Source: Escherichia coli | GTDB taxonomy: Bacteria; Pseudomonadota; Gammaproteobacteria; Enterobacterales; Enterobacteriaceae | Length of the DNA: 64,000 bases | Strand: one strand, 5' to 3' | NCBI RefSeq assembly: GCF_003790525.1 | Contig: NZ_CP033636.1 | Shown here: piece by piece, positions 1 through 64,000 of the stretch | Layout of the letters: the number at the start of each line of letters is the position of its first letter | Numbering within the stretch: position 1 is the first letter of the stretch | The notes under the pieces: model-generated | The model's input: the letters and a program-made list of their open reading frames with translations, nothing else | What the model was told of the DNA's origin: nothing | Databases searched by the model: none | Translations under genes and position numbers: made by a program

Positions 1-118
1 CTCTATAATTGCTGTTTTATTCGGTAAGTCTATCTTTAAAAAAGCTAAAACAAAAATATAGAGTTAATTAGATTGGTGGCTCAGGTTTATAAAACCTCTC
101 ACTAGTGAGGTTTATTTT

Positions 119-745
119 TTATTTTTGGCTGAGATTAACAGCGTTTTCCATAAATGTATCAATAACAACCGTAAGAGACTGGCTGGTACCATGGCTATAC
201 TCAGGCCAGGGTAAAAAAGGATATGAAGAATACGCCATCAACATGATACTGGTTGGGCAACGCCAGTCCGTTGGAACACCTTTACTGTAATGGACAATCA
301 TAGCCGGGCGACTACAATCAATATCTCCAGCGTTTTTATCGAGTACGAAAGTAGCCAGAACGCCGGTGTCCTTCTGGGATACGAAAACAAGGCTGTCAGT
401 AAAAATAAAGGCCATTAAGGAAGAGGCCAGGAAAGCGCCAGTAAATAAGGACTTCTTCTCTTTCCAAACGCGTCGAGCATATAACCCCATTAGCGCTACC
501 GCTGAAACCATTCCGTACCACTGAGCACCCAAAGAAAAATCTGTTACTGTTTTAGATGTCATACTTTCATTAATAGTAATCATTGCGACAATGAATGGTG
601 ATGCGATTCCAAGTGTTGCTAGGACTATCAGCGATATTTCAGACCGGTTTTCTTTAGCGGATCCTTTACTTATTGCAGACATTGCTCTGAACATAACGAA
701 TGTACTGTTGAGCATCAGAAAACAGCATAAGAGCATGTATAACAT
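119..745 (-). CDS. hypothetical polytopic membrane protein
   Basis: 208-aa ORF with several long hydrophobic segments; no recognisable catalytic motif. Confidence 0.35.
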   Translation of the reverse strand: MLYMLLCCFLMLNSTFVMFRAMSAISKGSAKENRSEISLIVLATLGIASPFIVAMITINESMTSKTVTDFSLGAQWYGMVSAVALMGLYARRVWKEKKSLFTGAFLASSLMAFIFTDSLVFVSQKDTGVLATFVLDKNAGDIDCSRPAMIVHYSKGVPTDWRCPTSIMLMAYSSYPFLPWPEYSHGTSQSLTVVIDTFMENAVNLSQK

Positions 746-885
746 TGGGTTTCCTCAACCTAGAAGTGATGGTTTCCCTGTTATTTTACATAAATTTGAC
801 TCAACAGATGCTTTTAAAATCTCGCTTCCTTGAATTTACAAACATATCAGCACAATTGGCAAACATAAAGGAGCAGCGTCTATCA

Positions 886-896
886 AAAGTTACTTT
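886..896. repeat. AAAGTWACTTT palindrome copy
   Basis: exact aaagttacttt in intergenic DNA upstream of the 1118 gene. Confidence 0.6.
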
Positions 897-950
897 TATG
901 ATTGGTTGAATACTCATTTTGAAGGCTAAAATCCAAAAAAGTGGATACAA

Positions 951-961
951 AAAGTTACTTT
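951..961. repeat. AAAGTWACTTT palindrome copy
   Basis: exact aaagttacttt, 65 bp from the previous copy. Confidence 0.6.
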
Positions 962-1117
962 TGCGTCATCCAGATGCACTGCCGCCATTTTGCATTCTGT
1001 ACGTTGGTTGCTTTCTCACTTGATGTCTCTTTTAACAGGCAAATTATCACTTTATCCGACCGGACCTTGTAGGCTGAATCCGTAGAATAAGGCTATAACC
1101 TATTCCCGGAGCATCAT

Positions 1118-3574
1118 ATGCGTAAAACTCTAATTGGCTGCATGGTTGCAACTGCCCTTGCTACTGTATCTTCGGCACATGCTCAGGTATTTAGCTACTC
1201 ATTTACAGATACCAATAAGGCTGTTCGGAATATCAAACCTGCAACACAAACATATCTTAATCCCGCTGGTGTTTTGACTCTGAACTTGATATCGGGTCTT
1301 GATCGGTACGAGCGAGTGACGGTCACACGAGACAGCGATAAAAAGGTTATGTATTCCTCCGTCTCGACCAAAACGAGCGTTGCAGATCGTATCGTTGCTG
1401 CCGATGGAACAGAATACTATGGAAAGGATATGGTTCTACCGGCGCTCGGAGAAGGGACCTTTACTGTAGTCAATGAAACTCTGGATATTCGCCAGACTGT
1501 AGTGAGCACATCTACTTATCATTTCATCGTTGATACAACTCCTCCACGCTATAAGAGTATTTATCCGAGTCAAAACGCAGGTTACGACATGGTACTTTCT
1601 GGGCCACTTTGGGAGTTGGGCCGAGGCGGTAGTGGCCAGTTTTCTATATTTGCAGACGGTATTGAGGATGCTAGTGGAATTGACAAGATCCGTCTTGTCA
1701 TTAAACGAAGTAATGGTTCTGTGGTCTCCGACAATAACCTGAGTTATGACACAGCCAATAAACGTGCGTTCTATCCGTGGATTAAAGATATGAACACCCA
1801 GGCTGGCATGCCCTCAAGTGATCTTGATGAAGAATTCACCTTCAATTTCATCGTTACGGACCTGGCAGGAAATACGCTTAACATTCCTCCCCAGCGGTTT
1901 TTATATGACGATCAAATGGGAGAATTTACGCCATTTGCAGTTCATGACTCACGTGTAAGCACCAGTGTTGTACCCGGCATTTCTTCGGGATACGTCCCGT
2001 TTAAACGAGGCCTTACAGTGCTGGAAAACCCCTACAAGTTGGTTATACGTATCCCAAGAACTAACTGGAAGCCATATCGAAATGGTGGCATGAGCATTAC
2101 CAATAACTATGGCGGAGTACAGGTCCTTTCCGAAGATGCCACCTATGTCTACGTGGAAGTTAAGCTGCCACAGGGTGCCTTAGATGGAAACTACTATAGA
2201 CCTGTGAATACATATCAATGGTCTGGAGGAGATCTTGGTCAGTATGCCAGCTGGCTCAACTGGGATCCTGCCTCTGTAAAGAGTCCGGCTTGGGGAAGTT
2301 CACCCATAGAACGACAAAAGGCTGATGGAACATGGTTCAACAGCGTAAACTGGAACCTGTTCAAGGCATCTGATATGCCTATAAAACTTACTAATATCCG
2401 ATTCAATGTACAGGCCAGGCCATATGATCAAAAAATCACTGGCGGAGCAACATGCAGTATTCCAGCTGGCTCAACAACCTGTACCGTCTCTTTGCCCCAG
2501 GATATTATAAATGGCACTACCGGTTATCTTCATAGTGGCTATGAAGTAAGGTCAACCACCGAAGCAACCTTCTTTGCCCCTATATGGGAGAATATAGCCT
2601 GGCATACACTGGGTCCCTCCGTCACTGGATTTGATTACAATGAAACCACCAACATTCTCCAGGTTTACGTGAATCAACCTGGAGATGGTTCATATTTCGA
2701 CCATGTTTATGTAAATCGAGTTTGGTTGTCAGATAAAAACCGTAACAACGCAGAAATAAGCGTAACCGGCAAACAAACAGGTAGAAATATGGCGTCTGGG
2801 AACTACACGTATGAGTTCAACATGAAAGAGGTACCAGAAGGCAGTTATAACGTGGTGATTAATGCCCAAGATACATTCAACAATACCGGTAACCTCCCTT
2901 ATCAAACAGTTGTCGTTGATAATACAGCACCATCTGTAAGTATTAGCTACGAAGGAAAACCGATCAGCAAAAACGTAACAGTATATGGGCTGGAGAACGT
3001 CCGTATACAGCTCACCGATGCTCTAACTAAACCATCCTTAAGCCGTATGACTCTTCGCGGTGGCCCTGTTTCTGATGCGGTGGAATTGTCTTGGGTGAAT
3101 CTGGGAAACAACCTGTATGCACCTAATTATCCCAAGATCTTTCCGTCTCTTAATGAAGGCGAAACATACACTCTCACAGTTCAGGCCAAAGATGAGATGA
3201 ACAACGTTAAAGAAAGCTCAGTCGAATTTAACTACCTTCCAAACAATCTCGTCAGGCTAGAGAATCTGAAAACCTTAGCTGTCAATGCTTCTCTCAAAAC
3301 ATCTGACAATACTGCTCTGGCTGTTCTGTATGCCAGCCAGCTGCGTAAAAAGGATGGTTCAATCGCTACAGGGCTTCAGGACGCAGTGCTTACTGTCCGT
3401 AAGGACGCTGCATTCGGCGTGACTGTAAATGGCGTTTCTGCGATGCCAGGTGAAAGCAAAGAGCTTCAACTGGATTTGGGGCTCGGGGACAGCCGTAGCT
3501 TTCCTATTTTCCCTGCTGTATCCGGCCTTACTGGCAGATCTGAGTTCATGATTAACATTGAAGAATTAAAATAA
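1118..3574 (+). CDS. secreted large Ig-like-domain protein, paralog A
   Basis: 818-aa ORF; signal-peptide-like N-terminus MRKTLIGCMVATALATVSSAHA; DxTxP motifs (VDTTPP, VDNTAPSVS) typical of bacterial Ig-like domains; conserved N- and C-terminal blocks shared with 7768..10188 and 13809..16199. Confidence 0.6.
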   Translation: MRKTLIGCMVATALATVSSAHAQVFSYSFTDTNKAVRNIKPATQTYLNPAGVLTLNLISGLDRYERVTVTRDSDKKVMYSSVSTKTSVADRIVAADGTEYYGKDMVLPALGEGTFTVVNETLDIRQTVVSTSTYHFIVDTTPPRYKSIYPSQNAGYDMVLSGPLWELGRGGSGQFSIFADGIEDASGIDKIRLVIKRSNGSVVSDNNLSYDTANKRAFYPWIKDMNTQAGMPSSDLDEEFTFNFIVTDLAGNTLNIPPQRFLYDDQMGEFTPFAVHDSRVSTSVVPGISSGYVPFKRGLTVLENPYKLVIRIPRTNWKPYRNGGMSITNNYGGVQVLSEDATYVYVEVKLPQGALDGNYYRPVNTYQWSGGDLGQYASWLNWDPASVKSPAWGSSPIERQKADGTWFNSVNWNLFKASDMPIKLTNIRFNVQARPYDQKITGGATCSIPAGSTTCTVSLPQDIINGTTGYLHSGYEVRSTTEATFFAPIWENIAWHTLGPSVTGFDYNETTNILQVYVNQPGDGSYFDHVYVNRVWLSDKNRNNAEISVTGKQTGRNMASGNYTYEFNMKEVPEGSYNVVINAQDTFNNTGNLPYQTVVVDNTAPSVSISYEGKPISKNVTVYGLENVRIQLTDALTKPSLSRMTLRGGPVSDAVELSWVNLGNNLYAPNYPKIFPSLNEGETYTLTVQAKDEMNNVKESSVEFNYLPNNLVRLENLKTLAVNASLKTSDNTALAVLYASQLRKKDGSIATGLQDAVLTVRKDAAFGVTVNGVSAMPGESKELQLDLGLGDSRSFPIFPAVSGLTGRSEFMINIEELK

Positions 3575-3930
3575 AGCAGGGCTGTTTTGCTGAAGCACAA
3601 CGGCCGCCTTCTGATGCGCCGTAGCCCATGTTGTTGCAAATCAGTCCGACGTTCATTGCGTAAGTAACGCTTACTGCGGACCATGGTAGTGATTAGACTC
3701 ACTACCATGGTCATTTCACCACATATCTTCTCTGCATTGCTCTTGTTGGGCAGACTAGTAACTCGTCACTAAATTGCAGCTTTTGTCTTGCTAAGTCGCT
3801 GGTATAACTGCACTACGAAATCGTCAAAAGATTTTATCCCTCATGTAGATCCAATAAATGATCCCAAAGGTGCCAGAGAGTACAAAGAAGATCCCGGTAC
3901 GCTGTAGGCCGCATGGTTACTGGGCTGGAG

Positions 3931-4470
3931 CATTGTCACTGACAACAGTAGCGACATAAGTGACAACGGGAGTGACTTAAAAGACAATGGTAGAGACTAT
4001 TTCGACGTTGGTAATGATTTTAAGTGACAATGGTAGTGAGGTTAGACTTAAACTTCCACTGTGAGGTAAGGTGACTCGCATTATTTAAATAAATCATTAC
4101 TTTCAATTACTTGCGACACGAGTCTGCATGTATGCTTCTATTTCTCAAAAATTTATCCACCGAAAATGCCTGTGGCTGTGATTTAGCTTTGACGACAGTT
4201 TTTATCAGGGAGGCAAGTTGAGACCTGTATAAGAACTAAGCATTTATTTATCCCCATTTTCCACAAGGTAGTTCCAATAATTAGTACCTTAGTGTTCCTG
4301 ATAGATCAAAAGAGATCCCCGCTGCCTCCAGGCCAGACGGCACAAGGCCTGAGACGTGATCAGTGACAACAGTAGTGATTATTTTGACATTAGTAGTGAT
4401 TATTATAACGTTGGTAATGAGTTTTTTGACATCAGTAGTGATCAGAGCGACAATAGTAGTGACTTTTCAT
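3931..4470. repeat. upstream iteron clusters, candidate oriV
   Basis: two clusters (about 3931-4080 and 4360-4470) of direct repeats of the form TGACAAYRGTAGTGA at roughly 20-bp spacing, flanking an AT-rich stretch and a DnaA-box-like site, immediately upstream of repA. Confidence 0.65.
4153..4161. promoter_or_regulatory. DnaA-box-like site
   Basis: ttatccacc, one mismatch from the TTATCCACA consensus, between the iteron clusters. Confidence 0.4.
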
Positions 4471-4681
4471 TAGATCTTTTTAACTTGATCTGATCCGTTG
4501 TTGATAAGAGTTGCAGGTCATTGTATGCAAAGAGTTTTTGCCAAGTTTTAATGAGTGGAGTCGTTTTTTTAGGTAGAACTTATGCACAGATATGGATCAT
4601 CACAATGATCCATCCAGTGACATAGAGTTCGCTGGGGCTTACTATTCACCAATCTGTTTACACATTCAGTGATAACTTATT

Positions 4682-5770
4682 ATGACTAAAGAGAAAGATA
4701 CTGAGCAGCAGGACCTGGTCACCAGGGCTTTCTCTGTTAGAGAGAAAGAATCAGGTAAAGACATCATTTTGCGTCCTAACAGCAACCGTACGGTGCAGTC
4801 TATTGCTTTGATGCGGCTCGGGCTGTTCGTCCCATCACCAAAGAGTGTGGGGCGTCAAAATCGGGAATATAAAACGGTTGGCTTTGACGCAACGAAAGAG
4901 TTACAGACGCTCTCTTTAATGGAGAGCGAGGGGTTCACCAATATTTCAATTGTCGGTGAGCGTCTTAATATGTCAGTAGATTTTAAGACGTGGATGGGCA
5001 TCATTCGAACCTATGCCAATCATCCGATTAACAATGACACGATAAGCTTAAAATTCACTGAATTCCTCAAGCTATGTACGCCTGAAAATTATCGCTCATC
5101 TACAGCGTCCAGAAAACGTATAGACGCCTCCTTACGCAGGTTAGCATCCGTTACCTTGTCGTTCACCAGTAATAACTCGTCCAAAGTCTATACAACGCAT
5201 CTGGTACAGTCTGCCCTGTTAGACCCGGAATCAGATCAGGTTGTCCTTCAGGTTGATCCTAAGATTTTCGAGCTCTATCAATACGATCATAAGGTTTTGA
5301 TGCAGCTGAAGGCAATTAAGGAGTTGGCCAAGAAGGAAAGCGCCCAGGCTCTCTATACGTTCATAGAGTCATTACCGCCAAATCCTATACCGATATCCCT
5401 TACTCGGCTGAAAAATCGTCTGAACCTCAAAACACGAGCAAATAGTCAGAATGCTACCGTGAGAAAGGCTCTTGAAGAGTTGGCATCGATAGGATACCTC
5501 AAGTACACCGAAATTAAGAAAGACGGAAAAGTATACTTCCAGATTCATAAGCGGGATCCCGATCTGAATTTGAACAATACTCAGCCTCCTTTAGAAGTGG
5601 TTGAAGATGAAGAAGAGAACTCAGGGTCTTCTGTTTTAGAAGGTGAGTTATGCCCACCAGCTGACCCGATTGACGGCGATGATGTTCTTACCGTCCATGA
5701 TTTAACCGCTGAAGAACTGCGCTATATTCGTAGTCTTCGAAGCCAGAAAAAGAACAGCAACGCCAGCTAA
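4682..5770 (+). CDS. repA: iteron-type replication initiator RepA, RepFIB/RepHI1B-like
   Basis: 362-aa ORF; blocks VQSIALMRLGLFVP, DFKTWMGII and RESAQALYTFIESLP match the RepFIB-type RepA family as I recall it; iterons on both sides. Confidence 0.8.
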   Translation: MTKEKDTEQQDLVTRAFSVREKESGKDIILRPNSNRTVQSIALMRLGLFVPSPKSVGRQNREYKTVGFDATKELQTLSLMESEGFTNISIVGERLNMSVDFKTWMGIIRTYANHPINNDTISLKFTEFLKLCTPENYRSSTASRKRIDASLRRLASVTLSFTSNNSSKVYTTHLVQSALLDPESDQVVLQVDPKIFELYQYDHKVLMQLKAIKELAKKESAQALYTFIESLPPNPIPISLTRLKNRLNLKTRANSQNATVRKALEELASIGYLKYTEIKKDGKVYFQIHKRDPDLNLNNTQPPLEVVEDEEENSGSSVLEGELCPPADPIDGDDVLTVHDLTAEELRYIRSLRSQKKNSNAS

Positions 5771-6010
5771 AGTTAACCCGGCGGTTTAGGCTCCGGGTGC
5801 TAAATTACTTCTTCGATTTTCGTTAGTCCCAGCCCGCTCTTTCACGTCAACGGTAATGAGTCAAAAGTCATTACCGTTGTCATTGTTCTCTACCACCCTA
5901 TGTAGATCGAGATTGCGAAATTCAACGCTTTCTCCTGAGTCACCTGTTAACACCCGGTTTCTACGCTTTACTTCATTGGCCAGTACATCCAACGGAAAAT
6001 ATCGTAACGG

Positions 6011-7600
6011 GGTGACAATGGCAGTGAGTTGACCCACTCACTACCATCGACATTCAAATCCCGGCTTCTCTGGTAGCTATAGTGACAATGGTAATGATGT
6101 GTACCTTACTGGCATTGTCATTGTCCTCCGAGTGTGCGTTCAGCTTTGGGAGGACACCGGAACTTAATGCGGCGAGTCACGGCCATTGTGAATCTCGATT
6201 GGATTGGCGAATACGGCTTCCGGTTGGGCCAGATGTCAATGGTTATGCTTCATCCAGCTCATTACTGTAGTCATTGCCGTTCAGTTGAGCTGATGCTCCT
6301 CTCATTCTATATGGCGACAACGGTAGTGAGCCCAGAAAGTGACTACCGTTGTCATGGCCGTCCAGTAGAGCGGGTCAACCTCTTAACTCACAGGGTGACA
6401 ACGGTATTGAGCCCAGAAAGTCACTACCGTTGTCATGGCCGTCTGGTTAAGCAGATCATCCTCTCAATTCACAGGGTGACAATGGTAGTGAGCCTATTAA
6501 GTCATTACCGTTGTCATTGCCATCCAGAAGAGCGGATGATCCTCTCAATTCATACGGCGACAATGGCAGTGAGCCCAGCAAGTCACTTCCGTTGTCATAG
6601 CCTTCCAGAAGAGCAGATGAGCCTCTTAATTAACAGGGTGACAACGGTAGTGAGCTCATTAAGTCATTACCATTGTCATGGACGTACAGCTGAGCTGCTC
6701 ATCCTCTCAATTCACACACCGACAATGGTAGTGAGCTATTAAAGTCACTACCATTGTCATATACGTCCAGTTAAGTGGACCATCCTCTCAATACACACGG
6801 TGACAACGGTAGTGAGCCATTAGAATCACTACCGTTGTCATTGCTTTTCAGGTGCACTGATAAGGCTCTCAATAGACACGACGACAATGGCAGTGAGCAA
6901 TTAGAGTCACTACCGTTGTCATTGCTTTCAGCTGAGCTGATAAGGTACGTCATTTACACGATGACAATGGCAGTGAGCCAATCGAGTCACTACCGTTGTT
7001 AATGCCGACCAACCGAGGGAAGGGTCCGCTCAAAGAACTGAGTGACAACAGTAGTGAGATCATCCAATCACTACCATTGTCAGCTTAAACCTGTAGGACG
7101 AAGAGGCTTGTCCGATAAAATGACGACAATGGAAATGAGCCTATCCATCACTACCACTGTCATTAAAGTCCAGCGGTTCAACGTTAATCAGTAGCTCCGG
7201 ATGACAATGGTTGTGAGTCAGGCAATTCCCAAGCATTAGGTGACAGCAGCGTAACACCTCTAAGCTCACTTCTGTTGTCAGGGGTTAGGGTATTGAGTCT
7301 CTACCGTCGTCAGTGTTTCTGAGACACCAGTATTGCAGATCACTACAATTGTCACTTAAATATCGACGGGGGAGTAGATGCAAGTGACTGGCTAACCAGT
7401 ACCAGTTTAGATTCAAAACGATCCCATCTTTGTGGATGCGCTTGAGTAAGCTCGTATGACGATATGTCAGAGAAGTGACAACAGGTGTGAGTTGCCGGAC
7501 TCACTCCCGTTGTCATCCCCGGTTGAAGGAAGAGAATCCCCGGGGCTGTATATTTACCAGGTATCCTTACTCAAGGGGTTCGACACTCACTCCCATTGTC
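6011..7600. repeat. downstream array of ~80-bp repeats, each with a palindromic RepA-site-like core
   Basis: about 18 units of GTGACAAYGGTAGTGAG-N7-9-TCACTACCRTTGTCA separated by related ~40-bp spacers; units decay toward 7600; same core as the upstream iterons. Confidence 0.8.
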
Positions 7601-7653
7601 GTAATCAACGAGTATGCATTGTCTTTTGAAAGCATCGCTGGAAACGTACGATT

Positions 7654-7664
7654 AAAGTAACTTT
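7654..7664. repeat. AAAGTWACTTT palindrome copy
   Basis: exact aaagtaacttt between the repeat array and the 3' end of the 7768..10188 gene. Confidence 0.6.
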
Positions 7665-7767
7665 TCTTTCGGTTCTTCCTTGCGAATCTCTGAAGACGTA
7701 CTGGCTGATCGGAGTCGAGGAGGGCAGTAAAATTGAAGCCGTCAGTTTTACTGTCGGCTCCGGGTAG

Positions 7768-10188
7768 TTACTTCAACTCGTCGATCTGAATCATGAATTC
7801 TGAGGTGCCAACTTTCCCATTTTCGGAAGGATAAACGGGTAACAGAAGATTATCCCCCTGGCCCATATCTATTTGCACCTCAACTGACTCGCCTGGAGCC
7901 GCCTGTGCCCCATTAAATTTAATACCGAAGGCTGCATCCTTCCGCACAGTCAGCGTTGCGTTCTGGACCCCTTTAGCAATTTCTCCATTTGTCTTACGCA
8001 GAACGTTAGTGGACAGGTACGCAAGTGGTACGCCATCTGTCGTTTTGAGAGGTGAACTGACCGACAATGTGCGTAGATTATGTAACTGCACAAGGTTATT
8101 CGGTAGATAACTGAACTTCTGAGTATAGGTTTTGGTATTCGACTGACTATCGGCAACTGTTACGCTAATTGAATAATTTTCAGATGGTTCGAAATTTGGG
8201 AACAGCCTCGGATACTCAGGCATGTATGTATCTTTGCCTGCCGGTGACCACGTAAGCTCAACGTTATCAGCTGTGGGGCCACCTACGAGCTGAAGACGGG
8301 TTATCCTCGGGGTTGTCAGATTATCTGCCAGAGCGATCCTGAGGTTCTCCAGGCCGTACACTACCGTATCGTCTTTTACCGGCTTTCCGTCGAATGTTAT
8401 GGCCACTGTCGGAGGAGTGTTATCCAGAGCAATTTCTCCGAAAGTTTTATTGGTCTGGTTCTGGAAGAAGTCCCTGATGTTGACCTCAACGTTGTATTTT
8501 CCTTCAGACTGACGGGATAAATCATAAGCAATCGTGTAGTTACCTGAGATACGAGATTTGATTACGCCTGTTGGTGACATCCGGGTACCGGTGTTCTTAT
8601 CGGAAAGATAAAATTCCCTCAATGAGACCGAGTCGAACCAGTTACCATCGCCTTCAAGTGACGCCAGTACATCCAGCTGCTTGTTAGTCTCGTCATATGA
8701 TATCGAGTTTATTACCGGCAGTTGTTTATTGTTCCAGCGTGTCATAATCCATTGCTCAGACCGCAAAATGGGATTGCTGATGCTGCGAACGAAGTAAAGG
8801 ATTCTATTGTAGCCCTGGGTACCCAAGGCCATATCAAACGTCTCAGGCGCTTCACACGAGGTTTTTCCTGCCGGAATGGTGCAGGTCGCCTTACCGCCGA
8901 TCTCCTGTGCAAAGGGCCGGGCTTCAACGTTAAAACGAAGTCGGGAAATTTTAATTGGCAGTCGTGATGAAGCCACACTCTCAAAATCCTTCCACTTAAC
9001 CCAGTTCCCCTTATCATCGAGGAAATCTACCCAGGTACCCGCAAATGCAGGCGTTTGGTTTGCAGATGGGTTTAGAACGAGGCTGTATGACGGATAATAC
9101 CCTCCCCACTGGCCAAAGTTCGCCATACGAGCCATATCCCCATTAATTGAGCCATAGGGAAGAGTCATTTCAACATAAGCATAAGTGCTGTCTACAGCTA
9201 TCTCTTTGGGGGCGGAATATTGATTGATGAACTGAAGCCCACCTTCTGAATAAGCACGGTAGTTAGATTTTGGGATCCGGTAGACTAATCGAATAGGGTT
9301 TTCGTTAACGACCATACCGGCTTTGTAAGCCGGATAATTAGAAACCCCGGGTACGACGCTGGAAGACGTATTTGGATCATGAACGGCCCACAGTGTCATC
9401 TCACCCAGCGTGTTGTCGTAGCGAAATTTTTGAGTTGGCAGCGTTCGGCTATTACCTGCGTTATCGAAGATAACAACTTTTGCAGTAAAGTCTTCATCCA
9501 GGTTGCTGTCTGGTATTCCGGTTCCCTTAACTGAATTCTTAGAGTAAGTGTGGTACATCTTTTGGCCGGATACGTCATACTGCATCTGTGTAGTGCTGTA
9601 GAGGCTACCGTCCTGCCTGTAAATATATATTAGGCCCTTATCAATACCATTTGCATCACTTACGCCCGAAGAGGTGAAGTCATACTGCCCCGTTGCCTCT
9701 AATCCAAGCTTCCACACGTCACCAGCGGTAGAGCCAGAACCAGTATTAGCGGTAAGAGCATTTGCCGCTGGAGGGGTGACATCAATTAGCCAGTTATAGT
9801 TATAGGTCGCTACAGGCTTCTGATTGAGATCTAACACGTTTATCTGAACGACAAATTTGCCTTCACCCAAAGCAGGCAAAGTTACTTTTTTGCCGTAGAA
9901 CTCACTACCGTCAGCAGCTGTTAGTCGGTCTGATACACCCGTCCGTGTAGTCGTAGTATTAAGAATGACAGTTCCAGTGTCTTTCGTGACTTTGACATTA
10001 ACGAAACGATCAAGACCTGAAATAAGTGTCAAAGTTACCGGTGATGCCGGATTAAGCATAAGACGAGAAGACGGGGCGTGGATCTCAATACCGTTCGTGT
10101 CCTTAAAGGCCGATTCATATATCTGAGCTGGGGCCTGAACAGACATACCGAGTCCGGCTACAGCAGTAATAAAAGCGAGATGTTTCAT
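7768..10188 (-). CDS. secreted large Ig-like-domain protein, paralog B
   Basis: 806-aa ORF; signal-peptide-like N-terminus MKHLAFITAVAGLGMSVQAPA; motifs IDVTPP and LDNTPPTVA; C-terminal block FSYLPNNLVQLHNLRTL...TVRKDAAFG shared with paralogs. Confidence 0.6.
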   Translation of the reverse strand: MKHLAFITAVAGLGMSVQAPAQIYESAFKDTNGIEIHAPSSRLMLNPASPVTLTLISGLDRFVNVKVTKDTGTVILNTTTTRTGVSDRLTAADGSEFYGKKVTLPALGEGKFVVQINVLDLNQKPVATYNYNWLIDVTPPAANALTANTGSGSTAGDVWKLGLEATGQYDFTSSGVSDANGIDKGLIYIYRQDGSLYSTTQMQYDVSGQKMYHTYSKNSVKGTGIPDSNLDEDFTAKVVIFDNAGNSRTLPTQKFRYDNTLGEMTLWAVHDPNTSSSVVPGVSNYPAYKAGMVVNENPIRLVYRIPKSNYRAYSEGGLQFINQYSAPKEIAVDSTYAYVEMTLPYGSINGDMARMANFGQWGGYYPSYSLVLNPSANQTPAFAGTWVDFLDDKGNWVKWKDFESVASSRLPIKISRLRFNVEARPFAQEIGGKATCTIPAGKTSCEAPETFDMALGTQGYNRILYFVRSISNPILRSEQWIMTRWNNKQLPVINSISYDETNKQLDVLASLEGDGNWFDSVSLREFYLSDKNTGTRMSPTGVIKSRISGNYTIAYDLSRQSEGKYNVEVNIRDFFQNQTNKTFGEIALDNTPPTVAITFDGKPVKDDTVVYGLENLRIALADNLTTPRITRLQLVGGPTADNVELTWSPAGKDTYMPEYPRLFPNFEPSENYSISVTVADSQSNTKTYTQKFSYLPNNLVQLHNLRTLSVSSPLKTTDGVPLAYLSTNVLRKTNGEIAKGVQNATLTVRKDAAFGIKFNGAQAAPGESVEVQIDMGQGDNLLLPVYPSENGKVGTSEFMIQIDELK

Positions 10189-10652
10189 TCTTATTCCCCT
10201 TTAGGTTTGGTGTTATTTTAAGCTTTTCCTAAAGGTCACTATGTTCGTAAAAGTATAAAAAACTTCTCCATATGGTGCTCGAAATTACAAATCTATAATT
10301 TGCCTTTCGACAAACCTTATTGTGCGTTCAGGACGTAAATCTTTCTTTTTGGAATTACATCTGACATTGCTGTGGTATCCAAACTGGCAACGATTGCAAA
10401 ACTTATAACATTAGCCTGAAACTATCGGCATCCACATATCGCATTAAGTGATGCTTTTACTTTGTGTAAAAAAGAATCAGGATAAATTAGGTATGACAGA
10501 TATAAATGCGTTAACGGACGGCATATATGAATCAAAACCTGGCGGTATTACGCCACCAGTCGAGAGGGGAGTGAACCTCAGTCAGTACGTCTACCTTCGT
10601 TCCGCAAGGCGCTTCTTGTTGTGAATTACAAACTGCCCTGGCGAGAACTGCA

Positions 10653-11264
10653 TCATTTCACCCCCAGCAACACACGTGCCTCTTCAACGGTTTGCCACGA
10701 AGGCATTGCTACGCCAGATTGACTGCCGTTGCCTCTGCGCTCACCGGTGTCACATTCTACATAAAGACGCATCAGCATCGCTTCTATTTCAGCGGCCCGG
10801 CTATTATCCATTACCAGTTCTGCTGCGCGTCGTAGCTGTTCTGGAATGTCATTCCACATTCCCGCACCACTTCTGTCTTTGTTAGTGAGCAAGTCTTCAA
10901 TAGCAGATGAAGCCATGTTAAGCAGGTCAGCCGAAACTAAAGGCATCGGCGGGGCGGTATAGAGGATTCGACGTCTTCCGCGTCTGTCTGGATCGTATTT
11001 ATCATAAAAAGCTTTGTTCACATCTTCCCAGTGCCACTGAAGTTGCCCGGTTGCGTCATGGTGGCAAAACTCGCACTGATAAACAGGCGCAATCGACATA
11101 ACTGCCTTTCCAATACGTGCCAGTACAGCAACTTCGTCAGCTCTAAGACTCATTGCTTCGCTTGGGTTACTACCCTCGGAAAATTCCAAAATTTGTTCAA
11201 TACGTTCTGGTGTGAAAGTGGTCATAGGCTTTGAAAACATATTTTTTCCAGTTGTGCTTACCAT
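10653..11264 (-). CDS. hypothetical protein, last gene of a minus-strand four-gene cluster
   Basis: 203-aa ORF downstream of the methyltransferase gene on the same strand; start codon uncertain. Confidence 0.45.
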   Translation of the reverse strand: MVSTTGKNMFSKPMTTFTPERIEQILEFSEGSNPSEAMSLRADEVAVLARIGKAVMSIAPVYQCEFCHHDATGQLQWHWEDVNKAFYDKYDPDRRGRRRILYTAPPMPLVSADLLNMASSAIEDLLTNKDRSGAGMWNDIPEQLRRAAELVMDNSRAAEIEAMLMRLYVECDTGERRGNGSQSGVAMPSWQTVEEARVLLGVK

Positions 11265-11284
11265 ATCATCAGGCCTTAAGAGCG

Positions 11285-11548
11285 TTAGCGAATAATTAAC
11301 AGGTCAGGACCAAAACTAAATCCTTCCCCCATACGGTCTTCATGACGGGAGACATATGCCTTACCGTATTTCTCCAGATCCTGTAAGCGATCTTTTGCCA
11401 GATTCCACGAGTATTCCTGGCCCCACACGGGTCCGTCACGCCCGTCAAAGCGGTCAGGTTTACAATTTGCTTTCAGAAGTGCGTAGACATGCTCCAGCGT
11501 GGGTAGCTGCAAAGCACTATTAGCCTGAGAAACGGCAGTATGCGTCAT
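11285..11548 (-). CDS. hypothetical small protein
   Basis: 87-aa ORF packed between neighbouring minus-strand genes. Confidence 0.4.
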   Translation of the reverse strand: MTHTAVSQANSALQLPTLEHVYALLKANCKPDRFDGRDGPVWGQEYSWNLAKDRLQDLEKYGKAYVSRHEDRMGEGFSFGPDLLIIR

Positions 11549-11641
11549 TTCTGTTCACTCTTTATTGATTTAGTCAGTTAAGCCGGTCAGGTAACTTTAA
11601 CCGGCTACTCGTATTAAGATTTCTTTCCGGTTGCTTGTCAG

Positions 11642-12466
11642 TTAGCGGCGAAGATCAATTTCAAGGCGGGCTGTTTTGACCTTTGTTCCGGACTCCCTAA
11701 ATGTATCATCCGGAAGAGGCGAAATTTGTCCGCCAAGTTGTTTGACTCGCTCCCTGAGCGCTTTTGTCAGTGTGTCTTCCCGGAACAATACCCCAGCTGA
11801 CAGAATGGCCTGTAAGCGACCTCGCTTAGCGAGCATTGCGATGGCATGCATGACATGTTTAACGTCAGAGCGTTTAAGGAATGGTGGATTCATAACGATA
11901 ACATCAAAAGTTTCATCGGGCTGGTACCCAAGAAAGTCGGTATGCACCAGCTCGGCCCCTGTGCTAAGGACACTATCGTTCTTCACTGCAAGGAATCGCT
12001 CATCGTTCAATTCGATCCCGGTAATCAATGCATCCGGAGCCGCCAGTTTTAAGGCTTTCAGAATGCGGCCATCACCAAACTCAGGCTCCAGAACACGTTC
12101 CCCGGCAGCTGGTTCAGCGCGTAGAACCATATCTGTGACTAAATTCTCAGGGGTAGGGAAGAAATTGAACAAATCACGTGGGATGTCGACCGAACCTGTC
12201 AGAATGATTTGCTCGATACGCTCAGCTGCATCCGCCGTAAAAATATGTGCCTGCTCTTTTCGGTTCCATTTGCCACCGGCAGCTTCCAGCACTTTGTTTG
12301 TCTTAACATAAATGCTGCGGTCGAGCTGGTCGGCCAGGAAAAGAAAGTTCCCTTCAGCACGGCAGCGAGATAAGACGTTCAGAACTTCAGTTGAGATTTG
12401 CATTAAAACTCCATTAAGAGGATTTACCCGCCTGGCGGCAGCGGGTTGGTTACTTAAACAGGACAA
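11642..12466 (-). CDS. N6-adenine DNA methyltransferase-like (SAM-dependent)
   Basis: 274-aa ORF with a glycine-rich SAM motif (LEPEFGDG) followed by catalytic NPPF (DVIVMNPPF). Confidence 0.65.
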   Translation of the reverse strand: MSCLSNQPAAARRVNPLNGVLMQISTEVLNVLSRCRAEGNFLFLADQLDRSIYVKTNKVLEAAGGKWNRKEQAHIFTADAAERIEQIILTGSVDIPRDLFNFFPTPENLVTDMVLRAEPAAGERVLEPEFGDGRILKALKLAAPDALITGIELNDERFLAVKNDSVLSTGAELVHTDFLGYQPDETFDVIVMNPPFLKRSDVKHVMHAIAMLAKRGRLQAILSAGVLFREDTLTKALRERVKQLGGQISPLPDDTFRESGTKVKTARLEIDLRR

Positions 12467-12483
12467 TTCAGATTTGGCCTTGG

Positions 12484-13248
12484 TTAGTCGGCAGACAACA
12501 GCAGGGATGGGCTGTTATAAGCGAAGCGGTCAACGGGAGCCTTCTCAAATCGCTGACCGCTTGCATCAGGGGTCAGAACGAGTCCGTTATGGGCGCAATG
12601 AATGTGGAGCAACATATCCCCGCCGGTGTTGATGTGTAAGGCAGGCACACCCTGATCGATTTCGAACATGACACCAAAACAGGGGTTACCTTCCTTGTTA
12701 ACAACTTCACAGTGGATGTTATGTTGGCCGGTAACGCTGACCTGATAGGCCTGACTGTCCTCTTCTCTCAGTGTTTCCTCCTCCAGGCGCCAGTCCTGAA
12801 GTGTGAGGCTAATTTCAGGGGTATCATGCTCCTTCTGAAGAGCCTGGATACCTTTACGGAACAGCTGCATCATTTCATGAGTAAGGCAGTCTTCCTCAGC
12901 TCCAAAATGTTCTTTCCAGCCTTCAGGATCTGCATACATCCAGACGTTTTTAGCGAGCGAAGGTAAGGAAGCATCAGGCTCTACAAGGAGGTGAGGGATG
13001 CTCTCTTTGATTCCGAGATAACGTACTGGCTGGCCGTTAAGCGGTAACCCATCCGGCACTGTAACTTCAGCTCCTGGCAAGACGACGCTGTTTACCAGAC
13101 CTCCACAATGTTCTGCCACCACCCGGCCTAAATCTGCCATAAACATCCGATGCTTTTCTGGTGAGTCCAGCTCACCAAGGAGTTCAGGTTTAAGCAGTAA
13201 ACCGGTAATAATCTCAGTCAGTTCACGAGGAGATACTAATTTATACAT
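12484..13248 (-). CDS. hypothetical protein, first gene of minus-strand cluster
   Basis: 254-aa ORF; RBS-like aaaggaaaa upstream of the start; 17-bp gap to the methyltransferase gene. Confidence 0.5.
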   Translation of the reverse strand: MYKLVSPRELTEIITGLLLKPELLGELDSPEKHRMFMADLGRVVAEHCGGLVNSVVLPGAEVTVPDGLPLNGQPVRYLGIKESIPHLLVEPDASLPSLAKNVWMYADPEGWKEHFGAEEDCLTHEMMQLFRKGIQALQKEHDTPEISLTLQDWRLEEETLREEDSQAYQVSVTGQHNIHCEVVNKEGNPCFGVMFEIDQGVPALHINTGGDMLLHIHCAHNGLVLTPDASGQRFEKAPVDRFAYNSPSLLLSAD

Positions 13249-13275
13249 TTTGTTTTCCTTTTCTGTGTTGGCTTT

Positions 13276-13311
13276 ATATTAACAATCCAGATGCACGAGC
13301 TAATAACCTCC
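13276..13311 (-). promoter_or_regulatory. island promoter module, minus-strand copy
   Basis: reverse complement reads GGAGGTTATTAGC-N19-TAATAT, positioned upstream of the 13248 start. Confidence 0.45.
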
Positions 13312-13808
13312 AGACAACTTTTTCAAAAATTATATACTTAAAGCAGGGGCTAATATGCGCAAGAAATGAATTTAGGAAGGATGGCTTCAAATTTAACTTT
13401 TTGGTTTTTTATTTTAGACGGACTTTAAAATAGCATCGCTGGTAAAATAATAAACATGGTTTATTTTTTGTTTGTATTGACAATCAAATGGGTAAAAATT
13501 AATTTACTTACATGGCGTATATTTAATGCCACCGTCCCGGCGGCACCGGGCATAAAAGGAAAACCATCTTGAAACCAATGCTCAAAAAAGATTTTTTTTC
13601 AGCTATTGAAAACCTTCTCAAAGCTGGCTTTCAACCTCGCTTTTACACTGTTAACAGTGGACGAATCGGTCTCATTACATTCACTGATAAAAATGGAACA
13701 AAACAGGTCCCGCCGGGCAGAAAAGAAAAACATTAAAATTAGCTATTTTCCCGAAAAGATCTCGAACACTGAAAAAGTATCATGGGGAACCTGATCAGGA
13801 GACAACCC

Positions 13809-16199
13809 ATGAAAATCAAACTAGCCCTGCTTATTGCATTTGCAGGTTTCAGCGCAGGAGCTTCCGCTGAAATCGCAGAATTCAGCTTTAAAGATACCCT
13901 GAACGTTAAAAAGACCGTATCGCCTGCATCCGTATGGATTAATCCGGTAACGAGCTTTGACGTTGCCGTTATTTCCGGTCTGGACCGTTATATTACGCTC
14001 AGTCTGCTGAAAAGTGACGGGAGCCTCATCTGGAGCACGAAAAGCAGCCTGGTTACCGTAGATGACCGTACCACATCTTCGACAGGCTTTGATTATTACG
14101 GCAAGACTCTGACCGTACCAGCGATGGGAGAAGATAGCTTCACCCTCAGAGAGGTGATTACCGACTTGCAAGGGAAGGAGGTCTCCCGGCAGGATTACCC
14201 GCTTGCAATTGACCGAACGCCTCCGGCAACGGGTACCATAAGTTATACGAGAAACGGGTGGAACTTTGGCAGCGAAGCGATCTTCACTTCAGTACCAGCC
14301 GGTATGCAGTACGCCAGCGTCCAGGCACTGGTCTTTAATGGACTGAGTGATAAAGGTTCCGGGCTTGCTAATGCTGAATATTTCATAACCGATGCCGCTG
14401 GAGTGGAGCGTAAAAAGCCAGCGGAAATTAATACAGTGGAAGGTAGCGTAACCGTTCAAGTCGCCGACGCAAGCAGCAATGCCCTGGCACCGGAAAACCG
14501 CTCTGAATATAAAGTGGGGATCTACCTTTATGACAAAGCGGGAAACAGGATCGAACTAAGCCGCCGAAGCGTAATTGATCGGGTTAAGCCTGACGATATC
14601 ATCCAGGTGCAGGACGCCACTACCGGATCATGGGTCACTTATCAGTCTGGCATGACCGTCTTCCAGAACCCTATTTCCGTACGGGTATTAAGGAAAAAAA
14701 GTGACTTTACTGCTGTTAACGGTTCCAAATATGGCTGGGCGGACTCGAATTTCCAGACGTCCGATAGCACTTATAATATTTATACTTTCAAATACATATA
14801 TCCCAATGTGGGGGATACTTATCATGAATTCCAGACTCTGGCAGGAGGAGTAAGACGAATTCATCATAACTCCCTCAACTTCACTCCAGCCCCGGCGATG
14901 GAAATAGCCCCGAAGATAGTGGCTAAAGAGATGTACCGGAGTGATACCAGTGAGTGGTTAACTCAGGCCTCAATCAGCGTTAAAACCGCCACCATTAGCC
15001 GCATAAAGGTAACCGCTGAACCCCGACCATACGTGCAAAAGTTCAGAACGGTAAAAAATGCAGCCTGGTTCTGCACTATACCTATCGGACAAAGTTCATG
15101 CGAGATGACGGTTAACTTCAACTACACCAGTGACAAAGGATTTGAGTATCTGCACCTTTACTCGGGAAAAGATGGTGACAGCATATTCGATGCGCTTGCT
15201 GGTAATTTTACGGTTATCTGGGATAACAACCCACCGGTGGTTAATGTCGCTCAGGTAAACAAGGCCTCCAAGACAATCACTATGACGGCCACCGATAATG
15301 ATCGCGTCAACGCCTGGAACATCAGCTACTGGGATACCAAAGTTTTCGAAGCCACCCTTAAAAATGCCCGGGGGGAACCTTTCACGCTGAAGCCTGTGAC
15401 CGTCAGTGAAAGCGATTATAAAACCAAAAACGCCACCTTCTCATACGCTGGTCTACCGGACGGGGATTATACGGTGGTTAGCGTCTCTGCCACGGATCTT
15501 GTTGGAAACACCGGAACCAAAACGCTTAATGCACCGCTGAAAATTGACTCAACGCTTCCGGTTATCGCGTTCAGTTTTAATGGCGCAGACGCAGAAGGAA
15601 AACTGGTTAAAGGGCTTGAGAACCTTCGCATAAGCGTTACTGATGCCTCTGGGGATGCTTCCCTGACATCGCTTCAGCTCGCTGGTGGACCTAACTCTGA
15701 AAAGGTCACCCTGGCATTCACGCCGTTATCCAAGGATGTCTTTATTCCGGAATACCCCAGAATCTTCCCCAACACTGACGAATCGGGACAGATGTATCAT
15801 CTGGAGGCACTGGCTATTGACGAATCAGGTAACCGGACCACTAAAACGCTTAATTTTACCTACCAGCCTGCGAATCTGATTATGCTGGATAATCTCAAGA
15901 CGCTGGCCACAGCCGTAGCACTGAAAGCAACGGACAACACGCCGCTGGCCATCATCCGAACCAGTGTGTTGCGGCGTCAGGACGGTTCTATCATTACCGG
16001 ACAGTTAAACGGAACCCTGACTGTTCAGAAAAATGCCCAGTTCGGCGTTACGGTTGCCGGAGTTACGGTCCAGCCTGGTGAAACTAAATCGCTGTCACTG
16101 GATCTTGGTAATGGTGAAGAGCGCACGTATCCCGTTACTCCCGCTGTAAGTGGTCAATCTGGCACGGCCACATTTGCTATAGAATTCCCTCAAACATAA
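13809..16199 (+). CDS. secreted large Ig-like-domain protein, paralog C
   Basis: ORF 13782..16199; likely start at MKIKLALLIAFAGFSAGASA (13809); motifs IDRTPP and IDSTLPVIA; C-terminal block FTYQPANLIMLDNLKTL...TVQKNAQFG shared with paralogs. Confidence 0.6.
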   Translation: MKIKLALLIAFAGFSAGASAEIAEFSFKDTLNVKKTVSPASVWINPVTSFDVAVISGLDRYITLSLLKSDGSLIWSTKSSLVTVDDRTTSSTGFDYYGKTLTVPAMGEDSFTLREVITDLQGKEVSRQDYPLAIDRTPPATGTISYTRNGWNFGSEAIFTSVPAGMQYASVQALVFNGLSDKGSGLANAEYFITDAAGVERKKPAEINTVEGSVTVQVADASSNALAPENRSEYKVGIYLYDKAGNRIELSRRSVIDRVKPDDIIQVQDATTGSWVTYQSGMTVFQNPISVRVLRKKSDFTAVNGSKYGWADSNFQTSDSTYNIYTFKYIYPNVGDTYHEFQTLAGGVRRIHHNSLNFTPAPAMEIAPKIVAKEMYRSDTSEWLTQASISVKTATISRIKVTAEPRPYVQKFRTVKNAAWFCTIPIGQSSCEMTVNFNYTSDKGFEYLHLYSGKDGDSIFDALAGNFTVIWDNNPPVVNVAQVNKASKTITMTATDNDRVNAWNISYWDTKVFEATLKNARGEPFTLKPVTVSESDYKTKNATFSYAGLPDGDYTVVSVSATDLVGNTGTKTLNAPLKIDSTLPVIAFSFNGADAEGKLVKGLENLRISVTDASGDASLTSLQLAGGPNSEKVTLAFTPLSKDVFIPEYPRIFPNTDESGQMYHLEALAIDESGNRTTKTLNFTYQPANLIMLDNLKTLATAVALKATDNTPLAIIRTSVLRRQDGSIITGQLNGTLTVQKNAQFGVTVAGVTVQPGETKSLSLDLGNGEERTYPVTPAVSGQSGTATFAIEFPQT

Positions 16200-16567
16200 G
16201 CTCTTCAGAAGGGTGCGGTAGTATGCCGTACCCTGTTACGCCATCCTCAATGTAATATGTAGAGTTGAGCATGACTTAATTATTACTTTCTCATTAAGTG
16301 GCTCTTAAATTGCAAACGGGAAAGTAATATTCCCGAGACGGGAAGGACGCCTTCCTTTTGGTTTTAATCTATGATGCTAAACCGTTTAATCACTCCGGAA
16401 CAATGCCCGCGTTTAAATGGCTGGCACCAGTACATGATTTATCCATGAATGCTTTTTGATGCACTTTTACTTCAGAATGCTCTTAATTTTTTAAACAAAA
16501 TTATATTTGAATCCTTCGTGTATAAATTTGCAGACCCTCTCTCAATGTTTTTTTAAAATATTTACTC

Positions 16568-16603
16568 TCAGGTTATTAGCCAGTAGATTCATTCTGTCAT
16601 GAT
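16568..16603 (+). promoter_or_regulatory. island promoter module copy
   Basis: tcaggttattagcc then 19 bp then catgat, about 30 bp upstream of the 16634 start. Confidence 0.45.
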
Positions 16604-16633
16604 TACTCCAGAACTAACCGGAGGAATCACATT

Positions 16634-17104
16634 ATGACCAAATATTATGATCGCAGTGGAATTGAAATCTCCAGCGCAAAAATCCGCTGTGTTGATTCTG
16701 TAAAAGGTACTGCGGAATATACTTTTCGTATTCTTTGCGATAAATGCAATGGTCGGGGAGAGCGTAAGCATTTTTATAGAAGTCGCTGTATGGCTTGTAA
16801 AGCCACGGGTTACAGCCTCGAAACGACCCGCACTGCTTACACGCTGAATGCGCTGTACCGCATTAATGCTCAAGCTGCCCGCAAAGTGTCAGCATCCTTG
16901 CAAAACGAGCGTTTGAGGACTGAAAACGCCCACAACTCTGCGTTCAATGCATGGTGCAGATCTCATCAAAAAATGGTTGATGCAATCACCCAGCAATCCA
17001 GCAGTAATAATTTTCTGGAAAGCCTTAAGTCTTCTTTAACCCACCAGCGTCAGTTAAGTGATAAGCAGCTGGCAGTCGCCGCCCGCATTTTAGGGATTCA
17101 TTAA
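16634..17104 (+). CDS. hypothetical protein with CxxC...CxxC zinc-ribbon-like motif
   Basis: 156-aa ORF with RBS ggagg; CDKCNGRG...CMACKATG cysteine pairs; immediately upstream of the HigB-like gene. Confidence 0.5.
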   Translation: MTKYYDRSGIEISSAKIRCVDSVKGTAEYTFRILCDKCNGRGERKHFYRSRCMACKATGYSLETTRTAYTLNALYRINAQAARKVSASLQNERLRTENAHNSAFNAWCRSHQKMVDAITQQSSSNNFLESLKSSLTHQRQLSDKQLAVAARILGIH

Positions 17105-17153
17105 TTCAAAGCCCTTTTAATTTAATTTTAAGGTCAATTATTACGGAGGAACT

Positions 17154-17450
17154 ATGATCCATTCATTTAAAGACAGACGGCTTGAAAAGTTCTTCCGTAA
17201 TGGAAAAACAACGGCAGGTATTCCTTCTGAAATTATTAACGCGATTCTGTGTCGACTCGAAACGCTGGATAATGTCCAGAGTGAGCGGGAGTTATTATCC
17301 AACAGCTTGCGTTATGAACGCTTAAGAATGACGTCAAACCGTTATTCCTCCATTCGAGTAAACTCTAAGTATCGATTATTCTTTGAATGGAATGATGGCG
17401 CACATAATGTCCATTTGTCAGCACATGACTATAAATCGCTCATCCATTAA
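17154..17450 (+). CDS. higB: HigB-like toxin (RelE/ParE superfamily, killer-protein family)
   Basis: 98-aa ORF; MIHSFKDRRLEKFF...SIRVNSKYRLFFEWNDG...HDYKSLIH matches the HigB pattern MIxSFK...L..F...R...RL.F...D.....DYH. Confidence 0.55.
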   Translation: MIHSFKDRRLEKFFRNGKTTAGIPSEIINAILCRLETLDNVQSERELLSNSLRYERLRMTSNRYSSIRVNSKYRLFFEWNDGAHNVHLSAHDYKSLIH

Positions 17451-17692
17451 GGTTAAAAATGAAGCTATTTTCAATTTCATCCCGGGATACAAGCATGGAC
17501 GCGATGTTTTATATCCAGGCCAGTACTAAACAATAGGCAAGTTACATATTTAGTACCCTTTCCCCGAAGCCTACTGCGAACTGCCAGCTTACAGATTTGC
17601 AGAATGAGACGGTCGTCCCTTCCATAAGCCCTATTTCGCTTTCACTTAACCCCTGGTCGATCAATTCCCAGTCCCGAACCCGGGAATTGAGT

Positions 17693-18640
17693 ATGGCCAC
17701 GCATGGTCTTAACCTGATCTGTGCAGTCACGGATGAGCATACCCGTCAGATAGTAGACTTTTGCGATAACCTTGGACAGCAGCTTAAGGATCCGGACGAC
17801 AAAAGCGCCTGGGTTAAGCTCATTAATTCTGAATGCGCATTGCTTAATTCTCCGCGTTTATATCCCGTTCTGCTGGAGCCGGAGACACCGGCACAATTTG
17901 AAATCTTTGTGCCAGCTCCGGAAGATGGCGATCACGACACGGTTATAGCCAGCGTTGTTGAAGAATGTTTCGGAGATGAATGCCGGTACAGAGCAACGGA
18001 CAAAGCTTTTGCAATGTCGGAAAAGCCAATCATCAGGCTGGAAGCACATTTCAATGACAAACGGGAAAAGGTTTTAGAACTGACCTTTTCCAGTTTCAAC
18101 CTTTCACTTTCTGCGTCCGTGTATGAACACCAGCTACGTCAGATTTTATTACTTTGCGAAGATTTTGGCGTAAGGCTTCAGGGTAGAGCCGGGGCATCCT
18201 GCCACATCAATATGCGCAGCGCTTACCGTCGTCTTGCACATGTCGGCACCGGCTCTCGCCCAGGTGATGGGAGTGATGTGCGGGGCTATACCTCATCTAA
18301 AGAGCAAAAAGATGTTAAGGGGCTGCTCGATAAGTCAACCAGGGGAAGTGAGCTTGTACCGGCGAGGCACGGGCAGCAGTTTAACGGTGTCTTAGTGAAT
18401 GCCACACCCGCACCGGCCACGACGGGTTTTATATACCTGTCGCATGATTTTCCGGAAGGCCAGTTTATGATGACAGCCGAGGTGTTGCATGTTGGAATAA
18501 CACCGGGCGGGATCTACTACATTGAAACACTGGACGGATACCGGTTTATCGTTACAGCGTTTGAAAAGGGATTAATGAACGGTTTAAGGGAGTTTTTGGC
18601 TGTAAATGAGGACTACTTTAAGTATTACCGCTGGTCTTAG
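17693..18640 (+). CDS. hypothetical protein downstream of HigB-like gene
   Basis: ORF 17597..18640; an internal Met at 17693 is a plausible start; no HTH antitoxin signature seen. Confidence 0.4.
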   Translation: MATHGLNLICAVTDEHTRQIVDFCDNLGQQLKDPDDKSAWVKLINSECALLNSPRLYPVLLEPETPAQFEIFVPAPEDGDHDTVIASVVEECFGDECRYRATDKAFAMSEKPIIRLEAHFNDKREKVLELTFSSFNLSLSASVYEHQLRQILLLCEDFGVRLQGRAGASCHINMRSAYRRLAHVGTGSRPGDGSDVRGYTSSKEQKDVKGLLDKSTRGSELVPARHGQQFNGVLVNATPAPATTGFIYLSHDFPEGQFMMTAEVLHVGITPGGIYYIETLDGYRFIVTAFEKGLMNGLREFLAVNEDYFKYYRWS

Positions 18641-18866
18641 CGTCTGACCTGAAACCGGTAGGCCAGGGAAGGCAACCGGGAAAATGCAATTTAACCTGAT
18701 CCTCTCCCTACCACTACCTTTACCCACGTATAATAGCCCGACCAAATTATAATGCCCGATCACCGCATTGGCTGAAACCACACATATTCTTCTTAGGCCT
18801 CGCCTGATGAACTTCGACCACAAGACAAAGGAACGTAACTAATAAATAAAATTTATGAGCTGCACA

Positions 18867-18877
18867 AAAGTTACTTT
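18867..18877. repeat. AAAGTWACTTT palindrome copy
   Basis: exact aaagttacttt, 120 bp upstream of a promoter module. Confidence 0.6.
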
Positions 18878-18986
18878 TCCATAATGGCGCTTCACTTACA
18901 TTGTGGTTTCATAATCATTGTTGGTATTTAAAAAGGATGTGTTCAATCTTAAATAAAAGGCGGTGTTTTTTTTCTGAAAATTTGCT

Positions 18987-19023
18987 GGGAGGTTATTAGC
19001 TGGGGGTTGGGTAACAGTATAAT
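18987..19023 (+). promoter_or_regulatory. island promoter module copy
   Basis: gggaggttattagc then 19 bp then tataat, upstream of the 19048 start. Confidence 0.5.
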
Positions 19024-19047
19024 AAGTACAGATGAAAAGGAGGTTTT

Positions 19048-19425
19048 ATGAAAACGTTAGACGTGATTTCAACTCAACTCAACTTTAATAATCTGCTGAA
19101 TCAGGCAGGATATAATCTTTCAGAAATTGTTGTTAAACGCTACAGCGCTGCACCCGCCTTTAACGAAGGGCACTGGTTGTTCATTGCAGAGCAGGATAAT
19201 CGCTACATTGAAGTGGTCAGTCTTCTTTCAAAGGCATCAGAAAGCGGAGAGCAGCATGTCGATATCTTTATCAATATGTTCGAAGATCCGATTGATGACA
19301 TTATCTCACGAAACATTGAACCCAAAACATTTGCGACACTTTATAAATACATTGAACGTATACCTTTTACACCGGACGTAAAAAAAGAATTCTTGAGCAG
19401 TATTGAGACTATTAATTTTAGTTAA
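19048..19425 (+). CDS. hypothetical protein
   Basis: 125-aa ORF with RBS aaaaggagg. Confidence 0.5.
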   Translation: MKTLDVISTQLNFNNLLNQAGYNLSEIVVKRYSAAPAFNEGHWLFIAEQDNRYIEVVSLLSKASESGEQHVDIFINMFEDPIDDIISRNIEPKTFATLYKYIERIPFTPDVKKEFLSSIETINFS

Positions 19426-19451
19426 CTAAAAATTACAGATTTTCTTTCACC

Positions 19452-19489
19452 AAGTTATTAGGTAATGATATCGACCTGGTATCATTACC
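19452..19489 (+). promoter_or_regulatory. island promoter module variant with embedded inverted repeat
   Basis: caagttattagg then 19 bp then tatcat; the spacer contains a perfect 10-bp inverted repeat ggtaatgata / tatcattacc. Confidence 0.45.
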
Positions 19490-19519
19490 GTATCATGAAT
19501 ATGGACGGGGACGGGTAAA

Positions 19520-19948
19520 ATGCCTAATAATACTGAAGTCATTAGCTGCGACTTATTTTCAATTCTTTCCTCACTTAATTTTAGTGTTGAGGATATTACA
19601 GGGCTAACTCCGGCCAAATTCAGAAAGGGGGCTTTCTTGCATGCAAAAATATCTGCAAGCCAGGCCACGCGAGCAGCTGATATTTCCCTTCAATTACTCA
19701 CGGATCGTGTTTCAGGTGAAATGAACTACGTAATAGTAATTGGCAGGCACGAAGGGCTCCTGCAAAGCGAAGCAATTGACCCAAACGCTGATAAGCAGTA
19801 CCGGGAAAACCGTCATTCTCGCCATTTTATCCCAGTAACCGATGCCAATACCAAAGCCCTGAAAAAAACCTGCAAGGTAATGAAAACATATATCAAAGAG
19901 CAGGCATTTAAGCCTAACACCTGGGGGCACAATTTCATTAAGGGTTGA
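19520..19948 (+). CDS. hypothetical protein
   Basis: 142-aa ORF; a GC hairpin (ttgccccgg tgaa ccggggcaa) follows at about 19953-19974. Confidence 0.45.
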   Translation: MPNNTEVISCDLFSILSSLNFSVEDITGLTPAKFRKGAFLHAKISASQATRAADISLQLLTDRVSGEMNYVIVIGRHEGLLQSEAIDPNADKQYRENRHSRHFIPVTDANTKALKKTCKVMKTYIKEQAFKPNTWGHNFIKG

Positions 19949-20012
19949 TTTATTCTTGCCCCGGTGAACCGGGGCAACGCTAAATTAACCTCAACCTGAG
20001 CTGGAGGCACAA

Positions 20013-20270
20013 ATGTCTGAAAAACACTTTATCGTAAAGATCCAGAACCGTAACGGCGACCATGAGAAAAGCTATGTTCGTATACTCGTCAGCGATTGTG
20101 AGAAAAATGCTTGCCAGACGGCACTGATTTCCGAGTGTGCTGGCGAGGTTGAACAGCTGAGTTTTGAAGACGGTGGGGTTTATGACTACAACGGCGAAAA
20201 TCACTACAGTGTCAGGAGCTGCGTGGAGGTTGCCCCTGAAGATGTTGCAACTTTGCAACGCTACCTTTAA
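20013..20270 (+). CDS. hypothetical small protein
   Basis: 85-aa ORF with RBS ctggagg. Confidence 0.45.
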   Translation: MSEKHFIVKIQNRNGDHEKSYVRILVSDCEKNACQTALISECAGEVEQLSFEDGGVYDYNGENHYSVRSCVEVAPEDVATLQRYL

Positions 20271-20413
20271 CACCTGCGGCATTAAAAAAAATATCGGGTG
20301 TCTGTTACAGGATGCCGCTGTTTTAAACGATGCCTCAAAGATCGCTATCGCTCCTGATGCCTTCATTAAGAGCGGGTTTGTGGTAGGTTCAGCGTAACAA
20401 AACTACTGGAATT

Positions 20414-21034
20414 TTGGTTGCCTCGATGAAGAGCTGCTTTTCTGATTTACCCGTTAAAGACGGCAAGTCCGGAACTTGGAAACTGGACACTTTCGAAATT
20501 ACCACAGATAAGGCGCTGACCCTCGCCCTTCGTGCCGAGTGTACTGGTAATACAGATGAGTTTATCCCGCCCGGTAGATATCGCCGCTTGTCCAACGGCT
20601 GGGATGTGGTGATGTCCAATACCCCGATGGAGATCCGAACCTGCCAGGATTTTATAGAGCGAGCCACCGGGCGGGTGCTCATTAATGGTCTTGGTCTTGG
20701 TATGGTGCTCCACGCCATTCTTCAGAAAGACGATGTAACCCATGTCACGGTAATCGAAAAAGAACAGGATGTTATTAACCTCGTTGCAGCCTCGTTTGCA
20801 ACCGATCTTCGCGTTGAAATTATTAATGCTGATGCAATGGAGTATTGTCCACCAGCTGGCGTTACGTACAACGCTTGCTGGCATGACATATGGACAGACT
20901 TCGCAACAGCTAATCTCGCACAGATGGATAAGCTGGAAAGTAAGTACCGGGACATCTGTGACTGGCAGGGATCGTGGGGCAGGGAGGAGTGTGAGCAAAA
21001 GCTCATTGAGTTCCAGAATCTTGAGGCTGATTAA
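20414..21034 (+). CDS. possible small SAM-dependent methyltransferase-fold protein
   Basis: 206-aa ORF; glycine-rich VLINGLGLGM followed by an acidic strand (VTVIEKE), resembling methyltransferase motif I; weak. Confidence 0.3.
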   Translation: MVASMKSCFSDLPVKDGKSGTWKLDTFEITTDKALTLALRAECTGNTDEFIPPGRYRRLSNGWDVVMSNTPMEIRTCQDFIERATGRVLINGLGLGMVLHAILQKDDVTHVTVIEKEQDVINLVAASFATDLRVEIINADAMEYCPPAGVTYNACWHDIWTDFATANLAQMDKLESKYRDICDWQGSWGREECEQKLIEFQNLEAD

Positions 21035-21202
21035 TCCAACTTGCGAAGGTGTCTCCGCTAAAGGAGCCCGGCTCGCTCTGTGCAAGCCCAGCTGTGCTGC
21101 ATGATTTGGCAAAGTCTTCAACAAACCAGATCGGTCTGATTTAGTAATCTCACTTCCAACCATCAGGCCGATATAATAACTGTATCCCCATTAGGATGGC
21201 TG

Positions 21203-31020: not shown

Positions 31021-31341
31021 ATGCCCAATAGCTTCGATAAGCCGCAGACGCGCCCAGCACATAACTCTGATGCCGAACCCTTTTTTCCCAAAAACCTTGG
31101 TTCGTTTATAGAGCAGGTGTCCGGAAGAGATCTGGCAATGCTCACAGAATCCGAAAAAGAACAGCTTGCGCACCTAATCAAAATTGGACGGAGATATGGA
31201 GTTTCTGTAGCTATCGTTCCCGATACAGACTCTGCTGAGCTTCATGAATTACTGTCTAATGCCGGTTCCATTGAAAGGCAGTTTTCCATCTATGAACGCA
31301 TCCAGACGAAGATTGCGTTCACACGGTGTCAGGAAGCATAA
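31021..31341 (+). CDS. hypothetical protein
   Basis: 106-aa ORF; weak RBS. Confidence 0.4.
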   Translation: MPNSFDKPQTRPAHNSDAEPFFPKNLGSFIEQVSGRDLAMLTESEKEQLAHLIKIGRRYGVSVAIVPDTDSAELHELLSNAGSIERQFSIYERIQTKIAFTRCQEA

Positions 31342-31748
31342 ACAAAGTGAGAAATACAACTACGTGGTATGACGTTGTACATGTTGAAATCATTACAGGC
31401 GAGCGAGACGGCAGGATATGGGTGCTGAAGCTCTCCTGTGGCCATACAGTATTTCGTCGAATACCTCCTCTTCGTCTTCATAGCCTCACCGCTTTTTCTC
31501 TGCGGGAGCCCCCAGAAAAATGTCGGTGCTCCCTTTGTAATTCGAATCCAAAATAAAACCTTTTTAAGGCCCCAAACTGAATATCACTGGATAAATCAAC
31601 CTCTACAGCGTTCAATCATAAACGCTAAATTTATATTTCATTCATTCTATTTTAAAAGCGATATAAAAGACGGAATCCGATTTAGTCTGTTTGATGCTTA
31701 AATCATCTTTAGTGCCCTTTATCTTTTACACAGCGACTTTAACATTAA

Positions 31749-31799
31749 CCTGAGCAGAAAAGTTGTTTTCAAACAAAGTGCGAAAACTTTCTGCTCAGG
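31749..31799. promoter_or_regulatory. long hairpin abutting a promoter module
   Basis: cctgagcagaaa...tttctgctcagg, a 12-bp perfect stem with about 25-nt loop; the 3' arm runs into the tcaggttattagcc motif. Confidence 0.45.
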
Positions 31800-31830
31800 T
31801 TATTAGCCGGGTAAGCCACTTTGTTATATT
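31795..31830 (+). promoter_or_regulatory. island promoter module copy
   Basis: tcaggttattagcc then 19 bp then a TATATT-like -10, upstream of the 31857 start. Confidence 0.5.
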
Positions 31831-31856
31831 TGTTTCACATTAACAGAGGAGGCGAT

Positions 31857-32168
31857 ATGCAAATTGAAAAGGTGATGTCATTACTTGAAGTGCTTTCAAG
31901 CTGGCTTGAAGATAACATCAATATGGATTCTGAAATTATCTTTGATAATGACGAAGATAATACCAACTCAGAAATTCTGTATCCTGCTGTAGAAAAGGCT
32001 AATGCCGTTTTGCGCAAAATGGCATCTTTATCTTCAGATTCTGTTCATGCAATTCGACAGCGCTTGCAGCTTGCCGTAGAAGGCAAAGCTGAATTGTCCC
32101 TCAAGGATGTGGGAGAGCTTCTGCTGGCAACAAAGTATCTGATGTTGTCCACTGAAGAGGGAGAGTAA
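31857..32168 (+). CDS. hypothetical acidic protein
   Basis: ORF 31821..32168; likely start at 31857 after the strong RBS agaggagg; acidic composition. Confidence 0.45.
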   Translation: MQIEKVMSLLEVLSSWLEDNINMDSEIIFDNDEDNTNSEILYPAVEKANAVLRKMASLSSDSVHAIRQRLQLAVEGKAELSLKDVGELLLATKYLMLSTEEGE

Positions 32169-32172
32169 GCCT

Positions 32173-32664
32173 GTGACCACTCTCGTATTTGAAATGGCGG
32201 ATATTAATAAACTGATCGAAGAAATTCGCACCGCAAAAACGTTTTCGGTCACCGCAGATCAGATCTATGACCCGGCATGCTATCCGGGGGGAGCCCTCCT
32301 TAACGCTGAGGGACAGACTGAAGAAGAGGCGCGTAAAGCTGGTAGGGTTTTCTTTCCCTCATCCTCAAAAATTGCCAGCACACATCTGGTGCCAAAAGTG
32401 CTTCTCGCGCACAGTCATGGTGTATACCTGATCACTAATGCTGAGCTTGAGGGCTCTCCCGCATCCCGCGATACTGTGGCTTACGCCCAGGGGATGAATC
32501 CAAAACTGGATGAGGACTGGGATTACGCTTGTGATGCCGCTTTGGGTGGGTCTGATTGTAGCTATACCATTCCCGTTGAGTGGCTGGAGTTAGCGGTAGA
32601 GCAGGGTTTTCAGGAGTTTCGACTTCGAATGAGTGAAACCAAGATCAAACTTGTCACTAAATAG
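32173..32664 (+). CDS. hypothetical protein
   Basis: 163-aa ORF, 4 bp after the previous stop. Confidence 0.45.
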   Translation: MTTLVFEMADINKLIEEIRTAKTFSVTADQIYDPACYPGGALLNAEGQTEEEARKAGRVFFPSSSKIASTHLVPKVLLAHSHGVYLITNAELEGSPASRDTVAYAQGMNPKLDEDWDYACDAALGGSDCSYTIPVEWLELAVEQGFQEFRLRMSETKIKLVTK

Positions 32665-32693
32665 TATGTCCTTGCTGTTGCCAGTCAAACATT

Positions 32694-32728
32694 GTCCGCC
32701 AGTCGAGCTGCTGGCGGATTGTTTTATA
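32694..32728 (+). terminator. candidate rho-independent terminator
   Basis: stem tccgccag / ctggcgga with 8-nt loop, followed by a T-rich tract attgtttta. Confidence 0.4.
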
Positions 32729-32743
32729 TAAGGAGGGGAAGGT

Positions 32744-33037
32744 ATGTCAGGTTTAAGCAGTTCCGCCCAGAAGCTTACAATGGCACAGATTTACGTGTTA
32801 CGACGGATGGCATCCGGCACGGTCTATGATATCTCTGGCAATTTCAGACGGGCCAGAGAACGGCGTACGTTTATGGGGAATCCTGATGATGTGACGTGCA
32901 GGAGCTCTCCGGTCCTGTTCCGGCTCGGCCTCGTGGAGTTATGCCAGCCAGCAAGCCATCTGGAGCCAGGTTTATACTATCGGCTCAAGTTGAGCTCCTC
33001 AGGGCATGAGGCTCTCAAGGCGAACGCACACCTCTAA
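32744..33037 (+). CDS. hypothetical protein
   Basis: 97-aa ORF with RBS aggagggg. Confidence 0.45.
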   Translation: MSGLSSSAQKLTMAQIYVLRRMASGTVYDISGNFRRARERRTFMGNPDDVTCRSSPVLFRLGLVELCQPASHLEPGLYYRLKLSSSGHEALKANAHL

Positions 33038-33065
33038 CATTTGAGATAGTTCGTTCGCAGCCAGG

Positions 33066-33076
33066 AAAGTAACTTT
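33066..33076. repeat. AAAGTWACTTT palindrome copy
   Basis: exact aaagtaacttt, about 30 bp after the stop of 32744..33037. Confidence 0.6.
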
Positions 33077-33216
33077 CACCTCAAGTGTGACCCTTACTAC
33101 CTCATTTATGAGTAAACCCCCCCTCTGATATGTCGAAAATGCTCATTTATACGAAAATAGTTTCTCTTCAGGTGTGATGTAATTACTGAGAATTCTCCCT
33201 GAATGGAAGGCAACCG

Positions 33217-33420
33217 ATGAAAATGTTTTTTACCCCTTATGTTCGTATCGTTTTCTATTTTTGCGCATTGATTTTTATTGTTTACAGTTTCAGTGATTTT
33301 TTCCAGGGCGTCCCTGACAGCACCTTCTTCAGTGCGGTCATCATGCTACTTGTTATCGGAACCATTGTTGCCCGGCATCTGGATCGCAAAAAATCTCTCA
33401 AAAATACTTCACAGATTTAA
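33217..33420 (+). CDS. hypothetical small membrane protein
   Basis: 67-aa ORF with two hydrophobic segments. Confidence 0.35.
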   Translation: MKMFFTPYVRIVFYFCALIFIVYSFSDFFQGVPDSTFFSAVIMLLVIGTIVARHLDRKKSLKNTSQI

Positions 33421-33474
33421 GTTTCAACTCAGGCCACTCTCGGGTGGCTTTTATAATTTAATAAGGACCGGTTC

Positions 33475-33699
33475 ATGCATAACCACGAAATTCAGACCAT
33501 TGCTATATTTAGTGCCCAGTATAAAAACATCGAAGATGCTGAAAATGCAGGTGCTTTATATTCTGTAGATATTGAATATCCGATGACACTAAATGATTTA
33601 TCGCGGCTTTGCGACTCTATTGCCGAAGCAGTAGGTGTGCCTGGCGGCGTCAAATACCAGTTCGTGTCCCAGCCGGAAGCGCATGAAACCAGCTTCTGA
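33475..33699 (+). CDS. small protein, paralog of the 28271 product
   Basis: 74-aa ORF; block DIEYPMTLNDLSRLCDSIAEAVGVPGGVKY. Confidence 0.5.
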   Translation: MHNHEIQTIAIFSAQYKNIEDAENAGALYSVDIEYPMTLNDLSRLCDSIAEAVGVPGGVKYQFVSQPEAHETSF

Positions 33700-33738
33700 T
33701 AACCAGTAACCAAACTGCCTAAAAGCAGGTGCAAAGCC

Positions 33739-33939
33739 ATGAAACAAACAAAGTCTTCTATGTCACGTATTGTGCAGCTGTACGACGGGAGCCGATACGG
33801 AAACTGCGAGCAGGCTGATAACGAAGGAGAGCTTTTTACGGTGGTGTTGAATAAGCCTTCGCAGATCGATGACATCCGTAAAATCGTAGACACAACCGCC
33901 GAAGTACTTGGCAAAGCTTTGCCAGTACTCCTCTTATAA
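33739..33939 (+). CDS. hypothetical small protein
   Basis: 66-aa ORF; loose resemblance to the 28271/33475 pair. Confidence 0.35.
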   Translation: MKQTKSSMSRIVQLYDGSRYGNCEQADNEGELFTVVLNKPSQIDDIRKIVDTTAEVLGKALPVLLL

Positions 33940-34098
33940 AGCTTACATCCGTGAAGGATAATTACGGTCTTACTACTTTCAGTTTTTCATTCCAGTGCCG
34001 TCCATTTTAATTTATCGATTTTAAGCGGTCGGCGCTATTTCATCGTTTCTTTTCCGACTGTAATTCCTTATATATAGGAATATTTCAAAGAATTTTTC

Positions 34099-34135
34099 TC
34101 AGGTTATTTGTGGCGGGATGCCAGTTGTTATAATG
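34099..34135 (+). promoter_or_regulatory. island promoter module, variant
   Basis: tcaggttatttg then 19 bp then tataat, upstream of the 34162 start. Confidence 0.45.
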
Positions 34136-34161
34136 ATTCCACATAATCTGGAGAGTTAATC

Positions 34162-34473
34162 ATGATCACATCTCTAATGAATTTCCGCGATTTAACCGGA
34201 GAGGCAGTCATCCAGGCGCGGCAATGCGTTATTAATGCGGAGATCGAAGCGGCCCGGGAAAAGGTAATTCATGCTCGTTCGTTATTCGAAGCGGGTATAC
34301 ATAATGTTGTAAACGGTAGTTCTGGCATTAAGGCTGCGGCAGCACATTTTCTGGTGATAAAACGTTTACAGACTGACACTCGGTATCTGGATGCGGTTAT
34401 CACTGATAACCTTTGCATGTTTTCTCCTGAGGGTTATCTGTATCTGTTTATGCAACAGCGTTATATGCGATAA
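34162..34473 (+). CDS. hypothetical protein
   Basis: 103-aa ORF with RBS ggagag. Confidence 0.45.
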   Translation: MITSLMNFRDLTGEAVIQARQCVINAEIEAAREKVIHARSLFEAGIHNVVNGSSGIKAAAAHFLVIKRLQTDTRYLDAVITDNLCMFSPEGYLYLFMQQRYMR

Positions 34474-34847
34474 AACAATGTGTTAGGGAAGTATCTTGCC
34501 ATTAAAAATATTAAAAAGGTGACTTGATGAAACCATTTGGACTTGCCGGAAAACCCCGGCCCGAACCTTGCGGCTGCTGCTGGTATACCCGTGAGGACTG
34601 CCCTTACGTCAGCGCAAAATAGATCTATCGCCGCAGGCAGCGCAAGGCAGAACGCCAGCGTCAGCGCAGCACCATTGTGATGGCCGTTTCTGAATTTCGC
34701 TGACTTCTTCTGGAAATATCATTTTTTCTCCAGAAGAATTTTAAAATAAAGGGAAATCTCTTCACGGGTATCTGATGTTTATTGTTTATGGTAAATTGCG
34801 CCACATTAATTTTTGTGGCGCAGTTCGTGTTGGCTTAAGGATATAAT

Positions 34848-35129
34848 ATGAAAATCAGCCAGCTGGAATCCGGGATGCAGGTTTGGTCTGTAACCCGTAC
34901 CAAAATGGGAAATACCACCATTACAACGGTCATTGTCCACCCCGTTGTCATTATAGAAATTCATGATAATCATGTGATTGCTCGCTGGAACGGCAATGCA
35001 CCACGTCGTTTTGGAGAAACGGCTATCAGGGGCTGGAAGAAGGAGAAGCCCCTGCTTGTCCGTGAACCTTTCGGAAATGCTCGCCTGGCCACCCGGGCTG
35101 AAAAAGCCGCTATGCAGGAAAAAGAGTAA
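34848..35129 (+). CDS. hypothetical protein
   Basis: 93-aa ORF; preceded by inverted repeat gcgccaca / tgtggcgc and a tataat. Confidence 0.4.
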   Translation: MKISQLESGMQVWSVTRTKMGNTTITTVIVHPVVIIEIHDNHVIARWNGNAPRRFGETAIRGWKKEKPLLVREPFGNARLATRAEKAAMQEKE

Positions 35130-35344
35130 TACCCCTTTTAGCATCCACAATTTCAACGTCCATCTGCCTTTAACCTTGCCTGTTAATAACGGAATCCTTT
35201 CTGACTGGCCGGATCCCACGCATAACCTGAACTGTTGGCTAACCGTCTTACAGCCAAATTCCCTCCTTTATCTGGCAGGAGTGCGTCCGTGAGCTCTGTA
35301 TGATCTACGTGTTTGTTCAGTAGAGCACATAACAGGAGTGGGGT

Positions 35345-35950
35345 ATGACTGAATTAAATAAAAGCCCGTCCGGTTTTTCCGGAGCTGATGTCAGTAAAGA
35401 ACAGGCTGCCATAAGGGCACTTGTAGAAAGAGTAGTGACCAACTATCGCAGCCGGACAGCACCTGATCGGGTTCAAAAGGCTTCGGTAGCGTTTAATGGG
35501 GGATTAATCCTGACCCTGATGCTGGCCTTGTCGCTATTGGGCTACCTTGTGGCGGAATTGTTCAGGGGGTATGTTGCGGATAGTTCACCCTATGTGCCTG
35601 GTCTAAGTTATTCGCAATTTTCGATGCTGATGATCGTTGAGCTGTGTCTATGCTTTCTCGCATGGTTTTTGGTTGTCACAGGGGACTATCCCCGGCCGTG
35701 GATATTTCAGGTAGTCCCGATGGAGCAGTACTGGTTCTTTGACGAAGTGGATGACGACGATCTTGCCCGGCTTTCCTGTAACCCTTACATCAAGCGCTGG
35801 CTACTTGATGAAATGTCCGGTATTCATCGACTGACCTACACGAGGCTGCATGATCGACTGGAGCGCATCTGTAATATTCCATCCCATCTCGAATACAGCC
35901 GTATTCAGGCACATAAGCTTTCCCTAATCAACGGAACCAGTGCCTCCTGA
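35345..35950 (+). CDS. hypothetical membrane protein
   Basis: 201-aa ORF with RBS aacaggag and two or more hydrophobic helices. Confidence 0.45.
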   Translation: MTELNKSPSGFSGADVSKEQAAIRALVERVVTNYRSRTAPDRVQKASVAFNGGLILTLMLALSLLGYLVAELFRGYVADSSPYVPGLSYSQFSMLMIVELCLCFLAWFLVVTGDYPRPWIFQVVPMEQYWFFDEVDDDDLARLSCNPYIKRWLLDEMSGIHRLTYTRLHDRLERICNIPSHLEYSRIQAHKLSLINGTSAS

Positions 35951-36282
35951 TCCTACCATTGCATCCGGAAATTAAACGGGCAGGAACTGCACTGTATGTT
36001 CCGACCAAGCAGCTGCCCGTTACCCTTTTCTTTAGTGTAAAAAGACTGTCTCCGACAACCGGAAGTGACTCATGTCAAATAAATTATAAATCAATGATTT
36101 ATGCAGGCAGGGTGTTTGGCTGATCAGGGCAGAGTGATATAATGACGCTGGTGCTGGAGGCTTTTGCCCCAGCCAGCGGTAACACTGTTTGACTGTGGTA
36201 AAAGCAGAAAGCCCCGAGTAATTTTTCAATTAACCTGTACTGCACCCATTTTGTTGGACGATGAAATGGAATAGCCCCTGAT

Positions 36283-36804
36283 ATGTCAAAGCCAAAATAC
36301 CCTTTTGAAAAGCGCCTTGAAGTCGTGAATCACTACTTCACTACTGATGATGGTTACAGGATCATCTCGGCACGTTTTGGTGTCCCCCGAACCCAGGTCA
36401 GGACATGGGTTGCCCTCTATGAAAAACATGGAGAAAAAGGTTTAATTCCCAAACCTAAAGGTGTTAGTGCTGATCCTGAGTTGCGTATTAAGGTCGTGAA
36501 AGCGGTGATCGAGCAGCACATGTCCCTTAATCAGGCTGCTGCTCACTTTATGCTTGCTGGTAGTGGTTCTGTAGCCAGGTGGCTGAAGGTTTATGAAGAG
36601 CGCGGAGAAGCTGGTTTACGCGCGCTCAAGATTGGCACCAAAAGAAACATTGCAATATCAGTTGATCCAGAAAAAGCGGCATCAGCATTGGAGCTGTCAA
36701 AAGACCGACGCATTGAGGATCTTGAAAGGCAAGTTCGATTTCTTGAAACGCGGCTTGTGTATCTAAAAAAGCTGAAAGCCTTAGCTCATCCCACGAAAAA
36801 GTGA
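36283..36804 (+). CDS. insJ: IS150 transposase OrfA
   Basis: 173-aa ORF MSKPKYPFEKRLEVVNHYFTTDDGYRIISARFGVPRTQVRTWV, recognised as IS150 InsJ. Confidence 0.9.
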   Translation: MSKPKYPFEKRLEVVNHYFTTDDGYRIISARFGVPRTQVRTWVALYEKHGEKGLIPKPKGVSADPELRIKVVKAVIEQHMSLNQAAAHFMLAGSGSVARWLKVYEERGEAGLRALKIGTKRNIAISVDPEKAASALELSKDRRIEDLERQVRFLETRLVYLKKLKALAHPTKK

Positions 36805-37652
36805 AAGTACTCAACGAGCTAAGGCAGTTTTATCCTCTTGATGAGCTTCTCAGGGCTGCGGAGATACCGCGCAGTACGTTTTATTACCATCTAAAGGCTC
36901 TCAGCAAGCCTGACAAGTATGCGGACGTTAAAAAGCGTATTGGTGAGATTTATCATGAGAATAGAGGCCGATACGGATACCGTAGGGTAACGCTGTCTCT
37001 TCATCGAGAAGGGAAACAGATTAACCATAAAGCTGTTCAGCGCCTGATGGGAATCCTCTCACTGAAGGCAGCGATTAAGGTCAAGCGATACCGCTCTTAC
37101 AGAGGAGAGGTAGGGCAAACCGCCCCCAATGTTCTCCAAAGAGATTTCAAGGCTACGCGGCCAAACGAGAAGTGGGTTACCGATGTTACTGAATTTGCAG
37201 TCAATGGGCGCAAGCTGTATTTGTCTCCAGTAATAGATCTCTTCAACAACGAAGTTATTTCTTACAGCCTTTCGGAAAGACCAGTGATGAACATGGTCGA
37301 GAATATGCTCGATCAGGCATTCAAAAAGCTTAATCCTCACGAGCATCCTGTTCTGCACTCTGACCAGGGATGGCAGTATCGTATGAGAAGATATCAAAAT
37401 ATCCTTAAAGAACATGGTATTAAACAAAGCATGTCCAGAAAAGGCAATTGTCTGGATAATGCTGTGGTGGAGTGTTTCTTTGGAACCTTAAAGTCGGAGT
37501 GTTTTTATCTTGATGAGTTCAGTAATATAAGCGAGCTGAAGGATGCTGTTACGGAATATATTGAATACTACAACAGCAGAAGAATTAGCCTGAAATTAAA
37601 AGGTCTGACTCCAATTGAATATCGGAATCAGACCTATATGCCTCGTGTTTAA
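36801..37652 (+). CDS. insK: IS150 transposase OrfB (DDE domain)
   Basis: 283-aa ORF overlapping orfA in the -1 frame, typical IS3-family arrangement. Confidence 0.9.
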
Positions 37653-37681
37653 CTGTCCAACTTTCTGGGGTCAGTACAACC

Positions 37682-37760
37682 CGAGGCCCCTGTATGCTAG
37701 TCACACACAGCGTAGCCTCTTGCCTGCTTAAATGCAAGGAGAAGAAGGCCATGAAAATGC
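37682..37760 (-). ncRNA. sok: candidate Sok antisense RNA region
   Basis: by analogy with plasmid hok/sok loci the antisense RNA lies opposite the leader ORF start; not verified here by promoter or terminator. Confidence 0.2.
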
Positions 37761-37909
37761 CGAACCAACCCATTGTTTTGTGCATATTAATAGTTTGTTT
37801 AACGCTGTTGATATTCACCTGGCTCACACGAAACTCGCTTTGCGAGTTGCGGATGAAAGACGGAACAAGGGAGGTATTTGCTATCCTGGCCTACGAATCC
37901 GGTAAGTAG
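37751..37909 (+). CDS. hok: Hok/Gef-family type I toxin
   Basis: 52-aa product [52 protein letters not shown] closely resembles plasmid Hok; RBS caaggagaag; an in-frame leader ORF starts at 37694. Confidence 0.85.
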
Positions 37910-37915
37910 CTGACA

Positions 37916-37943
37916 AAGAGGGGGGCAACCCCCCTCTTTTCAG
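37916..37943 (+). terminator. rho-independent terminator after hok
   Basis: perfect stem agagggggg / cccccctct with loop caa, then ttttc. Confidence 0.6.
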
Positions 37944-37978
37944 GGTGTGGATTAGTATGCCATCGGCACCTTTTGAAA

Positions 37979-38009
37979 GGGTTCCTCTAAAGCGGAGGAA
38001 CCCTTTTTT
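37979..38009 (+). terminator. second rho-independent terminator
   Basis: perfect stem gggttcctc / gaggaaccc, then tttttt. Confidence 0.6.
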
Positions 38010-38327
38010 CTTTTAGTGAAAAGATTGTGGTTAGTAACGTTATGCAGGGTAAGCGTTCATATCAGCGGGCCACCAGCCATCTTTCATTCCCATCATGAAA
38101 TTGCGGTTCATTGTGCCCACAAACACTCAGCTGGGCACCGTTCCGCTTCATGCAGGTCCGGTGCATCTTCATTTTCAGACGCTAAGCTGATCGGGGTGCA
38201 TCGTGGAGCAGTGATGCCAGAGGGAGAAATTGCAACCGTGAAATCAAAACTTATCATTCGGCTACCGGGCAGTGGTACTCACCTGGCAGAGCATGTATTT
38301 ATATCCGGGCCTGGCTGATGCAGCCCT

Positions 38328-38546
38328 TCATACCTTCTGCTTCTCAAGGACACGGCGGAGTTTTTTTACCTGGGACGCAGTGGAAAGTGTGCCGGTTCTG
38401 GGATGGCATGCGCTTGCCTTTTCATCAGGTTTAAGCTCATAGGCTAATGCCAGATCGTTCAGAGCCGCCTCAGCTTTCAGCAGGGCCTCAATGGCCGTGT
38501 TCAGGTATACAGTTCGGCTCTCATGGTTCATCAGTATTGTCCTCAC
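38328..38546 (-). CDS. hypothetical small protein
   Basis: 72-aa ORF. Confidence 0.3.
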   Translation of the reverse strand: MRTILMNHESRTVYLNTAIEALLKAEAALNDLALAYELKPDEKASACHPRTGTLSTASQVKKLRRVLEKQKV

Positions 38547-38576
38547 AAGGGTAAAATGACAGGCGATACCTGCCGT

Positions 38577-38933
38577 TTACCCTTTGTCTCCGTTAAGAAT
38601 GGCATTACGGCAGGCTTCCCAGATAACCTGGGCATTAGCATCACACTCCACGAACCCGCCGCACTGATCGTATATCACCTGGTATACCTCTGGGGGAATC
38701 TTCCCAGGCGCAACCGGAGTTGAGCGTTTGCCTTTATGAATCTCATCTGCGGTATCACAGACAGCGTCGAGATGCCGCGACATCCACTCAGATAATTTCA
38801 GACCCTCTCGATTTGCCTGTTTTACATAGCGAACCTTTCTGGAAACCGTAGATCGCATCTGAATCTGTGTCACAGCTGGCACATCTTCTTTCATGGCATT
38901 CTGTAATGCAGCTTTGGGCTTTTTCATGTTCAT
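38577..38933 (-). CDS. hypothetical protein
   Basis: 118-aa ORF. Confidence 0.4.
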   Translation of the reverse strand: MNMKKPKAALQNAMKEDVPAVTQIQMRSTVSRKVRYVKQANREGLKLSEWMSRHLDAVCDTADEIHKGKRSTPVAPGKIPPEVYQVIYDQCGGFVECDANAQVIWEACRNAILNGDKG

Positions 38934-38986
38934 GGTTGCTTTAAATTATTCTGGAGTTCGTCTGTTATAAATGCTGCCGTGATCTG

Positions 38987-39589
38987 TCAGCGTCGCTTAA
39001 ATAGTTTATCGCCTTCCGCCAGTTCGCCGTTGAGCTGTTCAATCACACTCCAGATGAGCCGATCATCCGGCGTTGAGCCTGCACACTCTTTCACGACCGC
39101 CACGGGTCTAAATTCTTCAGGGTCTGCCTGCCCGGAGGTGAAGAGCCTGCTCTCAACCCAGTGGGCCCCCTCTGTGCAGCAGTGGCAACTGGTTTCAGGT
39201 GGTTCATCCAGACCGTCCACTCCACAGGCTGAGCAGGTGAACAGTTTGCGAGACCCACCAGCCAGTGGCGTATCGCAAGCTGCTGGAAGTGCGCCAGCAT
39301 TGCGCCAGTAAAGCACATGATTTGAATCGTAGCAGTGTCCATGAAGCAGAAGCGAAACGCCGCAACTGCGAGTTTCAATGGCTTTGCCTGTGCCAAGGTA
39401 TTGCCCGATTTCGTCCCATACGTCCACTAAGGTGTCAGGCAGCGGACGCGTAACAGGGAACTTAGCGCAGTCGTCCGGGGTGCCTTTAATGCAGCAGAGG
39501 GCCGAATACGCAAGCTCCTGCATTTCGTAGGAGTACTGACCACATACCACGCGTTCCAGTTTGTCGATTAGTTGTTCTTTATTCATCAT
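38987..39589 (-). CDS. hypothetical Cys/His-rich protein
   Basis: 200-aa ORF with many Cys and His (CSACGVD, CHCCTEGAH), suggesting metal binding. Confidence 0.4.
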   Translation of the reverse strand: MMNKEQLIDKLERVVCGQYSYEMQELAYSALCCIKGTPDDCAKFPVTRPLPDTLVDVWDEIGQYLGTGKAIETRSCGVSLLLHGHCYDSNHVLYWRNAGALPAACDTPLAGGSRKLFTCSACGVDGLDEPPETSCHCCTEGAHWVESRLFTSGQADPEEFRPVAVVKECAGSTPDDRLIWSVIEQLNGELAEGDKLFKRR

Positions 39590-39685
39590 ACTTAGCCTTA
39601 TTAAACAAATTCATTACACCACTGGCACCATCTGGGCAGGAGCAGACTGCGGCCCGGTAGTAGAGCCGCAGGGGGTGTCGCTGGA

Positions 39686-40630
39686 CTAACAGGCGCTCAG
39701 TGAGTCCCGCACTTCCTCATGACTGGTCATATTCAGAAGAAGCTTTCCAGGGCAGCGTGGTTCCGCCTGTGAACGGGTGACGTCTTCATTGAGTGCCTGG
39801 ATATGAGCAGATTCAACGGTCCTACGCTGTACGACATGGTTGCTAAGGTTGAATTCGCACTGGAGCCTTCTGGCATCAGAATCCGCGTTCATTGCAATGC
39901 GTTCATCAAAGCGGCGGTTCATTCGCAGAGCCTCTTCGTGAGCTGCATCAACAAGGGTGCGTCTGGTGACATAGTCGTTACCAGCAAAAAACGATAGCTG
40001 AGCGTGTTCCGAAGAGTAGTCGGAGCTTCCCTTACAACGGGCAATCGCGGCTTCAGAGTGCAGGATTAATGAACTCAACCGTGAACAGACGTCATTGATG
40101 GTGCCTGTTTTCAGACAGTCGTGGATAAGTGTCCAGGCGGAAATGCTCAGCGGGCGGCTGGTGGTCACATAGGGATTGTAATGATCAACCGTTACGATTG
40201 TACGCAGTGAATGAAGCGATTCGGACTGCGTACGTAAGTCACGGCGAACAGTAGATGCCACCGAGGCAACATCTTTACATTCTTTGTCGGACATCGAGTC
40301 CAGTACGCGGATCTCCACCTCTGCCGCCTTTGAGGCGATATGCGCACTAATCTCCCCCTTAAGACGTTTGTAGTCAGCCTTGAAGCTTCCCACGCTGTCA
40401 ATATCGATCCAGTAACCACAGCTGTAACCAGCATTACCAAACTCGTCATCTTTCTCATAGTTCGGACAGCCGTCATTGCTCCAGCCAGCTTTTTCCAGCA
40501 GCTCGTCAATAGCGACCAGCTCAGCCATTGGTGCATGTTCGATAATGAAATAATGGACACGGCCCCAGGCATATGCGCGTGAACGGCCATCAACAGAAGT
40601 ATCAGAAGTCGTCTGACGGGAAAGTTTCAT
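39686..40630 (-). CDS. hypothetical protein
   Basis: 314-aa ORF. Confidence 0.45.
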   Translation of the reverse strand: MKLSRQTTSDTSVDGRSRAYAWGRVHYFIIEHAPMAELVAIDELLEKAGWSNDGCPNYEKDDEFGNAGYSCGYWIDIDSVGSFKADYKRLKGEISAHIASKAAEVEIRVLDSMSDKECKDVASVASTVRRDLRTQSESLHSLRTIVTVDHYNPYVTTSRPLSISAWTLIHDCLKTGTINDVCSRLSSLILHSEAAIARCKGSSDYSSEHAQLSFFAGNDYVTRRTLVDAAHEEALRMNRRFDERIAMNADSDARRLQCEFNLSNHVVQRRTVESAHIQALNEDVTRSQAEPRCPGKLLLNMTSHEEVRDSLSAC

Positions 40631-41504
40631 GAGGTACTCCAGTTCTGCCCGGTACCGCCGGGGCGGTGGTGCGAAAGCCGCACCATGAATGACACTATGA
40701 TCCTCCTGACTTCTATTGTCAATACAATTGAAGCGGCGTTTTATTTATTCATTATTTGGACCCGGCTCGTACGGAACGACCGTCGGGACTTGCCGATCTT
40801 TCTACGGTGAGCAGGGGAAGGGAACATCCCAACGCTTGTTTCCAGATGTGCAGCCTGGGAGGGCGCAGAATGCCTGACAGAATCATCGTGCAGCGGTGGC
40901 GAAAGACCCGACAAACGGGAAAAGCATCCTTTTATTCCAAATCCAACCTCAGCTTTTAATTACGCCAGTACGTTTCCTAAACATGCCAAATCGGTCTCTT
41001 ATACGCCCGGATGGGCCCGATGAAAACGATAAAATGAGAAAAAGAACCCGACACATCGCTGCTCTCTGGGAAAGCCGGTCAGCAGATGGAGCGCCAGAAA
41101 CTAAATCCGCTGGTTTTAATAATGATTGAGGAGAACAAGATGAAAGATAACAAGACACGTCCTGTAGACTCGTATGCTCATGCTGATTTCATGGAGTCCG
41201 TCTTCAGCAACCTCAGGGCTTTCTGTGATGCGGAATGCCAGCGGCTAACTGCCGGTTATCCCCCAACTGTCAAACCAGAACAGCAAAGCACTGACGGCCA
41301 GCTGTCGGCGGCATAAAGCATTACCTGCCAGTTCGTTCAAATTTCTGCTTCCTTAAGCCCGGGCCAAAAGCCCGGCTCAATCCAAAAACTGAACGTACCA
41401 GTTTACCTCTATATCTCCTGAATCCCCTGCGACTTACAAGAGACCCGCACCGGTTTAGCCATTCCTGTCCTGCCACTCTCCCATCACTGGCCCAGACAAC
41501 CGGA

Positions 41505-41515
41505 AAAGTAACTTT
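41505..41515. repeat. AAAGTWACTTT palindrome copy
   Basis: exact aaagtaacttt upstream of the ParB-like gene. Confidence 0.6.
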
Positions 41516-41630
41516 TCTCTCTGAGTCACCTTCTGAACCAGTTATTTTGCTTAAACGTAAAAACGGCCCACTGTTGTGAAGATTTAAAACGGACGGATCG
41601 AGTAGTATTGCCTCAGGAAAATTTTTAAAA

Positions 41631-41641
41631 AAAGTTACTTT
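41631..41641. repeat. AAAGTWACTTT palindrome copy
   Basis: exact aaagttacttt, abutting a promoter-module variant. Confidence 0.6.
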
Positions 41642-41651
41642 TTCTTCTCCG

Positions 41652-41690
41652 CAACCTATTAGGAAAAATGTCGAACCTGGTATTGTTGTG
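41652..41690 (+). promoter_or_regulatory. island promoter module, variant
   Basis: caacctattagg then 17 bp then tattgt, upstream of the 41732 start. Confidence 0.35.
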
Positions 41691-41731
41691 TTGTAGCGCA
41701 GTTAAACAACCAACCAAAAAAGAGAACAAAA

Positions 41732-42916
41732 ATGTCCGCAATCGAAACTGAAGTAAAAAACAACAGCAACGAAATCAGCCTTCGTGGTTACCTGGAACGC
41801 ACTGGTAACGGTGCCCGTAAAGGCAACGGCCTTATCATTGACCCTTCGGTTGTTGTAGAGCAGGAAGGCTTTAACACCCGCACGGCCGGTATGGGCGAGC
41901 TCTACTATTCAATGCCTCACGTTGTGGAACACCTGAACAGCCTGGCCGATGCCTACATGGAAGACCCGTTCAGCGTGACGCCTATCGTTGTTCAGATGGT
42001 TAATGGCGTACCTGTACTGCGTCAGGGGGCTTGCCGTATCCGTTCCATCGCTATTGCAAACCGCCAGCTGGAAGCAGAAGGGCGTGAACGCATTACTCGT
42101 ATTCGCTGCGAAGAGTTTCGCGGTAGCGCTTCAAAAGCAGAACTCTTCACCCTGACCGGCAACTCCAACCTGGCGCTGTCTGTCGTAGCTGAAGCGCTTT
42201 CAATTAAGCGTCTGGTTGAAGATAAAGAAGAGCCTAAGACCTTTGCGGAACTGGCAAAAAAACGTGGTAAATCAGAGCAGCATCTTCGCCAGATGGTTCG
42301 CGTACTGGACCTGCCTTCTGAACTACAGACCATGCTTGTGAGCGATCAGGTGAGCATGTACGTTGCACTGGACGAGTATATGTACAGCGGTGAGGATGCG
42401 GTAGATAACATCAACAAAGCGATCTCCATCTATGGCAAGGCGACGAAAAACACGCTGAAATTCGTCAAAGCTGCCAAGGTAGAAGAGCGCATGGCAGATC
42501 CGCAGACTCCGGAAAACATCGGTGCTGAGCAACCGGCAGATGATACTACCGATAACACCCCGGTACCGGATCAACTGAACGATGAAAGCAATACGGAGAC
42601 GCTGGATACGCCACCGGTACAGGAACCGGCTCCAGCTCCAAAGGACAGCGCTCCTAAACAGAACCCGGCAGGTAAAGCACCTTCCATGTCCAGCGTTCTG
42701 AACAAAAAGACTGTGACCGTCATTGCAGACACCGCGATCCCGATTTTTGAACGTATTGCTGAAGAAGCCAAGCTTAAAGAAGGTGAATCTGTCAGTACTG
42801 ATACTTACACGCTTGTTCTGACCAATGATGAAATGAACGATATCATCAACGCTCATGCTGACCTGAAAGAGTACCTGCGTAAGCATGCTGATAAGATGAA
42901 CAAGGGACAGTCATGA
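41732..42916 (+). CDS. ParB-like protein (ParB N-terminal domain plus HTH), no adjacent ParA
   Basis: 394-aa ORF; LIIDPS...FNTR...PIVVQMVNG...RQGACRIRS resembles the ParB/Srx fold; HTH-like TFAELAKKRGKSEQHLRQMVRVLDLPSELQ; acidic proline-rich linker. Confidence 0.5.
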   Translation: MSAIETEVKNNSNEISLRGYLERTGNGARKGNGLIIDPSVVVEQEGFNTRTAGMGELYYSMPHVVEHLNSLADAYMEDPFSVTPIVVQMVNGVPVLRQGACRIRSIAIANRQLEAEGRERITRIRCEEFRGSASKAELFTLTGNSNLALSVVAEALSIKRLVEDKEEPKTFAELAKKRGKSEQHLRQMVRVLDLPSELQTMLVSDQVSMYVALDEYMYSGEDAVDNINKAISIYGKATKNTLKFVKAAKVEERMADPQTPENIGAEQPADDTTDNTPVPDQLNDESNTETLDTPPVQEPAPAPKDSAPKQNPAGKAPSMSSVLNKKTVTVIADTAIPIFERIAEEAKLKEGESVSTDTYTLVLTNDEMNDIINAHADLKEYLRKHADKMNKGQS

Positions 42917-42924
42917 TTTTCTGA

Positions 42925-42960
42925 CCGACCCCTCCATCCGGACGGGTCGGTAACTTTTTC
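42925..42960 (+). terminator. candidate terminator after the ParB-like gene
   Basis: stem ccgaccc / gggtcgg with 12-nt loop, then taacttttt. Confidence 0.35.
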
Positions 42961-42981
42961 AGGACAAGGGGAAACAGGGCA

Positions 42982-43263
42982 ATGAAGAAGGCTGTTATCA
43001 ACGTAGACAAAACTAACCCACTGCCAGTCCTGACGGATTCGGTGACCCGGGTAAGTATTCAGTGCACGGCAAAAGATGAAAACGGGGCAGGGATCGAAGT
43101 GAATATACTCGACCTGATTCAGGATCATGATACGGCTGAAGTGAAAGTGCAGTTTGGGAGCTCGCCTGTTCAGGCTCTGGCGATGCTCCGCCGGGTTATG
43201 ACAGCACTGGAAAAGCAGGCAAACGCAGAACTGAATACAAACCACTATTCGCGTATGCAGTGA
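42982..43263 (+). CDS. hypothetical protein
   Basis: 93-aa ORF. Confidence 0.4.
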   Translation: MKKAVINVDKTNPLPVLTDSVTRVSIQCTAKDENGAGIEVNILDLIQDHDTAEVKVQFGSSPVQALAMLRRVMTALEKQANAELNTNHYSRMQ

Positions 43264-43447
43264 TCTACTCTGGCAATTTCATCCATGCTGCCTCTGATCT
43301 GTCAATCGCGGGCGAAACCTCAGGATGAATAACGCTGATGTTAGCAGCTGGTGGAACAAACAGACTTAAATGGAAAATTGCAGTGAGTAAAACAATGCGT
43401 AACGTTGTTGCGGGTTACATTCAGCCGCTAAGCGGTTCCCGGACACT

Positions 43448-43726
43448 ATGCTAAGCGTGGTCAGACGAAAGCTCAGCAGTATCGTCGACATGCAGGAGAC
43501 CGTCAGACAGTCCTCACAAATGCTTGAGTCTGATGCAGCCATATTCCTGAAACGCGCCATAGTTGCGAGGATGCTTCAAAAAATAAAATATCAGGATAGT
43601 GAAGTTTTAAAAGACTGCCTTGGCGATTTTTTTATTTATGAACAACGTGAAAAATTGCGCCGACTTGGCGTGATTACTAACTGGGGGATTAATAAAACAG
43701 CAGACGGGAAGAATAATAAGTTGTGA
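43448..43726 (+). CDS. hypothetical protein
   Basis: 92-aa ORF. Confidence 0.3.
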   Translation: MLSVVRRKLSSIVDMQETVRQSSQMLESDAAIFLKRAIVARMLQKIKYQDSEVLKDCLGDFFIYEQREKLRRLGVITNWGINKTADGKNNKL

Positions 43727-43792
43727 TAACTCAGTAAATATTAATTTAAAAAGCGTCTTCAGAAATAGAAAAAATGCAAATTATATTGCTAC

Positions 43793-43830
43793 GGGTTATT
43801 AGCCGCTGAGGCTGTTTACATATAATACTT
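43793..43830 (+). promoter_or_regulatory. island promoter module copy
   Basis: cgggttattagcc then 19 bp then tataat, upstream of the 43847 start. Confidence 0.5.
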
Positions 43831-43846
43831 CTAAACAGGAGGTATT

Positions 43847-44030
43847 ATGAAAAAACAACTGGCGTACGCTTCAAACTGTTCTGACAGTCTTTATTCGTAT
43901 ATTTATCGCACTCTGCAAAAACGGGCTGGTGATGAGAATGAAAGCCTTTATCAGCAGGCCATTTCCCGCTGCCGTACAGCTAAACAAAAAAAGAAACTGG
44001 CCGGGTATTATGCCGGTCCATGGCAGCTGC
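43847..44030 (+). pseudogene. small gene interrupted by IS1
   Basis: ORF with strong RBS caggagg runs into the IS1 left end; its stop codon is supplied by IS1 sequence. Confidence 0.5.
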
Positions 44031-44085
44031 GGTGATGCTGCCAACTTACTGATTTAGTGTATGATGGTGTTTTTGAGGTGCTCCA

Positions 44086-44361
44086 GTGGCTTCTGTTTCT
44101 ATCAGCTGTCCCTCCTGTTCAGCTACTGACGGGGTGGTGCGTAACGGCAAAAGCACTGCCGGACATCAGCGCTATCTCTGCTCTCACTGCCGTAAAACAT
44201 GGCAACTGCAGTTCACTTACACCGCTTCTCAACCCGGTACGCACCAGAAAATCATTGATATGGCCATGAATGGCGTTGGATGCCGGGCAACCGCCCGCAT
44301 TATGGGCGTTGGCCTCAACACGATTTTCCGCCATTTAAAAAACTCAGGCCGCAGTCGGTAA
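44086..44361 (+). CDS. insA: IS1 InsA
   Basis: 91-aa [43 protein letters not shown]. Confidence 0.95.
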
Positions 44362-44783
44362 CCTCGCGCATACAGCCGGGCAGTGACGTCATCGTCTGCG
44401 CGGAAATGGACGAACAGTGGGGATACGTCGGGGCTAAATCGCGCCAGCGCTGGCTGTTTTACGCGTATGACAGGCTCCGGAAGACGGTTGTTGCGCACGT
44501 ATTCGGTGAACGCACTATGGCGACGCTGGGGCGTCTTATGAGCCTGCTGTCACCCTTTGACGTGGTGATATGGATGACGGATGGCTGGCCGCTGTATGAA
44601 TCCCGCCTGAAGGGAAAGCTGCACGTAATCAGCAAGCGATATACGCAGCGAATTGAGCGGCATAACCTGAATCTGAGGCAGCACCTGGCACGGCTGGGAC
44701 GGAAGTCGCTGTCGTTCTCAAAATCGGTGGAGCTGCATGACAAAGTCATCGGGCATTATCTGAACATAAAACACTATCAATAA
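44280..44783 (+). CDS. insB: IS1 InsB
   Basis: 167-aa frame overlapping insA, consistent with the IS1 frameshift-fusion arrangement. Confidence 0.9.
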
Positions 44784-44964
44784 GTTGGAGTCATTACCGG
44801 CAGCTGCTTTTCAACGCGTGGTGTAACAATCGCGTCCCTAACACAGCGGTGCTGGCTCTTCTACTCCAGCAGTGCTTATCTCATTTCCAGTGCGAAGAAG
44901 TGATCGCAGCCTGGCAGTAACCCTATCAAGCCCCTTCGTATAGCGGAGGGGCAGGAGATATCTC

Positions 44965-45402
44965 ATGTACAGAAACGACAGAAACGTGGATTCCTTCAAC
45001 CTGGTTAATGCTCTTCAGCCGGTCTTTCGTAACACCGGCTGTGGGATATTTGAATACGATCGTAAAAAGCAGAATGAAACCGCTGATTCAATCTTACGAG
45101 CGTTGGCGTTAAATGCCGATTTCGCGAGGGCCTTAAAACAGTACGTCCGGATTAATTCTGTACGACGGGTTGTTCAGTTCGATGACGGCTCGGTTCGCTA
45201 TGGTATTCATGCCGAATTTGAAGGGCATGATAAAATTAATTCCTTCCGTATTTTTAAAGATGAAGATACAGACGCATTTGACTCCTATTTTTATTTGGTT
45301 TGCGATAATAAAGCTGAGCTGGTGGATTTTAAAATGAACTCTCTCGATATTCAATTACAGGCTGTTTTTGAAAAAGTGACAGGTATTTATCTGTCACATT
45401 AA
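44965..45402 (+). CDS. hypothetical protein
   Basis: 145-aa ORF with RBS ggcaggag. Confidence 0.45.
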   Translation: MYRNDRNVDSFNLVNALQPVFRNTGCGIFEYDRKKQNETADSILRALALNADFARALKQYVRINSVRRVVQFDDGSVRYGIHAEFEGHDKINSFRIFKDEDTDAFDSYFYLVCDNKAELVDFKMNSLDIQLQAVFEKVTGIYLSH

Positions 45403-45463
45403 ATATTCAAATTTTCAATCCTCGGGCTGATAGACAAAAAACGCACTTTAGAATAAAGATGAG

Positions 45464-46006
45464 ATGAATATGAAAAACGTAAATATTTTGACTACCGATA
45501 TCGCGGCCATTAATGCTCTTTCTGGCGTAGAACTGACGGACTTTCTCACTGCCGGGTATCAGGTAAACTGGTCAGGAGAAAGGGAGGTTTCGCTGGTGGG
45601 CTTTCCGTGTTTAGCAAGCAACAAGCAGCCGGTAGAAGTTGGTCCCGGTATTTTCATTAATCGCGTGTACAGCAAAGACAGCCAGTCTCTGTGCGGGAAA
45701 TTGCGCTATGACCTGTCTAATGGTCTGGCATCCGGCGCATTTTCATTTTTCTCCCATTCAGGCTGGTATGGGGGATTCCGTGTCGTATCCTTCCGTGACA
45801 ACGGGCCAGCTGCGTTGATCAACATTGGCATTGTCCATGAAAATGTTTTGAATGCGTTTTGTGCTGACTTCCCCCGGGCCAATGTGAGCGTAAACCGTTT
45901 TCATTGTGGCATGACGCTTGAGCAGATCCGCATGTTCATTTCAGACACCGCTTACGATATGCCGCTTTATAACAACGAGTCTGACTTTCGCAGGCTCGCC
46001 AGTTAG
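45464..46006 (+). CDS. hypothetical protein
   Basis: 180-aa ORF. Confidence 0.45.
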   Translation: MNMKNVNILTTDIAAINALSGVELTDFLTAGYQVNWSGEREVSLVGFPCLASNKQPVEVGPGIFINRVYSKDSQSLCGKLRYDLSNGLASGAFSFFSHSGWYGGFRVVSFRDNGPAALINIGIVHENVLNAFCADFPRANVSVNRFHCGMTLEQIRMFISDTAYDMPLYNNESDFRRLAS

Positions 46007-46170
46007 CATGGAGACTGGCTTCAGTGCTTACGCCTAAAAACCAATGAGCGAAGTGGCGGAACCGGTTGGCTTCGCCCAGTTGGCGTGAGCGATTAGTTCT
46101 ATACGGGAAGAAGTCATAGTATTCTGAAATGATAGTTATCTCATACGAACGATAGTAATGGAGTTTCTTA

Positions 46171-46539
46171 ATGGGCGTTGATATCTGCTGGCGATTTCAA
46201 AGGGAAGAAAAGCCTGGTAAATGGATTAATTTATCAAGCAATTATAAAGGGGACCGATCATATCTCCACTTTGCCTGGCTCGGATTTGATGTAGATCGTG
46301 AAAGGGCGAGCACATCAGCAGTTTTTATCCACGCATTACGCGGATTACCTGATGATATACCGTCCGAAGATGATGATTTATTCGGTGAACATTCATACTC
46401 ATGGCTGACTTCGGAAGAAATTTTGTCAGCCATACCACCCGATAACGCCGGAGAGGTGATCCAGGAATTTGTCGAAGAAGTAAAGCGTCTCCACGTGGAG
46501 AACGGCAGCGTCCGTTTCGTCTTTGGATTTGAAGGGTAA
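46171..46539 (+). CDS. hypothetical protein
   Basis: 122-aa ORF. Confidence 0.4.
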   Translation: MGVDICWRFQREEKPGKWINLSSNYKGDRSYLHFAWLGFDVDRERASTSAVFIHALRGLPDDIPSEDDDLFGEHSYSWLTSEEILSAIPPDNAGEVIQEFVEEVKRLHVENGSVRFVFGFEG

Positions 46540-46971
46540 CCCGTAAGAAAGTAGCTATCTTACCCGGCTAGGTCTCCAATCTCTCAGATGCTCAAAGAGG
46601 GCCGGGCATGGTGCCCACACATCCCCTACCATTCCGATTTGATATTCGTCTAATACACCCTTTAAAGAAAACAAGCAGACGGCAATGAGACGTCGGATTA
46701 GCGTCAGCAAATATGAGACGTCAGTAGTCGATGTTTGTCCTGCGGAACGTGAATCTGTTTACAGGGGGTAAAGCCGTACCATCCATGAGGGCTCAGAGAG
46801 CCGGGGTCTCCTCCAGATCACTGGAAGTTATTGACTCTGGCAGGCCTATCCCTATGACTTTTTCCCGGATGGCAAATTAAGATCGAACAGGGCCAAATTA
46901 GTACTCTTTTCTAAACGGAAATACTGAATCACCCTGATATAACTGGTCTCTCACAAGACAGGAGATCATCA

Positions 46972-47274
46972 ATGGAACGTGTAATATTTTCAGTAATCTT
47001 TTTTATGATGCTGGGCGTACCTTTTTACCTTCTTTATAAAATTGCCCGGGACATTTTTGGGACCGCCGGTGCTGGTGAGCCTGCACAATTGCCTCAGGGC
47101 AAGCAAAGACGCTCAGGAGGCGCTGGTTCGGGTTCGATCTGGCAAGGACACCATCTACAGGGGAGCAGCCATTTGAACCCCCTCGGAGGTGATTGTAATG
47201 GTGAAAATAGCATAGCTGGTGGTTGTGATGGTGGCGGTGGAGGAGGAGGAGGAGGAGGTGGTGGTGGTGACTGA
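46972..47274 (+). CDS. small membrane-anchored protein with glycine-rich C-terminal tail
   Basis: 100-aa ORF with RBS gacaggag; N-terminal hydrophobic helix then a Gly-rich tail ending in a 13-Gly run encoded by mixed GGN codons. Confidence 0.4.
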   Translation: MERVIFSVIFFMMLGVPFYLLYKIARDIFGTAGAGEPAQLPQGKQRRSGGAGSGSIWQGHHLQGSSHLNPLGGDCNGENSIAGGCDGGGGGGGGGGGGGD

Positions 47275-47456
47275 TAGCCTGCAATTTTAACTATCAGGAT
47301 GAAACCCATGTCCAGCAACCGGAAAAAGAATTCATATCAACCGAAAAGCCCTGCCTTAAAGTGAAGCGTATTAAACGTGAAGGATGCTGAATTAGAGGGT
47401 ATCGGTTTTATACTGAAGCGTAACTGGAAGAAGGATCTGAAATTAACTATTACGGA

Positions 47457-47467
47457 AAAGTAACTTT
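47457..47467. repeat. AAAGTWACTTT palindrome copy
   Basis: exact aaagtaacttt in intergenic DNA. Confidence 0.6.
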
Positions 47468-47630
47468 CTGACTCACCACGTACGCCCCTCGGTTATGCCA
47501 TACAGTTTGATACGAAAACAGATCAGTAAGTAGATTGCTATACGCCGGAGAGAAGTCTATTTTTCATACACCGAACCTGTTTGGCCTGCAATGGAAGCAG
47601 GTATAATAATCACATACAAAGGAGGGCATT

Positions 47631-47915
47631 ATGAATAAATTTTTATACGTGCTTTTGGCCTGGATTGTTGTGCTTTTTATCGCCAACAAACTGCTCGCAA
47701 GACGTAAGCCCAAGACGGTTAAAATCCTGGTACAGCGCAACGGGAAAGCCGCAGAGGTTGATGCTGTAGTGGTTCAGGGTTCAAAGAGAGCTAACAACAG
47801 TTCTGTTGCGGACAGCGACGCGGTAGATAGTTATTTTGAAATGAATCCTTACTCCCGCGAAAACCAGTCGAATGGTTGGGCTATGCTGGCCAGAGACGAT
47901 GACCAGCTTAAATAA
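47631..47915 (+). CDS. hypothetical small membrane protein
   Basis: 94-aa ORF with RBS aaaggaggg; N-terminal hydrophobic helix. Confidence 0.45.
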   Translation: MNKFLYVLLAWIVVLFIANKLLARRKPKTVKILVQRNGKAAEVDAVVVQGSKRANNSSVADSDAVDSYFEMNPYSRENQSNGWAMLARDDDQLK

Positions 47916-47971
47916 TCAGTTGAGTGTGATGTGTAAAGCAGCTTAAAACTCTAAATGGACGAACAGGGGAG

Positions 47972-48334
47972 GTGACAAAGATGACAACCAATACAACAAC
48001 GACCACCTACCGCTCAGAAGAAATCGTGCCGTTCAGACGGCCCAAAGGGGATCTGGATAGTCGGTATATGCCTCAGGTGTATGCAATGGTGCGGAACTGG
48101 GCAAGTAACCCTGCTCAATATGGTGAGGGTGTACTGGCCTCCTACCGCCAACCGGCAGTAAACCTTGCCTACCAGGTAAAAGGAACTCGTGTTGTTTTAA
48201 TTCTGGTACCAGTAGAGTGCGAGCCACCTGGAGTGATAATGACGGAAACAGTCCTGTGGCCGTCACTATCACTTGTAGAAGTCTTGCAGACCTTGCAGGA
48301 GGCCTGGCAAAATATTCCGGCGTTAAACCCCTGA
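47972..48334 (+). CDS. hypothetical protein
   Basis: 120-aa ORF with RBS gggaggtg. Confidence 0.45.
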   Translation: MTKMTTNTTTTTYRSEEIVPFRRPKGDLDSRYMPQVYAMVRNWASNPAQYGEGVLASYRQPAVNLAYQVKGTRVVLILVPVECEPPGVIMTETVLWPSLSLVEVLQTLQEAWQNIPALNP

Positions 48335-48620
48335 CGACTTCTGTCAATATCACCGGCTAGTGATTTACCTCTCTGCTGGTGGTCAGCCCGCCTAAGTTCA
48401 AATTATCTCTTTCTAAATTAGCCCGGATAAAAATCGGTCCCTCTAAAATAGCCTGCCCTGAGTAGGCTACGTCATACAAAGCGTTGGCCAGTCACCAGCT
48501 GGCTGGTGGCCATAATGCTCCACAGGATAAACCGTATCAGAACTACGCAAAGAAAAAGCCCCAACAATTTACCGATGGGGCCTTTTGCAGACATTTTACA
48601 GCCTTACCAATGATAGAGCG

Positions 48621-49352
48621 CTAAGGCTTCTGCTTAGTGAACAGACTTGCCCACAGATAATGGATAAAGTTGAGCAGAATGTATGTTACTCGTTGCTCGA
48701 ATTTCATCGGGGCTTTGTACTTTGTCGTTATGTTGTGAATATGAGTAAGGTCCGTATAGAGCCCTAGCGACTTCCTTGTTGACTTCAACACCGAACAGAT
48801 GTGCTGAACAGACTCCGGTGTGAACAACCGTAGCCCTCGTCGTTGTTTGACTTTATGGATAAAATCGTCCATCCCCATACATAACCATTCCGGCTTGATG
48901 CCATCAAACTTACAACGTCCGTTTATGATGACGACATTGATACATTCCAGTTCTCTAGCCTTAAGAGCAGACTGAATAGCCCTGATGTGCCCCTGGTTTT
49001 GCTTAAACGGGTTCTGCAACTTGAGGGTTCGGGACTGAGTCCATTTCCGCCAGTGGCTTTCCTCCAGAGTACCGTAGAGCTTGCCTACGTAGTTTTTCTG
49101 CTCTATGACGTATATACCATGTGGGGCTACGAGAATGTGATCAACCTGAGTAGTGCTATGAGCCGACAACTGAAAGGTGAGATCACTAAGTAGCCCCTGA
49201 GCTTCTTCAGGAAGCCCAGATTCAATTGCCTTTGCAGTCCGCCGTTCCGCTATGGCAGAGGTCATAAAACCCAACAGACACAGCAACACGACGAAAATAA
49301 GGATAATGAAAGCTACCCCCGTAATGCTCCACAGCAGATTGAAAGCATCCAT
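48621..49352 (-). CDS. NERD-domain-like protein with N-terminal membrane anchor
   Basis: 243-aa ORF; hydrophobic N-terminus; VDHILVAPHGIYVIEQKNYVG resembles the nuclease-related domain core. Confidence 0.45.
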   Translation of the reverse strand: MDAFNLLWSITGVAFIILIFVVLLCLLGFMTSAIAERRTAKAIESGLPEEAQGLLSDLTFQLSAHSTTQVDHILVAPHGIYVIEQKNYVGKLYGTLEESHWRKWTQSRTLKLQNPFKQNQGHIRAIQSALKARELECINVVIINGRCKFDGIKPEWLCMGMDDFIHKVKQRRGLRLFTPESVQHICSVLKSTRKSLGLYTDLTHIHNITTKYKAPMKFEQRVTYILLNFIHYLWASLFTKQKP

Positions 49353-49353
49353 G

Positions 49354-50535
49354 TTACCTCACAGAGGGGTAGCTGGTGGCATTAACAGATTCTACCAAGC
49401 GGGTAGTGGTACCGGTAAGGCTCTCAATATTTGAAGACAGGCTCATCAGCATGCCGAGTGCAGAACGGAGATTACGATGAGGCTCATTGTAGTTTTTGAA
49501 CGTGTCAGTGGAGTACATTTTTGAAAGACGTGTACGGATCTCTACTGACGTAAGATCTCCATCCACCAGGCCGTACTTAACTGCCTGAGGTGTTGGCCAT
49601 ACACGGCCTGAATAGAGAGAAACAGCATCGGCATCATGACGCGAGAGAAGCTTTTTACCCCGTCCAAGTTCAACATCAGTTATAAATTTTTCATGCATCG
49701 TGTTCAGGATCTCCTTCTGCATGAACTCCCTCGTTGAATCGGACAATGGGTGGAAGGGGTCAAGAGCATCTTTGAACTCACCGGCCGTAAGGGGCTCATT
49801 CTTGACGCCTACTGTGCTCATGATCTCTGACAGATTCCAGTGGTCCATACGCACACCGATAGAACCGATCAGGGCATTACTGTCGGCATAAATTGCATCA
49901 GCGGGCGATACCGCGTAATAGCATGCGGATGCGCATATGCCTTTCACACTAACGATGATTGGTTTATATGAGTCTGCGATATCAGAGAAAAAACGACCGG
50001 TACCGCTGGAGAGTACTTCGAGGGAGTTTTGCTTCGACCGTGCTTCATCGCCACGTTCTGTGCTCCCGGTTTTGTTACTCTTGTCAGCGGCTACAGATGA
50101 AAGAGAGCAACCGGCATCTGATACGCGTTCAATCTGTGGCTGGTGGTTTTTAAGCGCGTTTATCTGGCGGTAAATAATGATGGCGTCAGAGGGACCACCA
50201 CCACCTGACTCTGCCTCGATAATAACTGCTTTGGCATGGGGATTATTGTAAGCTTTGGCAAGAGCTGTTGCGATCACTGTTCCATCGCCCGTTTCCGAGC
50301 CGGTACCCATCTCGCCAGAAATCCGTATTACAGCTATATGGTCTTTCTTCCCTTCAGCGTCCTGCCATTGTTCGTAAAGATTGTAGAAAGAAAACCCTAC
50401 AGCGGTCATGGCAATTAGCGACATAGCAACTTTTGCCGTGGTATGAATGCGAAACATCTTATAAAAACGGTCAGCGTTATCATTGAGCGATTCTTTGATA
50501 TTTGTAGGGGACTTCCTTTTTTTACTGCTTAACAT
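49354..50535 (-). CDS. S49-family peptidase (SppA-like)
   Basis: 393-aa ORF; N-terminal membrane anchor; SppA-like blocks HIAVIRISGEM, AVIIEAESGGG and IGSIGVRMDHWN. Confidence 0.55.
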   Translation of the reverse strand: MLSSKKRKSPTNIKESLNDNADRFYKMFRIHTTAKVAMSLIAMTAVGFSFYNLYEQWQDAEGKKDHIAVIRISGEMGTGSETGDGTVIATALAKAYNNPHAKAVIIEAESGGGGPSDAIIIYRQINALKNHQPQIERVSDAGCSLSSVAADKSNKTGSTERGDEARSKQNSLEVLSSGTGRFFSDIADSYKPIIVSVKGICASACYYAVSPADAIYADSNALIGSIGVRMDHWNLSEIMSTVGVKNEPLTAGEFKDALDPFHPLSDSTREFMQKEILNTMHEKFITDVELGRGKKLLSRHDADAVSLYSGRVWPTPQAVKYGLVDGDLTSVEIRTRLSKMYSTDTFKNYNEPHRNLRSALGMLMSLSSNIESLTGTTTRLVESVNATSYPSVR

Positions 50536-50545
50536 CTGACCACCT

Positions 50546-51226
50546 TTACATGAGTTTTTGAAAGTTAGACCACAAGCGATTCAATGCAATTCCCAGTATC
50601 AATAAAGCGACTGGTGGGAAAAGTTGAGCGATATTGTTAAATAGTGACATATTCGGCATGACCAGGTAGACCATCGTTAAAGCACTGATCACCCAAAATG
50701 CTCGAAACCAAATACGATAAAACTGAACTGTAACCTTACCAAATACGTACCTCTTCAATTTCCACTGGTACATTCCATCTGCTAGCATGGCAAATAGATA
50801 GGGCAGAAAAACGATTAGCCACCCCAGGATTAAGTTCCACCGGAAAATGGACTGATAAAGTAAGAGGGGTATGTTTTTGGCCATAGTGTAATTAATAGAG
50901 GTAAATTTTTCAGCAACAATGTTAATACCTCTGGCTGGTTTTTTGGTGTCAGGGATCAGAATAGTATTCAGATAGTCAATTAACTTATAGTCATGTACCA
51001 ACCAATTTAAAGTCGCTTCACTATTTGCAATAACAGACTTCCAACGGTCATTTGATATGATGGACCGGCTTGCATTAACCTCCTGAGTAATCTGATATTT
51101 GAGCTCCTCAGTATTCTGGAAAGCCAGGCTGTAACCAAAATAAATGACCATGCCAAAAAAAAGCATTGTTCTGAGCACTGCTGCTCTGCTTGTATTATCC
51201 GCAGCCATTGCTTTCCCTCCATTCAC
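50546..51226 (-). CDS. polytopic membrane protein, possible transfer-associated
   Basis: 226-aa ORF with several hydrophobic helices, in the same operon-like run as the coupling protein. Confidence 0.4.
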   Translation of the reverse strand: MNGGKAMAADNTSRAAVLRTMLFFGMVIYFGYSLAFQNTEELKYQITQEVNASRSIISNDRWKSVIANSEATLNWLVHDYKLIDYLNTILIPDTKKPARGINIVAEKFTSINYTMAKNIPLLLYQSIFRWNLILGWLIVFLPYLFAMLADGMYQWKLKRYVFGKVTVQFYRIWFRAFWVISALTMVYLVMPNMSLFNNIAQLFPPVALLILGIALNRLWSNFQKLM

Positions 51227-52307
51227 GAAAAAGAGCTAGCCTCTGATCGTGATTGCAATAGTTGTTACGCCACATCGTCGGGATACCCAGGAGCCAGTGG
51301 TACTGTTTAGGTATGATTTGGTCGATGAGGCTTAACTCCGCCAGTTCTTTATGCTCTGCGCTTTTCCACTCGATCTGTCCCACATCAGGAACAAATACAG
51401 CGGTCCTTACTTTTGCGGCCTGGCGGGAAAATTCTATAAAGTTGATGCCCCACGGCGTCCAGTATCTGTACTGCTCGTTTAGGCCGATGTTAAACACCGG
51501 CAGAGAAAGAGTTGAGTCGGCAAAAGCCGAAATCACATTTTTGCAGACTCTTGGACTATCTATTTTTTCCTGTTCGGTTTTGAGATGAGTCAGCAGTGCA
51601 CGGTCAATAATGCTGTTAAAGGTGTTTGTATAAAGGCCATTAGGGTCAGGAAGCCGATCTATGGCAGTAATGATTTTAAATTTTAACCGAGAAAGAAAGG
51701 GAGAGTCCTCAATAGTAACTATATGACTATGTGTTGTTTCTGGATGAATCTGGGGTTTGATGCGCTGTACTTGTTTAAAAGAGACACTACCTGGCAAATT
51801 AATGAATGCGCCCACCGTGCGTGTCAAATCGACGAAATAAGGCAAAAGATAACAACCAAGCATACGGGCATTCTTCTTTACAAGATCACACCGTTCGTCA
51901 TTGTTATCGAAAGAAATACGGAAACTAACGAATTTACGTTCAGGACCTTCGCTGGTGGTCAGCGATTGAATCCATTCATGGCATGAACCTTGTGGTACCG
52001 ACCAGTAGCTGGTTTCACGGTCCCCAAAGGGATCAGTCGTGATCAACTCTCCCTTTAAAAGGAAAAGCTCAGACAGGGTATTTGCCATGGAGAATAGGGA
52101 ATCGATATCGTTGCTCTGACAAAATTTTCCCAAATGATGAAACGCGTTTTTTTCTATCTTAGTTAGCCGATCTCGAACTTCCTGAGAATCTGCGTACTTT
52201 AAACCCAAAGACTGAAAGCGCCTTTTTACGAGCGAGCGACATTTGCTGACTTTTAGTGCAGAGCTTAAAATTTGCTGGCGCGTCAGGACAATTTTTTCAT
52301 CCATCAA
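51195..52307 (-). CDS. hypothetical protein
   Basis: 370-aa ORF overlapping the coupling-protein stop by 4 bp. Confidence 0.45.
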   Translation of the reverse strand: MMDEKIVLTRQQILSSALKVSKCRSLVKRRFQSLGLKYADSQEVRDRLTKIEKNAFHHLGKFCQSNDIDSLFSMANTLSELFLLKGELITTDPFGDRETSYWSVPQGSCHEWIQSLTTSEGPERKFVSFRISFDNNDERCDLVKKNARMLGCYLLPYFVDLTRTVGAFINLPGSVSFKQVQRIKPQIHPETTHSHIVTIEDSPFLSRLKFKIITAIDRLPDPNGLYTNTFNSIIDRALLTHLKTEQEKIDSPRVCKNVISAFADSTLSLPVFNIGLNEQYRYWTPWGINFIEFSRQAAKVRTAVFVPDVGQIEWKSAEHKELAELSLIDQIIPKQYHWLLGIPTMWRNNYCNHDQRLALFREWRESNGCG

Positions 52308-54388
52308 TGAAACTTCCTTAGAAATTTATTAAGATTTTTGATATCGAGATTTTGACGCAAAGTAACTTTTCCGGCCTTCTTGAAAAGCATTTCCGACAGA
52401 GTTGTGTTTGGCTTCATTTGTTTCTCAGCAACAGCAATAGGGATTTGGCCTACAACCTTCCTGCCATCTTGAAGCCTGGCAACTATGTGAAACATAGGGA
52501 CCTGACCCAAGAGATCCTTTGGAATACTCTCTTCTAAAGTTGTCTGCTTTCTTTCTGAGATTGAACCTGAGAAGTTATTATGCGGCAAAGATGTTTCTGA
52601 ACCGGTCGTATAAGTGACCATATTTGTGCTTATCGCACTCTTACCAAAGTTCTCTACAACAAGCGTCTGAGTAGGAGTATCGTTGACTCGCAAGCTTATA
52701 TAATTGTTGCAGAGCCCCGTAATTCGATTGGCAGTTTCAACACTTGCCGCAGCAATAAAGTCGGAGATGGTTTGGGTGCAAATAAACAGTGCAATTTTCG
52801 CTGCACGACCCTGCGCCAGAAGGTTAATCATAGGGTTGTTAATGGCTGAGTGTGCCTCATCAACAAAAATACTTATCCTGGAATTAGCTGACATATCACC
52901 ATCCTGAGCGTTGTAGCGACTACCGGCACAGGAGGTCAGATCTGACATTATTAATTGAGAAATAGCAGCTGCTGTATCGGGGTTTGAAAGGCCATCAAGC
53001 GAAATGTATAGCACCCCGCCAGTGCTGAACATCCCTTCGCTTGTTACAATTTCTCTTGATGATACTGAGTTCGGGTTAGGAGATAAAAGCTCATTTAAAG
53101 GTTTTTCAATGAGCATATCGAAAACAGGCATAATACCTGCGGTCATTTTAGCCATATGCTCTGGGTCGGACATTGAGTAATCAATAAGCTGGGAAACAGT
53201 ATCTAACCAGTCTATTTGTTCGGACCCCTCGTAATTCATGAAATGAGCCGTAAACCATTCAGCGAGACGCTTGAAACGTACCGGCAAGGTTTCGTTAGCG
53301 ACGTACTTAACTTTTTCGGTCCAGACATCGTAACCATAATATCTCGCGTAACATGACTCCATTACCTTGACTGTAAGATTCACAATAGACATGTGGCTTT
53401 TCATGTTCTTGTGAATCAGATAAATAGAAGGCTTTTTCTCTATGTAAGAAAGCCCGGAAATCACATTGGAAACGAGAGCCTTGGCATACTGAACGAATGG
53501 GTTAACCTCACCGGGAACTGTCACCAAGCTCAAAAGACGAGATGTTAGGTCAGAAACATTAGTATAGGTGTTGCAGACATCAATACAGACCGAAGATGCT
53601 GGCTGGCCAGGATGAAATTTATAGAAAGGAAGACCGAGGGTCTTAGCCTCTTCCATTAGAGATTCTCGCCACTCTGCATCGTTCTTTGGATCTATGACAA
53701 CAACAACATGACCAAGATGAAGCATGCTAATGCTTAGTAAACGCTGTAGCACCGTTTTCCCGGTACCCACGTTTCCGGTTATCAGAGTATGACCAAACCA
53801 ATTGTCTTCAGTTACAAATATGGGTTCCCTACGTTCCACAGCAAAAATTGCATTGCTGCCGCCCATCTTACGAGCCATTGCGTCAAAATGTCTCTTAATT
53901 GGGTTGAAGACGAATGGCAACTCGATCTCACGTTTATCACTGGAGAGGTTAGCTATTTGATATGCCCGATCCGCATGTTCCGGGCCCCACTCAAACCCAT
54001 CACAAAAATAGGACTTTCGCTCGGGTATATCCTTATTTTTATTTTGATAATCCTGAACCAGTTGACGATACTTTCGCTCATTGGAGAAAAAGTTACTTTT
54101 GTTAATTACACGCAGTGAATCAAGACTAACGAACATGAAATGTCGCTTGAATACACGCCAATGAGCCATCAAGAATGGCGCTGCTGTTTTGCAACGATAA
54201 AGGCACAGCAAAAAAAGCAATATTGAGGTGAACAGAACTATTGGGGCGATGTCCAGTCCGTCTGAAGAAAGTCCCATATAAAGCATAGAAACCGAACAAA
54301 TCAAAAGTATTGAGGCACTACGATACTCAAGAATAGGCCGATAAAAATTCTCTTGTGCATGGAGGTTAGTCCTCTTCGAATCTGACAT
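52304..54388 (-). CDS. type IV coupling protein (TraG/TraD/VirD4 family)
   Basis: 694-aa ORF; two N-terminal membrane helices; Walker A GNVGTGKT and hydrophobic strand VVVVIDPKND; adjacent to the relaxase. Confidence 0.7.
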   Translation of the reverse strand: MSDSKRTNLHAQENFYRPILEYRSASILLICSVSMLYMGLSSDGLDIAPIVLFTSILLFLLCLYRCKTAAPFLMAHWRVFKRHFMFVSLDSLRVINKSNFFSNERKYRQLVQDYQNKNKDIPERKSYFCDGFEWGPEHADRAYQIANLSSDKREIELPFVFNPIKRHFDAMARKMGGSNAIFAVERREPIFVTEDNWFGHTLITGNVGTGKTVLQRLLSISMLHLGHVVVVIDPKNDAEWRESLMEEAKTLGLPFYKFHPGQPASSVCIDVCNTYTNVSDLTSRLLSLVTVPGEVNPFVQYAKALVSNVISGLSYIEKKPSIYLIHKNMKSHMSIVNLTVKVMESCYARYYGYDVWTEKVKYVANETLPVRFKRLAEWFTAHFMNYEGSEQIDWLDTVSQLIDYSMSDPEHMAKMTAGIMPVFDMLIEKPLNELLSPNPNSVSSREIVTSEGMFSTGGVLYISLDGLSNPDTAAAISQLIMSDLTSCAGSRYNAQDGDMSANSRISIFVDEAHSAINNPMINLLAQGRAAKIALFICTQTISDFIAAASVETANRITGLCNNYISLRVNDTPTQTLVVENFGKSAISTNMVTYTTGSETSLPHNNFSGSISERKQTTLEESIPKDLLGQVPMFHIVARLQDGRKVVGQIPIAVAEKQMKPNTTLSEMLFKKAGKVTLRQNLDIKNLNKFLRKFH
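52359..52369. repeat. AAAGTWACTTT palindrome copy inside coding sequence
   Basis: exact aaagtaacttt within the 3' end of the coupling-protein gene. Confidence 0.4.
54089..54099. repeat. AAAGTWACTTT palindrome copy inside coding sequence
   Basis: exact aaagttacttt within the 5' part of the coupling-protein gene. Confidence 0.4.
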
Positions 54389-57300
54389 TATAGGTTCCCA
54401 GCCTCTTTCAGGTTATTGATAATTCGTTCAATGTCCACTTTCGCCCGGTCTGATGCGGCCAGCAAAGTAGGCATGTTAAATGCATGGCATTTTGTATTGA
54501 TCACAGCACCAGAATTAACGAGGTACTGAGGAAGCTTATTGAAAAGATCTTGAGCCTCTAACTGCGACCCAAATTTTTCCACGCAAGATTGGGTCAGATA
54601 GAGAGTATTAGGAGTACTTACCATAAATCTGTTTTTGCGCTTTCTTTTAAACGCCACCTCCATTTTGGACAGAATTTGATGCAGTACTGACGCAATTTCT
54701 ACAAATTCAAGCTCTGTAACGTCACCTTCGCTTATAAGCGAGAATTCACCATTTTGGTCTGATTCAGTAGTTGCAAAGACTTTACTGTTCAGATTGTGAC
54801 CAGAAACAGGTGATGCTGGTTTTTGTACTTCTGCTTTGTCCGATGATTTATTCCGGTTGCGCTTGGGATTTTGTTTTTCTACCGGTGCTGTTGGGGCGAA
54901 CAGTCTGGCCAGTGCTGGCGAAAGATGATGCCCCTTAGCGTCTGTGGGCGCATGCTCTCCATTTGATTCTTCAAGTACAGGAGGTAAGGCGGGCTCTTCA
55001 CTTGCCATCACACTGGTTGCGGCTGCTTCGGTCTGGGAATACACAACTTCAGCTGGTGGTGGGCAGTTACCCTCAGTATCTGGTTCTGAGTTTTCTTGTC
55101 CTACAGAAACATCCATAGAGCGTTCAATCGTACCCTGGGGATCAGCGTTCTGTTCTCGGTTAAGTTCTGGTAATTCTGACGGCTCGGGGAGAAGCTTTTC
55201 ATTATGGACCGAAGAGCTTGTTGCACAACTACCGACTTCTGGCCGAGAAACACTAAGCTGTGTGAAATCGGTATAATCAATGATCTCATGCTCTTCATCT
55301 TCTTCCTCAAAAAGATGTTGATAATGTTCATATTCCACAGCCTCAGTTTTCAGCGGACCAGTCGCGGATGCACTATCGGTTCCATGATATTCCACGTCGC
55401 CAGAATGTTCTTCGACTGCATTTACACGTGGGGGAGGCAGCTCAAGCGTTTGCTTTGGACGTGGGGCAGAGTTTTCAACAGAAGACTCATCATTAATCAC
55501 TAATGCCTGATACATAGAAGTATTGAAAAGTGACTTTAAAGTTGTTGGCCTTCTTGGCTCATGATAGGTGAGCTGGAACCCGGCGCAGTTATCGCCGAGC
55601 TGGACTAAACGCAGATCGTCAATGTCCCTTACTATCCACATTCCATCGAGAGAGCCTTCTCTGAATGTCAGTTGGAAATAGGGCTCTTCACTAAATGCTT
55701 TTTCATCTAATCCCGGCAGCAATGCCATAGTGGCATCTATGTTGAGGTAGGGGACAGCATCTACACACACTATATAGTCATTGGAAAGTGGAGCGCTTAA
55801 AAGGAGTTCATGAAGTTGGTTGACCAGGACATGGGATTCCGTGTCCTTTGCCGATTCATCTTCACTTTCTTCTATATCAGGAATGACAGGATCAGCTGCT
55901 TCCTCACCCTCAGATTTAACTATCTGCGTGTCATTATCAATTTCATTATCACTTTCGGCTTTCTTCTCAAAATCGTCGGATGAGCCTTCATTTTTCTTAG
56001 AATGTATATCAACATCAATAGAGGCAGTGGAGCGGCCTAAATCATTAACCTTAAGAACAGCCGTCTCAACAGTATCAGTAATTTTAGTTATAGCGTCCCG
56101 ACCGGGCACTGGTCTTCTGTATTCAGTAACTGTTTTTTGCTCGTCAATGTAAATAAAGTCTTTATTGGCATTAACGCTAAAAAGACCCGGCACTGAGTCA
56201 GGGATTTTATAGGAATCAAAGATTAAACCAATCCACCTTAGCTTAAGAAGGTTATAGAATTCTAGTTTCCCTATCCCATTTCTAAAGATGTTTGATATTT
56301 CGTTTTCCGAATAGATACCCGGAATGAAGTAGTGAACGACACGCTCATCATCATAGGGCTCGACGTAACCACGTTGAACTAGGGATTCTACCAATACCGT
56401 CTTACCAGCCTCTCCCTGAGGGAAGTTATATTTATGTAATTCGAAATCATTGAGAACAAAATCAAGGAATGCGTTCTCGTTAAGGTATACCTCACCATTT
56501 ACGATAATGATGTGCATAGGCTTAGCATTGTAATTGTTGATATTGATACTGGTAAAGTTGTGCTTGATGGTACTAATGGCCCTTGCTGCTGCATCATTAG
56601 AACGCAGACCCATGATAGGGTCACGTAAAACATTAAGGTCTGTACCAGTAGAATAGAAATCAGCGGTCCTCACGCATTTAGACAAAAAGTCATTCCCATC
56701 AGTATAAACGTTTAGGGCGGTGATCATTTTTGAATAAACACGTTCTTTATTTACCCGATCCAAAAATGCAAGACATACCGGGTTTAGGATTCGCTCAAGG
56801 AAAACGCTGGACCAGATATTATGTTGATTATGAATACGCTTTCGCCAGTGGATTTCGTATTCAACCACGTCATTTTCACGTGCCCAGTCAAGAAGACTTT
56901 GTGAGCTTGGCGTCCAAATGATCGGACTAGCTAAATTCAGGCTTACAATATCGAGATCGTAAACCTTTCCGGCATCATGGACTAAACCACAGATAAACGC
57001 AGCATAGAGATATACTTTTCTACGGACTACTTCTTCATCTTGATATCCGATTGGTCTCAGTTCTGAGTGATGCGCATTTTTTAAAGAGAGTATGGCCACT
57101 TCCAGGCTGTGAGAAAGTAACCCACCAATACCATTATGATGATGATTTTCGGAAGCTGGCAAAAGATGTATCCAGCGAACATATTCAACCAAGGGCTTTA
57201 ATACTAAATTAGTAAATGTATATGCATCGTCCCTGATGTCGCTATCGCTGATAGCTAACATCATTGAAATTGAGTGCAGCTTTTCCCGATACAGAGACAG

Positions 57301-57540
57301 GATTGACTGTTCATTAAATGTCTGTATGCCCGTCGGACGAGTTGGATACTCGATGAATTTCAGGACTTCTGGATTTGGATGATCAGGAACAGTGTACTTC
57401 TGATCTCCTAGAATCTGCGCAAAAGGAGAGAGGCTTGATATATCCTCAATCATTACAGAGGTTGCATCATTCTCCTGAGATGAGAATATCCCCAAAATCC
57501 GTTTAATACATAAATACAGCGCCCTGAAATTCATCATCAT
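54388..57540 (-). CDS. traI: conjugative relaxase, MOBH-type (HD-domain)
   Basis: 1050-aa ORF; histidine triad ENHHHNG and HD motif VHDAGK as in MOBH relaxases; acidic central region; gene order relaxase then coupling protein. Confidence 0.65.
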   Translation of the reverse strand: MMMNFRALYLCIKRILGIFSSQENDATSVMIEDISSLSPFAQILGDQKYTVPDHPNPEVLKFIEYPTRPTGIQTFNEQSILSLYREKLHSISMMLAISDSDIRDDAYTFTNLVLKPLVEYVRWIHLLPASENHHHNGIGGLLSHSLEVAILSLKNAHHSELRPIGYQDEEVVRRKVYLYAAFICGLVHDAGKVYDLDIVSLNLASPIIWTPSSQSLLDWARENDVVEYEIHWRKRIHNQHNIWSSVFLERILNPVCLAFLDRVNKERVYSKMITALNVYTDGNDFLSKCVRTADFYSTGTDLNVLRDPIMGLRSNDAAARAISTIKHNFTSININNYNAKPMHIIIVNGEVYLNENAFLDFVLNDFELHKYNFPQGEAGKTVLVESLVQRGYVEPYDDERVVHYFIPGIYSENEISNIFRNGIGKLEFYNLLKLRWIGLIFDSYKIPDSVPGLFSVNANKDFIYIDEQKTVTEYRRPVPGRDAITKITDTVETAVLKVNDLGRSTASIDVDIHSKKNEGSSDDFEKKAESDNEIDNDTQIVKSEGEEAADPVIPDIEESEDESAKDTESHVLVNQLHELLLSAPLSNDYIVCVDAVPYLNIDATMALLPGLDEKAFSEEPYFQLTFREGSLDGMWIVRDIDDLRLVQLGDNCAGFQLTYHEPRRPTTLKSLFNTSMYQALVINDESSVENSAPRPKQTLELPPPRVNAVEEHSGDVEYHGTDSASATGPLKTEAVEYEHYQHLFEEEDEEHEIIDYTDFTQLSVSRPEVGSCATSSSVHNEKLLPEPSELPELNREQNADPQGTIERSMDVSVGQENSEPDTEGNCPPPAEVVYSQTEAAATSVMASEEPALPPVLEESNGEHAPTDAKGHHLSPALARLFAPTAPVEKQNPKRNRNKSSDKAEVQKPASPVSGHNLNSKVFATTESDQNGEFSLISEGDVTELEFVEIASVLHQILSKMEVAFKRKRKNRFMVSTPNTLYLTQSCVEKFGSQLEAQDLFNKLPQYLVNSGAVINTKCHAFNMPTLLAASDRAKVDIERIINNLKEAGNL

Positions 57541-57543
57541 ACC

Positions 57544-58281
57544 TTATCGACGTTTGCCTGACAGTTCGGCTGCAATGTATGCCTGCACACTTTTATATTG
57601 CATTACTTTGGTGATGAACTCTGCTGGACTGTATGGCCCATCCTTACGGCGAGAAACATTCAGAGTCTTTTTCACATTCTCAACATATAAATTAATACTC
57701 TTTATAATGTTGTGAGACATAACCGGATAGTCGCTTACAGCCAGTAAACCCAATGAGTTGTACTCATACATTGTGTTCATGAGCTGGTTCATCTCGAAGA
57801 TGTACTTGTAAAACCTCATGGTGTTGTGGTTATTGAAGTTGAGTTGTACTGGTTCAAAACTGAAAGGTACAAACTGAGTTGATGACATGAATGAGTCATT
57901 CTTGTCGAACTCAATTGACTTAATATAAGCAACAAGATTTTCTTTCATCTTATTGTTTTCTTCATGCAGCTCGTTGAACCAATCCTGAATAGCCTGAACA
58001 AGGTCAGGATGTTTAACTGCATCAACCGTTTTAAAGAGAGAGGAAATAGCGATACTCACATCATCAAAACCTCTGATGACTGCTCCATTTCTGGCAGTTA
58101 AAAACCGGTTAAAATCTGGGGTGCCGGGGTTAATAATAACTTTGGCCATACCCTGGTGCTCTGGTCTACGTTGAGTAGAAGTTTGAGCGTTTACGCCTTG
58201 CTTTTTATTTGAACCTTTTACCATTACATCTTTTGGTTCAATGTTAATACGCTCATTGTCCGTGATAATTGCGTCGGTCAT
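57544..58281 (-). CDS. hypothetical protein upstream of relaxase, possible relaxosome accessory protein
   Basis: 245-aa ORF, 4 bp upstream of the relaxase gene. Confidence 0.4.
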   Translation of the reverse strand: MTDAIITDNERINIEPKDVMVKGSNKKQGVNAQTSTQRRPEHQGMAKVIINPGTPDFNRFLTARNGAVIRGFDDVSIAISSLFKTVDAVKHPDLVQAIQDWFNELHEENNKMKENLVAYIKSIEFDKNDSFMSSTQFVPFSFEPVQLNFNNHNTMRFYKYIFEMNQLMNTMYEYNSLGLLAVSDYPVMSHNIIKSINLYVENVKKTLNVSRRKDGPYSPAEFITKVMQYKSVQAYIAAELSGKRR

Positions 58282-58817
58282 TGTGCCACCTTAGTTTTTG
58301 AGTATTGACGGATTTTTCGTCCAAGTTCGATATATGCTGAATGATAGAGCTCAAGCATTTCTCTGTAAGGCTCCAGCAATGCTTCCGTTTCAGAAATCAT
58401 TTCGTATTCCCAGCTGGCATGGTTTACAAAACAGTTCTTAGAATATTTTCCACTTTTCATTGGTTGCACCCGTTTTGACATGTGACTAGGCGCTCTTGTT
58501 TTATAAGGGCTGAACTGATGCCAAGTGATCGTTACTTTTCTGGCATTACCAATTAGCTCAACTTTTGGTGCGTAAGAACCCAGATACTCCCTCTTTGGAA
58601 CTTTGCTATGTCGGGTAAGGTTAATCTCTTGGTGGTTTCGTTCCTTCCACTTGATCCAGTATTTTGTAATGAGATCTTCAGCCTCAACACGCAAACCTTC
58701 AATCTGAGCACGTAAATTTTTACGTGTTAGCTCTATAGAACTTATAAGATTCGAATTACTCATGACGCCTCCTGATGTGAAATTACTATACCGGAGGAAA
58801 TTTCCGTTTTTTTTCAC
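58278..58817 (-). CDS. hypothetical protein, first gene of the relaxase operon
   Basis: 179-aa ORF overlapping the next gene by 4 bp; faces the candidate oriT. Confidence 0.4.
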   Translation of the reverse strand: MKKNGNFLRYSNFTSGGVMSNSNLISSIELTRKNLRAQIEGLRVEAEDLITKYWIKWKERNHQEINLTRHSKVPKREYLGSYAPKVELIGNARKVTITWHQFSPYKTRAPSHMSKRVQPMKSGKYSKNCFVNHASWEYEMISETEALLEPYREMLELYHSAYIELGRKIRQYSKTKVAQ

Positions 58818-58949
58818 GAACAGAAGATTTTTGAATGCTCTTTGATGAGGGAATTGAACAGATGTAATGCACTCGCTGTTTCCCCCATTCGGGAGGGGCC
58901 TTCAGAAACAGTAACAGCGAGTTTAGCCTCACTTCCATCGCTACCCTCT

Positions 58950-58960
58950 AAAGTTACTTT
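58950..58960. repeat. AAAGTWACTTT palindrome copy
   Basis: exact aaagttacttt in the divergent intergenic region. Confidence 0.6.
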
Positions 58961-59044
58961 TGAGGGAATGACCATTGTGGATTATTGCTTTTGATAATGT
59001 GCATTGCTCTATTAAAGTTATACATATATCTAGTGCCACTTTTC

Positions 59045-59200
59045 CAAAAAAAATGACCCTATGGAACTTTGTCCATAGTGACACTTTTATAAAAAGTGAC
59101 CCTATGACGACATTACATAGGGTCACTTTTCAAACATAAGTGACCCTATGTGAGGTATTCATAGGGTCACTTTTCTTTGTTTAGTGATCCTATGTAAGCA
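59045..59200. other. candidate oriT / relaxosome binding region
   Basis: five copies of AAGTGACCCTATG in direct and inverted orientation, forming two perfect 15-bp inverted repeats with 9-10-bp spacers, between divergent transfer operons. Confidence 0.45.
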
Positions 59201-59434
59201 TGAGGTTGATGAAAAGTAAAAATGTCAGTTTATGACGGTCAGTGAAAGACGTCGTTATTCTAATCCAACGTTGGGAGGGGCTGGATTTAGGTTTTTTTTT
59301 AATCGCTTCACATTTCGTTAGCATGCGAAGAAATTTTGATAAAATTCTGGTCAGTTTGGTTAAAAAGTGTTACAAGTAAGCGGTGTGGTTGAAGGGATAG
59401 ATTTAAGGCTTATTCAAGCCTTAAGAAAATACTA

Positions 59435-59445
59435 AAAGTTACTTT
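59435..59445. repeat. AAAGTWACTTT palindrome copy
   Basis: exact aaagttacttt, about 80 bp upstream of the 59522 start. Confidence 0.6.
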
Positions 59446-59521
59446 TCACCCTACCGAACACCTAACAAAAAATCCATGTTGAAGATTTGAACAATTGTAA
59501 TGGCGCAAGGACAATCAGCAC

Positions 59522-60322
59522 ATGTCAGAATCTGATAATTTAACTCGTAGCTTACTCGGTAAACTTTTCCGCACTGAGATTTCGCTTATTCGTAGTTACC
59601 GTGCATTTTTAATGTTATTGCCTGTGCATGGATCTTCTGCATATCAAACTGGGACTCCTCTTCTCCAGCGTCGCCTATTTGGGAAAGGATTTAGTACAGC
59701 CGCTGATTTAGCTTTTGAAGTGGAAACACGTCCAGGTAGTTTTTTGGTTCCGCGTACACTCGGAAAGGAAATTACATGGGAGAGGTTTTTTTCTGCGGTC
59801 TTGGACGGTGATTCCAATGTAATTCGTGAATATGATACAAATGATATTGACTATGGTATTTACGATGCCGGTGAAAAAGTGACTTTTCTGAATGGTACAG
59901 TGGATATCTATAATCCCAAGAAGATTCATGAGTTGCGTTCTAAATGTGTTGATATACAGAATGACTACTTTATGCAGGTGTTCTTTATCTCAATGCTCGC
60001 ACCAGAGTTTGTAAGTGTTTTCTTTGGTTTAAAACCAACTACAGCTGATGCTATTAAAGACATTGGTTATTCATCGTTAAAAACAATTAACGATGTCGTT
60101 CTTTTCCCACGTACAATTGCTTTCTCACAAGGGCATATTGAAGAGAGTGTTTCACTTAAAACGAAAGTTTTTGCCTGGGCTTATGAATTGTCTGCTGACA
60201 TCCGGTTAGGAAAAGTTAGTGATGATTTGATGGAACTATTACGTTATGACACTATGTTCACCAGTCACCGTCAGGATGTGTTCAACACTTTAACAAATAA
60301 AGTTATGTTAAAGGATTATTAA
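59522..60322 (+). CDS. hypothetical protein, possible transfer regulator
   Basis: 266-aa ORF, first gene after the candidate oriT. Confidence 0.4.
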   Translation: MSESDNLTRSLLGKLFRTEISLIRSYRAFLMLLPVHGSSAYQTGTPLLQRRLFGKGFSTAADLAFEVETRPGSFLVPRTLGKEITWERFFSAVLDGDSNVIREYDTNDIDYGIYDAGEKVTFLNGTVDIYNPKKIHELRSKCVDIQNDYFMQVFFISMLAPEFVSVFFGLKPTTADAIKDIGYSSLKTINDVVLFPRTIAFSQGHIEESVSLKTKVFAWAYELSADIRLGKVSDDLMELLRYDTMFTSHRQDVFNTLTNKVMLKDY

Positions 60323-60323
60323 T

Positions 60324-60836
60324 ATGGCAAAGGTCGATCAAACAAAAGCTAATGCTCTATTGCGAGCAGCAAGGACTATGTCGCTTGGGGCAAATAAAAA
60401 TACAATACGAATTTTGTACGGTAATCATGTTGCTGAAAATATCGATTTTGAGCCTGGTGCAAAAACAAAACTCAAAAAAGGTATCCGGGGCTGGAGCAAA
60501 CGCACAGATAACCGCCGAGCTTTTTCTGCTGTTATTGATGTCGCAGTTAACTATTTTGGTTTTGATCCAATAAATCCGGAAGCGAGTTTTCGGCAAATTG
60601 ACTTCAACCGAATAATGAGTGTCCTTCATAATCTGGGATACTTTGTATGCGCACCGGAAGTTAATAAAATAATAGAAATCCTTACTTCTATGAAAGAAAT
60701 TGAAGAACTAGGTGCCTGCGAAAAATGTAAACGCCCATACATTGTGCCAGTGACAAATGATGCTTATTGTCCACGTTGCAGATTATCTTCAACTGCTTCA
60801 GCCATAGAGAGGTATTCTCAAGAAGAATTAGATTAA
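60324..60836 (+). CDS. hypothetical protein with C-terminal zinc-ribbon motif
   Basis: 170-aa ORF; CEKCKRPY...CPRCR cysteine pairs. Confidence 0.4.
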   Translation: MAKVDQTKANALLRAARTMSLGANKNTIRILYGNHVAENIDFEPGAKTKLKKGIRGWSKRTDNRRAFSAVIDVAVNYFGFDPINPEASFRQIDFNRIMSVLHNLGYFVCAPEVNKIIEILTSMKEIEELGACEKCKRPYIVPVTNDAYCPRCRLSSTASAIERYSQEELD

Positions 60837-61429
60837 ATTTAAAAAAGATATCGCGAAACTTGCCTTGTCTGAATCTAAATATTGACTTAAGTCAAATTCT
60901 GTTGTTTGCTTTACAATCAAATATTAGTTACAACTTAAATATTAACTCTTGACAAGTAAAGATATAATTTGATTTTTCTTTATACAGTCTTTCTTCGTTC
61001 CAAAAAATGTTCACCTTTTTTTCTGTTGAAAACGTAAAACTACTTAGGTTCTCTAAAACCTTCTATGCATGACGACTTCTTAATCGCTTTCAATTAATAT
61101 ATTTTATATTCTTGCCTAAGTTCGCTTCTTTGATCCTTAGCTATTCCTTCTTTGAAATATAGAAACAGCGTTACTGGTGATGATTTTTTTCAGCTCTTAA
61201 TACACCTGTTTTCAAAGCAATATTTGCTTTTAGATATTCGATAAAACCATGTTTTTGTTACACCGGATTTTTCACAATGTGCAAGATGGATGATCTTTCC
61301 ATCACCGAGACTATCTTCTTAGTCAGCACTCCTTTTCCGTCCTTTTCAACATAAAAACGACCATGCTATACGAGCTCTAACCTTTTTTTTGTATGCCATC
61401 ATAACCGCATCAGAAAAGGAGAACGGTCT

Positions 61430-62476
61430 ATGACTCGTATTGCATTAGCGCCTTCAAAGATGGTTTTGCTTATGTCTTTGGTAATTACTGGTGCCCACGC
61501 CAGCCCTGAGCAACCCCTAATAAAAGATACGCCCTTTGTATCAGGCCAGGCTTATAAGAAGGGTTTCTTCTGGTATGACGATCCTGCTAAAAAAAGCGAA
61601 GCTGAAGAAGAAAAGGTTTTGCCACCAACCGGTGCTGCTAGCTCGCCTTCAAAAGAGGAAAAGGTAGATTTAAATTCAAAATGGCTAAAAGAGAATATGC
61701 CTCGACTGTTAACGCAGGCAATGGATAACCCTACCGCAGAAAATCTATCACGTTATTACACGGCGCAAAGGTTAATGCTGGATATCAGTACGCGTTTTTC
61801 TGACAAATCAAAAGATTATTTTCTTAAAAACCCGATGATGTCTGAAAAACGCAGGCAACCAGTGGAAAAGGTGGCACTGGATGCTCACCGCACTGTTGTT
61901 GAAAAAAATCAGCAAACGGTAATGAAAGATATCTTTACTAAGTCAGGTTTATTTTTCTTTTTCCAGAGTACTTGCCAGTTTTGCCACGAAGAGAGCCAAA
62001 TACTTCAATTTATGCAGAACTATTATTCGGTAGATATTCTTCCAATCAGTATGGATGGAAGGCCATTGCATAATGGCCTTTTTCAGGATTTTAACATCCC
62101 CAATGCACAAATTATTGATCAATTTAAAATTCGAGAGGTACCTACAATTTTCCTGGTTTCAAAGGATGGGACATCAGCTCAGCGCATTAGTGAAGGCATG
62201 ATCTCCGCTGATGAATTAAAGAACACTATTATACTTGCCGCGAAGGGCATGAATCTGATCGATGACGCTTCGTTTCAGTCAACTCTAGATATTAAAAGGC
62301 AATATACCATCGGTGATGATGGCGTTATTACCGTTAATAAATCCGAAATGGAATCAGACCCATTCTTACTTCAAAAAATAATGGACCAAAAACTCGAAGG
62401 CTATGACATGCCTACGGCCGATCCGGTCAATTATCTCAATGCTGGCGGCAGTTTTGGAGGCACTTATGCGCAGTAA
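61430..62476 (+). CDS. periplasmic thioredoxin-fold protein, TraF/TrbB-like
   Basis: 348-aa ORF with RBS aaaaggag; signal-peptide-like N-terminus; CxxC motif TCQFCHEE. Confidence 0.45.
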   Translation: MTRIALAPSKMVLLMSLVITGAHASPEQPLIKDTPFVSGQAYKKGFFWYDDPAKKSEAEEEKVLPPTGAASSPSKEEKVDLNSKWLKENMPRLLTQAMDNPTAENLSRYYTAQRLMLDISTRFSDKSKDYFLKNPMMSEKRRQPVEKVALDAHRTVVEKNQQTVMKDIFTKSGLFFFFQSTCQFCHEESQILQFMQNYYSVDILPISMDGRPLHNGLFQDFNIPNAQIIDQFKIREVPTIFLVSKDGTSAQRISEGMISADELKNTIILAAKGMNLIDDASFQSTLDIKRQYTIGDDGVITVNKSEMESDPFLLQKIMDQKLEGYDMPTADPVNYLNAGGSFGGTYAQ

Positions 62477-63881
62477 TGCCGTTTTCAACTTCAAAAAGTT
62501 ACTTTTGTCTCTTTCTGTTTGTGCTGCAATTTTAGCCCCGACTGCAAATGCAGACAACGCAATGCGTAACATTTTCAATGGCATGATGACGTCTACCAGC
62601 CCGGCCACCTTTTCCACAGCAACCCGTACAGGCATAGTTGGCGGGTCAATGTCTTACCGAACAACAAACGTTAATACCAACCTTGTTTCCATGTCGTTTC
62701 CAAAAGCTTCTGTCGGTTGTAATGGTATTGACGTTTTTCTTGGGTCCTTCAGCATGATCAACGGGGACCAGCTTGTGCAGGTGGCCCGTGGTATTGCCCA
62801 GGGTGCGGCTATCTATGCTTTTAACGTTGCTGTTTCAGCTATTTGTGCTGACTGTGCTGCAACGATTAATGACATCCAAAACAAACTGCAAGCGCTAAAT
62901 AAATTTGCGAAAGATTCATGCAATGCAACTTACTCTTTCCTTTCTGAAAACGTGGGTACGCCAAGCCAGTTCGCTAACTCAGTTAGCTCTGGACCAGCCT
63001 CAATTCTGGGATCGATTAATGGTCTCATTCCTGATTTTGGCTCATCGATGACAAAGTCACCTGAAGCTGTCACTTCTCAGGTTAAAGCAAAGGATCCCGA
63101 AGAGTTCGCTGAAAAATTCAGTGGTAACCTCTTCTATATGTCGTTCATGGATATTGATAAGGGAACAATGAACATCGGAGGGGTAACGGAGTTATCCGGT
63201 TATAAATTGGCAGAACAACTTATGTCTCTCGTGGGTACTGTCATTATCAACTGGGATAGCAAAGGCGAAAAAGCGGGAATGGAAGTCCGCCCGTCTACCA
63301 TGACTGTCACGGATTACATCATGGGGCCACCAGCTGGCGGATCAATTAAAATGCTCAAGTGTTCTCCGGCACCAGATCCATCATCCCCACGAAAGGCTCA
63401 GTGCCTTGTCATGTCAGAAGTTAATGACGGTGGTTTTAAGGGATTGAAGGATACCATTTCTGATCTTCTTTTAAACGTACAGAAAAAAATCATCAACGAC
63501 GTTCGTGTTTCAGATGATGAATTACGCATTATCTCCTATATCGGCATCCCGACCATTATCGACTCTTTGCAAACATTCGAAGCACCGGAAGGGTACGCAT
63601 ACATTCAGGACATAAGCACTATTGCTGCGACGAGCCTCGTAATCAACATGTTGCGCCAGGTTGAGGCCAAAATTTCAACCATGAGCATACCGAGTGAGTC
63701 GCTGTCGGGTAAAAGGGATGATCTCAACCGATTAACAGACAATCTCTCAAAACAGGTTAAAGCCGCCTATGAGCTATCGCACAGCCAGGTCGGTACCAGC
63801 TCGGACGTCATTTCAACCTGGGATAACCGTCGCCTGCAACGGAAGGCTTTCACTGAAAGTATTCGTGGCACACGTAACTGA
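62466..63881 (+). CDS. TraH-like secreted pilus-assembly protein
   Basis: ORF 62403..63881; likely start at 62466 (MRSNAVFNFKKLLLSLSVCAAILAPTANA signal peptide), overlapping the upstream stop; stop codon TGA coincides with the first bases of the following IS end. Confidence 0.45.
   Translation: MRSNAVFNFKKLLLSLSVCAAILAPTANADNAMRNIFNGMMTSTSPATFSTATRTGIVGGSMSYRTTNVNTNLVSMSFPKASVGCNGIDVFLGSFSMINGDQLVQVARGIAQGAAIYAFNVAVSAICADCAATINDIQNKLQALNKFAKDSCNATYSFLSENVGTPSQFANSVSSGPASILGSINGLIPDFGSSMTKSPEAVTSQVKAKDPEEFAEKFSGNLFYMSFMDIDKGTMNIGGVTELSGYKLAEQLMSLVGTVIINWDSKGEKAGMEVRPSTMTVTDYIMGPPAGGSIKMLKCSPAPDPSSPRKAQCLVMSEVNDGGFKGLKDTISDLLLNVQKKIINDVRVSDDELRIISYIGIPTIIDSLQTFEAPEGYAYIQDISTIAATSLVINMLRQVEAKISTMSIPSESLSGKRDDLNRLTDNLSKQVKAAYELSHSQVGTSSDVISTWDNRRLQRKAFTESIRGTRN
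62495..62505. repeat. AAAGTWACTTT palindrome copy inside coding sequence
   Basis: exact aaagttacttt in the signal-peptide coding region of the TraH-like gene. Confidence 0.4.
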
Positions 63882-64000
63882 ACCGCCCCGGGAATCCTGG
63901 AGACTAAACTTCCTGAGAAAGAGGTAAACAGGATGACTAAAAATACTCGTTTTTCCCCCGAAGTCCGTCAACGGGCAGTCCGTATGGTTCTGGAAAGTCA
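63879..64000 (+). mobile_element. IS3-family element, IS629-like, left end only
   Basis: terminus tgaaccgccccgggaatcctggagactaaac followed by an orfA start (MTKNTRFSPEVRQRAVRMVLES) that I recognise as IS629-like; truncated by the window edge. Confidence 0.65.
63932..64000 (+). CDS. IS3-family transposase OrfA, partial
   Basis: N-terminal 23 codons MTKNTRFSPEVRQRAVRMVLES with RBS aggtaaacagg. Confidence 0.65.

Follow-up and report, generated by a model that had tools for sequence, protein, structure and literature searches.

Type II antitoxins are typically small (∼100 aa or less) and tend to be acidic, and typical toxin–antitoxin (TA) pairs move between genomic contexts. Active toxins of the RelE family differ in their catalytic residues, and some modules of the RelE superfamily have an additional component or an unusual antitoxin: the HigB1–HigA1–SecB-like chaperone module (TAC) of Mycobacterium tuberculosis is tripartite, and MqsR–MqsA has a zinc-binding antitoxin. 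The HigB–HigA pair of the Proteus vulgaris plasmid Rts1 (PDB 4MCT, 4PX8 and 4YPB) is encoded toxin first, with an HTH_XRE HigA protein of ∼100 aa from the downstream gene; the catalytic residues of this HigB are His54, Arg73, Asp90, Tyr91 and His92 (PMC5027501).

The window analysed here (64 000 nucleotides of Escherichia coli DNA from contig NZ_CP033636.1) consists of IncHI2 resistance-plasmid backbone, and contains three genes on one strand (+) in the order: a zinc-finger gene (gene 1, 16634..17104), a HigB-like gene (gene 2, 17154..17450) and a partner gene of 393 codons (gene 3, 17459..18640). We tentatively read this cassette as a non-canonical toxin–partner module, possibly with three components, an account whose chances we put a little short of even. 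It lies within a long run of small genes that all point one way, DNA methyltransferase genes among them (PGAP annotation).

The preliminary description of this DNA had noted that the 98-aa product of gene 2 (pI 9.7) fits the HigB pattern, and the database comparisons bear this out: the protein matches the Pfam family HigB-like_toxin (PF05015; i-E 6.2e-18, residues 4–88 on model positions 2–88 of 91), PHROG 3066 (‘toxin of TA system’; E 8.9e-18) and the solved P. vulgaris HigB (E 7.5e-6). Judged from its sequence, the ORF is a genuine HigB-family (RelE-superfamily) protein. It shares with Rts1 HigB the PF05015 domain, ∼30% identity, a similar length, the toxin-first gene order and a plasmid location. 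In the AF2 model of a toxin-linker-partner fusion, the toxin part (pLDDT 67–88) is predicted to form a strand (2–5), three helices (8–16, 25–40 and 44–49) and four further strands (54–56, 65–68, 73–80 and 83–90); this order of strand, helices and beta-sheet agrees with what we take to be the RelE/HigB fold topology. A check of the active site, which the preliminary description had called for, gave a divided answer: the equivalents of HigB Arg73, Asp90 and Tyr91 are kept (Arg74 is invariant, Asp92 and Tyr93 nearly so, in the family alignment), whereas two of the five catalytic positions are substituted, His54 by Glu55 and His92 by Lys94, the latter followed by a four-residue tail, SLIH. The position of His54 varies within the toxin family, being Glu or Lys (Lys in lineage L004).

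Gene 2 is under strong purifying selection, with a dN/dS of ∼0.04 overall (0.03–0.05) and 0.02 in the C-terminal half. Synonymous divergence of the gene is saturated between IncHI2 and IncHI1, and across the same comparison the toxin keeps 85–90% identity versus 61–66% for its neighbours. The 98-codon ORF is intact in every lineage examined, and a Shine–Dalgarno sequence (GGAGG, 17145..17149, read from the sequence) ends 4 nt 5′ of its ATG at 17154. One IncHI1 sub-lineage carries an IS insertion that replaces the C-terminus of the toxin.

Downstream of the toxin, the earlier description had placed a protein of ∼315 aa, which would leave an apparent gap of 243 bp; both the size and the gap need correction. 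The real gene 3 has 393 codons, and its ATG (17459) lies 8 nt beyond the stop codon of the toxin gene; its homologues have 391–394 aa and N-termini of MKLF, MKLY or MKVY. In the window, codon 26 (17534..17536) is an amber codon, TAG, in place of a glutamine codon (Gln26, CAG) in relatives, and both the gap and the shorter gene are artefacts of this lineage-specific nonsense mutation: the 315-aa ORF (17693..18640; annotated by PGAP as ‘flavin reductase’, WP_164846946.1) corresponds to the stretch of gene 3 that follows it. Its product is possibly made by re-initiation; an alternative in-frame start, TTG, lies at 17597. Existing annotations of gene 3 disagree, giving 315, 347, 381 or 393 aa and either ‘flavin reductase’ or ‘hypothetical protein’.

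The stop codon of the toxin gene overlaps the Shine–Dalgarno sequence of gene 3 (TAAGGT, 17448..17453, likewise read directly), which suggests translational coupling of the two genes. Eight lineages have the same junction or a similar one, with a gap of 8–15 nt, so that toxin and partner genes have the layout of a type II TA system (adjacent, co-oriented and tightly spaced). Around the putative operon we found no Rfam match, and a promoter scan gave no signal above that of shuffled sequence. A search for operator-like repeats returned a single inverted repeat, ∼300 nt upstream of the zinc-finger gene.

The partner, which is acidic (pI 5.5) and has several domains, belongs to an uncharacterised family and is under purifying selection (dN/dS ∼0.13); no DNA-binding or known antitoxin domain was detected in it; in Rts1 this place is taken by HTH_XRE HigA. 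Neither the single protein nor any member of its alignment matches a Pfam family, and no match was found in NCBIfam, PADLOC or PHROG. Its AF2 model (pLDDT 77.8) retrieved nothing from the PDB at E<0.01 with Foldseek, and only its own family and uncharacterised proteins from AFDB50. The name ‘flavin reductase’ is unsupported: there is no Pfam or NCBIfam match at any threshold, and the PDB and AFDB fold searches give no relative among flavin reductases or FMN-binding split barrels. The PADLOC-DB models of defence systems match none of the three proteins of the cassette at E≤0.1. The most conserved region of the partner, residues 299–393 (18353..18637), is a predicted beta-rich domain with a C-terminal helix (pLDDT 84–94), and contains the motifs PARHG, FNGV, NA, GQF, YIETxDGxRF and YRW. 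The same domain also makes up stand-alone proteins of 118–141 aa and forms the C-terminal portion of a Vibrio plasmid protein of 187 aa. The stand-alone homologues sit in small-ORF arrays of plasmids and other mobile elements (one beside a DNA cytosine methyltransferase gene); no HigB gene adjoins them in the contexts inspected, which argues against the C-terminal domain being a dedicated HigB binder. When toxin and partner were modelled as a fusion (toxin-(GGGGS)6-partner, with a partly paired alignment), AF2 gave a pTM of 0.49 and no clear sign of an interface, as scored by pTM and pLDDT; the confidence of partner residues 1–30 rose modestly, from a pLDDT of ∼60 for the partner alone to ∼73.

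Gene 1 encodes the 156-aa zinc protein that the preliminary description had placed upstream of the toxin. The protein is basic (pI 9.8) and has one DnaJ-type CXXCXGXG zinc finger made of two CxxC motifs (C35, C38, C52 and C55; Pfam DnaJ_CXXCXGXG, i-E 9.8e-4), whose four cysteines are invariant in nine lineages; the C-terminus is helical and conserved (F..SL...L....LS.KQ..VA..IL). It also matches PHROG 4046, of unknown function (E 3.9e-12), and, weakly, the DnaJ and anti-TRAP families of NCBIfam. The gene evolves under purifying selection (dN/dS ∼0.09).

The order zinc-finger gene, HigB-like gene, ∼393-aa partner gene is kept in nine IncHI-type lineages, with partner identities as low as 30%, and the trio is retained although the flanking genes are rearranged or different. 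Carriers include IncHI2, IncHI1A, IncHI1B and five further lineages, and in PLSDB (at least 60% identity for the toxin) ∼1299 records have the toxin and 1303 the partner. The homologue and PLSDB searches place the module on IncHI-type backbones only, with which it has been inherited vertically. Non-canonical antitoxin, domesticated toxin and three-component module, the options raised in the preliminary description, span what the evidence allows, and that the three genes form a conserved unit is supported by their synteny in nine lineages; what that description had missed is the adjoining 393-codon partner and the amber codon.

Two relatives help to place the toxin. P0022, encoded outside the IncHI set on a metagenomic contig (L014), is the most distant HigB-family match in the homologue search (38% identity) and the only one adjoined by an ordinary HigA: it has the Glu at the position of His54 and the SIRVN core in common with our toxin, but retains a canonical DYH at the C-terminus and is followed, 25 nt downstream, by a canonical 98-aa HTH_3 antitoxin. 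Gene 3 therefore occupies the position expected for an antitoxin gene. The second relative, from Klebsiella/Raoultella MOBH/MPF_F plasmids (for example pKOX26_3, L010), is 44% identical, shares the core SSIRVxSKYRLxFxW and likewise has no recognisable HigA; it differs in being followed by unrelated proteins of 119 and 129 aa, in lacking an upstream zinc-finger gene and in its C-terminus (HAHA, versus HDYK here). TAC and MqsR–MqsA resemble the cassette in combining a HigB/RelE-type toxin with an extra conserved protein, and in that a partner protein has a zinc-binding module. However, neither a SecB-like chaperone nor an HTH antitoxin is present here, the zinc finger is of the DnaJ type and is encoded upstream, and no sequence similarity of the cassette to MqsA or Rv1957 was detected.

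If the cassette is a toxin–partner module, its three co-oriented genes would form one operon, in which the acidic 393-aa protein, in the position of HigA, would bind and restrain the basic HigB-like protein, a putative RNase homologous to a ribosome-dependent mRNA endonuclease, as a non-canonical antitoxin; the module would then serve plasmid maintenance or establishment. We counted in favour of this reading the HigB identity of the toxin and its kept catalytic positions, the opposite charge of toxin and partner (basic versus acidic), their tight spacing, the purifying selection on the three genes, their co-occurrence and joint conservation beside differing neighbours, and the HigA found in the place of the partner next to P0022. 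Counted against it were the size of the partner, far larger than a typical type II antitoxin, and its missing DNA-binding domain, the disrupted partner alleles, the IncHI-only context (unlike that of typical, mobile TA pairs), the C-terminal domain occurring alone with no HigB nearby, the AF2 fusion without a clear interface and the two changed catalytic positions.

Among 1022 IncHI2 plasmids in PLSDB, 293 have the amber variant: the 61 nt around the site are identical to the window in these and differ by one base in 729. Plasmid pSTM6-275, with an intact gene 3, differs from the window at 3 of 6179 nt, and neither the toxin and zinc-finger genes nor the sequence upstream of them is otherwise changed. 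The Gln26-to-amber mutation of the window lineage is recent. In some other plasmids an IS21 insertion splits the partner gene at about codon 258, and in others IS26 or IS1 insertions remove its C-terminal end. (A fragmented copy on pELE2-215, apparently full of frameshifts, was left out of the analysis.) All these alleles, amber, IS21, IS26 and IS1, occur with an unchanged toxin (WP_000581857.1, 100% identical). In a TA system, loss of the antitoxin is not expected to be tolerated beside an intact toxin; here disruption of the partner is seen beside one, though truncated partner products may keep function. Because partner truncations coexist with an unchanged toxin, a simple addiction model is disfavoured, and because they remove either the N-terminal (amber) or the C-terminal (IS) part, any neutralising region would lie within partner residues 79–258. 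A more specific version of the proposal, for which we claim roughly one chance in three, is that the 393-aa protein is the founding member of a new family of HigB partners that have neither a known fold relative nor a DNA-binding domain, acting in a three-component, IncHI-specific module with the zinc-finger protein in every IncHI-type lineage examined; the tolerated loss of either partner end would then mean either a central neutralising core or the repurposing of the HigB-like RNase for a non-lethal part in plasmid establishment.

Repurposing can also be taken as an explanation in its own right, one that we consider unlikely but the strongest competitor: the HigB-like protein would have been co-opted, still binding ribosomes or RNA but causing no post-segregational killing, with the partner as its effector or co-factor in a plasmid-specific role, for example in modulating the expression of host or plasmid genes while the plasmid establishes itself or conjugates, or in anti-defence. 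The truncating partner alleles are common and leave the toxin as it is, the module travels vertically with the IncHI backbone and has been seen nowhere else, the toxin is better conserved than its neighbours between IncHI2 and IncHI1, the cassette lies in a one-directional small-gene array with DNA methyltransferase genes, and the general-base position (HigB His54) varies; all this would fit such a role. Yet Arg74, Asp92 and Tyr93 are kept and the C-terminal half has an omega as low as an active RNase would show, the Glu at the His54 position is shared by P0022, which has a normal HigA, and the tight coupling with an acidic partner resembles a TA system.

We consider it improbable that the cassette is a true three-component system, with the zinc-finger protein serving as antitoxin, as chaperone-like helper or as transcriptional regulator (compare MqsA and TAC) and the 393-aa protein having a separate role. 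Such a system would account for the tolerated truncation of the partner, and gene 1 lies directly upstream of the toxin gene (36–63 nt) in all nine lineages despite rearranged flanks and is itself under purifying selection; its weak matches point to DnaJ and anti-TRAP, in which zinc fingers of the DnaJ type are protein-binding modules. But the zinc-finger protein is basic, unlike the usually acidic antitoxins, its phage homologues in PHROG 4046 have no annotated link to TA systems, and on the Klebsiella MOBH plasmids the related HigB-like toxin does without it.

That gene 2 is an orphan, decaying toxin remnant with its antitoxin lost and no current function is very improbable and is largely refuted by the selection analysis: HigA is absent, by annotation standards the partner counts as a pseudogene in the window lineage and the IncHI1 sub-lineage has lost its toxin C-terminus to an IS, but the dN/dS value at saturated synonymous divergence, the ORF intact in every lineage examined and the strong Shine–Dalgarno sequence speak against decay. 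It is less probable still that a standard HigA was overlooked, in 17450–17700 or elsewhere in the window: as the preliminary description had stated, no HTH antitoxin of ∼100 aa lies immediately downstream, and the short HTH ORF it had suggested looking for in 17450–17700 was found on neither strand (the only long frame among the three read in 17450–17720 is the N-terminus of the partner, and neither an antisense 62-aa ORF nor a 48-aa ORF matches Pfam or NCBIfam), a related HigA gave no tblastn match in the window, and the PGAP annotation lists no HigA or XRE gene in ∼67 kb around the locus on this plasmid of ∼250 kb.

A literature search for a functional study of the cassette found none, and in the ∼1300 sequenced plasmids that carry it the genes go by the routine labels ‘RelE/ParE toxin’ and ‘flavin reductase’; correcting the start, length and product name of gene 3, which current annotations give inconsistently, is of practical use. 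IncHI1 and IncHI2 plasmids carry colistin, carbapenem and multidrug resistance through Salmonella, E. coli and Enterobacter, and IncHI-type plasmids are a major vehicle for mcr and carbapenemase genes. The natural CAG and TAG alleles, in backgrounds this close around the locus, offer a ready near-isogenic comparison. Should the 393-aa protein prove to be what neutralises the toxin, it would represent a new family of large antitoxins with no recognisable DNA-binding domain and would broaden the set of HigB partners, and the module would be an IncHI maintenance function that is potentially targetable; if the toxin has instead been repurposed, the cassette would be a clear natural case of a domesticated RelE-family RNase.

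The 98-aa ORF at 17154–17450, which has a strong ribosome-binding site (GGAGG), bears out the HigB pattern noted in the preliminary description: it matches the Pfam family HigB-like_toxin (E-value 6.2e-18) over nearly the whole model, a PHROG toxin family (8.9e-18) and the solved chains of P. vulgaris HigB (plasmid Rts1), and by sequence it belongs to the HigB protein family. Its downstream neighbor had been taken to be a 315-aa protein, which was a misreading of the gene. Homologues of this protein are 381–394 aa long, and their N-termini (MKLFGISSRD...) map to a start codon (ATG) at 17459, just 8 nt past the toxin stop codon; the frame from there is open through 18640, save for a TAG at 17534–17536 where relatives have CAG (Gln26). 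A single nonsense mutation thus accounts for both the apparent 243-bp gap and the apparent size of 315 aa, and the earlier observation is real but imprecisely described. The 61 nt around the amber site are identical in 293 of 1,022 PLSDB plasmids, with no CDS called there, so the TAG is not a sequencing error; the other 729 differ by one base (all three that were read have CAG). This nonsense mutation of the partner gene is lineage-specific and newly noticed. Over 6,179 aligned positions, plasmid pSTM6-275, which has CAG, differs from the window at just three, all of them outside the toxin gene and the sequence 5' of it; the plasmid is annotated with a 315-aa protein despite its intact allele. 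PGAP starts for the partner differ by record (315, 347 or 381 codons; 393 in one GenBank record), and its product names across five of the loci compared are ‘flavin reductase’, ‘flavin reductase family protein’ and ‘hypothetical protein’. The flavin reductase name is unsupported, as the protein has no flavin-reductase similarity.

The same gene order, a Zn-finger protein (155–169 aa), a HigB-like protein (98 aa) and the partner (391–394 aa), is common to nine lineages: two IncHI2 alleles, IncHI1A, IncHI1B and five lineages from assemblies (L004, L013, L019, L020 and L021). The most distant of them shares 62% identity in the toxin, 36% in the Zn-finger protein and 30% in the partner. The three genes stay adjacent (gaps of 36–63 nt and 8–15 nt) despite varied flanks: an Ig-like gene is 5' in some lineages and 3' in L019, a methyltransferase gene follows directly in L021, and L020 has a TacAT pair on the 3' side. 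Each of the three genes is under purifying selection, and in PLSDB the toxin (at least 60% identity) and the partner co-occur almost perfectly (about 1,299 and 1,303 records). In one metagenomic contig (L013, 1916–3106; 2.2x coverage) the partner reading frame is broken into two ORFs (127 aa and 258 aa) that are out of frame with each other, either by a sequencing frameshift or by natural disruption. The cassette may be a non-canonical toxin–partner module of the IncHI backbone, which is the reading we tentatively prefer; in such a module the translation of a constrained HigB-family RNase homologue would be coupled to that of a large acidic protein occupying the usual place of HigA, and both would be co-transcribed with the Zn-finger protein.

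The intact partner is acidic (pI 5.5, versus 9.7 for the toxin). It has no match in Pfam (searched with the single sequence and with each member of a 21-sequence alignment), NCBIfam, PADLOC or PHROGs. When 1.84 billion representative proteins were searched exhaustively with HMMER, full-length relatives (down to 30% identity) numbered only a handful; the same search also gave stand-alone proteins of 118–141 aa that match only residues ∼293–393. In the AF2 model (pLDDT 77.8), several alpha/beta units accompany a beta-rich domain at the C-terminus that is well predicted and has a helix after it; Foldseek found no significant match in the PDB, and the AFDB50 fold search gave only the partner's own family and uncharacterized proteins. 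Invariant residues cluster in 299–366 (PARHG, FNGV, NA, GQF and YIETxDGxRF). There is no conserved acidic set that would speak for a nuclease. The C-terminal domain also turns up on other plasmids and MGE-like contigs: Vibrio chagasii plasmid p1 (L025, 3935–5761), a Teredinibacter plasmid (L026, 3965–4351) and two further loci (L005 and L015). There it makes up a small protein or, in a 187-aa Vibrio protein, the C-terminal part. The Vibrio gene ends 10 nt 5' of a DNA cytosine methyltransferase gene, and several of these homologues match PHROGs 11960 and 2063 (function unknown). No HigB gene lies near the homologues on these other plasmids and MGE-like contigs, which makes a dedicated role in toxin binding improbable for this domain. 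We also folded a toxin-(GGGGS)6-partner fusion, using an alignment in which eight lineages were paired and further homologues were unpaired. Its toxin part has a strand-helix-helix-sheet order (pLDDT 67–88), which we take to be the pattern expected for HigB, and the pLDDT of partner residues 1–30 rose from ∼60 to ∼73; the overall pTM was 0.49, and the model came with no contact output.

In nature the partner is disrupted in several ways next to an unchanged toxin (WP_000581857.1): the amber at codon 26 (293 plasmids), ISKpn26 just 5' of the amber codon, where it separates the toxin gene from the remainder of the partner gene, IS21 at about codon 258 (pS77-CTXM55-278k), IS26 with loss of ∼25 C-terminal residues and IS1 with loss of ∼7. 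As 995 records have a toxin at least 99% identical and 1,022 have the 61-mer of the amber site, by far the most amber plasmids must keep an intact toxin. The converse is seen in one IncHI1 sub-lineage (>24 contigs), where an IS in the toxin 3' end has supplanted the final 13 residues (Asp92, Tyr93 and Lys94 among them) and the partner ORF is intact. Two IncHI1-type plasmids (L023 and L024, 2501–4072; GCA_028597755.1 and GCA_028597735.1) have this altered toxin C-terminus, and in L023 the truncated toxin gene is directly followed by the IS (DDE_Tnp_1 transposase), with the partner gene beyond it. These disruptions argue against a simple model of an indispensable full-length partner; they are compatible either with a neutralizing core in partner residues 79–258 or with a toxin that is not lethal alone. 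A repurposed, non-lethal HigB-like protein acting with the partner is possible, if doubtful.

The upstream 156-aa zinc protein of the preliminary description exists as an ORF (16634–17104) with one DnaJ-type CXXCXGXG zinc finger, whose four cysteines are invariant in the nine lineages. That it is an antitoxin, helper or regulator in a three-component system seems unlikely.

The catalytic residues are kept in part: aligned to P. vulgaris HigB, the toxin retains Arg74 (Arg73), Asp92 (Asp90) and Tyr93 (Tyr91), and differs at the two histidines (Glu55 for His54 and Lys94 for His92, the latter followed by a four-residue tail). In P. vulgaris HigB, Arg73 stabilizes the transition state, and Tyr91 and His54 are the proposed general acid and general base (PMC5027501). 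The His54 position holds Glu in P0022, a metagenomic HigB relative with an ordinary HigA, and Lys in L004, the most distant cassette. Active RelE-family toxins show poor conservation of their catalytic residues, so these substitutions do not show inactivation. Between the IncHI2 and IncHI1 copies, toxin dN/dS is 0.03–0.05 for the whole gene and ∼0.02 for residues 50–98, and synonymous sites are close to saturated. Alleles whose N-terminal helices differ have nearly the same C-terminal half (NSLRYERLRMTxNRYSSIRVNSKYRLFFEWxDGAHNVHLSAHDYKSLIH). Such selection on the toxin excludes, for practical purposes, a decaying remnant.

A missed HigA is the least probable explanation: as first described, no HTH antitoxin gene lies directly downstream of the toxin in any of the three forward frames of 17450–17720, an antisense 62-aa ORF and a 48-aa ORF match nothing, and tblastn of the window with a related HigA gave no match. 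Because this defining partner was looked for and is absent, the cassette is not a HigBA system. Outside the cassette set, P0022 (38% identical to the toxin) has a canonical HTH_3 HigA 25 nt downstream. In a sister clade on several hundred Klebsiella MOBH plasmids (44% identity; e.g. K. oxytoca pKOX26_3, L010, 2001–3044), a 103-aa HigB-like toxin ending in HAHA rather than HDYK is followed not by HigA but by unrelated proteins of 119 aa and 129 aa (the latter hydrophobic, probably membrane) without a family match, possibly another HigB arrangement of non-canonical kind.

Many conjugative IncHI2 plasmids (IncHI2A, MOBH, MPF_F) from E. coli and Salmonella share the 2.5 kb around the cassette at 100% identity; PLSDB has 1,096 matching records in all, which label the cassette genes, in order, ‘hypothetical protein’, ‘type II toxin-antitoxin system RelE/ParE family toxin’ and ‘flavin reductase’ or ‘hypothetical protein’. 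The neighborhood is IncHI backbone. On the 5' side are genes for two large Ig-like domain proteins of ∼805 aa (7768–10188, minus strand; 13782–16199, plus strand; annotated, with DUF4165/Big_3 in relatives), flanking a small divergent gene cluster just 5' of the cassette; they are taken to be the RSP-type Ig-like proteins that are reportedly required for IncHI conjugation (PMC6764697). On the 3' side is a long array of small co-oriented genes of unknown function (19048–28021, plus strand), including those for a 206-aa protein with weak SAM-methyltransferase-like matches (20414–21034), a 416-aa site-specific DNA methyltransferase (21203–22453; Mrr_N and N6_N4_Mtase in relatives) and a 794-aa PAPS-reductase-family protein (25637–28021). 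Speculatively, this array is laid out like a region for plasmid establishment or anti-restriction. Candidate TraD coupling protein and MobH relaxase genes of the Tra1/relaxase region (694 aa and 1,050 aa; 52304–57540, minus strand), assigned by equal length to annotated genes of pKPC-272, lie ∼35 kb 3' of the cassette. The same small-gene array of pKPC-272 (a related IncHI2 plasmid) holds a canonical relBE pair (L018, 20189–20715), ∼29 kb from the cassette, so IncHI2 backbones also carry ordinary RelE-family TA modules. In papers returned by a full-text search, HigB or HigBA is named, on the basis of annotation, among the TA genes of IncHI2 plasmids; a literature search of incomplete coverage found no study of the cassette or mention of the toxin accession. 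The cassette is a conserved, uncharacterized form of an already known type of system and, as a toxin–partner module, would serve plasmid maintenance or establishment.

What the first reader, a model, noticed from the sequence alone, without database searches (positions are those of the whole stretch)
19048..35950. Same-strand island of about 30 small unknown ORFs with DNA-modifying enzymes
From about 19 kb to 36 kb nearly every plausible gene is on the plus strand, short, tightly packed and mostly without recognisable domains. Interspersed are a DNA methyltransferase (21203), a possible second methyltransferase-fold protein (20414), a PP-loop enzyme (25637), an HNH endonuclease (29130) and acidic small proteins, all behind the shared promoter module. 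This resembles the establishment or anti-defence islands of conjugative plasmid leading regions, so several of these ORFs may be uncharacterised counter-defence proteins.
Basis: partly seen in the sequence, partly recalled or inferred. Interest (0 to 1): 0.7.

Follow-up and report, generated by a model that had tools for sequence, protein, structure and literature searches.

The report
IncHI plasmid array of establishment-type genes
This is a conserved but uncharacterised block of the IncHI2 resistance-plasmid backbone, with 26 mostly unknown small genes plus DNA-modifying enzymes behind a repeated promoter element; it looks like a counter-defence island but lies on the side of the transfer origin that is conventionally expected to enter a new cell last.

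Summary
Window 19048-35950 holds 26 RefSeq-annotated genes, all on the + strand, with a median length of 104 aa. Nineteen have no family match. Ten are acidic.

The block is not tightly packed, since 27% is non-coding. It is cut into several transcription units by a real shared promoter module: the 11-mer CAGGTTATTAG in the -35 position plus an extended -10.

The window is IncHI2 plasmid backbone, 100% identical to hundreds of plasmids. IncHI1 R27 has the syntenic array at 43-80% aa identity, with dN/dS of 0.2 or less and the promoter module conserved.

R27 microarrays show these genes as weakly expressed or silent, and derepressed together with the tra genes in an htdA mutant.

A homologue of the DndC-like gene sits in a classical leading-region island with an antirestriction gene in a MOBF plasmid.

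No known anti-defence protein and no Frpo-like single-strand promoter was found. The array lies beyond the relaxase operon, 23-40 kb from oriT, which by the usual rule is the late-entering side.

Verdict: a plausible transfer-coupled counter-defence or establishment regulon. Membership of a leading region is unproven and is not met by the standard criterion.

The parts
18989..19040 (+). Promoter module copy (GAGGTTATTAG, 18 nt, TATAAT) upstream of gene 19048
19048..19425 (+). 125-aa acidic (pI 4.7) ORFan
   Evidence: no family hit
19451..19505 (+). Promoter module copy (CAAGTTATTAG ... TATCAT) upstream of 19520
19520..19948 (+). 142-aa basic ORFan, followed by a 23-nt hairpin (19943-19990)
20013..20270 (+). 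85-aa acidic ORFan
20426..21034 (+). 202-aa Rossmann-type methyltransferase-fold protein of unknown substrate
   Evidence: phrog_15480 'methyltransferase' 4.6e-34; weak spermidine-synthase/RsmA-like hits
21203..22453 (+). 416-aa orphan DNA methyltransferase: Mrr_N winged helix (residues 17-84) plus N6_N4_Mtase (residues 128-390); no adjacent endonuclease
   Evidence: about 50% identical homologues in IncC, Klebsiella and Pseudomonas large plasmids
22734..22880 (+). 48-aa ORF (annotated; weakest gene call in the island)
23296..23622 (+). 108-aa ORFan
23688..23945 (+). 85-aa acidic ORFan, with a terminator-like hairpin at 23984-23996
24094..24150 (+). Promoter module copy (exact CAGGTTATTAG ... 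TGTTATGAT) upstream of 24172
24172..24963 (+). 263-aa acidic (pI 4.4) protein of an IncHI-restricted family with conserved His/Glu/Cys; fold not assignable
   Evidence: 15 clusters only; 58% identity to R27; AF2 pLDDT 67.8; no significant fold match
25015..25464 (+). 149-aa acidic ORFan
25637..28021 (+). 794-aa DndC-like PP-loop ATP-pyrophosphatase with Fe-S-type cysteines and a conserved C-terminal region of about 430 aa with no known fold match
   Evidence: DndC models 4e-38 over residues 61-474; invariant SGGKDS and 5 Cys in 44 homologues; AF2 pLDDT 87; only the N-terminal domain matches PDB; 75% identity to R27, 47% to IncC
28271..28510 (+). 79-aa acidic protein, paralogue of 33475 (50% identity)
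28573..28884 (+). 103-aa protein with phage homologues of unknown function
   Evidence: phrog_30913 2.8e-38
28881..29069 (+). 62-aa ORF overlapping the previous stop by 4 nt
29130..29663 (+). 177-aa HNH endonuclease
   Evidence: phrog_2118 2.2e-55; CxxC...HxDH...CxxC visible in the translation
29775..30386 (+). 203-aa DUF6012 protein, with a terminator-like hairpin at 30446-30461
   Evidence: PF19475 1.3e-33
30614..30841 (+). 75-aa basic protein; a weak module copy lies at 30519
   Evidence: phrog_1344 2e-8; 55% identity to R27
31021..31341 (+). 106-aa ORFan
31746..31850 (+). Promoter module copy (exact 11-mer at 31796, TGTTATATT) preceded by a perfect 15-nt inverted copy (31746-31760 / 31788-31802)
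   Evidence: conserved in R27
31857..32168 (+). 103-aa acidic DUF957 protein
   Evidence: RefSeq name; 73% identity to R27, dN/dS 0.06
32173..32664 (+). 163-aa acidic DUF3085 protein, with a strong terminator at 32694-32719
   Evidence: PF11284 1.3e-9
33217..33420 (+). 67-aa predicted membrane peptide
   Evidence: hydrophobic translation
33475..33699 (+). 74-aa acidic protein, paralogue of 28271 and 33739; 80% identity to R27
   Evidence: by gene order its R27 orthologue is R0092, derepressed 12-fold in the htdA mutant
33739..33939 (+). 66-aa paralogue of 33475
34100..34155 (+). Promoter module copy (CAGGTTATTTG ... TGTTATAAT) upstream of 34162
   Evidence: conserved in R27
34162..34473 (+). 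103-aa ORFan
   Evidence: 59% identity to R27, dN/dS 0.13
34474..34847 (+). Structured 374-nt spacer holding an unannotated 31-aa Cys-rich ORF (34527-34622) and two hairpins
   Evidence: z = -3.8
34848..35129 (+). 93-aa basic protein
   Evidence: 78% identity to R27, dN/dS 0.14
35345..35950 (+). 201-aa protein with two hydrophobic segments
   Evidence: 43% identity to R27; by gene order its R27 orthologue is R0100, derepressed 17.5-fold in the htdA mutant
36283..37652 (+).
37790..37909 (+). Hok-family type I toxin, continuing the array
   Evidence: 85% identity to R27 flmA/R0101
41732..42916 (+). 394-aa ParB-like protein behind a palindrome and a degenerate module; first gene of the second part of the array (41.7-48.3 kb)
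   Evidence: phrog_1033 1.6e-21, TIGR00180
43792..43846 (+). Promoter module copy upstream of 43847
16569..16633 (+). Promoter module copy upstream of 16634 (the 156-aa protein / RelE-like / flavin reductase unit)
13262..13310 (-). Promoter module copy on the minus strand, upstream of the 254-aa gene and a third methyltransferase (12484-13248 and 11642-12466)
48621..58817 (-). Tra1 H operon (traH/MobI-like, 245-aa protein, traI MOBH relaxase, traG coupling protein, 370-aa protein, traJ/DUF4400, S49 peptidase, NERD protein), lying between the array and oriT
59037..59197 (.). oriT core: repeated inverted repeats AAAAGTGACCCTATG / CATAGGGTCACTTTT, conserved in R27

Best explanation
The block is the conserved accessory array of IncHI plasmids. 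It is a multi-promoter, single-orientation set of establishment or counter-defence-type genes that acts as a transfer-coupled regulon rather than as a classical leading region.

Shown:
- The window is IncHI2 backbone.
- The genes are real and under purifying selection.
- At least eight transcription units in and around the island start from a shared promoter module in which a conserved 11-mer replaces the -35 hexamer in front of an extended -10.
- In the IncHI1 relative R27, the orthologous genes are weakly expressed or silent in settled cells. They are derepressed 2- to 17-fold, like the tra operons, when the HtdA brake on the TrhR/TrhY activators is removed.

Inferred:
- When a cell becomes transfer-proficient, or in a fresh transconjugant before the plasmid's silencing is re-established, the array fires.
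- Its DNA-directed enzymes (two methyltransferases, a solitary DndC-like PP-loop/Fe-S enzyme, an HNH nuclease) and its small acidic proteins then modify the plasmid DNA or neutralise host defences, so that the plasmid survives entry into a new host.
- Modification laid down in the donor travels with the transferred strand, so it would protect the DNA whatever the order of entry.
For: Identity. The region is 100% identical to IncHI2 plasmids; 1113 records match and 677 of them cover at least 80% of the query.

Real genes. The array is syntenic in R27 at 43-80% aa identity. dN/dS is 0.05-0.20 with saturated dS.

Regulon.
- The promoter module occurs in 8 strong copies.
- It is conserved at orthologous promoters in R27 although the flanks have diverged.
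- Canonical -35/-10 promoters are not enriched (18 found against 27 expected).
- Plus-strand terminators separate the units.

Transfer coupling. In the htdA mutant of R27 at 25 C, the genes that fall in the array by gene order (R0086-R0093, R0098-R0110) rise 2- to 17.5-fold. H-operon genes rise 5- to 11-fold. Several array genes are 'not expressed' in the wild type (PMC7366339 text and supplement).

DNA-directed functions.
- The methyltransferase domains are confirmed and no cognate nuclease is adjacent.
- The DndC-like enzyme keeps its PP-loop and cysteines across 44 homologues and gives a confident model.
- The HNH match is 2e-55.

Guilt by association.
- A DndC-like homologue sits in a MOBF plasmid leading-region island with DndB, an N6-methylase, an antirestriction protein (PF03230) and toxin-antitoxin pairs.
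- Another sits in the IncC ssb-bet-exo-dcm-primase array.
- A PAPS-reductase family is listed as leading-region-enriched.

Context. No known anti-defence system was found in PTU-HI1A, and the conventional 'leading' side shows no signal (bioRxiv 10.1101/2025.04.03.647016). In R27 that side starts with Mpf genes and then has mixed orientation.
Against: - No protein here matches a known anti-restriction, anti-CRISPR, SOS-inhibitor or SSB family.
- Two structure predictions gave no functional fold beyond the PP-loop domain.
- HtdA derepression is not specific: 139 of 181 expressed R27 genes respond.
- The expression data are from R27, not from this IncHI2 plasmid. The two methyltransferases, the HNH and DUF6012 were not found at the corresponding places in R27, so they have no expression data at all.
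- My mapping of R-numbers to genes rests on gene order.
- There is no codon-adaptation signal (CAI 0.26 against 0.244 for tra genes, not significant).
- Neither the regulator that reads the module nor any effect on restriction has been shown.
Confidence: 0.45

Rival explanations
1. It is a true leading-region anti-defence island. On this reading IncHI (MOBH11) plasmids enter relaxase operon first, so the minus strand is the transferred strand. The plus-sense array follows 10 kb behind and is transcribed early in the recipient, as in the first reader's model.
For: - All of the roughly 40 array genes, including hok, the ParB-like gene and the methyltransferases, point toward oriT. That is the orientation reported as exclusive for these families in leading regions (PMC11541004).
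- The conventional leading side of R27 has no island and mixed orientation, and shows no anti-defence or codon signal.
- Nic site and polarity appear undetermined for the related IncA/C plasmids (PMC5587640). I found no determination for IncHI.
Against: - In nearly all studied systems the relaxase operon enters last.
- In IncC, which shares MobI and the DndC-like gene, the equivalent array lies on the non-mobI side of oriT. One polarity relative to mobI therefore cannot make both arrays 'leading and correctly oriented'.
- No long Frpo-like hairpins or unusually structured promoters were found, except one 374-nt spacer.
- The module looks like an ordinary double-strand promoter.
- Same-strand orientation is also what co-orientation with replication from repHI2 (4.7 kb) would give, and GC skew is positive across 16-48 kb.
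Confidence: 0.2
2. It is ordinary backbone cargo unrelated to establishment. On this reading it is a mix of plasmid-maintenance, host-adaptation, plasmid-competition or even defence genes, with the orphan methylases acting as epigenetic regulators and the DndC-like and HNH proteins as fragments of modification-based defence. Common orientation would reflect replication or transcription economy, and the common promoter would reflect duplication history.
For: - The array starts about 13 kb from repHI2 and is co-directional with a fork leaving it.
- Most R27 genes of every kind respond to htdA.
- Many non-tra R27 genes are more expressed at 37 C.
- PADLOC models for defence components match the methyltransferase, DndC-like and HNH proteins.
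Against: - No complete defence system is present. There is no DndA/B/D/E or DndFGH, no endonuclease next to either methylase, and the HNH gene is 7 kb from the methylase.
- Small acidic ORFans and the hok, ParB and methylase gene set are typical of establishment regions.
- DndC-like homologues travel with antirestriction genes in another plasmid family.
- The module is conserved by selection, not just by descent.
Confidence: 0.25
3. Most of the small ORFs are non-functional or mis-annotated remnants in a decaying region.
For: - Nineteen of 26 have no family match.
- Several R27 orthologues are 'not expressed' on arrays.
- The 48-aa ORF at 22734 and some gaps are poorly supported.
Against: - The ORFs are intact in more than 600 plasmids at 99% identity or above.
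- They are conserved as ORFs between IncHI1 and IncHI2, with dN/dS of 0.2 or less while synonymous sites are saturated.
- Nearly every annotated start has a good Shine-Dalgarno sequence.
- Expression is inducible in R27.
Confidence: 0.05

Closest known systems
Leading-region anti-defence islands of conjugative plasmids (F, ColIb-P9 and the survey of Samuel et al. 2024, PMC11541004)
   Same: - Long single-orientation array of small, mostly unknown genes pointing toward oriT.
- Orphan DNA methyltransferases, a hok-type toxin and a ParB-like protein.
- A PAPS-reductase/DndC-like family that also occurs in such islands.
   Different: - The array is not adjacent to oriT and lies on the relaxase side.
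- No ArdA/KlcA/PsiB/SSB/Acr homologue is present.
- No Frpo-type single-strand promoter was found.
- The promoters are a plasmid-specific double-strand type.
- Early entry is unproven, and unlikely by the standard rule.
CUP (conserved upstream) regulon of the IncN pKM101/R46 leading region, controlled by ArdK/ArdR (Delver & Belogurov 1997, as described in PMC6289460)
   Same: A short conserved element repeated in front of many small establishment genes carries their promoter or operator. This makes the region one co-regulated set that is shut down by plasmid-encoded regulators in settled cells.
   Different: - The sequence and the plasmid family are different. Similarity to CUP sequences was not tested.
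- The protein that reads the IncHI element is unknown.
- The only regulatory link is the indirect HtdA/TrhR-TrhY data from R27.
IncC (IncA/C) ssb-bet-exo ... dcm ... PAPS-reductase ... primase array
   Same: - Same relaxase class (MOBH) and MobI-type oriT factor.
- Orthologous 800-aa DndC-like protein (47% identity) and a related wHTH methyltransferase (about 50% identity).
- Same style of same-strand array of about 40 small genes.
   Different: - The IncC array has ssb, bet and exo, which IncHI lacks.
- It lies on the side of oriT opposite to mobI and further away.
- The IncHI module was not looked for there.
Dnd/Ssp DNA phosphorothioation systems (DndC/SspD)
   Same: The 794-aa protein has the DndC-type PP-loop (SGGKDS) and conserved cysteines, and scores 1e-37 against DndC models.
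   Different: - It stands alone, with no DndA/B/D/E and no DndFGH.
- It scores below the DndC family cut-off (118 bits against 290).
- It has an extra conserved C-terminal region of about 430 aa with no fold match.
- The chemistry it performs is unknown.

Membership tests
IncHI2 plasmid backbone | Near-identity and synteny with sequenced IncHI2 plasmids, between repHI2 and the Tra1 region | tested here: met
   The region is 100% identical over 17 kb; 1113 plasmid records match, typed IncHI2A/MOBH/MPF_F.
Leading-region anti-defence island | Lies in the first-entering DNA next to oriT, on the side away from the relaxase gene (operational criterion of PMC11541004) | tested here: not met
   The oriT core is at 59037-59197. 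The relaxase operon (48621-58817, minus strand) lies between it and the array, which is 23-40 kb from oriT.
Leading-region anti-defence island | Actually enters the recipient early (true nic strand and polarity) | not testable with these tools
   No nic-site or polarity data for IncHI were found in the accessible literature. For IncA/C the attempts are reported as failed.
Leading-region anti-defence island | Genes oriented so that the transferred strand is their template | tested here: inconclusive
   All genes point toward oriT. That is correct only if the relaxase side enters first, and wrong under the conventional polarity.
Leading-region anti-defence island | [quoted passage not shown] | tested here: not met
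   No such family was found in Pfam, NCBIfam or PHROGs for any of the 26 ORFs or the 10 neighbouring ORFs scanned (the neighbours were not scanned against Pfam).
Leading-region anti-defence island | Accompanying families: orphan methyltransferases, toxin-antitoxin, SSB or ParB | tested here: met
   There are two methyltransferase-type genes inside the island, with hok (37790) and a ParB-like gene (41732) just downstream. There is no SSB.
Leading-region anti-defence island | Single-strand (Frpo/ssi-type) promoters | tested here: inconclusive
   No long hairpins were found. Only one spacer is clearly structured (34474-34847, z -3.8), and it has no evident promoter boxes in a stem. No Frpo reference sequences were available for a homology search.
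CUP-type repeated-promoter establishment regulon | A conserved element repeated upstream of many genes of the region, containing or overlapping their promoters | tested here: met
   Eight strong copies of CAGGTTATTAG with a -10 at a fixed distance are conserved in R27.
CUP-type repeated-promoter establishment regulon | Plasmid-encoded repressor binds the element; burst of expression on entry into a naive cell | not testable with these tools
Dnd phosphorothioation system | DndC-type PP-loop ATP pyrophosphatase with Fe-S cysteines | tested here: met
   TIGR03183 scores 6.4e-34, below the cut-off. PADLOC DndC scores 4e-38. SGGKDS and 5 Cys are invariant.
Dnd phosphorothioation system | Partner genes dndA/B/D/E (and dndFGH for restriction) in the same locus | tested here: not met
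   None were found among the island proteins. A DndB neighbour exists only in the MOBF-plasmid homologue.
Type II restriction-modification system | Methyltransferase with an adjacent cognate endonuclease | tested here: not met
   The neighbours of 21203 are small ORFans. The only nuclease (HNH, 29130) is 7 kb away in another transcription unit.

The most novel reading that the evidence does not exclude
This array may be the missing counter-defence repertoire of IncHI plasmids, using mechanisms not yet described. One candidate is a solitary DndC-like enzyme that modifies plasmid DNA on its own. Another is a family of IncHI-only acidic proteins. All would be driven by a plasmid-specific promoter box that replaces the -35 element. 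In the stronger form of this reading, MOBH11 plasmids also transfer relaxase operon first, so the array is a true leading region, and the bioinformatic rule 'relaxase = lagging' mis-orients a whole plasmid class.
Probability: 0.2. Interest if true: 0.8.

Novelty: new variant of a known kind. Interest (0 to 1): 0.55.

Why it matters
IncHI2 plasmids are major carriers of mcr-1 and other resistance genes, and IncHI1 plasmids drive multidrug-resistant typhoid.

A recent survey found no known anti-defence system in IncHI1 plasmids and no leading-region signal. It stated that it is unclear how R27 conjugates so efficiently into other Enterobacterales.

This conserved, transfer-co-regulated array of DNA-modifying enzymes and ORFans is the obvious place to look. 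It offers about 25 concrete candidate genes and a defined promoter box.

If the array works from the relaxase side of oriT, or from the donor, that would show that 'leading region' is not the only architecture for plasmid counter-defence. It would also show that current bioinformatic screens miss whole plasmid classes.

Tried and rejected
1. Literature search for the transfer polarity or nic site of IncHI. I checked Samuel 2024, Shaw 2025/26, the Rts1 deletion study, the IncA/C oriT paper, the SXT/IncA-C review, GGI TraI and an IncC relaxosome preprint. No determination was found. The Lawley 2002 and Sherburne 2000 papers are not held.

2. Known anti-defence families. Pfam, NCBIfam, PHROGs and PADLOC gave none.

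3. PDB sequence searches for the DndC-like, 263-aa and DUF3085 proteins. The only matches were to the PP-loop domain.

5. Structure of the DndC-like protein. The model is confident, but the C-terminal 430 aa have no PDB match.

6. Rfam scan of 16-60 kb. Nothing reached gathering score, not even a hok/sok RNA.

7. Long direct repeats as a 'promoter module'. None were found at 25 nt or longer. The module is short and was found by k-mer counting.

8. Frpo-like hairpins. None were found.

9. Codon adaptation as a leading-region signature. There was no difference from the tra genes.

10. DUF3085 distribution. It is essentially confined to IncHI-type plasmids and was uninformative.

11. IncC as a guide to polarity. 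The array lies on the other side of oriT relative to mobI, so it does not help and mildly argues against the leading-region reading.

12. R27 locus L004 never appeared in the script sandbox. The first half of the island was therefore compared with R27 only by pairwise calls (89, 90, 100, 101).

Full report
WHAT THE WINDOW IS

The 17-kb interval is 100% identical to IncHI2 resistance plasmids of Escherichia, Salmonella, Enterobacter and Klebsiella. 1113 PLSDB records match, 677 of them over at least 80% of the query, and almost all are typed conjugative/MOBH.

Using the annotation of pHS13-1-IncHI2 and the ORF map, the window reads as follows:
- Ig-like protein genes and repHI2 (1-16 kb).
- A + strand run from 13782 onward, containing the reported island (19048-35950).
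- IS150 (36283-37652).
- A hok toxin gene (37790-37909).
- A short minus-strand cassette (38.3-40.6 kb).
- A second + strand run (41.1-48.3 kb), interrupted by an IS1 specific to this plasmid.
- The Tra1 'H' operon on the minus strand (48621-58817). It encodes a NERD protein, an S49 peptidase, traJ/DUF4400, a 370-aa protein, the coupling protein, the MOBH relaxase TraI, a 245-aa protein and the MobI-like TraH.
- The oriT intergenic region (58818-59521).
- trhR and the following genes on the + strand.

The oriT core (59037-59197) consists of repeated inverted repeats, AAAAGTGACCCTATG / CATAGGGTCACTTTT. It is strongly structured and conserved in R27.

CHECK OF THE OBSERVATION

The island holds 26 annotated CDS, all on the + strand, with a median length of 104 aa. 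Eighteen are 150 aa or shorter and ten have pI below 5.

- A 202-aa methyltransferase-fold protein (phrog_15480, 4.6e-34).
- A 416-aa DNA methyltransferase made of an Mrr_N winged helix and an N6_N4_Mtase domain. It has no nuclease next to it.
- A 794-aa PAPS-reductase/DndC-like protein.
- A 177-aa HNH nuclease (2.2e-55).

DUF6012, DUF957 and DUF3085 proteins are also present. Two small proteins have phage homologues of unknown function, and the rest match nothing.

Two details of the description need correction.
- The genes are not tightly packed. 27% of the interval is non-coding, and eleven spacers exceed 200 nt.
- The 'shared promoter module' precedes only some of the genes.

THE PROMOTER MODULE

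K-mer counting over the spacers, followed by a pattern search, found an 11-mer, CAGGTTATTAG. It is preceded by an A/T-rich stretch and followed after 16-19 nt by a -10 hexamer, usually in the extended form TGnTATAAT.

- Copies in the island start at 18989, 19451, 24094, 31796 and 34100, with a weak one at 30519.
- Copies outside it start at 16569, 43792 and 13310 (minus strand), with a degenerate one in front of the ParB-like gene.
- Each lies 30-70 nt upstream of a start codon.
- The 11-mer occupies positions -41 to -31, where a -35 hexamer should be, and none of the possible hexamers resembles TTGACA.
- Consistently, a canonical sigma-70 scan finds fewer sites than in shuffled sequence (18 against 27).
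- Plus-strand terminator-like hairpins follow genes 19948, 23945, 30386, 32664 and 33420.

The island is therefore a set of at least six to eight transcription units with a common promoter type, not one operon.

The module is also found in IncHI1 R27. It occurs there at orthologous promoters (DUF957, the 103-aa gene, the ParB-like gene, the 99-aa gene), where the box and the -10 are kept while the spacer and flanks have diverged. That is a phylogenetic footprint of function.

RELATED SEQUENCES

R27 carries the same array in the same place, between its Ig-like and rep genes and its H operon. It is split there by Tn10 and by an IS1/corA insertion.

- Orthologues share 43-80% amino-acid identity.
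- Synonymous sites are saturated, and dN/dS is 0.05-0.20 where it can be computed.
- Content is mosaic. In the R27 stretches examined, the segment with the two methyltransferases (19-24 kb here) and the HNH/DUF6012 segment have other genes in their place. The 263-aa/149-aa/DndC-like trio and the DUF957-DUF3085 ... hok ... ParB-like part are shared.

EXPRESSION

Published R27 microarrays (PMC7366339) show that genes falling in the array by gene order are weakly expressed or 'not expressed' in wild-type cells.
- In an htdA mutant at 25 C they rise 2- to 17.5-fold: R0092 12-fold, R0093 14-fold, R0100 17.5-fold, hok/R0101 5.9-fold, R0105 and R0110 6.5-fold.
- The H operon rises 5- to 11-fold in the same experiment.
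- HtdA counteracts the TrhR/TrhY activators of the tra operons.
- The response is not specific, because 139 of 181 expressed genes respond.
- My mapping of R-numbers to genes rests on gene order.

WHAT THE PROTEINS TELL

The DndC-like protein belongs to a broad family of 650-850-aa plasmid proteins.
- The PP-loop SGGKDS, five cysteines and several C-terminal residues are invariant in a 44-sequence alignment.
- AlphaFold gives a confident model (pLDDT 87).
- The N-terminal domain matches PAPS/APS reductases, the FAD synthase PAPS domain and the tRNA sulfurtransferase TtuA. The C-terminal 430 residues match nothing in the PDB.
- No Dnd partner is present, so it is not a Dnd system.

The 263-aa acidic protein upstream belongs to a family found only on IncHI-type plasmids. 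It has conserved His, Glu and Cys residues, and its model has no significant structural neighbour.

Three small acidic proteins (28271, 33475, 33739) are paralogues.

The wHTH methyltransferase has homologues of about 50% identity on IncC plasmids, large Klebsiella plasmids and Pseudomonas megaplasmids.

CONTEXT OF HOMOLOGUES

In an 82-kb MOBF/MPF_F Enterobacter plasmid (NZ_CP150022), a 669-aa homologue of the DndC-like protein lies in a 20-kb + strand array.
- That array also carries DndB, an N6-methylase, DUF1419, an antirestriction protein (PF03230), DUF1380, PrlF/YhaV and DUF4942.
- It ends just before the oriT-proximal accessory gene, the coupling protein and the MobF relaxase, all on the same strand. 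That is the textbook leading-region geometry.

In IncC plasmids the 47%-identical orthologue lies in the ssb-bet-exo ... dcm ... primase array.

The supplement of Samuel et al. lists a PAPS-reductase family among those enriched in leading regions.

So this gene family, at least, keeps the company of counter-defence genes.

IS IT A LEADING REGION?

The array is 23-40 kb from oriT, and the relaxase operon lies between them.

The rule used in the field is that relaxosome genes lie in the lagging region. Under that rule the + strand is the transferred strand. The array would then be among the last DNA to enter, and its genes could not be transcribed from the incoming single strand.

Points that leave the opposite polarity open:
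- Every array gene points toward oriT, including hok, the ParB-like gene and the methylases. That is the orientation these families show in leading regions.
- The conventional leading side of R27 begins with 8 kb of mating-pair genes and then has mixed orientation.
- A recent survey found no anti-defence genes and no codon signal for PTU-HI1A, and dropped PTU-HI2.
- The nic site and polarity of the related IncA/C plasmids resisted determination. I could find none for IncHI.

Points against the opposite polarity:
- The generality of the rule.
- In IncC the equivalent array lies on the non-mobI side of oriT.
- There are no long Frpo-like hairpins.
- There is no codon-adaptation signal.
- The alternative explanation by co-orientation with replication from repHI2 is simple, and GC skew is positive across 16-48 kb.

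I put the probability that the array enters early at about 0.2.

MOST LIKELY MECHANISM

The data fit best a transfer-coupled regulon.
- The array would be kept silent in settled cells.
- It would be switched on with the transfer genes, and perhaps again transiently in new transconjugants before silencing is re-established.
- Its products would act on DNA. Methylation or other modification applied in the donor travels with the transferred strand and gives hemi-modified, restriction-resistant duplex in the recipient, whatever the order of entry. That step follows from established knowledge of restriction-modification. It was not tested here.
- The small acidic proteins are candidates for direct inhibitors.

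What is shown: identity, conservation, promoter architecture, domain content, co-derepression in R27, and association of one family with antirestriction genes elsewhere.

What is inferred: timing, targets and any protective effect.

COMPARISON WITH WHAT IS KNOWN, AND NOVELTY

The closest known things are:
- Leading-region anti-defence islands, which share the style and part of the content but differ in position and promoters.
- The CUP-element regulon of the IncN leading region, which uses the same idea of a repeated promoter/operator element.
- The IncC backbone array, which carries orthologous genes.

The DNA is well known and heavily sequenced. I found no paper that assigns a function to this block, describes the promoter box, or addresses IncHI counter-defence.

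I rate it a new variant of a known kind, of moderate interest. It gives a concrete, testable answer to an explicitly stated open question, but nothing here demonstrates function.

Noticed in passing
window 886, 951, 7654, 9878, 18867, 23079, 28128, 30859, 33066, 41505, 41631, 47457, 52359, 54089, 58950, 59435, 62495: A 13-bp near-palindrome, AAAAGT(T/A)ACTTTT, occurs about 17 times in 64 kb, where roughly one to a few would be expected for an 11-mer with one mismatch. Most copies are in promoter-bearing spacers: upstream of trhR, traH, the ParB-like gene, an Ig-like gene and several island units. Some lie inside traG. It is conserved at the same places in R27, including the traG coding positions. 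It shares the half-site AAAAGT.AC with the oriT repeats, and probably binds a plasmid regulator or relaxosome protein.
   Followed up: partly
window 59037-59197: The oriT core is made of three to four copies of the inverted repeat AAAAGTGACCCTATG-N9-CATAGGGTCACTTTT. It is almost identical in R27 while the surrounding intergenic DNA has diverged. The 704-nt region folds far better than shuffles (z -4.7 on the + strand, -9.2 on the minus strand).
   Followed up: partly
window 34474-34847: This 374-nt spacer is unusually structured (z -3.8). It holds an unannotated 31-aa cysteine-rich ORF (34527-34622, MKPFGLAGKPRPEPCGCCWYTREDCPYVSAK) with a Shine-Dalgarno sequence, a terminator-like hairpin (34706-34739) and a second hairpin just before the ribosome-binding site of gene 34848. 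It may be a leader or attenuator.
   Followed up: partly
window 31746-31802: A perfect 15-nt inverted repeat (TAACCTGAGCAGAAA / TTTCTGCTCAGGTTA) has its right arm overlapping the promoter-module 11-mer of the DUF957 promoter. This suggests that the element can act as a dimeric operator at that site.
   Followed up: no
window 11642-13310 (minus strand): A third methyltransferase gene (11642-12466), preceded by a 254-aa gene (12484-13248), sits behind a minus-strand copy of the same promoter module (13310). The regulon therefore extends outside the reported island and onto the other strand.
   Followed up: partly
window 41732-42916: The ParB-like gene has a much higher codon adaptation index (0.50) than any other gene in the window (0.17-0.39). 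By gene order its R27 orthologue (R0104) is among the most highly expressed array genes.
   Followed up: no
window 36283-37652 and about 44.1-44.9 kb: IS150 is inserted between the island and hok. An IS1 copy (transposase ORF 44280-44783) is present in the window but absent from pHS13-1-IncHI2. Many related plasmids carry other IS elements (IS1, IS3, IS5, IS21, IS30) within the 17-kb island, so the island tolerates insertions.
   Followed up: partly
window 34848-35129: In PLSDB this 93-aa basic protein carries an RGI label 'Brucella suis mprF, defensin resistance, 100% identity'. This is clearly a spurious resistance-gene annotation for a small plasmid ORF.
   Followed up: no
window 37790-38330: The hok-family toxin locus gives no Rfam hit at gathering threshold for a hok or sok RNA, although the region downstream (37910-38327) is strongly structured (z about -3).
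   Followed up: no
window 1118-3574, 7768-10188 (minus strand), 13782-16199: Three genes of about 800 aa encoding Ig-like-domain proteins surround repHI2, as in R27, where such proteins have been linked to conjugation. The first is preceded by two copies of the palindrome.
   Followed up: no
L005 / L011 (IncC plasmid NZ_CP007636), record 20563-21678: IncC plasmids carry a second, shorter PAPS-reductase-family gene (371 aa, minus strand) close to repA and mobI, in addition to the 817-aa orthologue in the ssb-primase array.
   Followed up: no

Follow-up and report, generated by a model that had tools for sequence, protein, structure and literature searches.

What becomes of a type I toxin-antitoxin locus of the hok/sok kind when an insertion sequence enters the leader of its toxin mRNA, and is such an insertion an accident of one plasmid or the mark of a recurrent target? 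We examined these questions in a 64,000-nucleotide stretch of Escherichia coli DNA (contig NZ_CP033636.1; hereafter the window), which belongs to an IncHI2 resistance plasmid and contains one copy of IS150 and one hok gene.

A complete IS150 interrupts a hok/sok locus

An earlier note on this DNA described a complete IS150 with an acc duplication splitting a hok/sok-type locus, and the boundaries of the element, its terminal repeats, the flanking ACC copies and the empty site all agree with that description. The two inverted repeats are 71% complementary over 31 nt, and both the size (~1443 bp) and the imperfect repeats starting TGTACTG are those of the IS150 group, as are the overlapping open reading frames, -1 frameshifting at A AAA AAG and the DDE transposase encoded by orfB (348 bits against the NCBIfam IS3 transposase model). 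RefSeq labels the same copy an IS150 transposase with programmed frameshift. Elements of this group duplicate 3 bp, occasionally 4 bp, of target, and here ACC is present on both sides of the element, with the empty site found in sister plasmids. Identity of the element is 100% with copies from IncHI2 plasmids, 98.8% with typical E. coli chromosomal IS150 and 94.4% with ISKpn8; the K-12 IS150 has near-identical ends, with a single mismatch to the window copy over the final 100 nt. It lies in the same orientation as hok.

Removal of IS150 and one ACC, a check that the earlier note had proposed, yields a contiguous hok leader that equals real uninterrupted loci: the rejoined flanks match, with 100% identity across 755 bp, the uninterrupted loci of sister IncHI2 plasmids (for example NZ_CP022165.1 and CP070398.1), in which position 37682 adjoins 36235 directly. 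Chance or an assembly artefact as the source of the IS150 junctions is ruled out, because identical junctions recur in hundreds of independent assemblies. The Rfam model RF01794 scores 81.1 bits with the uninterrupted allele (gathering score 59), and in the window it gives two half-matches of 46.7 and 34.4 bits that sum exactly to 81.1; each half is below 59 bits, and no Rfam family reached its gathering score in a scan of the window. The locus is a disrupted member of the hok/sok group.

The anatomy was also described correctly, with the promoter and 5' leader upstream of IS150 and the rest of the leader, hok and two hairpins downstream (Table 1). The extended -10 element TGATATAAT is present at 36135-36143, TG included, and the hok promoter matches the consensus at 10 of 12 positions in addition to the extended TG; the RF01794 leader match starts 7 nt after it. 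The range originally assigned to the feature, 36138-37943, begins at the -10 box and stops at the first hairpin, and the full locus spans approximately 36116-38013. The earlier note also overlooked the split of sok, the co-orientation of IS150 with hok together with the absence of a + strand terminator, and the status of the allele as inherited and common.

The initial 86 nt of the hok mRNA make up the 5' part of the leader, which is now separated from hok and holds an upstream hairpin and, at its 5' end, a tac-like element pairing with the 3' end of the mRNA; the 3' part (37682-37750) holds the Sok-target region, an upstream ATG (37694) and the hok ribosome-binding region. Hok is a Hok/Gef toxin (NF007279, 122.8 bits with a cut-off of 73; PF01848, E = 7e-18) and is 69% identical to R1 Hok. 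The mok-like frame opens only at 37732, and the canonical upstream ATG is in the hok frame; the mok-like product scores 54.6 bits against the NCBIfam Mok model NF010277 (cut-off 110), matching positions 14-70 of 71, and is labelled a partial DUF5431 protein by RefSeq. In the predicted fold of the rejoined 415-nt mRNA, 36150-36157 pairs with 37963-37970 (z = -8.9), which is the 5'-3' fold-back pairing of hok mRNAs. The first 3' hairpin (37915-37939) is uninterrupted here and carries IS421 in many sister plasmids; in one sister locus (L001) the pieces of the IS421 insertion overlap at window positions 37921-37933. The hok reading frame and its downstream elements are undecayed and identical to those of intact alleles, a state that would look the same after a recent insertion and with retained function.

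Table 1. Features of the interrupted hok/sok locus (window positions).
Feature	Position	Strand	Description
hok promoter	36116-36143	+	TTGGCT (36116-36121), 16-nt spacer, TG-extended TATAAT
hok leader, 5' part	36150-36235	+	RF01794 model positions 1 to ~82, 46.7 bits
Orphaned sok 3' part	36197-36235	-	remaining terminator hairpin and U tract; from rejoined-Sok fold and Rfam consensus hairpin
Target-site duplication, left copy	36233-36235	strandless	ACC
IS150, complete	36236-37678	+	1443 bp; inverted repeats, duplication, ORFs
IRL of IS150	36236-36266		imperfect terminal inverted repeat, 31 nt
orfA/insJ of IS150	36283-36804	+	intact, 173 aa
Frameshift site of IS150	36765-36771		slippery heptamer A AAA AAG, -1 frameshifting
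orfB/insK of IS150	36801-37652	+	intact, 283 aa
IRR of IS150	37648-37678		imperfect terminal inverted repeat, 31 nt
Target-site duplication, right copy	37679-37681	strandless	ACC; CGAGGC (37682-37687) directly after
hok leader, 3' part	37682-37750	+	RF01794 model positions ~83-157, 34.4 bits
sok promoter and 5' part of sok RNA (inferred)	37682-37737	-	positional homology
mok-like overlapping ORF (DUF5431)	37732-37905	+	without canonical N-terminus
hok toxin gene	37751-37909	+	52 aa
First 3' hairpin	37915-37939	+	AAAGAGGGGGG-CAA-CCCCCCTCTTT, T tract
Predicted fold-back element	37963-37970	+	pairs with mRNA 5' end
hok mRNA terminator	37975-38013	+	14-bp stem and T run (hairpin 37975-38007)

The same insertion splits sok

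IS150 divides sok as well as the hok leader, the insertion point being in the 5' arm of the Sok terminator stem, ~22 nt past the predicted Sok start. Placement of the sok promoter is by positional homology only, using the aligned R1/F locus (from L017) and annotated sokE, and the predicted elements (-35 TTGCAT, 37737-37732; -10 TACGCT, 37715-37710; start at ~37703) score under the threshold of the consensus scan. At hokE, the homologous IS150 site falls within the annotated 60-nt sokE RNA.

Within the right end of IS150, the terminator scan and folding identified a minus-strand 15-bp hairpin with a U-rich tract (37601-37635), which ISKpn8 retains, its differences there being G-U or compensatory; this hairpin would be the first terminator-like site met by any Sok transcript that enters the element, and it may act as a terminator. 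An inverted copy of the target sequence (CACGAGGC) is also present in the right end, 32-39 nt from the tip. The predicted chimeric Sok (112 nt; fold z = -5.8) would have a 16-nt free 5' tail, a GCCUCG/CGAGGC stem re-formed across the junction and an end formed by the 15-bp hairpin and U tract. On the + strand, the terminator scan found no terminator-like site within IS150 or between 36150 and 37915.

The insertion site is a recurrent target

Counts from a spread of 1344 sampled plasmid records suggest ~450 interrupted and ~110 intact copies of the window's allele, and an interrupted locus is therefore well tolerated; roughly 80% of the window's plasmid lineage carries it. This is an inherited and widespread allele, and not a private accident of one plasmid. 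In the sister, Enterobacter-type IncHI2 lineage, ISKpn8 is found at the identical position, with the same duplication and orientation. IS150 or ISKpn8 lies within hok/sok leaders in all ten sampled plasmid copies and in three of the four sampled chromosomal copies; the same few nucleotides are targeted in hokB, hokC, hokE and four other plasmid hok loci, and the orientation of the element is uniform in the 11 events examined. Most insertions, including those at non-hok sites, have the duplication followed by YGAGGC beside the right end, and the non-hok insertions with YGAGGC at this offset are L145 and three of five sites from the long-term evolution experiment. The insertion site is an IS150 hotspot. 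The YGAGGC motif alone was rejected as an explanation, since the window contains 50 YGAGGC sites and its sole IS150 is at the hok/sok one. A rule of duplication-then-YGAGGC, as these data suggest, would explain the repeated landing of IS150 in hok/sok and would make insertion sites of both IS150 and ISKpn8 predictable. A search of genome contigs with a 15-nt IS150 right-end pattern gave, among the matches listed, mostly Streptococcus and chance occurrences.

Two explanations that dispense with a hotspot were weighed against this. A single ancient insertion ancestral to both IncHI2 lineages, with the uninterrupted copies arising by precise excision, would fit the shared site, duplication and orientation, and the divergence of the elements (5.6%) is close to that of the flanks (~5%), as expected of co-divergence. 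The element in the sister lineage is, however, ISKpn8, copies of which at least 99.9% identical are found on unrelated Klebsiella and Enterobacter IncF plasmids, and on this ground a shared ancient insertion was rejected; moreover, uninterrupted alleles exist in both the window's lineage (flanks 100% identical over 755 bp) and the sister lineage (5 mismatches in 1336 nt), and the same nucleotides are targeted in hokB, hokC, hokE and the four other plasmid loci. We regard common ancestry of the two insertions as extremely improbable. It is nearly as hard to credit that insertion is random and that the clustering reflects survival, with insertions elsewhere lost and those at this position harmless or beneficial. 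Insertions that remove Sok and leave hok active would be lethal and would never be seen, and inactivation of a toxin locus may be mildly beneficial, as has been argued (PMC5419217). But insertions recur at the hokB site in mutation-accumulation lines under minimal selection (PMC5289635), non-hok insertions have the same YGAGGC offset, none is seen inside the hok reading frame even though it would be equally harmless there, and the element has the same orientation in all 11 events examined.

Consequences for the killing module

In the explanation that we favor, and which we consider probable as a whole, the window represents an IncHI2 plasmid backbone with one hok/sok-type type I toxin-antitoxin locus, and an intact IS150 has transposed into this locus at a target that it prefers, in which CGAGGC follows the 3-bp duplication. 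Because the target coincides with the stem of the Sok terminator, 86 nt from the start of the hok mRNA, a single insertion breaks both genes. The hok mRNA would be cut off from its promoter and from the 5' elements on which its folding and later activation depend; sok would keep its promoter and ~22 nt of 5' recognition sequence and lose its own terminator hairpin. Most likely, post-segregational killing is disabled and any residual hok transcript leaving IS150 is still covered by an altered Sok; the plasmid would then rely on its other stability functions. The inherited allele has spread with the epidemic IncHI2 lineage. Stable maintenance has been reported for an IncHI2 plasmid bearing mcr-1, and was credited there to parAB and hipAB (PMC6306219). 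PCR-based typing of IncHI2 plasmids for addiction systems (PMC4855149) is blind to the window's hok variant and uninformative on it. IncHI2 plasmids are an important vehicle for mcr, ESBL and metal-resistance genes, and a broken hok/sok locus in most of one lineage is relevant to models of IncHI2 stability and to plans for exploiting the toxin.

The earlier proposal that the insertion probably silences or deregulates hok is reasonable, although hok need not be transcriptionally silent: read-through from the native promoter or an outward promoter could supply transcripts. Low-level transcription is possible because IS150 is co-oriented with hok and without a + strand terminator, and a weak outward promoter of modest activity has been reported at the IS150 3' end (PMC11101190); in another study, 150-bp IS150 ends had no detectable promoter activity (PMC12095673).

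This raises the alternative that the module still works, with read-through from the hok promoter or from IS150 giving a long mRNA in which both the 5' and the 3' pairing element are retained, and a Sok ending inside IS150 that still represses, so that killing is retained or only weakened. Several features are consistent with this, including the co-orientation and the lack of a + strand terminator-like site across 36150-37915, the presence of both 5'-3' pairing partners, the predicted chimeric Sok with its free 5' tail, re-formed stem and terminal hairpin with U tract, and the undecayed hok frame. In R1 hok/sok, control of hok depends on ordered co-transcriptional folding, and a translated insert of 1.4 kb between the paired leader elements would upset such folding; furthermore, chromosomal hok loci bearing insertion sequences are regarded as inactive in the account of Pedersen & Gerdes (1999) that is cited in PMC11551753. 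We therefore think a working module unlikely, and prefer the interpretation that killing is disabled.

A bolder reading, on balance unlikely, is that IS150 and ISKpn8 are in effect hok/sok-homing sequences whose insertion decapitates the toxin mRNA and keeps the antitoxin. The homing target would be a 3-4 bp duplication and then YGAGGC on the right-end side, a sequence that would itself be conserved and functional in hok leaders (in the stem of the Sok terminator and at the 5' end of hok mRNA), and the CACGAGGC box followed by the antisense hairpin and U tract could supply a truncated Sok with a replacement stem and terminator. If so, toxin-antitoxin loci would be safe harbours for insertion sequences on conjugative plasmids.

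Comparison with known systems

IS150-disrupted hok/sok loci are known (sokA, sokE and hokB), and the window provides a new example, adding plasmid cases to a pattern hitherto described on chromosomes. Papers linking IS150 to hokB or sokB, or IncHI2 plasmids to hok and IS150, did not appear in a literature search. Disruption of sokA by IS150 in K-12 is noted in PMC11551753, citing Pedersen & Gerdes (1999), and RefSeq annotation agrees in placing IS150 in K-12 hokA/sokA. There IS150 likewise parts the hok leader and promoter from mok/hok, near the equivalent hairpin, but it differs in its opposite orientation, in lacking a target duplication and in the absence of part of the leader, and this copy was therefore probably rearranged after insertion.

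The sokE::IS150 allele, reported in more than 400 isolates (PMC11551753), is more similar. In E. coli B and natural isolates (L010, L011, L146) IS150 is also co-oriented with hokE and in the 3' arm (hok sense) of the Sok-terminator hairpin, and a 3-bp duplication is again followed by YGRGGC (CCC then TGGGGC, compared with ACC then CGAGGC in the window); it differs in being chromosomal, in another hok paralogue and with the insertion point 1 nt off. hokE also frequently has IS421 or IS186 just after hok, mirrored in sister IncHI2 plasmids, whereas the window's plasmid lacks IS421. Such insertions are not always neutral, since phenotypes of sokE::IS150 and sokE+ strains differed in one study (PMC11551753).

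Mutation-accumulation lines have an IS150 hotspot between trg and mokB (PMC5289635), and these recurrent, independent insertions in the hokB leader of E. coli B lines resemble that in the window, although they are laboratory events and chromosomal. In natural isolates, hokB has AAC then CGAGGC at the homologous hairpin, with IS150 co-oriented with hok. Experimental evolution has also yielded IS150 insertions in the hokC, hokE and mokB leaders (PMC5419217); the coordinates given for hokE and mokB fall outside those genes in REL606, and the hokC site alone is usable, the reported position 16,972 reading ...ATCAACC/CGAGGC.

The intact reference for the locus is R1 hok/sok and F flm, which the rejoined locus resembles in its promoter, structured leader, antisense sok position, fold-back pairing and terminal hairpin; the window's locus is interrupted. 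In R1 and F the upstream ATG is 58 nt from the hok ATG and in the window 57 nt, which places it in the hok frame and not the mok frame. IS1397 and ISKpn1, also of the IS3 family, have REP palindromes as their insertion targets, and they provide a parallel in that an element of this family strongly favors a short, conserved, hairpin-forming sequence; here, in contrast, what the sites have in common is a hexamer adjoining the right end, and sites without a hairpin have it too.

IS150 interrupts a hok/sok locus on an IncHI2 plasmid

The earlier note had placed a complete IS150 with a 3-bp ACC duplication in a hok/sok-type locus, and this interruption is real; the reading is essentially right. The element is 1443 bp long, with inverted repeats and ACC on both flanks. 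The flanks and the surrounding 24 kb are 100% identical to IncHI2/IncHI2A conjugative plasmids from E. coli, Salmonella, Klebsiella and Raoultella. When IS150 and one ACC were deleted computationally (35900–36235 joined to 37682–38100), the resulting 755 bp gave a single unbroken match, at 100% identity, to IS-free loci such as those of NZ_CP022165.1 and CP070398.1; the flanks do form the contiguous hok leader that had been proposed. The Rfam sok/hok-leader model RF01794 matches the window as two halves, both below its gathering score of 59, and a scan of the entire window gives no match at gathering score for any Rfam family. The uninterrupted allele scores 81.1 bits, the exact sum of the two halves, and this sum and the empty-site identity together confirm the insertion and its structural interpretation.

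Features of the interrupted hok/sok locus (window coordinates)
Feature	Position	Strand	Evidence or detail
hok promoter, TTGGCT, 16-nt spacer, TGaTATAAT	36116–36143		consensus scan
RF01794 half-match, 5′	36149–36235 (plus chance extension)		46.7 bits
hok mRNA start	about 36150	+	
Target duplication ACC	36233–36235 and 37679–37681		both IS150 flanks
IS150, complete, 1443 bp	36236–37678	+	ends, inverted repeats, flanking duplication
IS150 orfA	36283–36804		reading frame open
Slippery heptamer A AAA AAG	36765–36771		within IS150
IS150 orfB	36801–37652		frame open; 348 bits against NCBIfam IS3 transposase model
15-bp hairpin with U-rich tail in IS150	37635–37601	-	would be the first met by a Sok transcript entering the IS
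RF01794 half-match, 3′	about 37679–37753		34.4 bits
sok start, predicted	near 37703	-	positional homology with R1/F-type loci
Putative sok promoter, TTGCAT / TACGCT	37737–37732 / 37715–37710	-	positional homology with R1/F-type loci
hok toxin, 52 aa	37751–37909	+	NF007279 122.8 bits (cut-off 73); PF01848 match
3′ hairpins of hok	37915–37939 and 37975–38007	+	

The IS150 termini (TGTACTGCACCC... at the left and ...GGGGTCAGTACA at the right) together form a 31-nt imperfect inverted repeat, and RefSeq labels the identical copy on sister plasmids an IS150 transposase that uses programmed frameshifting. The whole window contains one hok gene and one IS150, which shares 100% identity with IncHI2 plasmid copies and 98.8% with the usual chromosomal copy of E. 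coli. A 93-aa upstream ORF (34848–35129, corresponding to 1949–2230 of locus L004) is listed in PLSDB as 'Brucella suis mprF, 100% identity, peptide antibiotic resistance', which looks like a spurious database annotation of a hypothetical plasmid protein.

As had also been proposed, an extended -10 promoter lies upstream of IS150, with hok and two hairpins downstream. The encoded Hok is 69% identical to that of R1. The rejoined 415-nt mRNA folds far more stably than shuffled controls (z = -8.9), and its first 8 nt are predicted to pair with 37963–37970, directly 5′ of the terminal hairpin; this modelled 5′–3′ pairing is the fold-back arrangement typical for hok mRNAs. The distance between the upstream ATG (37694) and the hok ATG is 57 nt, as against 58 nt in R1/F-type loci, and the canonical mok start ATG is thus in the hok frame, from which translation would yield a 71-aa extended Hok. 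The mok-frame ORF has its first start at 37732 and matches positions 14–70 of the Mok model, below cut-off. This oddity is a property of the hok allele and not of the IS150 insertion; since the 57-nt spacing is likewise present in uninterrupted IncHI2 alleles, the IncHI2 variant may be without normal mok use.

The insertion probably splits sok as well as the hok leader

By positional homology, sok appears to be split too, a point that the earlier note overlooked. The proposed sok promoter hexamers score under the promoter-scan threshold, so the promoter remains putative. Independent support comes from hokE, where the homologous IS150 insertion point falls within the sokE RNA (annotated, 60 nt), some 31 nt downstream of the RNA's 5′ end. 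Here IS150 has ...AAUUAACC on one side and CGAGGC on the other, a site towards the base of the predicted Sok terminator stem; what stays beside hok would be the promoter plus about 22 nt of recognition sequence, with the remaining hairpin and U tract (36235 to about 36197) orphaned beyond IS150.

The insertion severs the hok frame from its promoter and from the 5′ elements for ordered folding and activation, and the simplest expectation is that the killing module is disabled; IS-interrupted chromosomal hok loci are viewed as inactive (Pedersen & Gerdes 1999, as cited in PMC11551753). A silent hok is not guaranteed, since IS150 is parallel to hok, a terminator scan found no + strand terminator-like sites from the hok promoter to 37915, and an outward promoter giving modest downstream transcription is reported at the IS150 3′ end (PMC11101190); in another study activity of 150-bp IS150 ends was not detectable (PMC12095673). 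A Sok transcript entering the IS is predicted to form a 112-nt chimera (z = -5.8) with a free 5′ tail of 16 nt, in whose predicted fold the GCCUCG/CGAGGC stem is re-formed with IS sequence. Because it would keep the 5′ tail, a regained stem and the IS hairpin, this chimera might repress leftover hok transcripts.

To estimate prevalence, plasmids were searched with a 160-nt probe that bridges the empty site, and 60 rows were taken in even steps through 1344 ranked records. By this sampling estimate the window allele is split at the IS150 site in about 20 of the 60 rows (~450 records) and intact in 5 (~110 records); in the same sample about 11 rows of the Enterobacter-type IncHI2 lineage are split versus 9 intact. 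As these sampled figures show, interruption is the commoner state and is tolerated well. For one mcr-1 IncHI2 plasmid, high stability is reported and credited by the authors to parAB and hipAB (PMC6306219).

Recurrent insertion and a candidate target motif

In the second IncHI2 lineage (flanks about 95% identical), an element is present at the identical nucleotide, in the same orientation and with the ACC duplication, but it is ISKpn8, 94.4% identical to IS150. Descent from one insertion would be the alternative to two separate events. ISKpn8 copies at least 99.9% identical are found on unrelated IncF plasmids of Klebsiella and Enterobacter, and the second lineage also has IS-free alleles with nearly identical flanks; judged by these comparisons, the two are therefore separate insertion events at one site. 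All ten further plasmid copies of IS150 or ISKpn8 that we sampled, context-blind except for one (H162, with a DUF5431 gene listed under the match), are in hok/sok leaders with the transposase towards hok, on IncFII(K), IncFIB/HI1B, IncI2 R721, several IncF and one Shigella plasmid. Among four sampled chromosomal copies, one is at hokE, two at hokB and one elsewhere.

When the examined copies were collapsed into 11 independent events, YGRGGC directly followed the duplication on the right-end side in nine: ACC/CGAGGC (IncHI2, IS150 and ISKpn8, two events), CCC/TGGGGC (hokE), CCCA/CGAGGC (IncFII(K)), ACA/CGAGGC (IncFIB/HI1B), CCA/CGAGGC (IncF, R1 type), AAC/CGAGGC (hokB), CGCT/TGAGGC (a hok mRNA 5′ end, L021) and GAA/TGAGGC (a non-hok site, NZ_CP195442.1 2034391–2036533). 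Two events depart from this: in R721 the insertion is 3 nt further from the motif, and in L020 it is in the hairpin loop. For the long-term evolution experiment, five IS150 positions are listed (PMC11101190, Table 1); at three of them, which are outside hok loci (REL606 4110237, 3015771 and 3697154), one strand carries a TGAGGC or CGAGGC that ends at offset -1. Since such a motif should occur roughly once in each kilobase of a strand, chance agreement is very unlikely, and its occurrence directly after the duplication, on the right-end side, at non-hok insertions suggests that IS150 targets it generally. The motif alone is insufficient for targeting: the window has 50 YGAGGC sites and IS150 occupies only the hok/sok one, so hairpin, local transcription or survival must add preference. 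An inverted copy of the target, CACGAGGC, is present in the right ends of IS150 and ISKpn8, 32–39 nt from the tip.

Subterminal TGCCTCGTGTTTAACTGTCCAAC, containing inverted CGAGGC, is identical in both elements, and the antisense hairpin of the 37601–37678 region is kept in ISKpn8 (loci L002, L012 and L014) with G-U and compensatory changes. A YGAGGC rule for IS150 was not found in the searched literature, although it may be described outside the searchable part; insertion preferences are mentioned merely in passing in PMC10379815. The wider lead, in which plasmid IS150 and ISKpn8 are near-exclusively in hok leaders, follow a YGAGGC rule and are possibly able to rescue Sok through the IS end, is more interesting than the window case, itself of modest interest.

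Comparison with other interrupted hok loci

Other elements also insert near hok. Directly behind hok, a GC hairpin (GGGGGGCAACCCCCC, 37915–37939) is intact in the window plasmid and carries IS421 (IS186-like) in many sister IncHI2 plasmids (L001 5035–6371), which fits the published IS186 target GGGG(N6)CCCC (PMC5009759); chromosomal hokE and hokC carry IS186/IS421 at the corresponding position and share the IS150-hok-IS421 layout. In Enterobacter-type IncHI2 plasmids the hok locus is hit by a third type of IS: an ISNCY-family element, annotated as ISEsa1, lies at the hok start codon or immediately behind it (L002 5853 onward, L003 4407 onward), with or without ISKpn8 upstream. ISKpn28 (IS481-like) is within or beside hok leaders of Klebsiella plasmids (L013 1975–2443; matches H64, H205 and H245), and in L013 it replaces hok downstream of ISKpn8.

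In K-12, sokA::IS150 is already recorded in RefSeq annotation. That IS150 (L005 1134–2612) is inverted relative to hok and lacks a target duplication, and the stretch of leader from the hairpin to the hok ribosome-binding site is absent, which suggests rearrangement or deletion after insertion rather than simple insertion. Elsewhere, sokE::IS150 is reported in >400 isolates (PMC11551753), a trg/mokB hotspot accounts for ten IS150 events in mutation-accumulation lines (PMC5289635), and the hokC insertion in REL606 at position 16,972 (PMC5419217) maps to ...ATCAACC/CGAGGC. IS150 is known to interrupt hok/sok loci habitually, and the window locus adds a case from an epidemic plasmid family.

Follow-up and report, generated by a model that had tools for sequence, protein, structure and literature searches.

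On the backbone of IncHI2 plasmids, a gene for a ParB-like protein lies downstream of two copies of a palindrome, AAAGTWACTTT, that recurs across the backbone, which raises the question of whether this protein is the factor that reads the palindrome. We addressed this question in a 64-kb stretch of the backbone of such a large resistance plasmid, referred to here as the window. The ORF runs on the + strand from an ATG at 41732 to a stop codon at 42916 (394 aa plus stop), and its product is identical to WP_001272970.1, a record named "hypothetical protein" or "DNA-binding protein". WP_001272970.1 is carried by more than 500 IncHI2 plasmids, and 2,400 plasmid records match it when all identity bands are pooled, mostly from Salmonella, E. 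coli, Enterobacter, and Klebsiella. The genes around it are small and hypothetical, the only annotation that most genes of the backbone have. The ORF belongs to a long row of co-oriented small genes that adjoins the relaxase operon and includes Hok, DUF957, DUF3085, orphan methyltransferases, and an HNH gene, a content reminiscent of leading regions. The gene and the parts of its product are located as follows.

41732..42916, + strand: orphan ParB-like ORF, identical to WP_001272970.1 (Pfam, PHROG, Foldseek, family profile)
41780..42166, + strand: N-terminal ParB/Srx (ParB-CTPase) fold domain, aa 17–145 (AF2, Foldseek, profile alignment, invariant columns)
42026..42046, + strand: box II GACRIRS, in which GxxRxx(A/S) is kept but Ala and Cys stand in place of the GERR Glu and first Arg
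42176..42496, + strand: ParB-type HTH DNA-binding domain, aa 149–255 (PF17762; PDB sequence matches 6S6H and 6T1F; alignment)
42497..42694, + strand: disordered acidic, proline-rich linker, aa 256–321 (pLDDT <50, composition, alignment gaps)
42695..42913, + strand: conserved C-terminal helical domain, aa 322–394 (alignment, AF2 model)

The protein is a diverged, ParA-less member of the ParB-CTPase-fold family. The Pfam model HTH_ParB (PF17762) matches residues 149–209 (E 1.5e-5), PHROG 1033 ("ParB-like partition protein") matches residues 24–255 (E 1.6e-21), and a family profile aligns with Caulobacter ParB (6T1F) from box II to the HTH with an E value of 5e-12. In the AF2 model the N-terminal and HTH domains mostly have a pLDDT of ~90, and its best Foldseek matches are ParB-CTP, Noc, and KorB structures, all at probability 1.00, with a TM-score of 0.66 (normalised to the target) and an rmsd of 4.8 for KorB 8QA9. 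The ParB N-terminal domain and HTH that the initial annotation had read from the sequence alone are thus upheld by Pfam, PHROG, the family profile, and the structural model, and its acidic, proline-rich linker is borne out by 15 Asp/Glu and 13 Pro among the 73 residues from 250 to 322 (pI 4.05). This linker varies in length and sequence between orthologues and leads into a C-terminal domain with helices at 325–346 and 365–390, which is presumed to mediate dimerisation. The predicted recognition helix of the HTH is GKSEQHLRQMVRVL (aa 179–192), and a conserved peptide, SLR(G/T)(Y/F/W)(L/V/I)E, precedes the N-terminal fold.

The nucleotide-pocket motifs are altered. Box I reads GFNTR (R50), box II reads G99-A-C-R102-I-R104-S105, which fits GxxRxx(A/S), and box III reads G-N144-S-N-L; the box I Arg and the box III Asn are kept and the box III Arg is lost. 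The profile alignment places RqGhCRlrA opposite aGERRWRAA of Caulobacter ParB. Orthologues have GxxRxxA in box II, and the Ala position is His in relatives, giving G(A/H)CR with a Cys that is nearly invariant in the subfamily alignment. Because the catalytic Gln and Glu and two CTP-contacting Arg of canonical ParB are all substituted in this protein, a CTP switch is doubtful. The score against TIGR00180 is 29.5 bits, under the curated cut-off of 58.45, and Pfam reports HTH_ParB with no KorB domain. It is highly improbable that the protein is instead a ParB/Srx-fold enzyme or establishment factor, such as a nuclease or anti-defence protein that acts early after transfer, and takes no part in sequence-specific regulation. 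The altered G(A/H)CR box with its near-invariant Cys and the place of the gene in a leading-region-like row beside the relaxase operon are what this explanation has in its favor, but neither a nuclease domain nor ParBc was matched in Pfam or NCBIfam and the PADLOC defence and anti-defence models gave no match, leaving the nuclease role that had been suggested for orphan ParB-like proteins of this kind with no support here.

The absence of a ParA partner nearby holds for the whole window, where tblastn with the ParA and ParM of the plasmid itself found no homologue (best E 0.41) and no reading frame contains a deviant Walker A motif. Nor does a regular-expression search for the N-terminal ParA-binding motif, defined as [LFI]G[KR]G[LFI] (PMC12704722), match the protein or its paralogues. 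Elsewhere the plasmid carries ParA/ParB as well as ParM/ParR, and a 2.6-kb array of ~250-bp repeats lies directly upstream of the canonical parA. A ParA partner elsewhere with a classical parS was what the initial annotation had named as speaking against its reading; a ParA does exist elsewhere, but the objection is formal only, as this ParA has a ParB of its own next to it, together with a separate repeat array, and so leaves the window gene unclaimed. We also considered the ParB of this canonical system as the reader of the palindrome, in the style of IncC plasmids, and judged this unlikely because no palindrome lies near parA and the system has its separate array upstream.

Upstream of the ORF we found the two palindromes and the variant promoter module that had been described within 230 bp of the start codon, with the palindromes beginning at −227 and −101 and the module at 41655–41686.

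41505..41515, no strand: distal palindrome AAAGTAACTTT, exact AAAGTWACTTT, 227 bp before the ATG
41582..41600, + strand: 19-bp block ATTTAAAACGGACGGATCG, located between the palindromes and identical in IncHI2 and IncHI1A
41631..41641, no strand: proximal palindrome AAAGTTACTTT, exact AAAGTWACTTT, 101 bp before the ATG
41655..41686, + strand: promoter-like module CCTATTAGG-N15-GGTATTGT, a putative promoter from comparative alignment
42924..42959, + strand: terminator-like hairpin ACCGACCCC...GGGUCGGU followed by AACUUUUU (dG −21.7 kcal/mol, z −4.0)

The module consists of a −35-like TTAGGA (41659–41664), a 16-nt spacer, and an extended −10, TGGTATTGT (41678–41686), and its 32-nt layout is the same as that of the modules at 23226 and 47576. 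Relative to the predicted transcription start, the distal palindrome is centred at about −183 and the proximal one, which sits within A7-GTTAC-T5, at about −57. The proximal palindrome ends 17 bp before the −35-like hexamer and overlaps neither the −35 nor the −10, so simple steric repression is unlikely. The terminator-like hairpin follows immediately 3' of the stop codon. With this hairpin at its end and the promoter-like module in front, the gene is apparently transcribed as a unit by itself. A consensus promoter and terminator scan called neither element, the module resting on comparative alignment and the hairpin on folding; the scan probably missed the hairpin because the apical region exceeds its loop limit of 3–8 nt. 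Two palindromes at its own promoter would allow the protein to regulate its own gene, but many unrelated genes also have a palindrome upstream, and the arrangement is thus weak evidence for autoregulation.

The palindrome is far more frequent than chance would allow. The window contains 17 exact copies against 0.09 expected, and none of 100 shuffled sequences had 17 or more, whereas a complete IncHI2 relative of 276 kb contains 42 exact copies, or 49 if any central base is accepted. One-mismatch variants on this plasmid number only 25, seven of which differ solely at the centre, and the palindrome is the sole dispersed backbone palindrome that it carries. In its extended form the site is A(A)AAGT-W-ACTT(T)T, a 6+1+6 arrangement present in ~45 dispersed copies on IncHI backbones; as a probe of 17–25 bp it is written AAAAGTWACTTTT and as a 25-bp duplex AAAAAAAGTTACTTTTT. 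Besides the two copies upstream of the ParB-like gene, the window has the following.

886..896, no strand: intergenic copy upstream of the Ig-like gene at 1118, exact match
951..961, no strand: copy 167 bp upstream of the Ig-like gene at 1118, exact match
7654..7664, no strand: copy ~100 bp past the 3' end of the Ig-like gene 7768–10188 (− strand)
9878..9888, no strand: copy within the Ig-like gene 7768–10188, near its 5' end
18867..18877, no strand: copy 181 bp upstream of the ORF at 19048
23079..23089, no strand: copy 217 bp upstream of the ORF at 23296 and 147 bp before the promoter module at 23226
28128..28138, no strand: copy downstream of the PAPS-reductase-family gene
30859..30869, no strand: copy 162 bp upstream of the ORF at 31021
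33066..33076, no strand: copy 151 bp upstream of the ORF at 33217
47457..47467, no strand: copy 174 bp upstream of the ORF at 47631 and 119 bp before the promoter module at 47576
52359..52369, no strand: copy inside the 3' end of traD
54089..54099, no strand: copy inside the 5' part of traD
58950..58960, no strand: copy in the oriT-containing intergenic region, on the mobI side
59435..59445, no strand: copy 87 bp upstream of the ORF at 59522
62495..62505, no strand: copy inside the ORF 62403–63881

The copy at 7654–7664 overlaps the end of a 61-aa ORF (7475–7660) that is possibly spurious. The copies at 58950 and 59435 are 485 bp apart, a spacing that is identical in IncHI1A, and the copy in the 3' end of traD occupies the same position in IncHI1A and in a compact IncHI-like plasmid (L016), with its central base flipped. 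Intergenic enrichment is significant both in the window (p = 6e-4) and plasmid-wide (p = 8e-6), and accessory DNA is nearly free of the palindrome, with one copy between 85 and 150 kb. We therefore rejected coding or compositional bias as its origin: the shuffles expect only 0.09 copies, exact copies outnumber one-mismatch variants, the copy inside traD persists although the sequence around it and its own central base have changed, and accessory DNA has almost none. Inspection of the copies against the ORF map revealed no obvious pattern linking the central base (A or T) to gene direction. Full-text literature searches with both forms of the 11-mer returned no relevant paper, and searches for IncHI together with ParB-like, KorB, or palindrome returned nothing on this system.

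The spread of these copies bears on whether a ParB-like protein is the reader at all. A factor outside this family, be it part of the HtdA/TrhR/TrhY circuit, a small unannotated HTH or RHH protein, or a host protein, might read the palindrome with the ParB-like gene as a mere target. Its appeal is that sites flank the oriT region and occur upstream of and inside tra genes as well as in the small-gene row, that the palindrome is without a tie to one particular protein, and that a backbone annotated mostly as hypothetical leaves room for such a factor. We nonetheless consider it rather unlikely, as an exact 6+1+6 palindrome maintained in ~45 copies on deeply diverged plasmids calls for a conserved plasmid-encoded dimeric reader, and the ParB-like proteins are the only recognisable HTH proteins found repeatedly beside clusters of sites. 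Nor is the palindrome known to resemble any host-factor consensus.

Deep conservation is evident from a comparison of IncHI lineages, for which distant loci were gathered from encoding-contig look-ups and PLSDB; a pattern scan of the genome collection (alignment A1) gave 38 matches, none of which was confirmed by tblastn. The palindrome stays the same in IncHI1A, IncHI1B, Yersinia-type, and other IncHI-like loci, where protein identity drops to 35–65%. The palindromes of the promoter region, which had been noted as copies of a global element, are non-random and part of a plasmid-wide set: the distal site is found upstream of the orthologue in each of the five lineages compared (IncHI2, IncHI1A, Yersinia type, P0025 type, and IncHI1B, where it falls within a cluster of six), and the proximal site, at about −100 to −120, is kept in four of the five and lost in P0025. 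The sites begin at −101 and −227 in IncHI2, −105 and −223 in IncHI1A, and −109 and −210 in the Yersinia type, whereas the IncHI1B orthologue has six within 870 bp, the nearest at −121. Between IncHI2 and IncHI1A the footprint is that of a conserved operator-like arrangement in which the palindromes and the promoter are preserved and the sequence between them has diverged. On the protein side, S/T181, H184, and R186 of the recognition helix are kept throughout the orthologue clade, and the IncHI1B helix differs at two positions (E182V and Q183T) despite an identical palindrome.

The claim that the window gene is the prime candidate for the reader proved overstated, because two more members of this ParB-like subfamily are encoded on the IncHI2 plasmid just beyond the window (three in all, paralogue 3 being WP_088631494.1), one of them with a palindrome upstream, and because the IncC precedent favors a ParA-partnered ParB. 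The paralogue in question, paralogue 2 (WP_000114859.1), adjoins a Dam methylase gene and has the palindrome or a conserved one-mismatch copy 13–130 bp upstream in every lineage checked: at −43, −13, and −130 in loci L015, L016, and L020, respectively, as a one-mismatch copy at about −91/−95 in IncHI2 and IncHI1A, and as an exact palindrome in IncHI1B, where four exact sites lie within 1.3 kb. In PLSDB the window gene and paralogue 2 nearly always co-occur, and the only records seen with paralogue 2 alone are IncHI2 deletion derivatives. The paralogues have different recognition helices, and the palindrome is therefore probably read by just one of them. It is possible, if unlikely, that this one is a paralogue, most plausibly paralogue 2, and that the window protein binds a different, low-copy target while its gene is one of many under control of the palindrome. 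With three paralogues in IncHI2 to choose from, the broader clade of paralogue 2, which is present in every palindrome-bearing element sampled including L015, L016, and L020, points in this direction, as does L016, in which palindromes are present and no orthologue of the window gene lies at the syntenic place next to Tra1, an absence that covers the syntenic position only of a 181-kb contig. Against it, the recognition helix of paralogue 2 varies more between lineages than that of the orthologue clade and is poorly conserved among lineages with an identical palindrome, and its upstream copy in IncHI2 and IncHI1A carries one mismatch where the window gene keeps two exact sites. The six-site cluster of IncHI1B also lies upstream of the window gene's orthologue, yet paralogue 2 has its four exact sites there.

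KorB operators have a 6+1+6 geometry, the same as that of the IncHI palindrome. As in the IncHI set, the 13-bp KorB target with its odd centre is a palindrome dispersed over the backbone, in part near promoters and in part at a distance from them, and dispersed palindromic sites that include the gene's own promoter region, the mark of a KorB-type system, are present here as sequences (42 exact copies, two of them upstream of the gene). KorB of the IncP-1 plasmid RK2 (8QA8, 8QA9, and 1R71; PMC11790492) is likewise acidic, has the same ParB-CTPase fold, HTH, flexible linker, and C-terminal dimerisation domain, and is among the best structural matches of the modelled protein. In contrast, KorB has a ParA partner (IncC) and a canonical GERR box, whereas the IncHI protein has a GACR box and neither an adjacent ParA nor a ParA-binding motif; there are ~45 IncHI sites as opposed to 12 for KorB, and no KorA- or TrbA-like lock, a feature of the KorB system, was identified for the IncHI protein. 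The suggestion of a KorB-like regulator therefore stands as far as structure (8QA9) and site layout are concerned, but not with respect to the Pfam KorB domain and the partnership with ParA.

A second precedent points to partition. In the IncC/IncA plasmid R55, 14 dispersed palindromes are bound by a ParA-partnered ParB (EMSA) and used for partition (PMC10954446). As in IncHI, this is a perfectly conserved palindrome dispersed over a MOBH-related plasmid, with some copies in ORFs and one in the promoter that drives the operon of its binder, which parallels the copies upstream of the IncHI gene; the IncC sites were also seen in locus L011. The IncC binder, however, is a KorB-domain ParB with a ParA, unlike the ParA-less IncHI protein, whose actual homologue in IncC (32% identity) is encoded by a separate orphan gene with no nearby site, and the IncC site (TTTCACATGTGAAA with flanks) differs in sequence from the IncHI palindrome. 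By extension of this precedent, the window protein could bind the palindrome at dispersed parS-like loading sites for partition, pairing, or compaction, perhaps with a ParA in trans, any effect on transcription being secondary. Under a generous ORF model, over half of the IncHI2 sites fall within ORFs, and the conserved peptide ahead of the fold would fit such a role. We regard it as improbable, considering that the plasmid already has two partition systems, one with its own repeat array, that the protein has neither the canonical ParA-binding motif nor an adjacent ParA, and that the sites are significantly enriched between genes and near promoter modules.

VirB of the Shigella virulence plasmid (PMC10770331) is an orphan plasmid-encoded ParB-like protein that acts from inverted-repeat sites on transcription and not on segregation. 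Its loading sites lie upstream of promoters at variable distances, and the IncHI protein is comparable to it in architecture and upstream site position only, as VirB has a functional CTP pocket and relieves H-NS silencing at a few promoters, whereas the IncHI protein has an altered box II and ~45 sites. A link of the IncHI protein to H-NS is speculation. Chromosomal ParB/Spo0J and Noc are its nearest sequence relatives with solved structures (family profile E values of 5e-12 to 1e-9) and have the N-domain boxes and HTH in common with it. It departs from these proteins in the change of GERRxR to GACRIR, the loss of the box III Arg, the missing ParA-binding motif, and a score below the TIGR00180 cut-off, and the 11–13-bp site is unlike the 16-bp parS or NBS.

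Taken together, the best reading is a KorB- or VirB-like plasmid-wide regulator that binds the palindrome, which we hold tentatively and at somewhat less than an even chance. Under this regulator model, a dimer of the protein would recognise A(A)AAGT-W-ACTT(T)T through its HTH domains, also at the two copies in front of its own gene and thus with autoregulation, and the ~45 dispersed sites would serve plasmid-wide regulation and not partition, in a mode resembling either the long-range repression by KorB on RK2 or the counter-silencing by VirB on pINV. We infer that the palindrome is read by this protein rather than by a paralogue or some other factor; the sign of the regulation and nucleotide-dependent clamping are likewise putative. 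A bolder and unlikely extension would be a ParA-independent, KorB-like IncHI network in which the three G(A/H)CR-box paralogues act as nucleotide-switched sliding or spreading clamps at the ~45 sites for silencing or counter-silencing of establishment, oriT/tra, and paralogue genes; such a network could be tied to the H-NS-dependent, temperature-sensitive conjugation of IncHI plasmids.

In Salmonella, E. coli, Enterobacter, and Klebsiella, IncHI plasmids are among the principal vehicles of resistance to multiple drugs and to colistin. The combination of an invariant palindrome in ~45 copies and three orphan ParB-fold proteins has the look of a global control circuit, so far undescribed, akin to the KorA/KorB regulon of IncP-1. 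If the link between them is true, the protein would be another ParB-CTPase fold with an altered pocket, having Cys for the first Arg of GERR, that acts apart from ParA, and the circuit would provide a handle on how plasmids of 200–400 kb coordinate establishment, transfer, and maintenance.

The ORF at 41732-42916 (+) encodes a protein of 394 aa, in agreement with the RefSeq call (WP_001272970.1), and the only Pfam model that it matches is the ParB-type HTH (residues 149-209, E 1.5e-5). Residues 24-255 match PHROG 1033, 'ParB-like partition protein' (E 1.6e-21), and the score against NCBIfam TIGR00180 is 29.5 bits, under the cut-off of 58.45. An AF2 model, for which the input alignment comprised 18 homologues, divides the protein as follows:

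About residues 17-145: N-terminal α/β domain, confidently modeled
Residues 150-255: helical HTH domain
Residues 256-321: disordered stretch
After residue 321: two C-terminal helices

In Foldseek comparisons, the first two domains cluster with CTP-bound ParB, Noc, and KorB, and the top superposition is with the KorB-KorA-DNA complex 8QA9 (target-normalised TM-score 0.66). Searched as a profile, the wider subfamily hits Caulobacter ParB (E 5e-12) from box II of the ParB N-domain motifs to the HTH, placing 'RqGhCRlrA' opposite 'aGERRWRAA' and 'gNdglaLs' opposite 'ENvqraDLn'. Because of this structural placement and profile alignment, we consider the N-terminal domain a true ParB-CTPase-fold homologue, and the protein is, by fold and HTH, a member of that superfamily. 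It retains the GxxRxx(A/S) signature (G99, R102), box I R50, and box III N144; the hydrolysis residues are substituted (box I Gln by Asn; box II Glu by Ala, or His in relatives), as are the box III Arg and the first Arg of GERR, which is replaced by a near-invariant Cys. An enzymatic or establishment role appears highly improbable. The linker (residues 250-322) contains 15 Asp/Glu and 13 Pro, has a pI of 4.05, and differs in length among orthologues. A motif search of the protein with the canonical ParA-binding motif as defined in PMC12704722 gave no match, and no ParA or ParM was found in the window. The initial annotation had described a ParB N-terminal domain plus HTH, an acidic, proline-rich linker, and no ParA nearby, and fold, linker composition, and window content bear this out. 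Ahead of the ParB fold, the peptide SLR(G/T)(Y/F/W)(L/V/I)E (41777-41797, aa 16-22) is kept across the orthologue clade and differs from the canonical ParA-binding motif; other clades have a related peptide, (S/G)L(K/R)x(F/L), in its place.

Several hundred IncHI2 plasmids from Salmonella, E. coli, Enterobacter, and Klebsiella are 100% identical over 1.7 kb around this gene. The window is collinear throughout with the complete IncHI2 plasmid pSTM6-275 (NZ_CP019647.1), outside insertion elements and an IS26/IncN-derived accessory segment, and contains:

A single replicon region that includes Ig-like protein genes
An extended run of small genes, co-oriented and without known function
Tra1 relaxase operon, minus strand: mobI, mobH, traD, onward to an S49 peptidase and a nuclease-related gene
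An intergenic region containing oriT
The beginning of the trh genes

A 768-bp IS1 copy (44031-44798) is inserted 1.1 kb 3' of the ParB-like gene at a position where pSTM6-275 has no insertion, and its flanks share a 9-bp overlap that resembles a target duplication. Repeats within the window's three 805-818-aa Ig-like protein genes may account for the k-mers TACCGTTGTCA and ACAACGGTAGTGA, which are present 7-14 times over the whole window.

The palindrome AAAGTWACTTT has 17 copies in the window (expectation 0.09) and 42, nearly all of them in the backbone, in the 275.8 kb of pSTM6-275, where it is the only dispersed backbone palindrome. Just 25 one-mismatch variants occur on that plasmid, 7 of them differing solely at the central base, and therefore the exact palindrome is under selection with a central W preferred; an extension to AAAAGTNACTTTT is seen in 23 of 49 palindrome copies. 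Intergenic copies are enriched in the window (10/17 vs. 20% non-coding, p = 6e-4) and plasmid-wide (18/42 vs. 14.5%, p = 8e-6), although many copies still lie inside ORFs. One of these lies in traD, 55 bp short of its 3' end, in three diverged lineages (window 52359; 30156 in the IncHI1A sequence L009; 18303 in the compact IncHI-like plasmid L016), and it is kept while its flanks differ and its central base is sometimes A and sometimes T, a pattern that argues for selection on the DNA and not on the encoded peptide. Two further copies bracket the oriT region at exactly 485 bp in both IncHI2 (58950, 59435) and IncHI1A (L009 36622, 37107); we take the intergenic stretch that separates mobI from the first trh-side gene to be the expected location of the IncHI oriT. 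This 11-mer also ranks first among palindromes in IncHI1A (14 copies in 41 kb), in IncHI1B (18 copies in 41 kb), in a plasmid contig from Yersinia (7 copies in 21 kb), and in further IncHI-like contigs, and we found no report of it in the searchable literature. The IncHI1B/IncFIB Klebsiella plasmids L010 and L013 also carry an unrelated GC-rich perfect hairpin repeat, CCCCCGCATGCGGGGG, usually after CCGATAAC, in about 18 copies in 41 kb (e.g., L013 19888-20572).

Palindromes lie upstream of the ParB-like gene in the five orthologue lineages that we compared (positions relative to the ATG):

IncHI2: -101 and -227
IncHI1A: -105 and -223
Yersinia type (44% identity): -109 and -210
IncHI1B (35% identity): six sites within 870 bp, the nearest at -121
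P0025 lineage (50% identity): distal site only, -257

The proximal site is thus kept in four of five lineages, where it sits within A and T tracts that yield a 17-19-bp palindrome. In the recognition helix of the orthologue clade S/T181, H184, and R186 are kept, and E182 and Q183 are altered in IncHI1B. Alignment of the IncHI2 and IncHI1A upstream regions shows that the two palindromes and their flanking bases are kept, as are a 19-bp block lying between the palindromes and TATTAGGAAA...TCGAACCTGGTATTGTTGT; the remainder has diverged. The block, ATTTAAAACGGACGGATCG (window 41582-41600; L009 19856-19874), is invariant between these two types and absent from the upstream regions of IncHI1B and the Yersinia type. 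The TATTAGGAAA...TCGAACCTGGTATTGTTGT element fits a predicted promoter in which 16 nt separate a -35-like TTAGGA from an extended -10 TGGTATTGT, and it forms one of three similar modules. Promoter-like modules of 32 nt (CCTNTTNGS-N15-GGTATNNT), fixed in internal spacing, precede three genes at a variable 24-147 bp downstream of a palindrome copy:

23226-23257, upstream of a + strand gene
41655-41686, upstream of the ParB-like gene, also on the + strand
47576-47607, upstream of a + strand gene

From the predicted start, the palindromes upstream of the ParB-like gene would be centered near -57 and -183. Because the gene has its own promoter-like module and a hairpin with a T-run directly 3' of its stop codon (dG -21.7 kcal/mol, z -4.0), it looks monocistronic.

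With slightly less than even confidence, we propose that a dimer of this protein would recognize the palindrome sequence-specifically, autoregulate through the two putative operators, and act plasmid-wide in the manner of KorB or VirB, which it resembles in architecture and site layout. Simple occlusion is unlikely, since 17 bp separate the end of the proximal site from the -35-like hexamer; to act, the protein would have to spread or slide, work with a partner protein, or contact RNA polymerase.

That this protein reads the palindrome is an inference, and a credible rival candidate is encoded on the same plasmid. Two further subfamily members, of 387 aa (paralogue 2) and 351 aa (paralogue 3), lie just beyond the window and, across the N-terminal and HTH domains, are 25-32% identical to its protein, so that IncHI2 has three orphan members besides its canonical ParB:

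pSTM6-275 269900-271060 (also L012 19827-20990), minus strand: paralogue 2, WP_000114859.1, adjoining a Dam methylase gene and starting ~3 kb past the window's left end
pSTM6-275 274270-275325 (also L008 12270-13325), minus strand: paralogue 3, WP_088631494.1, adjoining a RepB-family initiator gene and starting ~7 kb past the window's left end

Orthologues of paralogue 2 carry the palindrome upstream in four lineages (-13, -43, -117, -130), with a conserved one-mismatch copy at -91/-95 in IncHI2/IncHI1A, and L016 has palindromes and a paralogue 2-type gene, but its syntenic place holds no orthologue of the window gene. We rate a paralogue as the reader rather unlikely, and a non-ParB factor more so. 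The initial annotation's choice of the window protein as prime candidate is partly supported: the upstream sites and kept helix positions favor it, whereas the paralogues, L016, and the precedent of IncC weigh against it.

IncC plasmids, which are related to IncHI, have a different dispersed palindrome, ACTTTCACATGTGAAAGT, identified by EMSA in 2024 as the parS of a ParA-partnered, KorB-domain ParB and not of the orphan homologue (PMC10954446). In pIncAC2-1301491 (L011) copies lie at 295, 3879, 4338, 9652, 12988, 24028, and 27443. Its ends are the pentamers ACTTT...AAAGT, in everted order relative to the IncHI AAAGT-W-ACTTT, which may be coincidence or a trace of shared site ancestry. On pSTM6-275, which also has ParM/ParR, the ParA/ParB operon (14975-17229) has no palindrome copy upstream or within, the nearest lying ~0.8 kb 3' of parB. 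Immediately upstream of parA is a ~2.6-kb direct-repeat array (L004, a stretch of this plasmid, 12060-14565) with ~250-bp units, a conserved 31-bp core ATTTAACCCCCTTAATCGCCAAACTGGG in every unit, and no long ORF, probably the centromere of the module. Because the operon lacks such copies and has a separate array, an IncC-like assignment of the palindrome to the ParA-partnered ParB is unlikely in IncHI. It is distinctly unlikely that the orphan protein binds the palindrome to serve plasmid structure or partition.

The window protein does not qualify as a canonical partition ParB: it scores below the curated cut-off, no ParA is adjacent, and it lacks the ParA-binding motif. Unlike the KorB family proper, it has neither the KorB domain nor a ParA partnership. 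It belongs to a subfamily of plasmid-encoded orphan ParB-fold proteins that have a G(A/H)CR box and number three paralogues; the subfamily is associated with a dispersed palindrome that is deeply conserved and was absent from the literature searched. The putative system of palindrome and ParB-like proteins is coherent, conserved, and clinically placed.
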